Positions 1-47,772 are shown, counted from the first letter of the stretch. The stretch is DNA of 47,772 nucleotides from an uncultured candidate division Zixibacteria bacterium (GCA_937900185.1 CALCCW010000295.1:1-47772), one strand, 5' to 3'. Program-made: numbers and translations. Notes: a model not told the origin generated them from the letters alone.

Positions 1-1
1 C

Positions 2-1114
2 ATGTACTTTGTTGACATTGGATAATAGAGGGTCACATAACCATGCACCCGATTCATGTTTTTTCCCTTTGGCGGCAGCGGCAATACCAACGGCATAAGT
101 TGTTTCGTTATTGATATTCATTTTGACCAGTTTATCTTTGAAAACTTTTGAATTGAGACCATTTGTTCGTGCGGTCAATATTGCCGAACCAATTTTTATA
201 TCACCTTGTCCGGCTACGCAACCTCCGATTGATGCTCTGTACGGCATCACAAAATATCCGACAGTTGAGCCGGTATATTTAGTCTCTCCATTCATAAAGA
301 CTCGATCGTTTGGAATAAAGACATCTTCAAAAAACAGATATGCCTGAGTAATTCCCCCTTCAGTAACAGGATTATCAAATCCGTCTTCTTCATCTCGTCG
401 GTCACTTGGATGACGAGTTTCTACAATTGTTAACCCTTCAATATCTTTTGGAATGACAAATGCCACCGCATACGCTGCATCTTCTTCTCTGTATCCGGAT
501 CCCGGAAGAATAAATATTTCATTGGCAGCAGCAACACCACATATCATAACTTTAGCACCACGAACAACAATTCCATCATCACGCTTTTCTACGACATGTA
601 AGAAAAAATCTTCATCATCCTGCTGTGATGGTGATTTAGTGCGGTCACCCTTGGGGTCAGTCAATGCTCCTGAAATTGTAATATCCCTTTCTTGAGCATT
701 TTCAAGCCAAGTCAAAAAACGTTTATGATAGTCAGTTTTTAAATCCCTATCCATTTCAAAGGTTGAAATAAACATTGCATTCAGTGCTGTCCATCCTGCA
801 CATCTCCCACCGGTACAAGTACCGGTAAGATGAAACATCAGTCGTTTCATTTCCGAGTTGGCGTACATATCTTCAGCTGATTGAATAATAGAAAGATAAC
901 GGCTGATTGTTTTACCTGTTATATGTGATTTTGTTGTTAATAAATCTTTATAGCGGTCATCAAAAGCAGCTTTGAAAGTCCAGCCATGACCTTCGACAGT
1001 TCGTTTTGTTGCAGGGTTGGTAGTAACATCTTCTATCAATTTATCAAATTTATACATATTCGGACGCATTGATTGAAGTGACTGCAAATATTCTTCATAA
1101 GTTTTAATTGACAT
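2..1114 (-). CDS. 4-hydroxybutyryl-CoA dehydratase / HpaB-family flavoprotein (AbfD-like), 3' end outside window
   Basis: Not in the ORF track. Manual translation from ATG at 1114 gives MSIKTYEEYLQSLQSMRPN...TGTCTGGRCAGWTALNA...GALTDPKGDR...VVRGAKVMICG...FEDVFIPNDRVF...GGCVAGQGD, and the frame stays open to the window edge. Confidence 0.85.
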   Translation of the reverse strand, partial: MSIKTYEEYLQSLQSMRPNMYKFDKLIEDVTTNPATKRTVEGHGWTFKAAFDDRYKDLLTTKSHITGKTISRYLSIIQSAEDMYANSEMKRLMFHLTGTCTGGRCAGWTALNAMFISTFEMDRDLKTDYHKRFLTWLENAQERDITISGALTDPKGDRTKSPSQQDDEDFFLHVVEKRDDGIVVRGAKVMICGVAAANEIFILPGSGYREEDAAYAVAFVIPKDIEGLTIVETRHPSDRRDEEDGFDNPVTEGGITQAYLFFEDVFIPNDRVFMNGETKYTGSTVGYFVMPYRASIGGCVAGQGDIKIGSAILTARTNGLNSKVFKDKLVKMNINNETTYAVGIAAAAKGKKHESGAWLCDPLLSNVNKVH

Positions 1115-1167
1115 AAAAATCTCCTGTTGTAGTAAAAAGGCTCTTTGTCTCTTTAATAATATATACT

Positions 1168-1185
1168 TTGTGAAATAAATAACAA
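1168..1185. promoter_or_regulatory. Rex-like operator
   Basis: TTGTGAAATAAATAACAA closely matches the Rex consensus TTGTGAA-N4-TTCACAA and lies upstream of the AbfD-like gene. Confidence 0.55.
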
Positions 1186-1243
1186 GGGAAAAGTTGTACG
1201 AGTGAAAAGGGTTAGTCAACAAACCCAAATGTGTAAGTTATTA

Positions 1244-2986
1244 TTAAATTGTACGCTTGAGAACAATCATCGTAAAATCGTCAAAAATATGTTTTTTCGA
1301 GGCGAACTTATTGACTGCTTTATATATAGCATCTCTGATTGCGGTTGTAGATTTCTTGCGGTTTTCCTGAATAATGTCAATAAGCCGTTCTTCGCCAAAC
1401 TGCTCGTCATTGTCATTAAATACTTCAACAACACCATCAGTATATAAAATCACAATATCATCTTTATTAATATAGACCGGACGTTCTTCATAGGTTGCAT
1501 TCGGTACAACCCCAAGCACCGGACCGCCTTCTTTAAGTCGTTCTATCGTTCCATCAGTTCGTAAAAGCAATGGAAGGTCATGCCCGCAGTTGGAGAAAGT
1601 AAAGATATGATTTTTCACATCCATCACACCATAAACGGCAGTCACAAAATTGCCGGGCTTCATTGATTCATATAAAAGTTGATTTACTTTTTGACAAATA
1701 ATACGGATAGAATAATTATTGCGAATCTCAGCAATCATTGATGCCCGAAAAGATGCCATCAATAATGAAGCAGGGATCCCTTTACCGGAAACATCGCCAA
1801 TAGCTATACCAATCTGATGATCGACTATTTTTATAAAATCGTAATAATCACCGCCGACTTGACCGGACGGAATATTTTCACCGGTAATATCATATCCTTT
1901 GATGGTCAGTTTAGTTTTGGGAAGGAAGGACATTTGAATATCACGGGCGATAGACAACTGCTGACCGATTTTGTTGCTTTCAACCAGTTCATCGTGGAGT
2001 CTGGCACGTTCTATTGATATTGCTGCTTGAGCGGCAAATGCCGTGAGCAAGTTTAAATCATTTTGGTCATATGCATTTAGTTGTGATGATTCTATATTAA
2101 AAACACCTACAACCCGACCATCAACTTTTAACGGTACTAACATTTCACTTTTGGTCTTATGATGCAAATTGATATAGTTTGGATTGTCGGCAACATTTGA
2201 TACAATAATAGGTGCTCCGTTATCTGCAACATGACCAACTAATCCCTGCCCATATTTTAAATGTATTTGTTCCTCAGAACAGTCTTCATAACCAAGAGTG
2301 TAGAGTGATTCAATTTCTGATTCATCAGTATTAATAATAAACACTCCACCCGCATCAAATTCAATAGCCTGCTTTAATGAATCGACAATGACGTTCAACA
2401 ACTCATTTAACGAAAGCGATCCGGAAAGTTTTTCACCAATTTCAATTAAAAGATTTTTTTCAAGTAGTTCCCGTTGTGCCTCACGGTACAAATTGGCATT
2501 ATCAATTGCGACAGCTATTTGGTTGGCAAGACCTTCCAAAAGAGCTAAATCTGCATCTGAAAATTCACCATCATTTTTATTAATAGCTTCAATTACCCCA
2601 ATCATCTGACCTTTACCTATAAGCGGAATTGAAATTATAGATTTTACATCTATAGCAACTTCTGCCCACATATCGGCATCATATCGTGTATCATTCTGAG
2701 CATCGTTGATTATAACCGGTTTTTTATACTGAGCAACCCAACCGACCACGCCGGAACCTAAATCCCGCTCAAAAACCTGCATTTGACAGCCGGCTTTACA
2801 ATTCATATAGCGAATTCTCATCACAGAATGGGTGTGATCTACCCGAAATACAAGTGCAGCCTCACAATCGACCGCATCAGATACCAGTTTCAGCACTATT
2901 TCTATTAAGTTTTCATACTCTAATGTTGAATTAAACCGCTTAGCGGCATCAAGTAAGAGTTTTTCGTTTTTAGAATGATTTACCAT
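1244..2986 (-). CDS. RsbU/SpoIIE-family PP2C phosphatase with two N-terminal GAF domains
   Basis: Two GAF repeats; VGGDYYD, GDVSGKG, LYTDG and DDFT PP2C motifs. Confidence 0.92.
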   Translation of the reverse strand: MVNHSKNEKLLLDAAKRFNSTLEYENLIEIVLKLVSDAVDCEAALVFRVDHTHSVMRIRYMNCKAGCQMQVFERDLGSGVVGWVAQYKKPVIINDAQNDTRYDADMWAEVAIDVKSIISIPLIGKGQMIGVIEAINKNDGEFSDADLALLEGLANQIAVAIDNANLYREAQRELLEKNLLIEIGEKLSGSLSLNELLNVIVDSLKQAIEFDAGGVFIINTDESEIESLYTLGYEDCSEEQIHLKYGQGLVGHVADNGAPIIVSNVADNPNYINLHHKTKSEMLVPLKVDGRVVGVFNIESSQLNAYDQNDLNLLTAFAAQAAISIERARLHDELVESNKIGQQLSIARDIQMSFLPKTKLTIKGYDITGENIPSGQVGGDYYDFIKIVDHQIGIAIGDVSGKGIPASLLMASFRASMIAEIRNNYSIRIICQKVNQLLYESMKPGNFVTAVYGVMDVKNHIFTFSNCGHDLPLLLRTDGTIERLKEGGPVLGVVPNATYEERPVYINKDDIVILYTDGVVEVFNDNDEQFGEERLIDIIQENRKKSTTAIRDAIYKAVNKFASKKHIFDDFTMIVLKRTI

Positions 2987-3081
2987 AGTGAATATAAGGT
3001 ACGTTTTTATAAGAGTATGTCAAATATATATTTGATTAAGATTTAATTCAATTTATATTAAGATTTCTAAAGGAGATAAAA

Positions 3082-3546
3082 ATGACTAACAAAATTATAA
3101 TTAAACCAATTGCCTTTGTTAAAAACAACCGAAAAGAACCGACCGATGATAACTGGTCGAAAATAATTTCTATGATTGAATTGGCAGACGAAATACCAAC
3201 AGAATCATTTGACGGTATCAATACTTTTTCGCATCTGCATATTCTCTTTTATTTTCATAAATCAGAAAAAACTGTATATGTAGGACACCCAAGAGGGAAC
3301 AAAGAGTACCCAAAAGTTGGAATTTTTGCACAACGCAAAAAAGACAGACCTAATCATTTAGGGCTGACAACTGTAAAGTTGCTAAAACATGAAGGACGGA
3401 TATTGACAGTTTCTCATCTTGATGCTATCGACGGTACCCCGATTATAGACATCAAACCTTTTATCAATGCATTTTTACCACAAGATAAAATCAAACAACC
3501 TGACTGGACTTTAGATATAATGAAGAAGTATTGGAAGAAAGAATAA
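3082..3546 (+). CDS. trmO: TrmO/TsaA-family SAM-binding tRNA methyltransferase-like protein
   Basis: GIFAQR..DRPNHLGLT and LDAIDGTPIIDIKPF motifs. Confidence 0.8.
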   Translation: MTNKIIIKPIAFVKNNRKEPTDDNWSKIISMIELADEIPTESFDGINTFSHLHILFYFHKSEKTVYVGHPRGNKEYPKVGIFAQRKKDRPNHLGLTTVKLLKHEGRILTVSHLDAIDGTPIIDIKPFINAFLPQDKIKQPDWTLDIMKKYWKKE

Positions 3547-3696
3547 TTCTTATCTTTGTTATTTTAACAAAAAAAGTTTAGACATCCCCAAACCCTATAA
3601 AAGACAGGACAATGTTTTGTCGAAACAAAAAATCCTGCCAAAACAATAGAATAAACATTCCTGTCTGTTCTTTATGTAGAACAAGATTTTAACTTT

Positions 3697-3749
3697 TTAC
3701 TGTTTATCAATAAAAAAACATTGACAAACAGTAATAAATTGCCGATAAT
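3697..3749 (+). promoter_or_regulatory. sigma70 promoter overlapped by a 15-bp inverted-repeat operator
   Basis: TTGACA (3721-3726), 17 nt, GATAAT (3744-3749); TTACTGTTTATCAAT-N8-ATTGACAAACAGTAA inverted repeat with 1 mismatch. Confidence 0.6.
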
Positions 3750-3824
3750 AAGTATGACACTGAAATAGTAACGACGCAGGAAAAGGTAAGCTCATGATCT
3801 ATAACCGAATAACAATTTAACTAT

Positions 3825-4688
3825 ATGGAGGAAGATATGGCATTAAAATTCAAATGTAAGCATTGTGGTGAGGAGCTTATAGTTTATTATCTCAAAAAAG
3901 GCGAAGAAGCTCAATGTAAAAAATGTGGGAAACAGACAACAGTACCAGAATCATCTGATTCCCTTGAATTAACAAGACCTGTACCTATCCCTCGTCCTAA
4001 TCCGCTGATTATACAGGATGAAGAGCGAAGACAAGAGCTAAGCCGAGAGAGCATCGCTCGAATACCATCTGTAAGGTTTACAAAATGGATACTGGATGTT
4101 GTTTGGTATATAGGGATTTTCTTTATTGTATTTTGTATTTTAGGTAAGGTAGTAGGTGGGGTAATAGATGTAGGTCTCTTTAGTGATCAAACTCTTGAGC
4201 TGCCGATTAGGGTTCGTTTTAACGAGCCGCCAAAGCTGATCCCTTGGGAAGATGTTGCAGGTCAAACTCGTGCAGATGGTATGGTTCTTCTTGGTTATAA
4301 TTACAGTATATATAAAATGCCGGGTGGGAACTGGCCATCATCGGTGGTCGTTGACCTATTCCTGAGTGCAATGTTTGTGATGGGAGCGACTTATTTATTG
4401 AGAAGAATATTTCGTGCAGTCATGGATGGCAAGCCATTTTCAAAACAGAACTCAGTTGATTTTCGGCGAGTCGGTTACATTGTCGCACTGTGGGGGCCAA
4501 TCTATGGTACTTTCAATTTCATACAAGGAGGATATTACAATCCATGGCTTGGTTTGGCAAATGCACGTGTCAGTGTTGAACTACATTGGTACCCAAAACT
4601 TATCATCGTTGGTATGGTGATAATAGTTATTGCTCATCTGTTTGAGTTAGCTTCACGTATTCAAAGCGAAAACGAACTGACAATATGA
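3825..4688 (+). CDS. DUF2975-family membrane protein with N-terminal zinc ribbon
   Basis: About 4 TM segments; GKPFS..N and C-terminal IQSENELTI typical of DUF2975; CKHC...CKKC at the N-terminus; followed by the usual XRE partner. Confidence 0.75.
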   Translation: MEEDMALKFKCKHCGEELIVYYLKKGEEAQCKKCGKQTTVPESSDSLELTRPVPIPRPNPLIIQDEERRQELSRESIARIPSVRFTKWILDVVWYIGIFFIVFCILGKVVGGVIDVGLFSDQTLELPIRVRFNEPPKLIPWEDVAGQTRADGMVLLGYNYSIYKMPGGNWPSSVVVDLFLSAMFVMGATYLLRRIFRAVMDGKPFSKQNSVDFRRVGYIVALWGPIYGTFNFIQGGYYNPWLGLANARVSVELHWYPKLIIVGMVIIVIAHLFELASRIQSENELTI

Positions 4689-4698
4689 GGACAGTAAC

Positions 4699-4923
4699 AT
4701 GACTATCATAGTGAACCTTGATCTTATGTTAGTTCGGCGAAAAATGACCCTGACCGAATTAGCGGAGAAAGTGGGCGTTACTATTGCTAATTTGTCTATC
4801 CTCAAGAAAGGTCACGCTCGAGCAGTGCGGTTTTCGACACTCAATGCAATTTGTGAAGCACTTGATTGTCAGCCCGGTGACATTTTGGAATTTGCAACAG
4901 AAGCGGAAGATACAACAACGTAG
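4699..4923 (+). CDS. XRE/Cro-CI (YozG-like) HTH transcriptional regulator
   Basis: LTELAEKVGVTIANLSILK...AVRFSTL.AIC.ALDCQPGDILE. Confidence 0.92.
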   Translation: MTIIVNLDLMLVRRKMTLTELAEKVGVTIANLSILKKGHARAVRFSTLNAICEALDCQPGDILEFATEAEDTTT

Positions 4924-5226
4924 CCCTGACGATTATATGTCTTCAGGCAATTCTTATTTAAACGTTCTGTCAGTTCCTGATTCACTAAAAATGAATTGAG
5001 AACTGACATTTAATCGTTGGTTTTCAACCCTCTAAAAAGAAACAGAAACCAATAAAACATTTTATTTTTTTTAACCTGTCTCAAAAGCAGAACCCTCCAC
5101 CCTATTTCTGCTTTATTCTCCCCTAAAATGCAATAAAATTTTCTCTTGATTTAAGTCATTTTTTTTAGATTATCATTGATTATAGTACTCTACGTTTATT
5201 ACGATATTAACATGCGATTAGAGGAT

Positions 5227-5655
5227 ATGCTCGTGATTTCAAAAACATCTGTACATGCAACACTCGCTTTGGTCTATTTAGCCCAAATCGACAAGGACAG
5301 CTATGTCGGTGCCTCACAAATCGCTGAAAATATCAATGCTCCCAAAAATTATCTTGGGAAGTTGCTTAATAGATTAGCCGCAGAAGGGCTTTTAGAGTCA
5401 ATCAAAGGATTTGGTGGGGGCTTTCGATTGGCAAAACAATCATCAAAAATTTCTATTTTCAATATTGTAGAACCGATTGATTCAATTAGTAAATTAAAAG
5501 GTTGTTTTTTAGGACAAACAACTTGTTCTTGTGATAAAACATGTGTGGTACATAATAAATGGGATAAAATTCGCTCGGATTATCTGCATTTTCTCAAAAC
5601 AACAACAATAAAAGATATAGTTGAAAAGGATATCTCTTTAAAAATAGAATCATAA
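5227..5655 (+). CDS. Rrf2-family transcriptional regulator
   Basis: YLGKLL..L...GLLES.KG.GGGFRLA and the Cys cluster CFLGQTTCSCDKTC; ATG at 5227 follows a GAGGA RBS (track start 5176). Confidence 0.9.
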   Translation: MLVISKTSVHATLALVYLAQIDKDSYVGASQIAENINAPKNYLGKLLNRLAAEGLLESIKGFGGGFRLAKQSSKISIFNIVEPIDSISKLKGCFLGQTTCSCDKTCVVHNKWDKIRSDYLHFLKTTTIKDIVEKDISLKIES

Positions 5656-5704
5656 CAAAAATGAATTATGTAGTTAATAATTTTTCAAGAAAGGATTTAC
5701 ACGT

Positions 5705-7930
5705 ATGAAAAAACTATGGGTTGGGTTTATAGCCGTAGTTGCAATCTCATTTACAATTCTTGGATGGTCCGGTTTTAAGATTTATCAGGAAAAACCGCCT
5801 ATTCCGGATATGGTAGTTACTACAACCGGAGCAGTAATTGTTCCATCTGGCGGGATTACAGCGGGTCAGAATGTTTGGCAGGCTATGGGTGGTATGGAAC
5901 TTGGCTCAGTTTGGGGTCACGGCTCTTATGTTGCTCCTGACTGGACTGCCGAATGGCTGCATCGTGAGTGTGTTTTCATTTTAAATCAATATGCAAAAGC
6001 AGATTTTGATCGTTCGTATGACGATTTAAACGAAGAACAGCAGGCTGCTCTACGTCAGCGTTTAAAATCACTTCTAAATAAAAATACATACGATCCCAAT
6101 ACTAATACACTGGTTTTAGACCCGATAAGACTTTTGGCATACAAAGCAAATGTTGCTTATTATGTTGATCTCTTTACTAATGGTAAAGAAGAGTTTGCTA
6201 TTCCTGTCGGAGCTATAAAAGATCCTGCTCGAATCAAACAGATGGCATCGTTTTTCTTCTGGTCTGCCTGGGCAGCATCAACTCATCGTGTTGATGATAA
6301 TATTACCTATACCAATAACTGGCCCCATGAGCCTTTGATTGACAACAGCCCAACATCTGATTCCTATATTTGGACAGGCTTTTCAATTCTTACGCTTCTA
6401 TTAGGTATTGCTTTATTGGTCTTTTACTATGTAAAAAATAAGGATGAGAAATCTATTCTTGAGAATCTTCCAAAAGAAGATCCTCTGCTTGGTTTTACAC
6501 CTACACCATCACAAAAAGCATCAATACTCTACTTTTGGGTGGCGGCGGCTCTCTTTATAATTCAGATGTTATTAGGAATTATCATCGCTCATTACGGAGT
6601 TGAGGGTCAGGCTTTCTATGGTATTCCAATTGCTGAATTTCTACCATACGCTGTTGCCCGTACATGGCATACCCAGCTTGGTATTTTTTGGATAGCAACA
6701 TCATGGCTGGCAGCAGGACTTTTTATTGCCCCAATAATTTCCGGTTTTGAACCTAAATTACAACGGTTAGGCGTGAATGTTTTACTTGGTGCCTTAGTTG
6801 TTGTTGTACTTGGTTCTATGACCGGTGAATGGCTCTCGATTATGGGTTATTTTAAAGGTGATATGTGGTTCTACTTTGGTCATCAAGGATATGAATATGT
6901 TGACCTTGGAAGAATTTGGCAGATTGCTCTTTTTGCTGGATTACTAATATGGGTTTTCCTTGTCGGAAGATGTATTCTGGCTGCTATCAGAAAAAAAGGT
7001 CCTGACAAAAATCTCTTATCAATGTTTTTAATCTCTATCATTGCAATCGGTGGTTTTTATGGAGCCGGCTTAATGTGGGGTAAAAATACACATCTCTCTG
7101 TTGTTGAATACTGGCGTTGGTGGGTTGTCCATCTTTGGGTGGAAGGTTTCTTTGAAGTTTTCGCCACCGCAGTTATCGCAATCTTGTTTACAAAATTATC
7201 TTTACTTCGTATGAAAAGTGCTACAAACGCTGTTCTCTTTTCAACTACTATATTTTTAACAGGCGGTATTATAGGAACTCTGCATCATCTTTATTTTTCC
7301 GGAACTCCAACAGCTATTATGGCACTCGGTTCGGTATTTTCGGCTTTAGAAGTTGCCCCTTTGACAATAATCGGATTTGAAATATGGGAAAATATTCGTC
7401 TTTCAAGATCTACCGCATGGGTTGAAAAATATAAATGGCCTATCTATTTCTTTGTAGCGGTCGCATTCTGGAATATGATTGGAGCGGGACTATTTGGGTT
7501 TATGATAAATCCGCCTATAGCTCTCTATTATATGCAGGGCTTAAACACAACTGCTGTCCATGCTCACACTGCTCTCTTTGGTGTGTACGGTATGTTGGGA
7601 CTCGGCTTGATGTTGTTCTGCCTACGGGTGAAGCATGTTAGACAGGTTTGGAATCAGAAAATTATTAAATTTGCTTTCTGGGCAATTAACATCGGTCTTA
7701 GTATGATGGTTCTGTTCAGCTTGCTGCCTATCGGACTTATGCAAACCTATGCCTCTGTTGATAAAGGCTACTGGTATGCCCGTTCAAGTGAGTTTTTATA
7801 CTCGTCAACCATTACAACCTTAAAATGGATGCGTGCCCCGGGAGATACTATTTTCGCTATTGGTATTTTGGTGATAGTTCTTTTTATCTTTGGACTTTCA
7901 ACAGGACATTCATTAAAGAAAAAAGATTAA
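5705..7930 (+). CDS. norZ: Quinol-dependent nitric oxide reductase (qNor)
   Basis: GSVWGHGSYVAPDWTA, WHTQL, WWVVHLWVEGFFEVFA, GTLHHLYF and HAHTALFGVYG motifs; 741-aa single-subunit form. Confidence 0.96.
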   Translation: MKKLWVGFIAVVAISFTILGWSGFKIYQEKPPIPDMVVTTTGAVIVPSGGITAGQNVWQAMGGMELGSVWGHGSYVAPDWTAEWLHRECVFILNQYAKADFDRSYDDLNEEQQAALRQRLKSLLNKNTYDPNTNTLVLDPIRLLAYKANVAYYVDLFTNGKEEFAIPVGAIKDPARIKQMASFFFWSAWAASTHRVDDNITYTNNWPHEPLIDNSPTSDSYIWTGFSILTLLLGIALLVFYYVKNKDEKSILENLPKEDPLLGFTPTPSQKASILYFWVAAALFIIQMLLGIIIAHYGVEGQAFYGIPIAEFLPYAVARTWHTQLGIFWIATSWLAAGLFIAPIISGFEPKLQRLGVNVLLGALVVVVLGSMTGEWLSIMGYFKGDMWFYFGHQGYEYVDLGRIWQIALFAGLLIWVFLVGRCILAAIRKKGPDKNLLSMFLISIIAIGGFYGAGLMWGKNTHLSVVEYWRWWVVHLWVEGFFEVFATAVIAILFTKLSLLRMKSATNAVLFSTTIFLTGGIIGTLHHLYFSGTPTAIMALGSVFSALEVAPLTIIGFEIWENIRLSRSTAWVEKYKWPIYFFVAVAFWNMIGAGLFGFMINPPIALYYMQGLNTTAVHAHTALFGVYGMLGLGLMLFCLRVKHVRQVWNQKIIKFAFWAINIGLSMMVLFSLLPIGLMQTYASVDKGYWYARSSEFLYSSTITTLKWMRAPGDTIFAIGILVIVLFIFGLSTGHSLKKKD

Positions 7931-7953
7931 TATTTAGATTGTTATATATACAC

Positions 7954-7992
7954 AAAAGCAGTAGAGCTTAAAAATGCTCTGCTGTTTTTTTT
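7954..7992 (+). terminator. Rho-independent terminator after norZ
   Basis: AGCAGTAGAGC...GCTCTGCTG stem followed by a T-run. Confidence 0.6.
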
Positions 7993-8205
7993 ATGTATGT
8001 CATACTTTCCGCCTCGGCGAAAAGAGTTTTGAAACACATGTCGGACAGGTGGCAAGCCCCCTTGTGGTGTGGAAATATTCAATGAGAATAGAAACAAGCC
8101 CTAAAGCCGTGGTGTTCTGACTGCGACCGCATAATAAAGGCAGGTCTCAAATTAAGAACTGCCTTATTAATCCTTTAGTAAATCAAAAAATGCTAATTAT
8201 TCATC

Positions 8206-10140
8206 TTACTTTTTAGACTCTTTCGATGCTTCTTCCCGCTGTAATTTTTTGTACCATCTTGGATGATGATGTTCTATTTCTTTCATCGGCATATCACCAT
8301 TGAGCCATGTAAATGACATTGGGTATTGATCGGGATGGAATATGACAAAGAAGAAGTGGAAAACACCAATTGCAAGCATTGCTAACCACGCTTCATAGTA
8401 ATGAACTGTCTCAGAGACTGAAACTATCCAGCCCGGGAATATTGAAGTGTAAAATGTCGGAAACCACAGTACAGTACCGGTAAATACCATCACAAATGTT
8501 CCCCAAGCTAATGCCCAATATTCTGCTTTCATGGTATAGTCGAAATAACCGAATTGAGGTTTGTCTTTGCTCATACCTAAGTAATAAAGTATATTCTGTT
8601 TAATTTCTTTAATATCAGACCATTGAGGAAGCATTTTTACAATTTTGGTACGACCATCTTTGGTAGCCATAACATATATAACATGATGAATAGAAACATA
8701 TATCATCAATACGGCAGCAGTACGATGCACAATACCCCGAGCAGATTCAAACAGACCGGAGAAGTTAATAATATTCACCCACCATGCATTTGGAAACCTT
8801 AAACCAAAGCCGGTGATAACTAATATTATAAAAGTTACCGTTATAATTATATGTTGAAAAACTAGATTACCATTTAATCGTTTTACAGATTTTTGAGTTT
8901 TTAAATAACGATTTTTTAGTATCAGATATCTGATAAAAATTATCGCATTATGAGCAAGCATTCCACCAATAACTACAATAATAAGAATGATATAAATAAC
9001 TTTAATAAGGTGATTTATCTCAAAATATTTATCTGTATCACTCATGTGTGTATAACTTGCCGCAAAAGTATCATTTGCATCGGGGTGACATTTCTGACAA
9101 GTTTTAGTACGATTATTCAGATTTATAGATGAAGCAGGATTAGATGCCGGTAAAATATCATGAGCATTGTGACAAGAGGCACAATTTGCCGCTTTCACAG
9201 AACCTCCATGAATTGCCAGTCCGTGGTAGGTGTCTTGATAGGTTGTAAATCTATCTTTGTTAAACCCATATTTCGCTGCCATACGAGTATCATTATGACA
9301 TTTTCCGCAAACGTAATCGGAAATATTAGCATTATTAATCGGAGAATTAGAATTATTTGTACTTAAAATCTCATGCTCCCCATGACAATCAACACAATTA
9401 GGTGCATCTAATATTCCAGCCGCCAATGCTTTTCCGTGAATTCCCCTGCTGTATTTAACATAAATCTCTTCGTGACATTTTGAACAGGTTTTAGGGATAT
9501 TCATTTTATTTACTTTAGAATCTGAATGAGAGGCAAGTTTTAAATCATGTACTCCATGACAATCAGTACATGTTGCCGCAGTTTCTATACCCTCTGAAAA
9601 ACGTTTGGCATGAATACCTTTCATATATCGACCCGATATGCTGGATAATTTGATATCAGGGTCTTTTGACAACATATTTTTCTCATGGCAATTTGCACAA
9701 GTTTGAGCAATATTATTACGTGCTGTCATTGACTCTGGATTTTCTGACGACCTGATGTTATGGGTACCATGACATGATGAACAGGTAGGTGCCAAATCGT
9801 TATGTTTAGCCATGCCGTGGACTGAAGTTGCAAATTCTGCTGCAACATCATCATGACAGCTTGCACAATCAACCTTGGCAAGATTTTCTTCATGTGGAAA
9901 ATCATCAACTCCTTCTAAATCAGCATGACAGTCAATACATGATAAATCTGCATGCACCGATAAATTTAAGGAATCTGAGGTAACAAACATTGACACTTCT
10001 TTACCGTTATGATTAATTCCGGTAAGTTCAGAATCATCATGGCAGGAAAGACACGTTTCGTTATCATCCTCAGCTGAGACAGACAACCCAAAGCATAGAA
10101 TGATACTTAAAAGATAAATAATTAGTTTTAATCTATTCAT
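8206..10140 (-). CDS. CbcL-like fusion of multiheme cytochrome c (11 CXXCH) and cytochrome b
   Basis: Signal peptide, 11 CXXCH, then a multi-TM FdnI-like cytochrome b domain with His ligands (FQH, VHR, VHYYEA, FHFF). Confidence 0.88.
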   Translation of the reverse strand: MNRLKLIIYLLSIILCFGLSVSAEDDNETCLSCHDDSELTGINHNGKEVSMFVTSDSLNLSVHADLSCIDCHADLEGVDDFPHEENLAKVDCASCHDDVAAEFATSVHGMAKHNDLAPTCSSCHGTHNIRSSENPESMTARNNIAQTCANCHEKNMLSKDPDIKLSSISGRYMKGIHAKRFSEGIETAATCTDCHGVHDLKLASHSDSKVNKMNIPKTCSKCHEEIYVKYSRGIHGKALAAGILDAPNCVDCHGEHEILSTNNSNSPINNANISDYVCGKCHNDTRMAAKYGFNKDRFTTYQDTYHGLAIHGGSVKAANCASCHNAHDILPASNPASSINLNNRTKTCQKCHPDANDTFAASYTHMSDTDKYFEINHLIKVIYIILIIVVIGGMLAHNAIIFIRYLILKNRYLKTQKSVKRLNGNLVFQHIIITVTFIILVITGFGLRFPNAWWVNIINFSGLFESARGIVHRTAAVLMIYVSIHHVIYVMATKDGRTKIVKMLPQWSDIKEIKQNILYYLGMSKDKPQFGYFDYTMKAEYWALAWGTFVMVFTGTVLWFPTFYTSIFPGWIVSVSETVHYYEAWLAMLAIGVFHFFFVIFHPDQYPMSFTWLNGDMPMKEIEHHHPRWYKKLQREEASKESKK

Positions 10141-10169
10141 TTTAAATCCCGGTTAAAATGATAATTATA

Positions 10170-11741
10170 TTAATGACATTCGGTACAAACCGAGTCGTTT
10201 ATTTTTGTTTTACCATGTTCCGTTAAAGAATGACAACTGGAACAAGCAAGCTCCATATCCGCTGCATGTAATTCATGAGGAAGTTCAGTATCATCATATT
10301 TTACAACTTCAGGAAAGAACGCATTTCCATGACAGAAAACTTGACAATTTTTCTCAGGAGACAAAGCATCTCCTCGAAAAGGCGTTTGATATGATTTATT
10401 AATCTTTTTCATCGCATTTTCAAATTTATCAGCAGCATGATTTAATATATGAGTGGAATACTTAATGTTGTGAACCATGTGTCCCTCAGAAACAAGATTG
10501 AAATCTTCTTTCATCTTTGTATATTCCGACTGAACTAAACGTCTTTGTTTTTTTGAACCGCCGATAGTTTTAAAATCAGCATAACTTTTTTTCATATAGG
10601 TTTTATAATCTTTCATTGCAAGTTTTTCACCTGATTTCCAATTATCAAACATAAGATCATAATTCTCACCATGGCAGGTAACGCAAGATTTACGAGATGC
10701 TTCTTTCTTCTCTTGGTGAGCCATAACCTCACCCTCAGCAGTTATATGAGTGTGACATCCTGTACAGCTGACTTGTGCTTGAAACATTGCCGACGGCATA
10801 TCGTGTAGTTTATCTGAACTGCCTATACCCATATAGAGCTGTTTCGGTTTATTATGCTGTCTGAGATGACAGTTCTCACATTGAATTTCTAAAGCACCAA
10901 CCATTTTATAATTACCATGTTTGATAAGATCATGACATTTCTGGCAATTGATTCCGGCATTTGTTACATGTATGTCATGCAGCTCAGCTTTAGTATAATC
11001 CTTTCGAAATCTTTCTACATGACAAGAATAGCATTTTCCTTCAGGAACAGAAGCATCGCCTTGTACAATTTTAATGTGACATTGCTTGCACTCAACCCCC
11101 AACTCAAGATAAGGTTCATGATTAAACATAAATCCGTCATGTTCAACTGCTGTTTTTGGATTACCATGACAGGAATAACAACCGGTAATAGCTTCTCCCT
11201 CACCGGCATCTTTAAAATGACAGACAAAACATGTTTGCTCATTTACTTTCATGTGTGTTAACGACTCATCATCTTGTTGAGACATTTGGTTATGACACGA
11301 CGTACAATGAAGTTTACCGCTCCTTAAAACTTTGTTAAGATGGGTGCTGTGTTGAAAGAAAATATTTTCTTTGTATTTTAACCCTTTGTCAAGCGACTCT
11401 TCATCGTGACAATCAGCAGCCAAACAGTTTTCATTCATAACTCTCGCCTGAGGTCTTGTATTATACGTTTCTGTTGCATATTTAATAGATGAAAGAATCA
11501 AGTCACCTCCACTATACTCATGACAGGCAACACAATCAACACCAGAATGTTTTGATGCCTGCCAATGACGTACATACGGGTCCATATAATGACAAGAATC
11601 ACAAAATTCGGAGTTTGTTGTTTCATACGAAGCAAAAGAATATAAGACAACCAATATAATAATAATGAAGCCTATAAAAACAAATAATCCTTTAATATTT
11701 TGCTTTAAGAGAGTTCCAAAATCTTTCAATAATTTCGTCAT
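10170..11741 (-). CDS. Membrane-anchored multiheme cytochrome c with NapC/NirT-like N-terminus (13 CXXCH, 1 CX4CH, 1 CX3CH)
   Basis: N-terminal TM; FCDSCHYM and CVACH NapC-like start; motifs counted in the translation. Confidence 0.85.
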   Translation of the reverse strand: MTKLLKDFGTLLKQNIKGLFVFIGFIIIILVVLYSFASYETTNSEFCDSCHYMDPYVRHWQASKHSGVDCVACHEYSGGDLILSSIKYATETYNTRPQARVMNENCLAADCHDEESLDKGLKYKENIFFQHSTHLNKVLRSGKLHCTSCHNQMSQQDDESLTHMKVNEQTCFVCHFKDAGEGEAITGCYSCHGNPKTAVEHDGFMFNHEPYLELGVECKQCHIKIVQGDASVPEGKCYSCHVERFRKDYTKAELHDIHVTNAGINCQKCHDLIKHGNYKMVGALEIQCENCHLRQHNKPKQLYMGIGSSDKLHDMPSAMFQAQVSCTGCHTHITAEGEVMAHQEKKEASRKSCVTCHGENYDLMFDNWKSGEKLAMKDYKTYMKKSYADFKTIGGSKKQRRLVQSEYTKMKEDFNLVSEGHMVHNIKYSTHILNHAADKFENAMKKINKSYQTPFRGDALSPEKNCQVFCHGNAFFPEVVKYDDTELPHELHAADMELACSSCHSLTEHGKTKINDSVCTECH

Positions 11742-12685
11742 GAGTTGTCCTCCACATCATCGTTTTCGGACTGCTTTATAATATCAACGGATTCTTCTTT
11801 AATGATAGCCTCATATTCCAAAGGATGGTGATGTTTCATTTCAGTTTCGGTTAACTGTCCATGCCACCAAGTCCAACTCATCGGGAAAACCTCGGGGTTG
11901 AAATGAACATTATAAAAATGCCAGATAACAATCGACAAAGTAGCTAAAAGTCCTTCATCGGAATGCATCTCACGTCCAACATCATAAAAATATTTTGGGA
12001 AGAATTCTTTATACCACATAATAGCACCGGAGCCAATCATAATAACCATGCCCCAATAAACTGCCCAATAATCAAATTTTTCAATAAAAGAAAACCGTCC
12101 AAATTTTGGACCGCTTTTTGATTTACCTATATAATACTTTATAGTACCCATGAAATCTGCGGCATCTTTTAAATTTGGAATCATCAGGAAAAAATCTCTT
12201 CGTCCAATTTTTGAAGCAACAGAGTAGCCCAAATGCCATACTCCTACAATTATTAAGCCAACTGCTCCGATACGATGTATTAGAGTAGAATTTTGAAGCC
12301 CGCCAAATAGGTCTATGACTATAAATTTTGATATTGCAAATTCAGGAAATTTTAAAGGCATACCGGTAATTATAAGAATAATAACTGATACAAACATAAG
12401 CATGTGCTGGTATCTAAAGTTTTTACCAAACCGTTCAAAGTTTCTTTCAGGTCGCTCTTCAGGATACATTTCACTCAAAGATTGCGGGTGAAGTTTTGTA
12501 ACTGCTTCATTGAGTAGACTTGACGATTCATATTGCAGTCTTTCAGTCACTTCTGTTGATATCTCATTTATTTGCTCACTGGTGGGTTCAATTTTTACAA
12601 TATCAACAGCAGATTTAATAATATTATCAGATAAGCCTTTTATGTAAGCTTCTCTTTTATCAAGATTTGTTTTCTTGTTACTCAT
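11738..12685 (-). CDS. Cytochrome b subunit (FdnI/CbcL b-domain-like)
   Basis: YQH, IHRIGA, EKFDYWAVYWG, MHSDEGLLA and WHFY; stop overlaps the next start (ATGA). Confidence 0.85.
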   Translation of the reverse strand: MSNKKTNLDKREAYIKGLSDNIIKSAVDIVKIEPTSEQINEISTEVTERLQYESSSLLNEAVTKLHPQSLSEMYPEERPERNFERFGKNFRYQHMLMFVSVIILIITGMPLKFPEFAISKFIVIDLFGGLQNSTLIHRIGAVGLIIVGVWHLGYSVASKIGRRDFFLMIPNLKDAADFMGTIKYYIGKSKSGPKFGRFSFIEKFDYWAVYWGMVIMIGSGAIMWYKEFFPKYFYDVGREMHSDEGLLATLSIVIWHFYNVHFNPEVFPMSWTWWHGQLTETEMKHHHPLEYEAIIKEESVDIIKQSENDDVEDNS

Positions 12686-12692
12686 CTGTCAG

Positions 12693-13742
12693 TTACCTTT
12701 TTGTTCTTGCATTTTTTGCTCGGCGGAATAAGTCCATAATGATAAAAGCAAACAGTCCAAGAAGAACTGATACTGTTAATATTACAAATGCTTTTGAAAT
12801 ATAATATATAATTCCCGAATCTTCACTTTTCGGATTTATATGAATTTGCTGTCCTGATGAAAATTCCGCTGAAGCTCCGGGATGACAACCTTTTTTACCA
12901 CATGTCTTAGGAATATTATCAGGATAAACCGAAGATTTAGGATCGTCCTCACCACGAATATCATGATAGTCATGACAGGATGCACAATTTGCAACAGTTT
13001 TGCTGCCCATCTGCTGACCAATGCCGTGAAACGATTCTTCAAATGTTTCAACTCTATCAGTTTTTACATTATATTTATTCACTACTCCCTGCGGACCATG
13101 ACACTCGGTACATGTTTCAGATATCCTTTCATCAGAAACTCGGGATTCAGCATTATCGTGTTGTTTTATATCATGTTCTCCATGACAACTTGTACAGGTT
13201 GGGGCATCTTTAATTCCATCAGCAACTGCCCTCCCATGAGTTGACTCTTTATATACAGCATATATTTCAATATGACATGAACCGCATGTTTTTGGAATGT
13301 TTTGCCAATAGAATTTTGATTCTATTGTTTTATGTGAAAACACATCATGTCCACCATGACAATCCTGACAAACAGGAGCTTTTTCATTTCCGGCAAGAAC
13401 TGCCATTCCATGTACCGAATGTTCATATTGGTCATACATCTGTCCGTCAGGGGCTCCGACCTGATTCCCTGAATAATGACATCGGCGGCAGTTAACTTTT
13501 TTAACTGCTTTATGTGGAATTTCGTTTATATCAGAATGACAATCAGTACAATCTTTATTATAGTGAACTGAACGGGCAATAATTGATTCATCAACATATA
13601 ATGGAATTTTCCGACCGGTTTCTTCAGAACGGTGAATTTCCTTTTTGCTGTGACATATCTGACATTTCTCTAATGCATATAAATCTGATGAACTACCGCA
13701 TAGAAGAAAAAAAACTAAGACTATATAACTTAACCGATTCAT
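12693..13742 (-). CDS. Multiheme cytochrome c (8 CXXCH, 1 CX4CH) with C-terminal anchor
   Basis: Signal peptide, heme motifs, C-terminal TM; paralogous to the c-domain of 8206..10140. Confidence 0.88.
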   Translation of the reverse strand: MNRLSYIVLVFFLLCGSSSDLYALEKCQICHSKKEIHRSEETGRKIPLYVDESIIARSVHYNKDCTDCHSDINEIPHKAVKKVNCRRCHYSGNQVGAPDGQMYDQYEHSVHGMAVLAGNEKAPVCQDCHGGHDVFSHKTIESKFYWQNIPKTCGSCHIEIYAVYKESTHGRAVADGIKDAPTCTSCHGEHDIKQHDNAESRVSDERISETCTECHGPQGVVNKYNVKTDRVETFEESFHGIGQQMGSKTVANCASCHDYHDIRGEDDPKSSVYPDNIPKTCGKKGCHPGASAEFSSGQQIHINPKSEDSGIIYYISKAFVILTVSVLLGLFAFIIMDLFRRAKNARTKR

Positions 13743-13746
13743 TTAC

Positions 13747-14559
13747 TTACTCCACCCTTTTAACTCGACGCTTGTATTCCAAAATGCGATAGAGAACAAA
13801 AGCAATTATAATAATTGTAATAAAGAAAATATAGAACTTCCGCACAAAAAACCGTCCGCCGGACTCTTTTGTCGTTGCTGAAGTATGAATAGTTCCATGA
13901 GCAAAATCCGGAGGTAAATCTGTATGACATTTGCCGCAAGTTGCTTCTATATTATCTTTGTAAATCAATGACTTAGGATTATCCTGTGGATAGATATTAT
14001 GTACTCCATGACAAGAAGCACAATTAGCTACTGATGATTCACCAAACTCATTTGCGATACCATGAAAAGATTCTTTAAAGGTTGCTATTCTATCTGCTTT
14101 TAATCCAAATTTTCCAACAATTCTTTCTGATGCGTGGCATGCTGAACACGTTTTAGGCACATTTGTAGAATACACATTTGATTCAGGATTAAGATGAGAC
14201 ATAATATTATGTCCACCATGACAATCAGTACAATCAGGAGATTCTTTAATACCATTTTGTAAAGCAACACCATGAACAGATTCTTCATAAATTTTATATA
14301 TATCTTCATGGCAGGAACTACAATCAACATCTGTTTGAAATGCATGTTTTTCTTGAGCATTTATATCATGACAATCAGTACAATATAACTTTTTATGAAC
14401 CGAATTGTTGATAATTGAAGAATCTACGTGGATTGTTGTTTCATTTGCTTGTTCGCCAATTGCTGAATGACACCTTAAACATGCAGAATCATCGGCTAAA
14501 ACAAATGTAGCAGAAAACATAAAAATAATGAAAATAATATACTTCATATTTACACCCAA
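13747..14559 (-). CDS. Heptaheme cytochrome c with C-terminal anchor
   Basis: Signal peptide, 7 CXXCH, C-terminal TM; start may be the internal ATG (MKYIIF). Confidence 0.88.
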   Translation of the reverse strand: MGVNMKYIIFIIFMFSATFVLADDSACLRCHSAIGEQANETTIHVDSSIINNSVHKKLYCTDCHDINAQEKHAFQTDVDCSSCHEDIYKIYEESVHGVALQNGIKESPDCTDCHGGHNIMSHLNPESNVYSTNVPKTCSACHASERIVGKFGLKADRIATFKESFHGIANEFGESSVANCASCHGVHNIYPQDNPKSLIYKDNIEATCGKCHTDLPPDFAHGTIHTSATTKESGGRFFVRKFYIFFITIIIIAFVLYRILEYKRRVKRVE

Positions 14560-14728
14560 ATTCTATTGAAGCGTTGTCTCTATTACAGGATGACAACTAA
14601 CCTCTTTATTGTACACTAACTTCTCTTTATTACTTGGGATAATATATGTAAATATTCACTAACAGCAAGTTATATTTTTCACAAAGAGAGAAAAAAATAT
14701 CTTCTTTCGATATATCGCTCTAAACAGG

Positions 14729-16246
14729 TTAGTAACCTGATTCAGGAGTATGACATTCAGTACAATTCATCTCTTTCCATGCACCGTCAATATCTTCAGG
14801 ATGCTTGAATTCAACCCCGGATAAGTTATGCTCTAATTCAGCAACATCCTCCGAAGGTCCTTGTGCCACGATAAGATGACAAGTTGTACATTTGTTGGAA
14901 AGTTTTTTTCCATATTGATTTTTCATTGCTCCGTCATGACATCTAAAACAGCCGTCATTCACAAAATGAGTCAAATTATTCTGTCTGTCTCGATAGTCAG
15001 TTTTCATTTCAGGGAAGAAATTTTGTTCATATATTTGTATAAGTTCTTTTACAGCTTGTATAATAAGAGGTCTTTTTTCATTTGCAATATCAGGGTATTC
15101 ATTTTCATAATATGCAACTAATTTTGTACGAATTGAATCAATCGCTTCCGGTTTGGTCTTATATTCTGCGTTTAGCAATTCAAGTCCAACCTCACGGATA
15201 GATTTCAATTCCGGTGATATCCGTCTGGTAGAAATTGCTAAATTAAGAAGTTTTGCCGGAGGATTAAACTTATGAGATGGTCTGTTATGACAATCCATAC
15301 AATCAAATCTCCGAATTTCCGTCAATGGATTTGAAAAATCAGGCTGTTTTTCGTCTGGGTCAGTATATATGAGAGTATCGCCGGTTTCGTTATTGATAAT
15401 TCTCACCCAGTTGATTTCATCTCGTTTGTAATCATTGGCTACATAATCAACTGTAGAACCTAACATGTGCCAGTGAATTCCCTCAAGTTTACCGGTTCTT
15501 GGATTTCCCCCGCCTATTTTAACCAACATTTTGATAGTCCAAGGAGTGTTGTCTTCATCCGTTTTATAATATGTATTGGTAATCATTTTTTCACCATAAA
15601 ACTGTTGCGGCCAATGGCATCCTTCACAAGTTTCTTGAGCAGGACGAAGATTATGCACCGGGGTTTGTATCGGTCTGCTGAAAGAGTTGGCTGCCATGGC
15701 ATATAACTGGCGCAAACCGTCAACTTTTGCTTTCACATAAAAAGATGCCCCCGGTCCGATATGACATTCAACACAAGGAACACGGGCATGAGCAGAATTT
15801 TGATACGTGATAAATTGCGGCGACATAACTTCGTGACATGTTTCTCCGCAAAAATTTACTGAATCGGTAGCCTCGTATGCTTTGGTGCCGGAATAAATGA
15901 CTAGAATAATAAGCACACCTAATACACCCAAAAAGATACCAATATTACGAATATAGTGAGGATCGGTTGTGTCAAAAGTAAGATTAAATGAAAATTTTTC
16001 ACCTTTTGCTTTTGCTTTGCTAACCTGTCGCCATACTGAAACCATAAAGAGAGCAAAACCAAGTACAGCAAACATTGGAGCAATTACAAAAGTGACCAAA
16101 GAACGGTATGGGTTTTCTGTTGCTCCACCAGTTAAGTCAATTAATAACAATACAAAAAAGAGCAGTAAACCTGCAACAAACAAAGCAGCACCTATGCCGC
16201 CTAATGGGTTTCTTAATAAAGATCGTTTTCTTATTTTAGACATCAT
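14729..16246 (-). CDS. ImcH-like NapC/NirT-family heptaheme inner-membrane cytochrome
   Basis: Three N-terminal TM helices, 6 CXXCH plus CGETCH, and CMDCHNRPSH; ~500 aa, matching the Geobacter ImcH architecture as recalled. Confidence 0.78.
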   Translation of the reverse strand: MMSKIRKRSLLRNPLGGIGAALFVAGLLLFFVLLLIDLTGGATENPYRSLVTFVIAPMFAVLGFALFMVSVWRQVSKAKAKGEKFSFNLTFDTTDPHYIRNIGIFLGVLGVLIILVIYSGTKAYEATDSVNFCGETCHEVMSPQFITYQNSAHARVPCVECHIGPGASFYVKAKVDGLRQLYAMAANSFSRPIQTPVHNLRPAQETCEGCHWPQQFYGEKMITNTYYKTDEDNTPWTIKMLVKIGGGNPRTGKLEGIHWHMLGSTVDYVANDYKRDEINWVRIINNETGDTLIYTDPDEKQPDFSNPLTEIRRFDCMDCHNRPSHKFNPPAKLLNLAISTRRISPELKSIREVGLELLNAEYKTKPEAIDSIRTKLVAYYENEYPDIANEKRPLIIQAVKELIQIYEQNFFPEMKTDYRDRQNNLTHFVNDGCFRCHDGAMKNQYGKKLSNKCTTCHLIVAQGPSEDVAELEHNLSGVEFKHPEDIDGAWKEMNCTECHTPESGY

Positions 16247-16351
16247 AATTCTATATCCTTAATCATAATTATGTCAAACAAAGTTCATATTCATAGTTAG
16301 TGTGGATTAGTATATATGAAAAACAGAACAAAACAAGTACTTTTTTTCACA

Positions 16352-16381
16352 AAGCCGCAACGTCATACGACGTTGCGGCTT
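16352..16381. terminator. Perfect 13-bp hairpin between the porin and ImcH-like genes
   Basis: AAGCCGCAACGTC-ATAC-GACGTTGCGGCTT. Confidence 0.6.
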
Positions 16382-16461
16382 ATAAGAGAAGCAATAACAA
16401 AAAGGAGGGTCTTTTTGTAGTATATATGAAGCTGATTTTTTACAAAATCAGCCCTACATTT

Positions 16462-18642
16462 CTAAAACTGTACTTTAAATCCGGATCGTACCATATAAAA
16501 TGAACCGGATTCATTACCAAACACATACCCTTGGTCATCTGTTAAATCAGCATATTCGCCGTCCAATGTAAAGGTTACTGTTGGTGATACTTTATAACTT
16601 AAACCTCCGTTAAGTTTCAAAAGAGTATAATCTAAATCTGAATAACTGTTTAAGTTTGTAAAGTCATAATCCATATTATCAACCAAATCTCCACCTGTTT
16701 GGGCAGAAATAGCTGCTAAATCTGGCATCTGGACTTTATCTAAAGCTGATTCAGCTTTATTCCAGGTTACTGTACCAAACAAATTTAATTTAGCTGATGC
16801 TGCATAACTCATTGAAGCAAACAGATTGTGAACTTTACTTTCATAATCAGTCATAGCATAGATTGAACCATAATGTCGAGCGTCGCCACCGGCGTCGCGA
16901 TATATATGACCACCTCAGCCATCCATCAATGCAACCGTCACAGGAAGTCGTGATTTATCATAGTTATATGAATATCCGGCTTGTATTGAGAAAAGATTAT
17001 CCGGTGTATACTGCAAAGAAACTGATGGAATAAATGATGTATGTTTAACATCTAAGGAATCAAGATCATCGTTCTTGTCAAAATTTCCTTTTACTCCAAA
17101 GGTAGTAGAAAATTTCATATTAGGATTATAACTCATATTCCAATTAAATGAGAACACTTGAGTTGGCATAGTAGTTATATTCTGATACCGTAAACCTTCA
17201 CGTTGGAAATAAAATACCCAATTAGAAGTCGGGACCAATGGTCTCAAAGCAGTACCATTTGCTTCAAATATTCCTTTAGCGGAAATAAATGGATCGGTAA
17301 TTTTTTCAAACCGAACTTTTAAGGATGAACGTAATGATAAGTTTTTACGATATCTAAACTTACCTTGTGCATAGAATTTTTTAGTCGAAGTACCATCATC
17401 ATGAATCGGATAATCATCGCGATTGACAATATTATAACCGACTAAACCGGCAACAGTCAAATTTGAATTCATCCGTTTAATCAGTTCAGCAGACATATTT
17501 GCATTTGTTCTGTTGAGTGCTGAATAACGGGTAAAATCAAAATTATATGAATTGCCGTCTGCGGCACCTTCTCTAAATGTCGGAAGGTCAATATAGATTG
17601 AATCCGAATCATATTTTGAAACAGCAACTTTTGCAATCAATTTTGTTTTTGAATCCAAAAATGTTGCATAATTGAACGCACTCGAATAAGAGTTACTTTT
17701 TAACGATGTAAACTTATTCTCAACAGATGCATATCCTAAAACTCCTGCTAAATATCCTTGACCAAAATTTCTTTTAAACTTAACTTTGTGAGACATTTTT
17801 TCAGTTTTTGGAACAACAGAAAATTCGGCATCTACATCTTCATAAATAAGACGTGAACCAAATTCTCCACCGGCAGTACCTTTTGTGGGATGTACCGCAT
17901 CATCATAGTACGCCATTGACGCTTGATTTTTTGGATCATACAGCCTGTAACCAAACTGATAGCCAATATCAAATTTATTTATATCAGCATCTATACCAAC
18001 TTCAAATTGATGCTGCGTGTTGTTTACTTTACCTTCCATTGATGTCAAGTGACAGCTAAAACAATGATCAGATGATATTTTCTGTTCTGTTCCGGTTTTT
18101 AATATCATTCTATGGGTAGCATTCAACCGAACATTATTTTTTTCAGATAATAAGATTGAAAACTGAGATAATAATTCCTGACGATATGTATTATAGTCAG
18201 CATTAGGGTCTTGAATCTCATGAGTCAGTATTTTACCGCCCTGAGTACCGGTTTCAGGGAAATATTCACGACCTTCCATATTCGTTAAAAGGTCCTGCCC
18301 TTCCTGTTTTAATAATGAACGATACTGAACAGATAATTTATACTTATTTGAAATAGTAGAGCTTAATTTCGCATAGGCATTTTTGTTATCGTAATAGTGA
18401 CCTAAAAAACGAAGAATAGAGTTTGGTCCGCTCGAAAGATAGTTTAATTTAAACTCCGGTAGAGTTTCATTTTCACCTTTATTATATTCTCCAACTTTTT
18501 TAGAATAGTCGGTAAAATCTGTATAATGACCGCCAAGCCAAAAAGAATAGCTTTCTGTAGTTGGTCCATCATCGGCTAACACAAAAGAATTTGCCAGAAG
18601 AAGAACAACTAATACAAAAACAAACTTTATCAATAATTTCAT
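16462..18642 (-). CDS. MtrB/PioB-like outer-membrane beta-barrel with one CXXCH; probable selenoprotein (UGA at codon 576, 726 aa)
   Basis: ORFs 16915..18642 and 16462..16854 share a frame and are separated by TGA plus 20 sense codons (MDG*GGHIYRDAGGDARHYGSIYA). The joined protein ends in a beta-signal (GFKVQF) and lies directly downstream of a decaheme gene. Confidence 0.85.
16866..16914 (-). promoter_or_regulatory. Bacterial SECIS-like stem-loop
   Basis: After UGA: GGUCAUA...CGCGACGCC-GGU-GGCGACGC...UAUGGUU. The G-containing apical loop begins 24 nt after UGA; GC-rich patch in an AT-rich gene. Confidence 0.75.
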
Positions 18643-18651
18643 ATTTTGCTC

Positions 18652-19578
18652 CTATCTGGTTAAGGCGTTACCGCCGGTTGAGGTTGTTTGTGACGGCATG
18701 TCAGAACCATGAATTTCAGTATGACACTGCGTACATTTTGTATTAAACCCGCGTTCAAAACTATCAGAAGTAGAAGTACCTGATCTTTCAGGAGCTAAAG
18801 GATCAACAAAAGCACCATCTACACCCACTACTGATGAATGGAAATGCATAGGGTGACAGCTCAAACACAATGTTGGTTCTGATTGTTTTAAAAGATTGTC
18901 AGCAACTGTACCGTGTGGTGAATGACATGTCAAACAGCCTTCCTGTACAGGAGCATGCTCATACACAAACGGACCTTCTTTTTCAGCATGACAACTATAA
19001 CAAAGTTCGGATCCGCTATAGTCCATTGTCAAACGTGCAGGTTCACCATGCACTCCATGACAATCGACACATTCCAATTTGCCCTCACCAATAGGATGGT
19101 GCGACGGCATGGAAAGAGATGCTCTTACATCGGCATGACATTTAAGACAATTTTCCGATGATGACTTAACTGTCGGATTTTCAATACTTGTATGGACAGA
19201 GTGACAGTCCGCACAAGTTAAATCGGCAGAAGCATGTGCTGAAAATTTCCAATTATCAAACTTATGTGATTTGTGACATGTGAGACATAATTCTTTTGCT
19301 CCAAACTGTCCCGAATTTGCCGGATTAATAATTAATGCCGGATCGCCATCTTTAATATGATCAACTGCTGAACCATGACAGGCTTCACAATTTGCATCTT
19401 TCAGACGGTCAATTGAACTAAAATAAATACCGTGTGCTGTATTACTGAACATTTCAGTAACATCATCATGGCACCCGGCACAGACTTCATCTGATACACC
19501 TGCCGAAATCGGCTGTGACATCAAAAGAAGCATTCCCACGAACAAAAGCAGCAGACCGCCGCATGTGGTTTTCTTCAT
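18652..19578 (-). CDS. MtrA/DmsE-family decaheme cytochrome c
   Basis: Signal peptide, exactly 10 CXXCH; PSHHP, GPFVYEHAPV and CTQCH.EIHGSD motifs. Confidence 0.93.
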   Translation of the reverse strand: MKKTTCGGLLLLFVGMLLLMSQPISAGVSDEVCAGCHDDVTEMFSNTAHGIYFSSIDRLKDANCEACHGSAVDHIKDGDPALIINPANSGQFGAKELCLTCHKSHKFDNWKFSAHASADLTCADCHSVHTSIENPTVKSSSENCLKCHADVRASLSMPSHHPIGEGKLECVDCHGVHGEPARLTMDYSGSELCYSCHAEKEGPFVYEHAPVQEGCLTCHSPHGTVADNLLKQSEPTLCLSCHPMHFHSSVVGVDGAFVDPLAPERSGTSTSDSFERGFNTKCTQCHTEIHGSDMPSQTTSTGGNALTR

Positions 19579-19676
19579 TTCTGCTCACCTCATTGTTAAT
19601 TTCATTACCTACCTCCGGTTAGCTGTAACACCAACCTTGTTTATCTTATAATCGCCAAACAAATCCACAAACAAGA

Positions 19677-19704
19677 CTAAGTTAGTTTATATTAACTAAC
19701 TTAG
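19677..19704. promoter_or_regulatory. 11-bp perfect inverted repeat; candidate TetR operator
   Basis: CTAAGTTAGTT-TATATT-AACTAACTTAG; related sites at 20341-20358 and 14645-14663. Confidence 0.55.
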
Positions 19705-19719
19705 AGGATATAAAAAAAA

Positions 19720-20328
19720 TCACTCTTCTATTTTAGTTGTTAAACCTCGAGCATAAATAGGTACATTATTAGCAACCACATCTTCGGGTTTGAAAGTTTT
19801 ACCCTGAAAACCTTTCCAAAGAGTAGTAGATAATGCACAGTCGAACACCATACCGGTAAAACAGCGTGCTGTTATTTCATTATTTTTTTTAATTATTTTT
19901 CCATCTGCATAAAAACGATCAAATTGGGCAACTAAAAATTTAACATAAGAACCACGAATAATCTGATATACTTTTTTTGCTTTATTATGTCCACGCAACG
20001 CTGAGAACAAAAGTAAGCGGTATATATCTTCATTTTTAGTAAAGTAGTGAATAATATGTAAGGCAAATGCTTCTAAAAAGGGTAGAATTTCATCCATTTT
20101 TTCTAACTCTGGAAAAAGTTCATTTGTTCCCAATCGTGACTCTATAGAATCTAATACAGCATTATAAATAGCTTCTTTAGATGCGTAATGTCTGTACAGA
20201 GCAGGTTCTGTAATAGAACATGCCTCAGCCAACTGTTTAATAGTTACCTTATCATATCCCGCATCAGAAAAAAGTCTGGTTGCTTCGTTTAAAATCTGAG
20301 CTTTTCTGTCAAATGAATCTGATCTCAT
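19720..20328 (-). CDS. TetR/AcrR-family regulator
   Basis: ILNEATRLFSDAGYDKVTIKQLAEACSITEPALYRHYASKEAI HTH. Confidence 0.95.
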   Translation of the reverse strand: MRSDSFDRKAQILNEATRLFSDAGYDKVTIKQLAEACSITEPALYRHYASKEAIYNAVLDSIESRLGTNELFPELEKMDEILPFLEAFALHIIHYFTKNEDIYRLLLFSALRGHNKAKKVYQIIRGSYVKFLVAQFDRFYADGKIIKKNNEITARCFTGMVFDCALSTTLWKGFQGKTFKPEDVVANNVPIYARGLTTKIEE

Positions 20329-20683
20329 TTTTACCTTTCAGAGTTAACATTAACTAACATATAAATTATAATCAGCTTGTCAAGTTAAATATCATTTTTT
20401 TGTGATTTTTTTCACTTACTTGCGGCTACATAATACCAGTTAATATCTGTCCTGTTTGTCTACCCTGTTAAACAGCATTGAATTGAGCTAATTCACCTTA
20501 AACCGATGACTATATGTTAAAGAAAAAGATTCACCAATGTATTTTAATTAACTATTTTGATTATAATTGATTTTAAAGCTTTTTTTTCAGCAAAACAAAC
20601 CTCTGGACTATTTGAAGTAATCATTGTATGATAATTAAAATTTGGAAGTTTTATACATTAATGAAAGTAAGAGGTATACCATA

Positions 20684-21229
20684 ATGACTAACACACAACA
20701 AGAGATTGTTTTCAGATTATTCCCGGAAATTAAACTGATTCAAAATGAAGATTTACGAAAAAAAACAATTGACTGCTGGATAGAAGCTATCGGGTTTCGA
20801 GGATGGACTGAAGAGCTACTTCGTAGTATCCCTTTCACACTTTTAGCACCAAATTGTAAAATCACATTTATTGATCATGTACGGGCTTGTGCTTTAATGT
20901 GTATTGCATGTGATAAGGTGCTTGATGAAGTTCATGGCGATCTAAAAACAAAAGTCAACCGTGACTATTTAATCTCGGGTGCCTTGCTTGCCGATGTCGG
21001 GAAACTTTTAGAGTTTGAAATTATCGACGGAAAACCTCAAAAATCAGATTACGGAAAACATATCCGTCATCCATTTTCGGGAGTCGGACTTGCTTTTAAA
21101 CATGACTTACCATCGGAAGTTATGCATATTATCGCAACCCATTCCAAAGAAGGAAACGGCGAGAAATTACTGCCGGAATCAATTATTTTCCATCATTGTG
21201 ATTTTATTGATTTTGATTTAGTGAAGTAA
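20684..21229 (+). CDS. HD-domain (HDIG-like) protein
   Basis: IDHV...GALLADVGK...RHPFSG...HIIATHS...HHCD; ATG at 20684 follows GAGG (track start 20642). Confidence 0.8.
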   Translation: MTNTQQEIVFRLFPEIKLIQNEDLRKKTIDCWIEAIGFRGWTEELLRSIPFTLLAPNCKITFIDHVRACALMCIACDKVLDEVHGDLKTKVNRDYLISGALLADVGKLLEFEIIDGKPQKSDYGKHIRHPFSGVGLAFKHDLPSEVMHIIATHSKEGNGEKLLPESIIFHHCDFIDFDLVK

Positions 21230-21259
21230 GTAGGTCAGGTCTTTCCGAGACCTGACAAT
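21230..21259 (+). repeat. GTAG-type REP hairpin, copy 1 (identical copy at 21629..21658)
   Basis: GTAG-GTCAGGTCT-TTCCG-AGACCTGAC-AAT; a second REP type follows at 21261..21287. Confidence 0.8.
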
Positions 21260-21320
21260 TGTAGGGCGAAACCCCTGTGGTTTCGACAAATATACTTTTG
21301 TTTTTTTGGAGAATAACGAA

Positions 21321-21569
21321 ATGAATATAGAGATTATAATTTCTATCTTGACACTATTAGGAGTTGGTAGTGTTTTAGGTACGCTTATTAAGAGTAAATC
21401 TGATAAAAATAGAGATGAAGAATCTAGAATTTCAGTTATTCTAGAAAATAGATATCGTTCTACTTTAGTTTTTATGAGAATATTCTTACAACCTGAATCT
21501 ATTGATCATTTTGATATTAAAATTAACCCGTCAAAAAAATTAAAAACTAATATTGAACTTGAAATATAA
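21321..21569 (+). CDS. Small hypothetical membrane protein, possibly a fragment
   Basis: N-terminal TM, low GC, lies between identical REP repeats. Confidence 0.45.
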   Translation: MNIEIIISILTLLGVGSVLGTLIKSKSDKNRDEESRISVILENRYRSTLVFMRIFLQPESIDHFDIKINPSKKLKTNIELEI

Positions 21570-21628
21570 AAATTAAGATTTTACTGGATTCCCAATCAAG
21601 TTGGGAATGACATTGAAAAATAAATTTT

Positions 21629-21658
21629 GTAGGTCAGGTCTTTCCGAGACCTGACAAT
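21629..21658 (+). repeat. GTAG-type REP hairpin, copy 2
   Basis: 30-bp exact repeat of 21230..21259. Confidence 0.8.
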
Positions 21659-21731
21659 AATTGGCGGAACCGCTAAAGGCTTTAAGTACGCCTTGGCGTG
21701 GTTCCTCCCTACTAAGAAACGAATTGATAAA

Positions 21732-23702
21732 ATGAAACCAAAACAAAATCTTGTCGAAAAAATCGCCCAGCGTTTTGCTGTCGGCTTAGAAAAAAACCAC
21801 ACCGTTCAATCAGGTGACTATCTTTCAATCTCCCCTGCCCATGTTATGACCCATGACAACACCGGAGCAGTCATACCAAAATTTCAGTCAATCGGTGCAA
21901 CCAAAATCGCCAAGCCGAGACAGATTGTTAACACTCTTGACCACAACGTACAGGACAAAAGCGAAGCCAATCTTGCCAAGTACAAAAAAATCGAAGCATT
22001 CGCAAAATCTATGGGTGTTGATTTTTACCCTGCAGGACGAGGTATCGGACATCAGATTATGTGCGAAGAAGGATACGCTTTTCCGGGTACAATGGTGGTT
22101 GCTTCGGATTCTCATTCCAATATGTATGGCGGGCTTGGTGTACTTGGAACTCCGATTGTCCGAACCGATGCTGCTGCTCTCTGGGCAACAAGTCGTACAT
22201 GGTGGCAGGTTCCACCCGTTGCCAAAGTCAGACTCACCGATAAACTCAAACAGGGTGTGACCGGCAAAGATGTTATCGTTACCCTTTGCGGACATTTCAA
22301 CAATGATGAAGTATTAAACCACGCTATAGAATTCACCGGCGATGGCGTAGGCACACTTTCAATTGATGAACGTCTGACTATTGCCAACATGACAACCGAA
22401 TGGGGTGCTTTGGTTGGACTCTTCCCTATCGACAGTGTAACATATAATTGGATTGAAAACCGAATTGACTTTATTGCCAAGCGTGGATTGGCAGGAGTTC
22501 CGTCCGATGCCGATGCGGTCAACGGAGTACATCCTCGTTTGAACAAATCTCGACTTGAAAAATTAAAAACAGAAAATCTGCAAGCCGACAGTGATGCCTT
22601 TTATGCAAAAGAACTGACTCTTGACTTGTCAACTGTCACTCCGCACGCATCGGGTCCTGACCATGTCAAAGTAATGACTCCGATTTCTGAAATGTCTGAT
22701 ATTAAAATTCAAAAAGCATATTTGGTTTCATGTGTAAATAGTCGGGCTGAAGATTTAGCTCAAGCGGCTGAAATTGTTGATGGCAAAAAAGTTGCCGACT
22801 CTGTTGAGTTCTATATTGCGGCGGCATCTTCAGAAGTACAAGCAGAATCCGAAGCACGTGGTGACTGGCAAAAACTTGTTAATGCGGGTGCCAAAGAACT
22901 TCCCCCCGGATGCGGTATGTGTATTGGGCTGGGGGTAGGACTTTTAGAAGATAACGAAGTCGGTATCTCTGCGACAAACAGAAATTTTAAAGGACGTATG
23001 GGTTCCAAATCTGCCCAAGCATACTTAGCATCTCCGGCGGTTGTAGCAGCATCGGCACTGGCTGGTCATATCGCAATGCCGTTTGAAATGTATGTTGAAA
23101 AAGTAAACGCTTCTATCAAAGAAAATAAAAAAACGGTTAAAACTGCATCGGTAAATATTGTTGAAGGATTTCCTAAATCTATTTCTGGCGATTGTGTTTT
23201 CTGTCATCTTGATAATTTAAACACCGACGGTATCTACCCCGGAAAGTATACTTACATCGATGATTTCACCGCCAAACAGCAAGCCGAAGTTGTCATGGAG
23301 AACTACGATGCCGACTTTGCAAAATCTGTTAACAAAGGTGACATCTTAGTTGGTGGATATAACTTTGGTTCAGGTTCCTCACGTGAGCAAGCGGCAACGG
23401 CACTCATGCATCGTGGTATTCGTTTGGTGATTGCGGGGTCATTTTCTGAAACATACAAACGCAACGCAATCAACAATGGCTTTTTGGCAATCGAATGTCC
23501 CGAACTTGTAAACGATTTAAAAGCTGAACAAGGTACAGAAAAACTGACAGTGTATACTAAAAAAGAAATTGCGATAGACTTTGCATCTGCGAAGCTGACT
23601 TTTAATAATAAAGAGTACAGTTTGTCACCGGTAGGTGCCGCCGCACAGGAATTGATTATCATCGGCGGACTTGAAAACTGGGTGAAGAGTAAGTTGCAAT
23701 AG
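21732..23702 (+). CDS. lysF: Homoaconitase, single-chain (large subunit fused to swivel domain; fungal Lys4/LysF-like)
   Basis: HVMTHDN, GIGHQIM, ASDSHSNMYG, SCVNSR, GCGMCIGLG, SATNRNFKGRMG, NTDGIYPGKYTY and GSSREQAA; ATG at 21732 preferred. Confidence 0.8.
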   Translation: MKPKQNLVEKIAQRFAVGLEKNHTVQSGDYLSISPAHVMTHDNTGAVIPKFQSIGATKIAKPRQIVNTLDHNVQDKSEANLAKYKKIEAFAKSMGVDFYPAGRGIGHQIMCEEGYAFPGTMVVASDSHSNMYGGLGVLGTPIVRTDAAALWATSRTWWQVPPVAKVRLTDKLKQGVTGKDVIVTLCGHFNNDEVLNHAIEFTGDGVGTLSIDERLTIANMTTEWGALVGLFPIDSVTYNWIENRIDFIAKRGLAGVPSDADAVNGVHPRLNKSRLEKLKTENLQADSDAFYAKELTLDLSTVTPHASGPDHVKVMTPISEMSDIKIQKAYLVSCVNSRAEDLAQAAEIVDGKKVADSVEFYIAAASSEVQAESEARGDWQKLVNAGAKELPPGCGMCIGLGVGLLEDNEVGISATNRNFKGRMGSKSAQAYLASPAVVAASALAGHIAMPFEMYVEKVNASIKENKKTVKTASVNIVEGFPKSISGDCVFCHLDNLNTDGIYPGKYTYIDDFTAKQQAEVVMENYDADFAKSVNKGDILVGGYNFGSGSSREQAATALMHRGIRLVIAGSFSETYKRNAINNGFLAIECPELVNDLKAEQGTEKLTVYTKKEIAIDFASAKLTFNNKEYSLSPVGAAAQELIIIGGLENWVKSKLQ

Positions 23703-23759
23703 GGCGGGATCCGTGCGATCCCGCCTTATGATGGCAGCATCACAGGGATGCTGCCCTAC
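23699..23759. repeat. Convergent pair of REP-like hairpins
   Basis: ATAG-GGCGGGATC-N5-GATCCCGCC and, on the minus strand, GTAG-GGCAGCATC-N5-GATGCTGCC. Confidence 0.7.
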
Positions 23760-23783
23760 ATAAAAAGCGATTGGGTAGGAATT

Positions 23784-24401
23784 ATGGATTTTATTTTTTC
23801 ACTATTATTTTTAATTGGCTTGTTTTGGTTAATTACAGTTTTTTTATTTGTTGCTTTTTATTTACCAATAGTAAAAATATATAAAACACAAACTAATTCT
23901 AATGTAATAACAAAGAAAATTAAAATAATAATTTTAAGTTTCTGTACTATTCTATCATTAGGTACATCAGTATTTATAGCTTATTCATATATAGAAAATA
24001 GAACTGGGTATTGGAATGACCCTGGGTTCGCAGATTACTACCGCGTTCCTTTGGAATATCCATACCAACTATCAATGGTAGATGCCCCATATGAAGCAAT
24101 ATTGGATATATGGAATGATACAAATAGTGTAAGTGTAGTAAACCCTGACATCTACGGGATTGATTCACTGAATATAGTTAACAACATAGTATTTGTGAAA
24201 TTAGATAGAAATAATATATATTATACTAATGGAAAAGTTGAAAATAAGAAATGGTTTATTCTTGATTGTACTACAGGAAAAATTAATTATTATACTTCAG
24301 AAGCAATATTAAGAACTCACTTGGATTCATTAAGTATTGATAGTAGTATCTCGCTTATAAGTGTAAATGATTATTATAATGAGTATTGGGATGAACATTA
24401 A
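23784..24401 (+). CDS. Hypothetical membrane protein
   Basis: Two N-terminal TMs, low GC; ATG at 23784 follows AGGA (the track start lies inside a REP). Confidence 0.6.
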   Translation: MDFIFSLLFLIGLFWLITVFLFVAFYLPIVKIYKTQTNSNVITKKIKIIILSFCTILSLGTSVFIAYSYIENRTGYWNDPGFADYYRVPLEYPYQLSMVDAPYEAILDIWNDTNSVSVVNPDIYGIDSLNIVNNIVFVKLDRNNIYYTNGKVENKKWFILDCTTGKINYYTSEAILRTHLDSLSIDSSISLISVNDYYNEYWDEH

Positions 24402-24412
24402 ATAAATAATTT

Positions 24413-24443
24413 GTAGGGCAGGATCACAGAGATGCTGCTCTAC
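24413..24443. repeat. REP-like hairpin
   Basis: GTAGGGCAGGATC-ACAGA-GATGCTGCTCTAC. Confidence 0.65.
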
Positions 24444-24461
24444 GTAAACTAGGAGGAATGT

Positions 24462-25028
24462 ATGTTTGGAATAAAGATTAACAGAATTACATTGTTTTTT
24501 CCATTAGTGATAATTTGCTTTTTAAGTTGTAGTTCTCAAAAACCCTTACAAAGAGATACCGCATCTAAATTAGCAGAATGGCGAAAGGGTGTTTGGATTA
24601 ATTCCCAAGGTAGCTACACTATATATACCGATACTCACTATTTTGTTTTATATCTTAGTGGTGATTCCACTAACGCCAATATATATTTTGGTGCATCCCA
24701 AGTGAAATATAACAACAAAGGAATGGCAAGAAAACAGGTTGAACGAGTTAGAAAATTACCCGATAGAGATTTAGAATTATTTAAAAATTCAGTTTTTCAA
24801 AAAGATAACACAGAAGAAGAACTTATTATTGATTCAACTCAATTTGCCCCAGGTTCTTGTAATTTTGTTAACGGTATTTTATATGATTCTATTACTGAGG
24901 AAAACGAAGAGTATATACTTCTTTCTTCCTGTAACGGTGATAAAATAAAAATTTTCTCTAATGGTGTATCTGTATATCTGCCAAAATCCGGTGGAGAATC
25001 TTATTCTTATAGAATAGAAAAGTTTTAA
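24462..25028 (+). CDS. Hypothetical lipoprotein
   Basis: AGGAGG RBS; signal peptide with FLSC lipobox-like motif. Confidence 0.65.
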   Translation: MFGIKINRITLFFPLVIICFLSCSSQKPLQRDTASKLAEWRKGVWINSQGSYTIYTDTHYFVLYLSGDSTNANIYFGASQVKYNNKGMARKQVERVRKLPDRDLELFKNSVFQKDNTEEELIIDSTQFAPGSCNFVNGILYDSITEENEEYILLSSCNGDKIKIFSNGVSVYLPKSGGESYSYRIEKF

Positions 25029-25043
25029 AAGGAGATTATTATT

Positions 25044-26201
25044 ATGTTATCAACATCAATTAAAACTATCTTCCTCATAAGTTTTCTTATGTTGCTGCTT
25101 ATCGGATGCAGTGAACAAAAAATCAATGAAACTCAATTTATAAAAACACTGACACTTGGCAACGATTCCATTTATTTACAATGTGATGAAGATACACTTG
25201 CTTTCCCATTTTCAGCAATCGGTTTATATGATACTGTCAATAGTGAAGCAGCAACAAGTATGACTATTTATTCAACAACTGATACTCTTATTTTTACACC
25301 CGACAGCATTCACAAAAACATTAAAGTCATAAGTGGAGAGAACACAAAATTTCTTACTGTTACATATTTTAAAATTGCTAAAAATAATTATTCGGATAAA
25401 TTAAATTTACTTAAAGAGTATGCCGTTTACAATTCATCAAATACAAAGAATGTCGAATTCACATACTCTACTCCAAACAATAAAAATCTTATTGAATTAC
25501 GAAAACAATATAATCTCGAATCTGTCGCTGGTAATGGTTCCGAAATTTCAAAAATCATAAACCTACTTCACTGGGCAAATAAAATTGTTCGCCACAACGG
25601 TTCTACTGGTAGTGCTAATCCAAATCCGAAAAATGCACTAAATATTATTGAAACTTGCCAGAAAGAAAACAAAGGTGTAAACTGTCGTATGATGGCAACT
25701 TTGTTAAACGAAGCATATCTTTCGATGGGTTTTAAGTCCCGCCATATTACTTGTCTTCCTTATGATAAAGCCGACAATGACTGCCATGTTATTAACATTG
25801 TATATTCAGACTCTCTCAAAAAATGGTTATATGTAGATCCAACTTTCGCTGCTTACTTTTTTGATGCTGATAGTAATTTTCTGAGTATTGAAGAAGTACG
25901 TAAAAAAATCATCAAAGGTGAAAAACTTCTCCTTCCTAATGACATTAATTGGAATGGTCAACCAAAAGAAAAAATTGTATACTTAGCATACATGGCAAAA
26001 AACCTGTTTCGATTTTCATCTCCTATAAGAAGTGAATTCGGTTATGAATCAAAAAAAGGTGATCGTGCTTGGGTGAACCTTAATCCTGTCGGCTATGATG
26101 ACAGTCTTAGCGGTACTGTAGATACTTATAACAAGCAAGATATTACTAATACAACATACTATACAAATGATGACGCATATTTTTGGATTAAACCAAATTG
26201 A
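25044..26201 (+). CDS. Transglutaminase-like lipoprotein
   Basis: LIGC lipobox; Cys-His-Asp motifs GVNCR, DCHV and WLYVDPT. Confidence 0.85.
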   Translation: MLSTSIKTIFLISFLMLLLIGCSEQKINETQFIKTLTLGNDSIYLQCDEDTLAFPFSAIGLYDTVNSEAATSMTIYSTTDTLIFTPDSIHKNIKVISGENTKFLTVTYFKIAKNNYSDKLNLLKEYAVYNSSNTKNVEFTYSTPNNKNLIELRKQYNLESVAGNGSEISKIINLLHWANKIVRHNGSTGSANPNPKNALNIIETCQKENKGVNCRMMATLLNEAYLSMGFKSRHITCLPYDKADNDCHVINIVYSDSLKKWLYVDPTFAAYFFDADSNFLSIEEVRKKIIKGEKLLLPNDINWNGQPKEKIVYLAYMAKNLFRFSSPIRSEFGYESKKGDRAWVNLNPVGYDDSLSGTVDTYNKQDITNTTYYTNDDAYFWIKPN

Positions 26202-26240
26202 TATATAAATAGATTTTCTAAATAAAAGGATTCTCCAAAA

Positions 26241-27608
26241 ATGGAAAACACTTTATCAAAACAGATGGCGAAGTTCGCCATTGGACTTAAATATTCAGAC
26301 TTACCTGAAAATGTCGTCCACGAAGTCAAACGCTTCCTGTATGACTCGGTCGGATGTGCATTCGGTGGTTACCACACCAAAGATTTAAACATCCTGCGTG
26401 ACATCTACAAAGATATGGCAGGCAAAGGCGAGGCAACCCTTATCGGATTTGGTGACAAGATTCCTGCAGTCAATGCGACACTTGTTAATTCACTTATGGT
26501 GCGTGCATTAGATTTCAACGACATCTACTGGAAAGAAGACCCTTCGCATCCGTCAGATATTATCCCTGCCGCTCTTGCGGTTGGTGAGATGGTCAGTTCA
26601 TCGATGGAAGAAGTTATTGTTGCGATAGTTCTCGCCTACGAGTTTGAAATGCGTATGTGTCTGTTTGCTACTCCGGGAGTACGGGAACGTAAATGGCACC
26701 ATGCTACTCTTACCCAATTTGTTTCCCCGATTGTTGCGGGTAAACTTATGGGGCTTACCGAAGATGAGATGGTCAATGCAATCGGCATCTCCGGTTGTCA
26801 TAACCATACTATCGGTTGTCCGACCGCCGGTAAACTTACCATGATGAAAAACACTGTTGACCCCATGGCGGTGCAGAGCGGCGTCTTTGCGGCACTCATG
26901 GCACAAAAAGGATACACTGGCACAGAAGCAGTCATTGAAGGAAAAGAAGGATTCAAAGATTGTTTCGGCGAAGGATGGGACGATGAAGCCCTTGTCGGCA
27001 ATCTTGGCAAAGATTTCAAAATTATAGAATGCTCTATGAAAGCGTTCCCGACAGAAGCACTCACGCACACACATATTTCAGCGGCTCTCACAGTTATGCA
27101 GAAAAACAATTTGACGTACAAAGATGTTGCAGAAGTTTCTGTAACAACTATTGCCAGAGCCTGTGATATTTTGTTTGATCCGCACAAGTACCGTCCGGAA
27201 TCCCGCGAGACTGCCGACCATTCGTTACCGTATTGTATCGCATCTGCGATTGTCGACGGTAAGATTACGACAAATTCGTTCTCTGAAGAAAAGATGAAAG
27301 GCCCTGCAATTTGGGAAACGATTGACAAAATCAAAGGGGTCGCTTCAGAAGAATTTGAAGCGATGTTCCCGGCAAAACAGCCCTCGAAAGTTGTTGTCAA
27401 AACTACCAAAGGCGACAGTTTTGAAGCGTATCTTGAATATCCAAAAGGCGACCCGAGAGAACCAATGACACAGGATGATCTCGATGCCAAGTTTAATTCA
27501 TTGACGGATCAACTTCTTGATGTGACTCGTCAGGCAGAGATGAAAAAAACAATTTTTAACTGCGAAACAATGTCTTGCCAAGACTTCATGGCAAAGCTGG
27601 TTGTGTAG
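26241..27608 (+). CDS. MmgE/PrpD-family dehydratase
   Basis: RALDFNDIY..PSHPSD, WHH, RETADHSLPY and YPKGDPREP motifs. Confidence 0.9.
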   Translation: MENTLSKQMAKFAIGLKYSDLPENVVHEVKRFLYDSVGCAFGGYHTKDLNILRDIYKDMAGKGEATLIGFGDKIPAVNATLVNSLMVRALDFNDIYWKEDPSHPSDIIPAALAVGEMVSSSMEEVIVAIVLAYEFEMRMCLFATPGVRERKWHHATLTQFVSPIVAGKLMGLTEDEMVNAIGISGCHNHTIGCPTAGKLTMMKNTVDPMAVQSGVFAALMAQKGYTGTEAVIEGKEGFKDCFGEGWDDEALVGNLGKDFKIIECSMKAFPTEALTHTHISAALTVMQKNNLTYKDVAEVSVTTIARACDILFDPHKYRPESRETADHSLPYCIASAIVDGKITTNSFSEEKMKGPAIWETIDKIKGVASEEFEAMFPAKQPSKVVVKTTKGDSFEAYLEYPKGDPREPMTQDDLDAKFNSLTDQLLDVTRQAEMKKTIFNCETMSCQDFMAKLVV

Positions 27609-27615
27609 ACATTTT

Positions 27616-27820
27616 GTAGGGTTGAGGCATGCCTCAACCTCTCTTAGGAACAGGCATGCTGTGCCTGTTCCCTACAGAACCAAAAACTTGCTGGTCAGTC
27701 CGCCTATTCGGATGTGCTCCTCATATGTAGAGGCGGTTCGCTAACCGTCTTTTTTTTACACACCCCTTAATCCCCTCTTTTTTTTACACAGATTTTGTAG
27801 GGTTGAGGCATGCCTCAACC
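27616..27820. repeat. Cluster of GTAG REP hairpins
   Basis: GTAG-GGTTGAGGCATGCCTCAACC at 27616 and 27797; minus-strand GTAG-GGAACAGGCA-N5-TGCCTGTTCC at 27647-27675; GTAG-AGGCGGTT...AACCGTCT at 27727. Confidence 0.75.
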
Positions 27821-27876
27821 TCTCCAGTTGTATCGACAGGATATTGCTCTGTCTTTGCAGAAACCTATAATACAAA

Positions 27877-27907
27877 GTAAGTCAGAATCTATGTGACTCT
27901 GACTTAC
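27877..27907 (-). terminator. Hairpin terminator after the small secreted protein gene
   Basis: GTAAGTCAGA...TCTGACTTAC. Confidence 0.5.
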
Positions 27908-27948
27908 AAATTATTCGTTATTTTAGACAATAGAGAATTGATTATCTG

Positions 27949-28266
27949 CTATAAATCAATAGGATCTTGATGTGGAACATAATCTTTTGTACACGCACAA
28001 TAGTATCCTTGGAAATCACAAGGACCCCAAACATATTCATGTGTAATGGGATCATAGAATGAATAATACCCTGCATAAATTGCATATTTTGTACCAAAGT
28101 AACCAGGTTGACATTTAAAAGTGCAATCACCAATAGCAATTTTATATGTTGACGTAGCGGTACATGTAGGAACCGCCTGTACATCTTGAGGAATAAAGAG
28201 AGTTATCCCCATACCAAGTAAAAGGGATAGGACAAGGATAGAACCAAAAAGGGATAATTTTTTCAT
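27949..28266 (-). CDS. Small secreted Cys-rich protein (6 Cys in the mature part)
   Basis: AAGGAG RBS, signal peptide ending VQA, Tyr/Cys-rich mature region. Confidence 0.7.
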   Translation of the reverse strand: MKKLSLFGSILVLSLLLGMGITLFIPQDVQAVPTCTATSTYKIAIGDCTFKCQPGYFGTKYAIYAGYYSFYDPITHEYVWGPCDFQGYYCACTKDYVPHQDPIDL

Positions 28267-28457
28267 AGATTTGCTCCTTTATGAAGATTGAGTTATCTCT
28301 GCTGAAAGCAGAATGTTCTAGAACGTAAATTCACAAATTATTTTTTGCCTCATATGTGTGAATTTAATTTTTTAGCTTCTCCTTTCTTTCAAAAAAACAT
28401 AGTATATACATGTTCCCAACTAATTACTTATAGTCTTCAAACAACGAATTGATAGAT

Positions 28458-29015
28458 TTATAAATATGTTTTTAGATAATCGATATCCAATTGAGGTATA
28501 TATCCGGTATGTATAAATTTAATTGCACGTGATTCATCTATACCCATAATTGTAGGAAACTTATTAATATGCTGGCTTTCTAAAAAATCCCAATTTACCT
28601 GATATGCCGAAAATGAATAGTTCTTCTTAAAAAATTCTACATCGGGAGAAAGTAAAATAATTTGATACGAATTATCAGGCAGGATTGATTTATCTGAAAT
28701 GGCATTTACAAATTGAATACAAGCATCACAGCCGTTGCTGACAAAACAAAGTAACGTTTTCTTTCCTGCAAGAAGCGGTGTAAGGCTACTTTGAAAATCT
28801 AATAAGTCATCTACCTGTACTTCGGGAAATTTCTGATGCAGCTCTAAATTTGTATCTTGAGTAATCTTCTCCGGTTCAAAAGACATGCTGTTTACTTTAC
28901 TTGTAAATCCAAAAAAATTACCAAGAAATAAACCGGCTGTAACTCCAAAAACTATAATAATAAAAGAAAATAGTGACTTAAGAAAAAATGCTTTGTTAAG
29001 TTGTTGTGATTTCAT
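28458..29015 (-). CDS. Membrane-anchored thioredoxin-fold (TlpA/redoxin-like) protein
   Basis: N-terminal TM; LLCFVSNGCDAC CXXC motif and FPT cis-Pro motif; ATG at 29015 follows AGGA. Confidence 0.7.
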   Translation of the reverse strand: MKSQQLNKAFFLKSLFSFIIIVFGVTAGLFLGNFFGFTSKVNSMSFEPEKITQDTNLELHQKFPEVQVDDLLDFQSSLTPLLAGKKTLLCFVSNGCDACIQFVNAISDKSILPDNSYQIILLSPDVEFFKKNYSFSAYQVNWDFLESQHINKFPTIMGIDESRAIKFIHTGYIPQLDIDYLKTYL

Positions 29016-29295
29016 CGCAATACATCCTATATATTGAATATGATAACTTGTCATTGATTAATTATCTCGTTCTTATATAGAATCAATTGAAAAGAGAATT
29101 TCTTACAAATTATATTTACAAATATCAGTTAAGTAAAAGTAGATCAGGTCTCCCCGAGACCTGCCATTTTTTTGTTTATTTTTATTGTAGTGTTTTTGTT
29201 CATCTGTCTTCCTCTTAAGTAGATAGTTCTTTCATACTATGAGATGTAATGCAAAACAGCATTGTTGTTGTAGAAAATATGTGATATAGCAAACA

Positions 29296-29324
29296 TTGAC
29301 AAGATGGAGGTGGTTGTGTATTAT
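29296..29324 (+). promoter_or_regulatory. sigma70 promoter
   Basis: TTGACA-N17-TATTAT with extended -10 TG; conserved in the paralogous copy. Confidence 0.7.
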
Positions 29325-29405
29325 AAAGTAAAAAAGAAGGGTTAAATTTAAAAAAATTATCGTTTTGATTAATATTGACAAGTTATTGAAAGGATTTAAT
29401 AAAAT

Positions 29406-30101
29406 ATGCCATTATATATTCCTAAGAAAGTTCCTCTAAACTGGTATAAGTATGAAATAGAATTATCGATTGAATTACTTGAAGTTTATATAAGTAATGT
29501 TGAAAATCAAGTTAACACTAATGTAGAGAAATACAATAAGAAAAAAGAGACAGAATATTCACAAAAAGTTATTAAAATTTTAAATGATCAAGACCCTTCT
29601 GATGTTACAGTCACACATGAAGGACTTGATAGTATGACATTGGATTTGGAGATCATATTTGAAGAGTATTTTCCTTCTCTTCAAAGAAGATCTGCTCTTA
29701 TAACATTATTCGGTATATTTGAACATATTCTAAATGACTTATGTATTCTTTTTCAAAAAACTGAAGATTTTAAAATTGGTTTTAAAAATATTAAGGGTTC
29801 AGGAATTGATAGAAGCATCGAGTATTTAGAGTTAGTTGCTTTACTTCCAATCGATAAAAAAATAAAGTGTTGGCAAGAGATAAAATCAATTCAAAAAATT
29901 AGAAATCTTGCTGTTCATTGTGATAGCGAGTTGATTGATTATCATGGTAACCCAAGGAAAAATGAACAGAATATTGTACAACAAAATATTTTTCTTGAAG
30001 GTGTAAAAGAGGTTATTCTCAAAGAAGGTTATTTATCATTTGTACTTAAATCTTTTACAGCACTTTTTAAACACATAGATGAGCTTATTCAAGTGAAATA
30101 A
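29406..30101 (+). CDS. Hypothetical helical protein with HEPN-like RX4H motif
   Basis: SALITLFGIFEH and IRNLAVH motifs; paralog at 37541..38248. Confidence 0.65.
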   Translation: MPLYIPKKVPLNWYKYEIELSIELLEVYISNVENQVNTNVEKYNKKKETEYSQKVIKILNDQDPSDVTVTHEGLDSMTLDLEIIFEEYFPSLQRRSALITLFGIFEHILNDLCILFQKTEDFKIGFKNIKGSGIDRSIEYLELVALLPIDKKIKCWQEIKSIQKIRNLAVHCDSELIDYHGNPRKNEQNIVQQNIFLEGVKEVILKEGYLSFVLKSFTALFKHIDELIQVK

Positions 30102-30141
30102 TTACTATAACTAATAAAGACGATTAAAGGGGAATTAACAT

Positions 30142-30339
30142 ATGGCAACGTATAAAGATATACAAGATTGGGTGCGGAAGAATCATAATTTCGTACCGAA
30201 AACATGTTGGATTGCTCATTGTAAAGAGTTAAACGGGATAGTAGTTAATACAAGTAGAACTACACCTCGACAAGTTCCATGTCCACTCTTTAAACAACCA
30301 TATATCGAAAATGCGTTTCATCATTTTGGGTGGTTGTAA
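30142..30339 (+). CDS. Conserved 65-aa hypothetical protein (Cys/His-containing)
   Basis: AAGGGGA RBS; 52/65 residues identical to the paralog at 37334..37531. Confidence 0.75.
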   Translation: MATYKDIQDWVRKNHNFVPKTCWIAHCKELNGIVVNTSRTTPRQVPCPLFKQPYIENAFHHFGWL

Positions 30340-30514
30340 AATAGTTTATTGACTCTAAGAGTGTTGTTTTTTCGTTTCTGTTCTGGACTCCGATGAATTC
30401 TACTTAGGCTGACTATTTGGAGCATACTTCGACAAGCTCAGCATGACTTATTATAAATAAGACAGGGCAATGCCCTGTCGGTACAATTTAATTTATTACA
30501 AGACACTCTTGTAT

Positions 30515-31186
30515 TTACTCGCGATACAGTTTTAAGCCGCCGGTGTTGTCGAGACCCTTGTCGTGTGCGTCGGATGTTTTGTCGAGTTTGCGAAGACACC
30601 AAGTTGTCATAGCACGTAAATTTTGTACGTTGGTAGTCTTTATCGGTTCAGCCAGTTCACCGCCAAGCTGTTTGGTAAGCGAAAGCAAAAGTTCTTCATC
30701 AACAAGATACCTTTCAGATGTATCCGGCAGATGATACCGTCTGCCCTTTATCAGTTCAACTTTATCTTCAATACCAATCGTAGAAGCTATCCGTACAAAC
30801 ATAAAACCGCCGACTTTTAACACCCGCCACGATTCTTTGAGCCAAGTTTTAAATTGGTTGTCATCTTCAGCAAAATGCAACACTGCTGAAGAAATTATCG
30901 CATCAAAAGTCGCATCATCAAATAAAAGTTTATCAAGCGATTCCACTCGAAAGTTATCTTCTGACAGTTTAGGGTTTAATTGTTTCGTAAGAAATTTACA
31001 GTTTTTGATAAACGTAGTAGAATTGTCAACACCATAGACATCATAACCGTTACGCATAAAATAGATAAGGTTACGACCGTTACCGCACCCGATATCGAGA
31101 ATTTTCATTCCCTTTTTAAATGTTCCTTTTTGAATCTGGTCAAAAAGATAAATGTCAATCCCCCCGAAATATTCGTGTACGTCCAT
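30515..31186 (-). CDS. Class I SAM-dependent methyltransferase
   Basis: ILDIGCGNGRN, FDAIISSAVLHF and RVLKVGG motifs. Confidence 0.9.
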   Translation of the reverse strand: MDVHEYFGGIDIYLFDQIQKGTFKKGMKILDIGCGNGRNLIYFMRNGYDVYGVDNSTTFIKNCKFLTKQLNPKLSEDNFRVESLDKLLFDDATFDAIISSAVLHFAEDDNQFKTWLKESWRVLKVGGFMFVRIASTIGIEDKVELIKGRRYHLPDTSERYLVDEELLLSLTKQLGGELAEPIKTTNVQNLRAMTTWCLRKLDKTSDAHDKGLDNTGGLKLYRE

Positions 31187-31275
31187 TTGGATTTGTTACC
31201 TTTTATTAATAATTATTCACTCTATTATGTATATTGAATTATACGTGCTAATATAATTCATTTATTGTTTAAGTA

Positions 31276-34200
31276 CTAAACTTTTCCTAAGATTCCCCGT
31301 AAATCGGAAAGCCGACGATTTTTTTCTGTCTTACTCATATCTATAATTATTTGTATATTGCCTGTCAATGAAAACTCCATGGGGCAGTCGGTTGCTTTGC
31401 GGAGTGATTCGACCTCTTCACGTTTGAGAATTTTCCCTTCTTCAAAAAAGAGGTTTACTATTCCTTTACGCATCTTCACTTTTTCAATTTCCAAAAGCGA
31501 GGCAGAAATTTTCACCGCGGCACCATCAAATAAATCTATTGCTGATTGTGGAAGTTTACCGAACCGGTCGACTACCTCATCACGAATAGATTCCACTTCT
31601 GATAATTGATGACAATCTGCAATTCTACGATAGATATCAACTTTTTGCTGACGATTATTCACATAATTATTATCAAGATACATTTCGATATCGTATTCCA
31701 GTTTTGTATCGGGCGGTCGAAAAATCTCGGCACCTTTTAATTTGGCAATAGCTTCCTCAAGCAGCTTATTATACATCTCAAACCCGATTTCTTCAATAAA
31801 CCCTGATTGTTTTGCCCCCAAGATTGTACCGGCACCTCTGATTTCCAAATCACGCATAGCAAGAGCAAAGCCAGACCCTAAATCGGAATGTGCTTCGATT
31901 GCCCGCAAACGTTTGACAGCATCTTTTTGCATTAATTTTGTTGAGGGCGTCAAAAGATATGCATAAGCTCTTTTTGAAGATCTTCCGACCCGTCCACGAA
32001 GTTGATAGAGCTGTGCCAAACCAAACCGGTCGGCACGATTAATAATAATTGTATTGGCTTCTGGAATGTCCAACCCTGATTCAATAATTGAAGTACACAA
32101 AAGAACATTGTAGCGTTTGTTCATAAAAGCGTGCATAACACCCTCAAGCGATTTCTCATGCATCTGCCCGTGAGCAACAACAATCTCTGCTTGGGGGATA
32201 TATTTTTTGAGATAGTTATACATAGCATCAATTGTCTGCACTCTGTTATGAACAAAAAAGACCTGCCCATCACGATCAATTTCCCGCAGAACAATAGTCG
32301 CAATCATACCGGGGTCAAACTCGGAAATTTCTGTTATAATCGGAAGTCTGTCTTTTGGCGATGTTGTTATCAGCGACATATCACGAACACCCATCAACGA
32401 CATTTGCAGTGTACGGGGTATCGGTGTTGCAGTCATCGAAAGAGTGTCAACATTTGCTTTGAGCTTTCGCAGTTTTTCTTTATGGCGAACCCCAAAACGA
32501 TGTTCTTCATCTATAACAAGAAGCCCTAAATCTTTAAAGAAAATGTCTTTGGAAAACAAGCGATGAGTACCAACGACTAAATCTACTTTCCCAAGAGCAA
32601 TATCCTCGATAATTTTATCCTGCTCTTTTTTAGTTCGAAATCGTGAGAGCATTTCGACATTAACCGGAAAATCTTGGTACCGTTCTTTGAATGTTTCATA
32701 ATGCTGTTGTGCCAAAATTGTTGTAGGGACTAATACCGCCGCTTGTTTGCCTTTATCTATTGCTTTAAATGCCGCCCGAACAGCTACCTCGGTTTTTCCA
32801 AATCCGACATCTCCGCAGATAAGACGTTCCATTGTGTTTTCTGATTTCATGTCAGCTTTGACTTCTTGAATAGCCCGAAGTTGGTCTTTGGTCTCCTCAA
32901 AAGGAAAAGATGCCTCAAGCTGTTTGAGCCAGACAGTGTCTTCACCAAAGGCATATCCTTTCGATGCTTTCCTCTCGGCATACAGCTGTACCAAATCTTC
33001 TGCCATAAGTTCTATAGCTTTTTTCGTTTTTTTCTTGAGCTTATCCCAAGAAGGACCGCCTAATCGAGTTAAGGACGGGTCAGCATCTTTGCCGGCATAT
33101 TTTGAGACACGGTTGAATTCTTCAATCGGAACAAACAGCTTATCGTTGTCACCATATATAAGCAGCAGACAATCACGACTGCGTTTATCAAGTGTCAGAG
33201 TTTCAAGCCTAATATATTTTGCAATACCATGTTCAGTATGAACTACAAAATCGCCGGGGGTCAGATTGGTATAATCTGAAATTGCGACACCCTCTTTATA
33301 TTTTTTCTTACGGACTCTTCGATGATGCCTGCTGAAAATTTGATGATCAGTTAAAAGTGCAAACCCTGCCTCGTGAGCAATAAATCCACCCTTGAGATCG
33401 GCAACTTCTATAACAGGGTCAAAGGCTATGTTAGATTTTTCGGAAATCAGTTCTTTGAGTCTGTCGGCTTGTCCTTGATTGTCGGTTGCAATCATATAAG
33501 TGAAATTCGTTTGGTTGTACTCACGAAGTGTGTCGCCAAGTAAATCAAGTCTTGCTCCTAATGACGGATGTGGAGAACACTTAAAATCTATTATATTTTT
33601 TTTGCCTCCTTTAAACGGAAGCATATCAATTTTTTTATATGATGCAAAATGTGAGTCAATCTGTTCTGATGTCAGATAATACGTATCTGGTTTTGGAATC
33701 CCGGGCAGTCTGCTTTTAAACCGTTCAAAAAGTATGACAGCTTCTTCCATAATTTTTTCAGTCTCATTTTCTAACGACCCGCGACCTTCAAAAAAAAGAA
33801 TCGTGTCATCTGTGATAAAATCAAACAACGAACCTTGTGAAAGACCAAACATAATAGAAAGCCATTCAAGCCCGGGAAGTTCGGGATCATTTAAATATCT
33901 ATGACGGATAAAATCTGCATCATCTTCTGAGAGCTTTTCAAGATATTTTTCAACTGTCTCCGGTGTAATCAGAATCTCACGTTTTGGAAGAATAGAGACA
34001 GAATCTACTTTGCTTATTGTCCGCTGTGAACGAACATCAAAATTACGAATGGTATCAACCTCATCACCGAACAGCTCAATACGTACAGGAGCATCAGACC
34101 CCGGTGTAAAGAAATCAATCAATCCTCCTCGTTGAGCAAAATCACCAACCTCTTCTACATTGGCAACTCGCCTGAATCCTAAAGTAAGCAGCTTATGTAC

Positions 34201-34695
34201 AAGTTCTTCTAAATCGATTTCAGAGCCAACTGTTAAGACAAGCCTGTTATCATTCAAATTTTCTTTTGTTATTGTTGGCTCCATAACAGCACGGATTGGA
34301 GCGATAATAAAATCAGAGTTGTTATTTAAAAGTGACGAAAGAGTGGAAATTCTCTGTCCCATAATTTCACCCTGCGGAGCTCGAAAATCGTATGGAAGAA
34401 TCTGTCTTGAGGGGTAAAAACTAACTTTTTTAGACGGATGAAGCTGTGAGAGGTCATCAAAGATGTCTCGGGCTGTTTCGCCGTTGGTTGTTATGATAAA
34501 AATAGGCTTTTTTATATCAGAATGAAGGGATTTAAGCAAAAATGATGGCGATGAGCCATGCAGTCCTGAAACATACACAGCATCTAAATTATTTGAGTTT
34601 AAAGAATTAACTGTTTCAATAAGAGATTGAGAACGACGGAAGTGGTCTAAGAGGTTTAAAAGAGTTCTATGCTGTTTTATTGTTTTGGTGGTCAT
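31276..34695 (-). CDS. mfd: Transcription-repair coupling factor
   Basis: UvrB-homology region, RID (VVHTEHGI), GDVGFGKT, DEEHRFG, TATPIPRT, QLRGRVGRS and TRCF C-terminus. Confidence 0.98.
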   Translation of the reverse strand: MTTKTIKQHRTLLNLLDHFRRSQSLIETVNSLNSNNLDAVYVSGLHGSSPSFLLKSLHSDIKKPIFIITTNGETARDIFDDLSQLHPSKKVSFYPSRQILPYDFRAPQGEIMGQRISTLSSLLNNNSDFIIAPIRAVMEPTITKENLNDNRLVLTVGSEIDLEELVHKLLTLGFRRVANVEEVGDFAQRGGLIDFFTPGSDAPVRIELFGDEVDTIRNFDVRSQRTISKVDSVSILPKREILITPETVEKYLEKLSEDDADFIRHRYLNDPELPGLEWLSIMFGLSQGSLFDFITDDTILFFEGRGSLENETEKIMEEAVILFERFKSRLPGIPKPDTYYLTSEQIDSHFASYKKIDMLPFKGGKKNIIDFKCSPHPSLGARLDLLGDTLREYNQTNFTYMIATDNQGQADRLKELISEKSNIAFDPVIEVADLKGGFIAHEAGFALLTDHQIFSRHHRRVRKKKYKEGVAISDYTNLTPGDFVVHTEHGIAKYIRLETLTLDKRSRDCLLLIYGDNDKLFVPIEEFNRVSKYAGKDADPSLTRLGGPSWDKLKKKTKKAIELMAEDLVQLYAERKASKGYAFGEDTVWLKQLEASFPFEETKDQLRAIQEVKADMKSENTMERLICGDVGFGKTEVAVRAAFKAIDKGKQAAVLVPTTILAQQHYETFKERYQDFPVNVEMLSRFRTKKEQDKIIEDIALGKVDLVVGTHRLFSKDIFFKDLGLLVIDEEHRFGVRHKEKLRKLKANVDTLSMTATPIPRTLQMSLMGVRDMSLITTSPKDRLPIITEISEFDPGMIATIVLREIDRDGQVFFVHNRVQTIDAMYNYLKKYIPQAEIVVAHGQMHEKSLEGVMHAFMNKRYNVLLCTSIIESGLDIPEANTIIINRADRFGLAQLYQLRGRVGRSSKRAYAYLLTPSTKLMQKDAVKRLRAIEAHSDLGSGFALAMRDLEIRGAGTILGAKQSGFIEEIGFEMYNKLLEEAIAKLKGAEIFRPPDTKLEYDIEMYLDNNYVNNRQQKVDIYRRIADCHQLSEVESIRDEVVDRFGKLPQSAIDLFDGAAVKISASLLEIEKVKMRKGIVNLFFEEGKILKREEVESLRKATDCPMEFSLTGNIQIIIDMSKTEKNRRLSDLRGILGKV

Positions 34696-34908
34696 AAGGT
34701 GCCTTTATTTTGCAATACAGAAAAACCCCGTATCATTTACAGACGGGGGATATTTTGTTATTTTGGTCAAATATAGGAAAAAAACGCATAAAATCCACTG
34801 TTTTTACGATTTTTTATTTGCCAAAGGAGATTTAGATTAGTAAAATTACGCATCTTTATGGAATTAGAAAATTAAAAAAACTCTTAGACAGATATGAAGG
34901 AGTCCAAC

Positions 34909-35079
34909 ATGTCAAGTTACACAAAACTAATCGAAGTCGTTGAAGCAATCAAAGGTGATGTAGAAAAAGCCGAAGCCGGCAACAAAGCTGCCACAGGTCG
35001 AGTAAGAAAATCTATGCAGGAAATTAAAGCAGTTGCCCAGGATATCAGAAAAGAAATGCTGGAACTTCGCGAAAAATAA
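34909..35079 (+). CDS. Histone H1-like (Hc1-family) small protein
   Basis: GNKAATGRVRKSMQEIK...AQDIRK motif; ATG at 34909 follows AAGGAG. Confidence 0.8.
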   Translation: MSSYTKLIEVVEAIKGDVEKAEAGNKAATGRVRKSMQEIKAVAQDIRKEMLELREK

Positions 35080-35110
35080 CCGTTACAAACGATAGATAAA
35101 TGATTTCAAG

Positions 35111-35140
35111 GAGAGTGTGTGAATCGCACTCTCTTTTTTT
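35111..35140 (+). terminator. Rho-independent terminator
   Basis: GAGAGTG...CACTCTC followed by a T-run. Confidence 0.75.
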
Positions 35141-35193
35141 ATGGGAAGGAATTATGTGATTGATTAAATCAATTAATATATCTATTTTATTAT

Positions 35194-36198
35194 ATGCTTA
35201 AGATAAATGGACTATCTCATTCTTTAGAGGATTATAAATATATTGATCTTTTTGCAGGAATTGGAGGGTTTAGATATGCTTTAGATTCTTTTGGAGCAAC
35301 ATGTGTCTTTAGTTCAGAATGGGATAAAAATGCTCAAGAAGTGTATAAGAATAATTTTGGTGATATGCCGGAGGGTGATATTACTCAAGTTGATGAGAAA
35401 GAAATCCCAAAACATGATATTTTATGTGCAGGATTTCCATGTCAGGCATTTAGCATATCAGGTAATAAAAAAGGTTTTAATGACACAAGAGGAACTTTAT
35501 TCTTTGATATAGTGAGAATTGCAAAATATCATAAACCTAAGTTCCTTTTTTTAGAAAATGTCCGAAATTTTGAAAATCATGACAATGGCAATACATTAAA
35601 AACTGTATATAATGTACTTGAATCATTAGGGTATAATGTATTTCATAAAGTATTAAATGCTAGTTGTTTTGGTGTTCCGCAAAACAGAGAACGAATATAT
35701 GTTTTAGCCTTTCGACAAGAAAAAATAAACATCCAAAACTATGAATTTGTAAAACCCTCAATGAGAAGTGTTACGTTAAAAGAAATTTTTCTTGAAAAAG
35801 AGTATATTGAAGAATTCTACATAAATAGAGAAGATATTATTCTTAACACATCAAAAAAAATTGAGCCTGATATTTTTGGGAACTATCCCTTAAAACCTAT
35901 TCGTATTGGAACTGTAAATAAGGGCGGACAAGGTGAGAGAATTTATCACGAGTGTGGTCATGCAATCACGCTTTCCGCTTATGGTGGCGGTATAGGAGCA
36001 AAAACAGGTTTGTATGCGACAAATGGAAAAGTACGAAAACTTGCTCCAAGAGAATGTGCAAGACTGATGACATTTCCGGAATCTTTTATAATGCATAGTT
36101 CAAAATATCAAAGTTACAAACAGTTTGGCAATTCTGTTGTTGTTGATGTTTTACAGTATATTCTACAGGATTTAATTATTAAGAAAGTACTGCATTGA
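35194..36198 (+). CDS. C5-cytosine DNA methyltransferase, M.HhaI-like (probable GCGC specificity)
   Basis: DLFAGIGG, GFPCQAFS, ENV, QNRERIY; HhaI-like TRD KGGQGERIY...ITLSAYGGG; QFGNSV. Confidence 0.93.
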   Translation: MLKINGLSHSLEDYKYIDLFAGIGGFRYALDSFGATCVFSSEWDKNAQEVYKNNFGDMPEGDITQVDEKEIPKHDILCAGFPCQAFSISGNKKGFNDTRGTLFFDIVRIAKYHKPKFLFLENVRNFENHDNGNTLKTVYNVLESLGYNVFHKVLNASCFGVPQNRERIYVLAFRQEKINIQNYEFVKPSMRSVTLKEIFLEKEYIEEFYINREDIILNTSKKIEPDIFGNYPLKPIRIGTVNKGGQGERIYHECGHAITLSAYGGGIGAKTGLYATNGKVRKLAPRECARLMTFPESFIMHSSKYQSYKQFGNSVVVDVLQYILQDLIIKKVLH

Positions 36199-36947
36199 AA
36201 AATAACAATCTGATAAAAATTGGCTCTCAAACGGCAAAAAACGGTTTTAAGAATGAAAAATATATAGCCTATAAATTTGATCACTGGAGAACTGACCCTG
36301 AAGCAAAATTATGGCTTAAAATTATGGGGTACAATTTTGATGAAATCAAAAATGTACAAGCTGTAATAATTACAAGAGAAAAAACAGATGTACAAGTACA
36401 AATTGAAATAGAAACAAAAGATGCTATTTCACGTGAAAACATACAAGTAAAATTGGTATCAACTCGCTCAGGGTTTAATCAGATTGATAAAAGATGGGTA
36501 GATAAATATTCTGAACTTTGGTCTATTCCTGATAATGTAAAAATACTTTTAAAACATTTTACCGGTGAAATTGAACCAAATATTGAGAATCCAAAAGATT
36601 CAAGAAGAATGTTTATAAACGAGTTTACGAAAAAAGATCAACATCTGATAATAAATTTCTTTTTATCAAATAAGCCTCTAATTGTAAATGATATTTTAAA
36701 GGGTAGAGGTCCATTTGCTGCAGAATGGATGCTAATTGCTCAAAAAGTAATGTCTGATGCTCAATGGGTACTAAAACCAATGAATATTGTTATTAATCAT
36801 TATAGTGCCGGAAGTGTAGAGTTATCTCCTCGTGGTAGTCTAAAAATTGGTCGTATAACTGCTCAAAGAAAAGGTGGTGATGGGGGACGGCTAACTGCAA
36901 ATATGCTGCAATTTAAGATTGATCCAACAGAATTATTTGATGATTAA
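36195..36947 (+). CDS. Type II restriction endonuclease, HinP1I family (G^CGC)
   Basis: GSQTAKNGFKNE, NIQVKLVS..GFNQIDK and QRKGGD.GR.TANMLQFKIDPTELFD match recalled R.HinP1I; TTG start overlaps the MTase stop. Confidence 0.88.
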   Translation: MKNNNLIKIGSQTAKNGFKNEKYIAYKFDHWRTDPEAKLWLKIMGYNFDEIKNVQAVIITREKTDVQVQIEIETKDAISRENIQVKLVSTRSGFNQIDKRWVDKYSELWSIPDNVKILLKHFTGEIEPNIENPKDSRRMFINEFTKKDQHLIINFFLSNKPLIVNDILKGRGPFAAEWMLIAQKVMSDAQWVLKPMNIVINHYSAGSVELSPRGSLKIGRITAQRKGGDGGRLTANMLQFKIDPTELFDD

Positions 36948-37145
36948 AGTTGGTTATTGTTTACGGTTGTTATGTTGGTTTCTGAAACCGCAAAGTGGGT
37001 TTGTGAACCAACATTCAGCATTGTGACACAGCCTCTTGATTGGGAATCCGGTCATTAGTTATACGGCACTTGTCGATGTATGCACTCTTCAAACCATCCC
37101 CGACTTGGTCGGGGAACCAGTTGTTTTGAACTCCTCTCCGGCGGA

Positions 37146-37263
37146 GGGCTTGTTGAAAAAGTCCAAATTGTCACAACTTGAGCAGTCAGGAACCCTTTCC
37201 TGACTGTTTAATCGTCGGGAAAGGGTTCCCGACGATGCCTTTTGAGGGTTTATCAACAAGCCC
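37146..37263. mobile_element. MITE-like element with ~18-bp terminal inverted repeats
   Basis: GGGCTTGTTGAAAAAGTCC...GGGTTTATCAACAAGCCC enclosing two hairpins; same ends recur at 45638..45808. Confidence 0.65.
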
Positions 37264-37333
37264 CGGAGCCGGAGTCCGGAACAGAAACGAGATTTAAAAT
37301 TCTTCAAGTCATCAACACATTTTAGATAATAAT

Positions 37334-37531
37334 TTACAACCAATCAAAATGATGAAACGCTTTTTCTTTAGCAAGACGTTTGTTTGGTGGGCATGGGTAT
37401 TGTCGAGATGTAGTTCTACTTATATTAACCGCTATTCCGTTTAATTCTTTACAATGTGCAATCCAACACGACTTCGGAACAAAATTATGATTCTTTCTTA
37501 CCCAATCTTGTATATCTTTGTATGTCGCCAT
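37334..37531 (-). CDS. 65-aa hypothetical protein, paralog of 30142..30339
   Basis: MATYKDIQDWVRKNHNFVPK.CWIAHCKELNGI. Confidence 0.75.
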   Translation of the reverse strand: MATYKDIQDWVRKNHNFVPKSCWIAHCKELNGIAVNISRTTSRQYPCPPNKRLAKEKAFHHFDWL

Positions 37532-37540
37532 TTGTTGTTC

Positions 37541-38248
37541 CTATCCATTTTTTTCTTGAATAAGTTTATCTATATATTTAAAGAGAGCGTTAAAAGATTC
37601 AAGTACATAATTCAAATATCCTTCTTCTACGAAAACCTCTTTTTCCCCTGAAAGGAAATTATTTTGTTTAACAATTTTAAATTCATCTTTCGGAGTTCCA
37701 TCATCTTTAATTAGTCCTCCATCATTGTGTACAACGATATTTCTAATCTTTTGTATCAATTTTACTCGTTCCCATATATTATTCCCCTTATCAATTGGAA
37801 TATCTGAAACTAATTCTAAATACATTATGCTTCTATCAATTCCTTTTCCTTTTAAATCTTTAAATCCAATTTTATAATTTTCAGTATTTTGAAATAGAAT
37901 ACATAGATCATTGAGTGTATGTTCAAAAACGCTAAATAATGTAATTAACGCAGACCGTCTTTGAAGACTAGGGAAATACTCTTTAAATATTTTCTCCAAA
38001 TCCCAAGTCAGACTATCAAGTCCTTCATGTGTGTCTATAATGTCAGATGGAGCTTCATCGTTTAGCACTTTTATAACTTTATATACTCTTCCTTTTTCAA
38101 TTTTCTTATTATATTGCTTTACACTTGATTTAATCTGATTTTCAACATTACTTATATAAACTTTAAGTAATTCTATTAATAATTTTATTTCATATTGATA
38201 CCAGTTTAAAGGAACTTTTTTGGGAGTATATAGTGGCATAGTTATCAA
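37541..38248 (-). CDS. Hypothetical protein with HEPN-like RX4H motif, paralog of 29406..30101
   Basis: IRNIVVH motif; likely start is the internal ATG (MPLYTPKK). Confidence 0.65.
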   Translation of the reverse strand: MITMPLYTPKKVPLNWYQYEIKLLIELLKVYISNVENQIKSSVKQYNKKIEKGRVYKVIKVLNDEAPSDIIDTHEGLDSLTWDLEKIFKEYFPSLQRRSALITLFSVFEHTLNDLCILFQNTENYKIGFKDLKGKGIDRSIMYLELVSDIPIDKGNNIWERVKLIQKIRNIVVHNDGGLIKDDGTPKDEFKIVKQNNFLSGEKEVFVEEGYLNYVLESFNALFKYIDKLIQEKNG

Positions 38249-38846
38249 ATCTTCTTTTAGAGTTGTTGTGGCTATCTATAAATATAATTTTTACAAATTG
38301 TTATAGCTTTTTATAATACACACCCTCATCCCCATTGTCAACTCCACCCATATCACACTTTCTCTACAAACTCTCCCCTCTTTCGCATCACATCTCTTTC
38401 TATGAACGCCTAAATTATGAAAGAGAAATCAGATGCACAAAATAACTACAATTAATATTAGAAAAAATGGCTTTAAGCCATTTTTTAGAGCAAAGCCATT
38501 TCGCTGTAAACTGCTATCGCTATTTTCTTTACCTCGAAAATAATGAGAAAAAACGTAAAAGTAGGTTCCCTATATATGCGAAACGAACCCATTTTTCAAT
38601 CCGAAAGGACTGGACTCCGTGGCAAGGACGGAGAGGAGTTTAGAAGACTGGATTCAAAGTTTGGGGTGACATTTTGAAAATGTTTTTATAATTGTCATTT
38701 CCCCTCTTTTAAGAGTCGGTTAAGGGGTGTTTAAAAAAACGCTATTTCAAAAAACGAACCCATTTTACTGTAACTGCATAGGGTAGATGAAACTATAAGA
38801 AATTATTAGATTTCAAAATGTGGATAAATATGTAAAAGTGAACCCT

Positions 38847-39695
38847 CTACCCTTTTTCAACATCATGCATAAGATCATCGCCAACTTCAACTTGATTCTG
38901 TTTGCTTTCTTGAGAAAGGAATAGCACTACAAGCGATATACGTCTGTTGCGGTCATCGTTGGGATCTTTGGTTATCATTGGAAATCTATCAGCAAAACCT
39001 CGTACCTCCCTAACCTGCCCTTTATATAACCCGGATACATCCATCAACTGTCTGGCAGCATTGGCACGATCGGTGGAAAGTTCCCAGTTGGAATATGCTT
39101 TTCTTCCGCCAAACGATGCATCGGTGTGACCTTCTATTACGATATGGTTTTCTAACTTACCAAGTTCTTCAGCGATAACCATTAAAATCTTAGCAGGTTT
39201 TTGAAGAAGTTTAGCAGAACCCGGTTCAAAAAATGCCGGAGAATTTTCGCTTTCATTTAAAATAATTCTCAAACCTTCAGAGGTCATTTCCATTTTGATA
39301 TTATTTTTAAGTTTATTAAACATTGATTGTTTTTTTAGTTGTGCGGCAATTTTTTTGGCGGCGATCTCAAGCTCTTTTTTCTCTTTAGTAGACGCAGAAC
39401 CATTGTCTTTCTTTTTGACCATAGAACCGACCGGGTTTTGTTTTTTTATTGGAGATGCAGCACCTTTTAAGACACCTTCCTTACCTTCAGAAGAATATTT
39501 ACCGGGGTCTCTAAAAAAACCTGCTACCCCCTCACGCACATCCGGTTTTTGACCAACCAGCCACATAACTAAAAAAAATGCCATCATAGCAGTCATAAAA
39601 TCAGCAAAGGCAACTTTCCAAGCTCCGCCGTGATGACCATCGCTACCTTTTTTTATGATTTTTTTTATAATAGGTTGTTCAGAATTATCAGACAC
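38847..39695 (-). CDS. motB: Flagellar stator protein MotB
   Basis: HHGGAWKVAFADFMTAMMAFFLVMWL; OmpA-like IEGHTD, NWELS.DRA and NRRI motifs. Confidence 0.93.
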   Translation of the reverse strand: MSDNSEQPIIKKIIKKGSDGHHGGAWKVAFADFMTAMMAFFLVMWLVGQKPDVREGVAGFFRDPGKYSSEGKEGVLKGAASPIKKQNPVGSMVKKKDNGSASTKEKKELEIAAKKIAAQLKKQSMFNKLKNNIKMEMTSEGLRIILNESENSPAFFEPGSAKLLQKPAKILMVIAEELGKLENHIVIEGHTDASFGGRKAYSNWELSTDRANAARQLMDVSGLYKGQVREVRGFADRFPMITKDPNDDRNRRISLVVLFLSQESKQNQVEVGDDLMHDVEKG

Positions 39696-39700
39696 AATAG

Positions 39701-40558
39701 TTATTTCCGTTTGCTTTCATTACAAGCTTCTTCCAGTTCAATAAAACTGGGGCGAACATCGGCAAATAGAGTTCGACGGGCAAATTCAACAGCAATAACA
39801 CCTGCCACACCTTTATTAAACGAGAGCAATGCATGTTTCATACAACTGATATACTGTATATCTTCATTTACTCGAAATTTCATATTGGCAGAAATTGGTC
39901 CCAAGAAACCGTAACACATCAAAATCCCTAAGAATGTTCCAACTAAAGCAGCCCCTACTTTTTCTCCGATTTCTTCAGGCGGTCCGTCAATTGCTCCCAT
40001 TGTAATAACAATACCTAATACCGCAGCAACAATACCTAAACCAGGCAATGAATCAGAAACCGTACTTAAGGCGTGTGACGGATGTAGTTCCTCTTCTCTT
40101 AAGGCATCAATATCATTATCCATAAGGTCTTCTAAGTCAGTCGGCTGAACTGCTCCTGAAATAATAACTCTCATCGTATCTGCGAAGAAATTTATTGCAT
40201 GATGATTTTTAAGAAATTTAGGATACCGTTTAAAAATTTCGGAATCTTCGGGATGTTCGACATGATTTTCTAACCCGATAAGACCATCTTTTCTGGCAAT
40301 ATTAAAAATCTCAAACATCATAACCAACAGGTCTTGATAATCTTTTTTTCTATAAGCCGTGCTAAATAATCCGGTTACCTGACTTACCATACATTTAATA
40401 ACATTTATTGGATTTGCTATGACCATAGAACCTAAAGCAGCCCCGCCGATGATAAGGAGTTCAAATGGTTGGTAGAGTGCTAATATATGCCCGCCTTCAA
40501 AAACATAGCCGGTAAGAATAGATCCAATAACAATAACCGCACCAATAATTATAAACAT
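39701..40558 (-). CDS. motA: Flagellar stator protein MotA
   Basis: QPFELLIIGGAA, RKDGLIGLE, PGLGIVAAVLG, AALVGTFLGI and AVEFARR motifs. Confidence 0.94.
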   Translation of the reverse strand: MFIIIGAVIVIGSILTGYVFEGGHILALYQPFELLIIGGAALGSMVIANPINVIKCMVSQVTGLFSTAYRKKDYQDLLVMMFEIFNIARKDGLIGLENHVEHPEDSEIFKRYPKFLKNHHAINFFADTMRVIISGAVQPTDLEDLMDNDIDALREEELHPSHALSTVSDSLPGLGIVAAVLGIVITMGAIDGPPEEIGEKVGAALVGTFLGILMCYGFLGPISANMKFRVNEDIQYISCMKHALLSFNKGVAGVIAVEFARRTLFADVRPSFIELEEACNESKRK

Positions 40559-40773
40559 AGTATACTCTTCAATTTTTTATTTTCAGGTTTACTGCTCTTT
40601 CTATTATTTTCGTCAGTTTTTTGATAAACATGAGCATTTATTATTGATGAAAAACCAATTACAATTAAACCCCTATATGAAATTTTAATACGATTTCAGA
40701 TAAAAAACTTGTACATTTTAAGACATTGCTTTACATTTTCGCCAGTAAAGAATAAAAACAAATAGGAGTTCAG

Positions 40774-42108
40774 ATGCGTTTTATTACCACAAAGAGATTT
40801 TTTATACTTTTAGCTTTTTCATTAGTTTATGCAGGGTACAATATGGCTTATGCCTCCTCAGGCGGCGAATCAAGTGATAGTGGGTTGATTCTTAACATAC
40901 TTTTAGAACTAATGGTGATACTCTTAGCTGCCAAATTAGGTGGAGATTTATTTGAACGATTTCATCAACCGGCTGTATTGGGCGAATTAGTTATCGGAAT
41001 GCTTATCGGAAATTTACAACTTGTCGGTATTGATTTATTTGCAACCTTTCAGCATGATTTGACTTTAGAGATTCTTGCAGAACTCGGTGTTATAATCCTT
41101 CTGTTTGAAGTCGGCTTGGAGTCTACGGTAAAAGATATGATGAAAGTCGGGGTAACATCATTTATGGTTGCTGTGTTTGGTGTGATCGCTCCATTCTTTT
41201 TAGGATGGGGAGTTGCTATTTGGTTTTTACCTGAAGCTGAAACATTGGTACATCTGTTTATAGGTGCAACTTTAAAGGCAACATCGGTAGGTATCACAGC
41301 TCGGGTTTTAAAAGATATTGAGAAGATACAGACCAAAGAAGAAAAAATTATTTTAGGTGCAGCTGTAATTGATGATATTTTGGGGTTAATAATTTTGGCG
41401 GTTGTCACCGGTATTATTTCAGCAGCTAATCAAGGTGGTGCCAGTATTGAATCTTTTGATATCTTTATAATTGTTGCTAAGGCTGTTCTATTTATTGTCG
41501 GTGCTGTTGTATTAGGTTCATACGTACTTCCGCATTTCTTTAATTTAGCATTTAAACTAAAAGTAAAAGGTGTCTTTTTATCTATCTGTTTGTTTATATG
41601 TTTTGCACTTGCCTATATAGCAGGGAAGATTGATTTAGCCCCGATAGTTGGTGCCTTTGCTGCCGGTTTGATTTTAGAAGATGTTCATTTTACCAAATTT
41701 CGCGAAAGAGGCGAACATACTATTGAAGAATTAATTGAACCTTTGGCTGTCTTTTTGGTTCCGATATTTTTTGTACGGATGGGTATGATGGTTGATTTGA
41801 CAACTTTTGCCAAAGTTGAAATTTTAGGATTTGCGACAGTATTGACTCTTGCTGCTATTTTAGGTAAACAAGTTTGTTCGCTGGCAATTTTTGATAAATC
41901 GGTCAATAAATTTGCTATTGGATTAGGTATGATACCTCGTGGCGAAGTCGGACTAATATTTGCCGGAATTGGAGCAAAGCTGGTTCTTGACGGACAGGAT
42001 GTTATATCTCCAGCAACATATTCTGCGGTGGTTATTATGGTTATTGTAACGACCTTGGTGACACCTCCTGCTTTGAAAATTTCAATGCTTAAAGGTGAAA
42101 AAAAATAG
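40774..42108 (+). CDS. CPA2 cation:proton antiporter (NapA-like)
   Basis: QPAVLGEL, LLFEVGLE, ATSVGIT, AAVIDD and MIPRGEVGL motifs. Confidence 0.92.
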   Translation: MRFITTKRFFILLAFSLVYAGYNMAYASSGGESSDSGLILNILLELMVILLAAKLGGDLFERFHQPAVLGELVIGMLIGNLQLVGIDLFATFQHDLTLEILAELGVIILLFEVGLESTVKDMMKVGVTSFMVAVFGVIAPFFLGWGVAIWFLPEAETLVHLFIGATLKATSVGITARVLKDIEKIQTKEEKIILGAAVIDDILGLIILAVVTGIISAANQGGASIESFDIFIIVAKAVLFIVGAVVLGSYVLPHFFNLAFKLKVKGVFLSICLFICFALAYIAGKIDLAPIVGAFAAGLILEDVHFTKFRERGEHTIEELIEPLAVFLVPIFFVRMGMMVDLTTFAKVEILGFATVLTLAAILGKQVCSLAIFDKSVNKFAIGLGMIPRGEVGLIFAGIGAKLVLDGQDVISPATYSAVVIMVIVTTLVTPPALKISMLKGEKK

Positions 42109-42132
42109 TATTTTATTATATATAAAATATGA

Positions 42133-42168
42133 AAAGCGGCAACCATTTAAATGGCTGCCGTTTTTTTT
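42133..42168. terminator. Bidirectional terminator
   Basis: AAAAGCGGCAACCAT-TTAA-ATGGCTGCCG followed by a T-run, between convergent genes. Confidence 0.65.
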
Positions 42169-42352
42169 AAGGTCTTCCGGTAGCTATGCCACCAAAGAAA
42201 AAAGCAAAACCTAAGATTTTATCACAATGAGGACAGGTATACATAACCTCTTTTTTAACAAGTCCTTCAACTTCTTTTTGAATTTCATCTCTGTTTTCTT
42301 TTTTTGTTGATTCAAGCGATACCGTTTGGCTGCAGTAAGGACATAATGGCAT
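42167..42352 (-). CDS. Small zinc-ribbon protein
   Basis: CPYC...CPHC; GGAG RBS. Confidence 0.7.
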   Translation of the reverse strand: MPLCPYCSQTVSLESTKKENRDEIQKEVEGLVKKEVMYTCPHCDKILGFAFFFGGIATGRP

Positions 42353-42433
42353 AAAATTCTCCGTTTAAAATTAAGCTTTTAATATTACATATAAGGTACT
42401 AACCGACAGGTTAAATATTCAATTTTTTTTAAT

Positions 42434-42523
42434 AATAAGAAGACTTGACAATCGACACAACTTCTCTATATTGTTCATCCTATACCGCGGGGTGGAGTCC
42501 GCCCAGGCGGAGTAGCTCGTCGG
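42434..42523 (+). repeat. Duplicated tRNA-fMet promoter plus disrupted tRNA 5' half
   Basis: 42434..42497 equals 42771..42834 (64 bp, 1 mismatch); the D-loop region is replaced by TCCGCCCAGGCGGA, then GTAGCTCGTCGG resumes. Confidence 0.9.
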
Positions 42524-42533
42524 AAAACAATTC

Positions 42534-42785
42534 ATGTACATAACTTATGTCATCAAATCAGAATCAGATAACTTATACACAGGTCATACAAACAATTTAG
42601 AACGAAGATTATTTGAACATAATAATGGGTTGTGTAAAACGACAAAAGTTAATAAAAATTGGAAAGTAATTTTTACTAAGTCATTTCCTACTCGTTCGGA
42701 AGCAATGAAACATGAAAAATGGTTAAAAACCGGTCATGGTCGAGATTTTATTAAAAGCTATATGAATTCAAATAAGAAGACTTGA
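42534..42785 (+). CDS. Small GIY-YIG nuclease (UPF0213-like)
   Basis: YITYVI...LYTGHTNNLERRL.EHN.G...EAMKHEKWLK. Confidence 0.88.
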   Translation: MYITYVIKSESDNLYTGHTNNLERRLFEHNNGLCKTTKVNKNWKVIFTKSFPTRSEAMKHEKWLKTGHGRDFIKSYMNSNKKT

Positions 42786-42822
42786 CAATCGGCACAACTT
42801 CTCTATATTGTTCATCCTATAC

Positions 42823-42899
<77 letters not shown>

Positions 42900-42906
42900 A
42901 ATTTAA

Positions 42907-42943
42907 GTCCCTGAAGCTTAACAGCTTTGGGGATTTCTTTTTT
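42907..42943 (+). terminator. Terminator after the tRNA
   Basis: GTCCCTGAAGCT...AGCTTTGGGGAT followed by a T-rich tract. Confidence 0.65.
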
Positions 42944-43281
42944 GTCCATAAATAATTGACTTTCTAACAGTCCCGACTACACCGCTTCAACCTTAACAAT
43001 TTGATACTACTCAAATAACAAAATATCACCATAATTAGATACAATAAGACTTGAATAAGCACTATTCTTTTGCTATATTTACAGTGAGTTTTTGTCGGAC
43101 TTCAAAATTAGCCCCCCAAAACTTAATAATGTTTTAAGCAATAGCAACTGTTGGCTGATGAATTAATTATGCTTAATAATTGTTACTTGTGGGAAACTGC
43201 GAGATTTCGACCAGATTTTTATTGGAGTATCTCATACGGAACTATTGAGTTTTAAAAAAATAATTTATGAAAGAGAAATAA

Positions 43282-44385
43282 ATGAAAGTATCCAATACTC
43301 GAGCATCTATCCCGCTGCAGTTTGATTCTCATCGAGGTATTAAATCAGCAGATAAACTTATAAATAAACCGGGGTATCTGCTTGGTATAATCGAAGAATT
43401 TGATAACAACCATTTACCTTATATCTCCACTTGTGAAGCCTTGGGGGTTCATTACAAAACTCTCGATATCTCAGGCTCTGATTGGATAAAAGTCATACAA
43501 AGTAGCGGATGTGATGCTTTTCTTGTTTGGCCCTCCTTCAAGGTGAGCATACAGAAACGTATGTTCGACGAACGATTGAAGATAATAGTTGATGAAATGC
43601 ACATGATCATTTACCCAACCTGCGATGAAGTTTGGTTGAATGAAAGTAAACTGCGGATGTCTTATTGGCTGGAATCGCATAACATACCGCATACTAAGAC
43701 ATGGGTATACTATTCCGACGAACAAGCATTTAAATTTGCTGAAAATGCCGACTTACCGATTGTAGTAAAACACGATATGGGCTCAAGGAGTGCAGGAGTG
43801 GAGATTCTTTATAACCGCACTGAACTTTTGCATTATGTTAATAATCGTTTCGGGAAAGGGCTTGTTTGCCGAGGAGCCGACAGCCGGGATAGTGAATGGG
43901 GTTATATTCTGTTTCAGGAATTCCTCCCGGATGTAGCCGAATGGCGAATGATTAGAATCGGAGAGTCATATTTCGGACATCAGAAACTTGCAGATGGGGC
44001 ATTTCATAGTGGTTCCGGAAAAGTGGGATGGTATAATCCTCCTATTGAACTGTTGGACTTTATTCGCGAGCTAACTGACAATGCCGGATACACAGCAATC
44101 AATGTGGACATCTTTGAAACTCCTGATGGACATTTTGTCGTTAATGAGATTCAGTCGCACTTTGCTGCCTACATAGAGTCTCAAATGTACATCGACGGCA
44201 AACCGGGTCGATATTTATATGATTATTCCAACGAAGAATGGCGATTTGAAGAAGGTGTTTTTTGCCGGAACAGTTGCTGTGATCTACGGGTAAAAGAACT
44301 TCTCAATCAACTTGATAGAGCAGCATCCCAATTATCGCTGCATGATGTTGAAAAACTCGCACGAAAAAATGTAATTAATATTTGA
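43282..44385 (+). CDS. ATP-grasp (RimK-like) ligase
   Basis: ESKL, LPIVVK...GSRSAGV, LFQEFLP..EWR and VDIFE...VVNEIQ motifs. Confidence 0.82.
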   Translation: MKVSNTRASIPLQFDSHRGIKSADKLINKPGYLLGIIEEFDNNHLPYISTCEALGVHYKTLDISGSDWIKVIQSSGCDAFLVWPSFKVSIQKRMFDERLKIIVDEMHMIIYPTCDEVWLNESKLRMSYWLESHNIPHTKTWVYYSDEQAFKFAENADLPIVVKHDMGSRSAGVEILYNRTELLHYVNNRFGKGLVCRGADSRDSEWGYILFQEFLPDVAEWRMIRIGESYFGHQKLADGAFHSGSGKVGWYNPPIELLDFIRELTDNAGYTAINVDIFETPDGHFVVNEIQSHFAAYIESQMYIDGKPGRYLYDYSNEEWRFEEGVFCRNSCCDLRVKELLNQLDRAASQLSLHDVEKLARKNVINI

Positions 44386-44407
44386 TTTACAGAATAGGAA
44401 CAAAATA

Positions 44408-45502
44408 ATGAAAGTCACAATCATTGGTGCCGGAAATGCGGGCTTATCGCATGCCGCTATGATAACCAAACAAGGTCATCAGGTTACAATTGTAAAAACA
44501 ACTCGTTTGATGTACGAAGATTCTTTTGATGTATTGATTCAGAAAAAACAAATAGAATACGAGAAAGGCGACGATAAGGGCGTAGTCAGCATTGAGAAAG
44601 CGACACGAGATATTCCCGATGCCGTTTCTCAAGCGGACGTAATCTTTATCTTGACGCAAAGTGTCGCCCACGAAAAACTCTCTGAACTGATCTCGCCTCA
44701 TCTGCGAAACGGACAGATTCTGCTTGTCTCGCCGGGCTATGCCGGAAGTTTCTTTTTTTCGACAAAATGCAAGGGGAAAGGTGTTGTGTTCGCCGAAGGC
44801 GAATCGATAGCTTTTGATTCCCGAATTATCGCTCCGGGAAAAGTTAATATTTGTTTTGAAAACATTCGCAACCCTATCGGTGTTTTCCCATCTGAAAAAA
44901 CTGAGGAGACACTGAAAGTTTTGAAGGAAATTATTCCCAGATTTACCGCCAGACAGAATATATTGGAATCAGCATTTCACAATCCGAACCTTATCGTTCA
45001 CACCGTGGGTACAATAATGTCAGTTGCTCGAATTGAAAACAGTAAGGGCGATTTTTGGATGTATCGCGAGTCCTTTACACCTACAATCATGAAATTGGTT
45101 GGAGATTTGGATGCTGAAAAAATGGCAATACTGAAATATTTCGAGTTACCTACTCAGAGTTTCGCAGAATCATTCCAGTTCCGAACTTACGATGATCTCA
45201 GTGCGGATCCAATGGAAGCTCTTCGCCACTACGCAGAATTCGGATCACCTAAGGGACCTGTTGACGCACAAACTCGCTATATCACCGAGGATGTTCCGAT
45301 GGGTCTGTGCTTCATGTCTTCAATTGGAAAAAAGGCAAATATCCCCACTCCTGTATGCGATGCACTAATCTCTATCGCATCCGCGATGCATCAAAAAGAT
45401 TACTACGCAGAGGGAAGAACACTTGGTCAACTTGGTATTGACCACTATTCTGTCAGTGAGTTGAAGAATATCCTCGAGATGGGTTTTCCACCCAATGCAT
45501 AA
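44408..45502 (+). CDS. NAD/NADP opine (octopine/nopaline) dehydrogenase family
   Basis: IIGAGNAG, NPNLIVH and RYITEDVPMGL motifs. Confidence 0.9.
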   Translation: MKVTIIGAGNAGLSHAAMITKQGHQVTIVKTTRLMYEDSFDVLIQKKQIEYEKGDDKGVVSIEKATRDIPDAVSQADVIFILTQSVAHEKLSELISPHLRNGQILLVSPGYAGSFFFSTKCKGKGVVFAEGESIAFDSRIIAPGKVNICFENIRNPIGVFPSEKTEETLKVLKEIIPRFTARQNILESAFHNPNLIVHTVGTIMSVARIENSKGDFWMYRESFTPTIMKLVGDLDAEKMAILKYFELPTQSFAESFQFRTYDDLSADPMEALRHYAEFGSPKGPVDAQTRYITEDVPMGLCFMSSIGKKANIPTPVCDALISIASAMHQKDYYAEGRTLGQLGIDHYSVSELKNILEMGFPPNA

Positions 45503-45637
45503 ATCAACTCCGTGAAGTCAGTCGCCAATGGAAAGGAACCAATCTGATATTGATATACCCCTCTTGCTAACAGAATTAGCCAAAACAACAGAAAATACCT
45601 GACAGGTTGTTTTCCATAAATATTTGCTATTACTATA

Positions 45638-45808
45638 GGGCTTGCTAATAAACCCTCCATTCAGTCTTTGCGAGTCGAGTGAGTGATAACAAACGAGACG
45701 TGGCAATCTATAACTTAGTTCTTAACAAAAACATAAGATTGCTGCACTTCGTCCGCCTTTGCGGACTCCGTTCGCAATGATAGGAAATTGGACTTTATCA
45801 ACAAGCCC
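45638..45808. mobile_element. Second MITE-like element with the same ends and different interior
   Basis: GGGCTTGCTAATAAACCC...GGACTTTATCAACAAGCCC; interior GTCTTTGCGAG...GCAATC/GATTGC...TTCGCAATGA palindrome. Confidence 0.6.
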
Positions 45809-46013
45809 TTTTGGGTCGTTTTTTTTGCAGGACACAAATGGCAGGGTTCAAACCTATTTCCTGCTGTCTAATTGAATGGCGTTCTGAGTCACAACGACTT
45901 AGAAATATAACTACATGAGATAGTTTTTGAACTAACGCTAATTTCATTTCTTCAAATTAAATTTTGTGAATTATACAAACTTTGATACAGGTGAAAAGAG
46001 TTTAATTGATGAC

Positions 46014-46047
46014 AAAAAAGGGACAGACTTTTTCATCTGTCCCTTTT
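46014..46047. terminator. Terminator
   Basis: AAAAGGGACAGA...TCTGTCCCTTTT. Confidence 0.7.
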
Positions 46048-46065
46048 AATTATCAAGTTATAGAT

Positions 46066-47735
46066 TTATTTTAGCAATAACATTTTCTTGGTTTCGACAT
46101 GGTCACCGGCTTGGAAACGGTAAAAATACATTCCCGATGAAACTTTTTGACCAAGGGAATTATTACCATCCCAACTGATTTTATATGTTCCGGCACCGAC
46201 GGTACCATTAACAAGTGTCCGTACTTTTTGACCATTGATATTAAAAATTTCAATCAAAACATCTGTTCGTGTCGGTACACTGTATTCAACAACTGTTGTC
46301 GGGTTAAACGGGTTCGGATAATTCTGACTTAATATAAAATTGTTTGGTAATTCAAAACCTATCTGGTCCCCAACATCTGTAGGTGATTCAGAAATTCCAA
46401 TAACAAATGGAGATAACGAAGTTGTACTGCCTGTTACTTTATTATTGATTACGTCAAGAACTTGTGTAATGTCAACCCATGTATTTCCATCATAGTGCCA
46501 CAGAGCAACAAGAGCTTCTTCCGCAGCAGTCATTCCGGCATCATCGTAGTTTAAGGTGATACTGATATTTCCGGTGTATTGTGCATCGGTTGAGATTTCA
46601 TAGTATCTTGGTGGGTCTGCAGGAAAAAGAGTGAAATTAGCTCCGGAAGCCGGTCCGTTGTCACTCACCGAGAGGTTTACATCACCCTGCTGATCCAACC
46701 ATATCGAAATTTAGGTTGACTGTATCTCCTGCGGGAGTGGCAAGATCAGTACCGCTATTGGCTCCCGACGAAAGTGACTGGGAATTTTCGCAGACATCAC
46801 CAACACCGTTACTATCAAGGTCTTCCTGCAACGGGTTATATCCATACGGACAGTTGTCACACAAATCTCCGATACCATCACCATCAGTATCTAGGGTATC
46901 TTCACAATTACCAATAACAAAATCCCCTAAAGTATATGTCCGTCCAACAATTGTATTGTAAAGAGTATTCGCAGGTGAAGAAGTAATATTTCTCCACGTA
47001 CCATCTATTTGTTGGAATATTTGCAGGTTCTCTTCTTGCCCGGAAACAAGATTGGTATCGAGGTAAGGCAGTTTGACTGTTATCATACCGCTGTAAACGG
47101 CATCAGTTGCAAAAGTATATTGTATCGGTCCCTGCCAGGGAATTTCTCTGATACCACTGGAATACTGAACCAGAGGAATAAGTTCAAAAGAGATCGGACC
47201 TTCTGCCAAGACGGTATCAAAAGTAAGTTGAGAATGAGAACCGCTCATGTCCCAGTCTCTTTCCCAAAACATGATGCCACGATTAATACCTGTGGGTAGA
47301 ATAGCGTCTTCCTCACACAAATCACCAATACCATCTGCATCGGAATCTTCTTGAGCAATATTTTTAAACCATTTGCAGTTATCACAAATATTGCTCCATA
47401 AATCACCGTCGAAATCATCGTTGCTCTGGCATTCCAAATTAGGGAAAGTACACCCATAAGTATATACAGCACCGCGTAAATTGTTATCATTAGTGGGATC
47501 TCCCGGTCCTTCGGCCCAAGTAGCTCCGATGGCAAAATTGGGATCGCCATCACCGTCGATATCCCCTAATCCGGCAACGGATGCACCCAATTTCTGATTG
47601 GTTCCGTATCTATCGTAAACTTCCATCAGTAACGAACCATCAGCCCCGGAGTAAATATAGACTTTCCCCTTATTATTGCCATAACGATATGCCCCCACGG
47701 CAAAATCTCCATAACCGTCATTACTTATATCACCA
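46066..47735 (-). CDS. C-terminal part of a large secreted protein (FG-GAP, thrombospondin type 3 repeats, FlgD-Ig/secretion tail) with one frameshift near 46690
   Basis: [30 protein letters not shown] and [11 protein letters not shown]...SGMYFYR...KKMLLLK; the two ORFs join if one G is removed; 5' end truncated. Confidence 0.8.
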
Positions 47736-47772
47736 AGATCGGAAGAGCGTCGTGTAGGGAAAGAGTGTAGAT
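47736..47772 (+). other. Illumina TruSeq adapter sequence (assembly artifact)
   Basis: AGATCGGAAGAGCGTCGTGTAGGGAAAGAGTGTAGAT matches the TruSeq universal adapter read-through. Confidence 0.97.

Follow-up and report, generated by a model that had tools for sequence, protein, structure and literature searches.

A modular cluster of multihaem cytochrome genes with a selenocysteine-containing outer-membrane barrel in a probable Zixibacterium

The window analysed in this work is a stretch of DNA of 47,772 nucleotides, taken at its whole length. The host is a sediment bacterium, its best named relatives are Zixibacteria, in agreement with the FCB group guessed in a preliminary description of the same DNA, and judged from these similarities it is probably a Zixibacterium. 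From position 20328 to 8206 the minus strand carries nine co-directional genes with 56 CXXCH haem motifs and four longer ones, and our recount was identical to the numbers given in the preliminary description. The genes and the features associated with them are the following.

19720..20328, minus strand: TetR-family regulator, 202 amino acids, first gene of the cluster (Pfam TetR_N, E 5.6e-15)
19677..19704, no strand assigned: palindrome with perfect 11-bp arms, core TAGTT..AACTA, between the TetR and decahaem genes
18652..19578, minus strand: periplasmic decahaem c-type cytochrome of the OmcK/MtrA type, 308 amino acids, ten CXXCH, cleavable signal peptide
16462..18642, minus strand: outer-membrane beta-barrel selenoprotein of the GSU2204/OmcL family, 726 residues, single haem motif, U576
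18049..18063, minus strand: CFSCH haem-binding motif, barrel residues 194-198
16915..16917, minus strand: in-frame UGA read as selenocysteine (Sec), context MDG-U-GGH
16880..16898, minus strand: SECIS-type hairpin GCGACGCC-GGU-GGCGACGC, beginning 19 nt past the first base of the UGA
14729..16246, minus strand: ImcH-family inner-membrane 7-haem cytochrome, 505 amino acids, CX3CH and six CXXCH
13747..14559, minus strand: 7-haem cytochrome with C-terminal membrane anchor, paralogue of the CbcL haem domain, likely ATG start at 14547
12693..13742, minus strand: 9-haem cytochrome with C-terminal membrane anchor, eight CXXCH and CX4CH, haem half of a split CbcL-type unit
11738..12685, minus strand: dihaem cytochrome b, 315 amino acids, membrane half of the split CbcL-type unit (Pfam Ni_hydr_CYTB, E 2.8e-13)
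10170..11741, minus strand: 15-haem cytochrome, single membrane helix at the N terminus, first module resembling NapC/NrfH/ImcH
8206..10140, minus strand: CbcL-type fusion of an 11-haem periplasmic domain and a dihaem cytochrome b
7954..7989, no strand assigned: terminator-like hairpin, 14-pair stem with T tracts on both strands, a consensus match only

Plain ORF calling yields ten ORFs in the cluster: the porin frame halts at TGA 16915-16917, and its in-frame continuation appears as a 130-aa ORF (16462-16854). Because this TGA is read through, the porin is a single 726-residue protein, and we count nine genes rather than ten. The haem motifs are distributed as ten CXXCH in the decahaem protein, one in the porin, six plus CX3CH in the ImcH-like protein, seven in the 7-haem protein, eight plus CX4CH in the 9-haem protein, none in the cytochrome b, 13 plus CX3CH and CX4CH in the 15-haem protein and 11 in the fused protein; the four longer motifs are conserved at all 11 orthologous loci examined. 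The CXXCH content of the cluster is far above chance (56 in 3,659 aa vs. 1 in 12,949 aa in the remaining window, calculated for stop-to-stop segments of at least 100 aa). The decahaem and barrel genes are separated by 9 nt, and the spacings from the 7-haem to the fused gene are 4, 7, -4 and 29 nt, the negative value being the overlap between the end of the cytochrome b gene and the 15-haem gene. The ImcH-like gene is preceded by a 215-nt and followed by a 169-nt gap. Neither an extracellular multihaem cytochrome nor a small periplasmic shuttle is encoded within the cluster. The hairpin at 7954..7989 separates the cluster end from a convergent qNOR gene; HD-domain and aconitase genes adjoin the cluster site.

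Of the 36 Zixibacteria-type loci which hold the decahaem-porin pair and have mapped synteny, 30 have a TetR gene ahead of it. The palindrome downstream of the TetR gene is a candidate TetR operator. Its core pattern is not significant in the window alone (three occurrences vs. 1.04 expected, a number reached by 8 of 100 shuffles); of the 19 other loci with a match, 14 have it either immediately upstream of TetR or in the interval separating TetR from the gene after it.

The decahaem protein passed the cut-off of the NCBIfam DmsE-family model TIGR03508 (227 vs. 192 bits) and missed that of the GSU2203 family, NF041028, by 6 bits (319 vs. 325); all ten of its motifs are invariant among 25 homologues. 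The barrel passed the curated cut-off of NF041027 (513.5 vs. 350 bits), and Pfam searches at E values up to 0.01 assigned no family, MtrB_PioB included, to either of its parts. A fold search with its AlphaFold2 model (pLDDT 84.6, pTM 0.77) put MtrB well ahead of everything else: the top Foldseek match was 6r2q_B (E 1.1e-20, TM 0.65/0.72), the runner-up had an E value of 1.8e-9 and a TM of about 0.3. The TIGR03508 score and the MtrB match bear out the Mtr-type conduit named in the preliminary description, which had also recognized the single motif of the porin, but overlooked the selenocysteine at the in-frame UGA. As in Shewanella MtrAB(C), a decahaem cytochrome of the MtrA/DmsE family adjoins a barrel that is structurally closest to MtrB of the solved Mtr complex. 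The barrel described here is, however, only about 12% identical to MtrB, has its own haem motif and Sec, and is modelled with about 28 strands, whereas MtrB has 26. There is also an apparent resemblance to Cyc2 of Fe(II) oxidisers, a fused cytochrome-porin, i.e. an outer-membrane barrel protein binding one c-type haem. The haem motif of Cyc2 is in a separate N-terminal domain, whereas in our model it falls in a turn of the barrel, and Cyc2 is not known to have a Sec or a decahaem partner.

OmcK and OmcL (GSU2203/GSU2204) of Geobacter sulfurreducens are arranged as here, a decahaem gene being followed by the gene of a large barrel with one CXXCH and an in-frame UGA. The assembly of a Geobacter sp. 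holds the same pair, with the in-frame TGA at the same place, in the context ..YDG-U-AG.., and a hairpin after it. The pair described here differs in having TetR ahead of it and ImcH and Cbc genes behind it, and the two barrels have diverged beyond the reach of tblastn at E 1e-8. The evidence found on the role of the Geobacter pair consists of expression data.

Several lines of sequence evidence establish that the UGA at 16915-16917 encodes selenocysteine. A single in-frame TGA occurs at the same place in 57 of the 61 phylum-sample genomes with a barrel match, and in 38 of 40 stretches (39 fetched loci and the window) holding both barrel halves, among them six further phylum-level groups; the two stretches without it are a deleted pseudogene and a locus ending at a contig end. 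Two full-length homologues have Cys in place of Sec. The hairpin is covarying: in 25 Zixibacteria-type sequences 82.5% of its cells are paired, compared to 26-51% in slid controls, and it has 32 double-change cells vs. 7.5 +/- 2.6 after shuffling, a value reached in none of 500 shuffles. The genes of the Sec machinery (selA, selB and tRNA-Sec) are present in the same genome.

The haem motif of the barrel is invariant, with C194, C197 and H198 found in 40 of 40 aligned family members, and the Sec position is occupied by Sec or Cys in 36. By strand parity both sites would lie on the outer face of the barrel, a placement that leans on strand counting only, because the Sec loop was modelled with a pLDDT below 50. 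It is conceivable, though rather improbable, that a covalent haem at the outer barrel mouth and a Sec partner, acting either as axial selenolate ligand or as adjacent catalytic residue, form the terminal redox site of the pathway. If this is true, an outer-membrane protein would contain a natural haem-selenium centre, and such a barrel would stand in for the extracellular cytochromes of the MtrC type and decide which acceptors are within the cell's reach. We also consider it quite unlikely that the barrel is an enzyme instead of a relay, with a surface site of haem and Sec reducing a specific substrate (selenite/tellurite, polysulfide/sulfur, or another chalcogen or metalloid) and with inner-membrane cytochromes that only feed it. 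Sec is normally catalytic, and it would fit an enzyme that the best-conserved redox-capable residues are the Sec/Cys position and the CXXCH, that no second His or Met is invariant in the 40 family members (the best are H251 with 34/40 and H285 with 33/40), and that both sites are predicted on the same, outer side. Another conduit cluster of Geobacter also includes a selenoprotein (ExtKL, PMC13188914); this cluster is reported to serve selenite reduction. Against an enzyme speak the four family members that keep the haem motif and have neither Sec nor Cys, the fact that the Zixibacteria forms contain no redox pair of the CxxU or UxxC kind, and the poor modelling of the Sec loop.

The ImcH-like protein has every sequence feature that the accessible part of the survey of Zhong and Shi (2018, PMC6295460) lists for ImcH: a length of about 495-519 aa, three N-terminal transmembrane helices (here with hydropathy peaks at 18-36, 51-69 and 102-120), an unusual CX3CH adjoining the membrane domain (here CGETCH, residue 133), and six CX2CH. 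The CX3CH is kept in all 44 homologues, 31 of which, including that of the Geobacter sp., have it together with six CXXCH, and the other 13 with five. The single homologue in the Geobacter sp. assembly, a 519-aa ORF with six CXXCH and one CX3CH, is 40% identical over residues 8-500, and from its features we infer that it is the orthologue of GSU3259. In a quick tree, for which the start codon used gave a 504-aa form of this ORF, the 7-haem forms including that of the Geobacter sp. made up one clade (SH-aLRT 99). The scores with the NrfH, TorC and NapC models were far below their cut-offs. The ImcH-like label given earlier was therefore kept, and the proposed phylogenetic comparison spoke for it. 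In addition to the clade, the protein shares with GSU3259 its length, helices and motif set, but its branch, that of a Zixibacteria subfamily, is long (1.13 changes per column), and its gene adjoins an outer-membrane conduit, whereas the 2018 survey, in its accessible part, saw none beside any imcH (PMC6295460).

By sequence, the remaining genes include three CbcL-derived units, the anchored 7-haem domain, the split pair of 9-haem protein and cytochrome b, and the fused 11-haem-b protein. According to the accessible description (PMC6295460), proteins of the CbcL/MtrH/MtoC family carry 3-23 CX2CH in a periplasmic N-terminal domain, to which a b-type cytochrome domain in the membrane is fused, and have six transmembrane segments, with His ligands of the b haems conserved in the membrane helices; a simple hydropathy scan of the fused protein gave a signal peptide and four strong segments. 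Like CbcL (GSU0274), the fused protein joins a multihaem domain with 11 CXXCH to a dihaem b domain (Ni_hydr_CYTB at residues 428-603) with conserved His, H430, H472, H580 and H595 being invariant in 5/5 aligned sequences. It is 29-37% identical to CbcL forms of Geobacter, Desulfuromonas and Thermoanaerobaculaceae, 32% in the case of the 618-aa, 9-haem ORF of the Geobacter sp. assembly, but it has 11 haems, not 9, owing to a two-haem insertion absent from the Geobacter form, and is accompanied in its cluster by a split version and a lone haem domain. The separate cytochrome b has four invariant His in common with CbcL-type proteins, and the C-terminal domain of the CbcL-like ORF is all that it matches in the Geobacter assembly (37% identity). 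These matches agree with the earlier designation of a fused CbcL-like protein and a split CbcL-like pair. Searched against the Geobacter and Desulfuromonas assemblies, the 7-haem protein matched nothing but the haem domain of the CbcL-like ORF (34-35% identity); it has seven haems in this genus (4/4) and 11 in other genera (7/7). The suggested comparison with CbcBA was also made, and this identity was rejected for every unit, since within the Geobacter assembly neither the cytochrome b nor the 7-haem protein matches anything except the CbcL-like ORF; CbcB has, according to the accessible text of Joshi et al., no sequence homology to CbcL. In architecture alone (seven haems, C-terminal anchor) the 7-haem protein resembles CbcA. 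The 15-haem protein gave no match in the Geobacter and Desulfuromonas assemblies other than that of residues 8-81 to ImcH, and orthologues of at least 49% identity were found in 20 of 151 phylum genomes.

The complete gene order occurs at five loci: the window, two genomes of the same genus, and two others (L024 and L025) where the proteins are 53-69% identical. At the same chromosomal site of other relatives the TetR-decahaem-porin, ImcH and CbcL/15-haem modules are present or absent independently. The system is therefore modular. A 95% complete genome of the same genus (G077) keeps the genes from ImcH through the fused protein, with TetR, decahaem and barrel found nowhere, another relative (G029) keeps the conduit and the Cbc block and has no ImcH, and four more genomes have TetR-ImcH-Cbc without the conduit. 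It follows that the parts may also work with other partners, and the self-contained nature proposed earlier is not supported. Nor is the clustering of ImcH, CbcL and decahaem genes special to this genome: compared by hand, 13 of the 61 barrel-bearing phylum-sample genomes have an ImcH-family gene no more than 6 kb from the barrel gene, and ImcH-type and CbcL-type genes are linked to a decahaem gene in three Acidobacteriota loci (L088, L090, L096), linkage of ImcH to a decahaem/porin being known from Acidobacteriota as well. The independent variation of the modules, the gaps flanking ImcH and the 21 further ORFs with at least four CXXCH on other contigs of the genome (clusters on C81 and C98 included) could also be accommodated by a hot spot at the HD-domain and aconitase genes, where independent cytochrome modules accumulate and their partners are encoded elsewhere. 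We give this explanation little credence: all genes are co-directional, spacing is tight or overlapping in the decahaem-barrel and 7-haem to fused stretches, the complete order is retained in L024 and L025 at the divergence given above, and the linkage recurs in the Acidobacteriota.

On balance we favour, with some reservation, the view that the cluster forms a modular gene island under TetR control, whose products carry respiratory electrons through the cell envelope, from the inner membrane to the surface. By analogy with the homologues, several alternative menaquinol:cytochrome c oxidoreductases would tap the quinone pool, possibly at different potentials: the ImcH-family protein, the fused CbcL-type protein, the split CbcL-type pair, probably together with the translationally coupled, membrane-anchored 15-haem protein, and the anchored 7-haem paralogue. 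The notion of a multi-potential system is taken over from Geobacter genetics, by which ImcH is defined as needed to respire acceptors above about -0.1 V. The long periplasmic haem chains would pass electrons to the decahaem protein, which is presumed to be inserted in the MtrB-fold barrel of the OmcL/GSU2204 family as in a sheath, and from there electrons would leave for insoluble or high-molecular-weight acceptors, e.g. Fe(III)/Mn(IV) oxides. Since the haem site and Sec are predicted on its outer face, the redox-equipped barrel, and not a separate MtrC-type protein, would be the first exit site. All parts come from known families, so we regard the cluster as a well-preserved example and not as a new kind of system.

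Electrons might also flow in the opposite direction, the conduit importing them from Fe(II), a cathode-like mineral or a syntrophic partner, and the CbcL-type units reducing quinone. We think this unlikely. MtoAB and PioAB are two-component decahaem-porin pairs without MtrC, and the cluster described here, also without MtrC, has the same layout. In sulfate reducers fed with electrons by methane-oxidising archaea, i.e. in putative electron-uptake bacteria, homologues of OmcKL rank with the most expressed conduits (PMC10553843, where OmcKL was proposed as a porin:cytochrome conduit), and the CbcL/MtrH/MtoC family has members from Fe(II) oxidisers (PMC6295460); the outward direction is therefore probable rather than certain. 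Import is less compatible with the lack of any sign of a lithotrophic electron sink in the window, the neighbouring qNOR gene not adjoining the cluster at a same-genus locus (L004). In the accessible part of the survey, ImcH homologues had been found only in electron-exporting organisms (PMC6295460). GSU2203 and GSU2204 of Geobacter respond to Fe(III) oxides, with a 2.4-2.7-fold increase on haematite in the accessible data (PMC4070692).

The results support the view that the nine-gene cluster is a modular island, made up of members of known families, for electron transfer across the cell envelope, in which several alternative quinol oxidases are combined with an OmcKL-type conduit whose barrel carries haem and selenocysteine (Sec). 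ORF calling in the window placed all genes of the cluster co-directionally on the minus strand, from 20328 down to 8206, in the order TetR, decahaem cytochrome, barrel, ImcH-like protein, 7-haem protein, 9-haem protein, cytochrome b, 15-haem protein and fused 11-haem-cytochrome b. Plain ORF calling gives ten ORFs, since the frame of the barrel is split at a TGA (16915-16917): a 575-aa ORF reaches up to this codon, and a 130-aa ORF (16462-16854) follows in the same frame. Reading through both yields a single protein of 726 residues. The preliminary description had counted about 60 haem motifs, and its numbers were reproduced exactly by translation and motif counting: 56 CXXCH, distributed after TetR in gene order as 10, 1, 6, 7, 8, 0, 13 and 11, and four longer motifs, of which two (CX3CH and CX4CH) are in the 15-haem protein, one (CX3CH) in the ImcH-like protein and one (CX4CH) in the 9-haem protein. 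The longer motifs are kept in 11/11 orthologous loci. The rest of the window contains one CXXCH in 12,949 aa of stop-to-stop segments. A promoter scan of the window (71 sites vs. 57.5 ± 6.6 in shuffled sequences) gave no useful information in DNA so rich in AT.

The barrel is a selenoprotein. Its 575-aa part belongs to NCBIfam NF041027, "GSU2204 family CXXCH-containing (seleno)protein, part 1" (513.5 bits, cut-off 350), and the window's genome has adjacent selA and selB genes and a tRNA-Sec (63.7 bits). The barrel had a match in 61 of 151 genomes sampled from the same phylum, and 57 of these matches contained exactly one in-frame TGA, at identities down to 33%; the remaining four were a degraded copy, a barrel of 26% identity without a stop and two C-terminal fragments. 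In 40 fetched stretches, from the window and 39 loci, the two halves of the barrel are both present, and 38 of them have a single in-frame TGA at the same spot, within the motif [FMYW]DG-U-[AG][GAS], the other two being a deleted pseudogene and a locus ending at its contig's end. Records from Desulfobacteraceae, Desulfuromonas, Holophagales, Thermoanaerobaculia and Sulfomarinibacteraceae are among the 38, the barrel of a Geobacter sp. assembly has the same in-frame UGA arrangement, and two full-length homologues have Cys at the Sec site. The barrel gene of another genome (L023, G059:C5) has a deletion and an extra TAG, likely due to decay or sequencing error.

The UGA is followed by a hairpin, which begins 19 nt after the codon's first base. 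Of its cells in 25 Zixibacteria-type sequences, 82.5% are paired, vs. 26-51% in slid controls, and 32 show double changes vs. 7.5 ± 2.6 in shuffles, a value reached by none of 500 shuffles. Energy folding of the whole 66 nt after the UGA was not significant (z = 0.11), and the covariation test was applied afterwards; Rfam at gathering thresholds found in the window only one tRNA and no SECIS family. The family appears in the list of prokaryotic selenoproteins in a 2026 review (PMC13188914, consulted in part), it is therefore already catalogued, and our literature search found no functional study of it. Gene callers cut members of the family at the UGA, thus surveys of electron-transfer genes are likely to mis-annotate them; of the 150 cluster representatives listed, the majority stop at residue 575 or comprise a C-terminal fragment.

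A Pfam search with the barrel gave no match. The AlphaFold2 model built from 40 full-length sequences (pLDDT 84.6, pTM 0.77) is a large barrel, whose best match in the PDB was MtrB of the solved Mtr complex (6r2q_B; E 1.1e-20, TM 0.65/0.72), followed by TonB-dependent receptors (E ~1e-9, TM ~0.3). Counting strands in the model, the Sec loop (residues 572-592) lies five strands before the C terminus, so it would be on the face opposite the periplasmic terminus, and the CXXCH turn (192-197) lies 14 (or 16) strands before the Sec loop, so it would be on the same face. The haem motif and Sec thus both appear to be on the outer side, as judged by strand parity in a model where the pLDDT of the Sec loop is below 50. 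C194, C197 and H198 are present in all 40 family members and the Sec site is occupied by Sec or Cys in 36; these 40 sequences share no other invariant His or Met.

The decahaem gene lies upstream of the barrel gene, with a gap of 9 nt. Its product passes the cut-off of the DmsE/MtrA family (227 vs. 192 bits) and falls narrowly under that of the GSU2203 family (319 vs. 325 bits). GSU2203 is OmcK, and haematite is reported to raise both Geobacter genes, GSU2203 and GSU2204, 2.4-2.7-fold (PMC4070692). The name OmcK/OmcL, and the proposal that the pair is a porin:cytochrome conduit in partners of methane-oxidising archaea, come from Murali et al. (PMC10553843).

The ImcH-like protein shows every feature of the family as set out, in the part consulted, by Zhong and Shi 2018 (PMC6295460): 495-519 aa, three helices, an adjoining CX3CH and six CX2CH. 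The Geobacter sp. assembly contains one match to it, with 40% identity over residues 8-500 and the same motif set. The 44 ImcH-family sequences split into 7-haem forms (the window's tier, a second Zixibacteria tier of ~40% identity, and Geobacter) and 6-haem forms (a third Zixibacteria tier, Acidobacteriota and one Desulfuromonas assembly). A quick maximum-likelihood tree groups the 7-haem forms in a single clade (SH-aLRT 99), in which a long branch leads to the window's tier. ImcH-family genes occur in 109/151 genomes of the phylum; no second one was found in the window's genome besides that of the cluster. A same-genus genome has a second, 6-haem paralogue of 32% identity (L145, G149:C51:40189-41520), which was not found in the window's genome (91% complete). 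The ImcH gene in the genome of locus L025 (L025/L105, G154:C3) carries an in-frame TAA, here too probably the result of decay or sequencing error.

The fused protein (644 aa) can be aligned at 32% identity with a 9-haem ORF (618 aa) from the Geobacter assembly, which fits the description of CbcL in the published text consulted, and at 37-38% identity with a Thermoanaerobaculaceae form that has 11 haems. All aligned CbcL-type proteins have the same four His in the b domain. The separate cytochrome b has these four His as well, and its sole match in the Geobacter assembly was the same 618-aa ORF, the haem domain of which was the sole match of the 7-haem protein. We considered CbcBA as the identity of the 7-haem protein or of the 9-haem-cytochrome b pair, and rejected it. 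Joshi et al. report, in the part consulted, that CbcB has no sequence homology to CbcL, and since the matches in the Geobacter assembly are confined to the CbcL-like ORF, the cluster contains no CbcBA but three CbcL-derived units: an anchored haem domain, a split form and a fused form. The 7-haem protein (13747-14559, minus strand) is a shortened form: it has seven CXXCH in ~270 aa in the window's genus (4/4 loci), and its orthologues in other genera (L006-L009, L024, L025, L124) have 11 in ~400-440 aa (7/7).

The 15-haem protein has a single helix, at its N terminus, and its first module resembles NapC/NrfH; compared with the Geobacter assembly the protein showed no similarity beyond that of residues 8-81 to ImcH. 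An orthologue is present in 20/151 genomes of the phylum. Because the first 4 nt of its gene are shared with the end of the cytochrome b gene, we suspect that the cytochrome b, 9-haem and 15-haem proteins form one complex.

How far the modules belong together was seen from other loci. A search with the decahaem alignment matched at least 590 relatives, of which 80 loci were kept. The best named relatives of the ImcH-like and decahaem proteins are from Zixibacteria MAGs, and loci sharing the gene order are labelled Zixibacteria or FCB group. A gene in the window (46066-46698, minus strand) encodes a protein with a T9SS C-terminal sorting domain (Por_Secre_tail), which fits the FCB group. The complete order (HD and aconitase genes, TetR, decahaem, barrel, ImcH, 7/11-haem, 9-haem, b, 15-haem, 11-haem-b) was found in five loci: the window, L004 and L005 from same-genus genomes (L005 is cut at a contig end), and L024 and L025, whose proteins show 53-69% identity. 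As far as their contigs reach, L026 and L125 have this order too. In other loci the modules at the same site differ. Four genomes (L006-L009) have TetR-ImcH-Cbc without decahaem or barrel, five loci (L011, L019, L020, L023, L027) combine TetR-decahaem-barrel and ImcH with different CbcL-like genes, and G029 (L124, G029:C7) has all modules except ImcH. In G077, of the window's genus (L123, G077:C18:1-20000), the genes from ImcH through the fused protein occur without TetR, decahaem and barrel, and the barrel was not found in the whole of this genome (95% complete). Comparing two tables by hand showed that 13 of the 61 genomes with a barrel in the phylum sample have an ImcH-family gene within 6 kb of it.

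Linkages of this kind extend to other phyla: 6-haem ImcH-like and CbcL-like genes adjoin a decahaem gene in three Acidobacteriota loci (L088, L090, L096), and 15-haem-like and CbcL-like genes are paired with one in Aminicenantes and Elusimicrobia loci (L062, L093). The 2018 survey, in the part consulted, has no mtrAB/mtoAB beside any imcH (PMC6295460), so the linkages found here add to it. Zixibacteria with Geobacter-like porin-cytochrome operons are mentioned in the FeGenie study (PMC7005843), and MtrA homologues were noted in a Zixibacteria MAG (PMC11279179), both sources having been seen in part. In the literature, supplements aside, we found nothing on ImcH/CbcL linkage or the selenoprotein in Zixibacteria. 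A Desulfuromonas sp. assembly has 6-haem ImcH-like and 9-haem CbcL-like genes ~5.4 kb apart (L108, L113; G152:C60:76769-84932), and in the Geobacter sp. assembly the ImcH-like and CbcL-like genes are on different contigs.

Of the Zixibacteria-type loci with mapped synteny, 36 hold the decahaem-barrel pair, and in 30 of these TetR stands upstream of it. The following element was found beside TetR:

19677-19704, between TetR and the decahaem gene: perfect palindrome with 11-bp arms, core TAGTT..AACTA

The core has matches in 19 other loci, and in 14 of them it directly precedes TetR or stands between TetR and the gene that follows; taken by itself, the window does not contain significantly more copies than expected (3 vs. 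1.04). We infer that the palindrome is a candidate TetR operator.

The cluster had been suggested to be a self-contained multi-potential system. That it is self-contained is not supported: the modules are separable, neither an extracellular cytochrome nor a shuttle was found among its genes, and the window's genome has another 21 multihaem ORFs outside it. That the oxidases might serve different potentials is an analogy and is not supported, nor do the results favour one direction of electron flow. Zixibacteria are widespread in sediments and uncultured there, and the island is a specific and almost complete set of genes with which they could use minerals in respiration or exchange electrons with partner organisms. 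ImcH-type and CbcL-type genes are encoded apart in Geobacter; the island shows that oxidases of both types can occur in one cluster together with an outer-membrane conduit, whose barrel is a member of a catalogued, functionally unstudied family with haem and selenocysteine. The natural presence/absence variants of each module, even inside one genus, make possible a comparative test of how the parts depend on each other.

In the window's own genome 27 stop-to-stop segments have at least four CXXCH (229 motifs), clustered on contigs C81, C98 and C295, with others on C75, C143 and further contigs. The minus strand of their contigs holds 26 of the 27, a skew which may be a script artefact. Convergent on the end of the cluster are genes of an Rrf2-family regulator and a quinol-type nitric oxide reductase, NorB with a fused cytochrome c-like domain (5176-7930, plus strand); we dropped a functional tie to the cluster because L004, a locus of the same genus, showed no match to this pair next to its cluster. 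Further along the window (35194-36947, plus strand) there is a restriction-modification pair, a C-5 cytosine DNA methylase gene followed by, and overlapping with, that of an R.HinP1I-type endonuclease.
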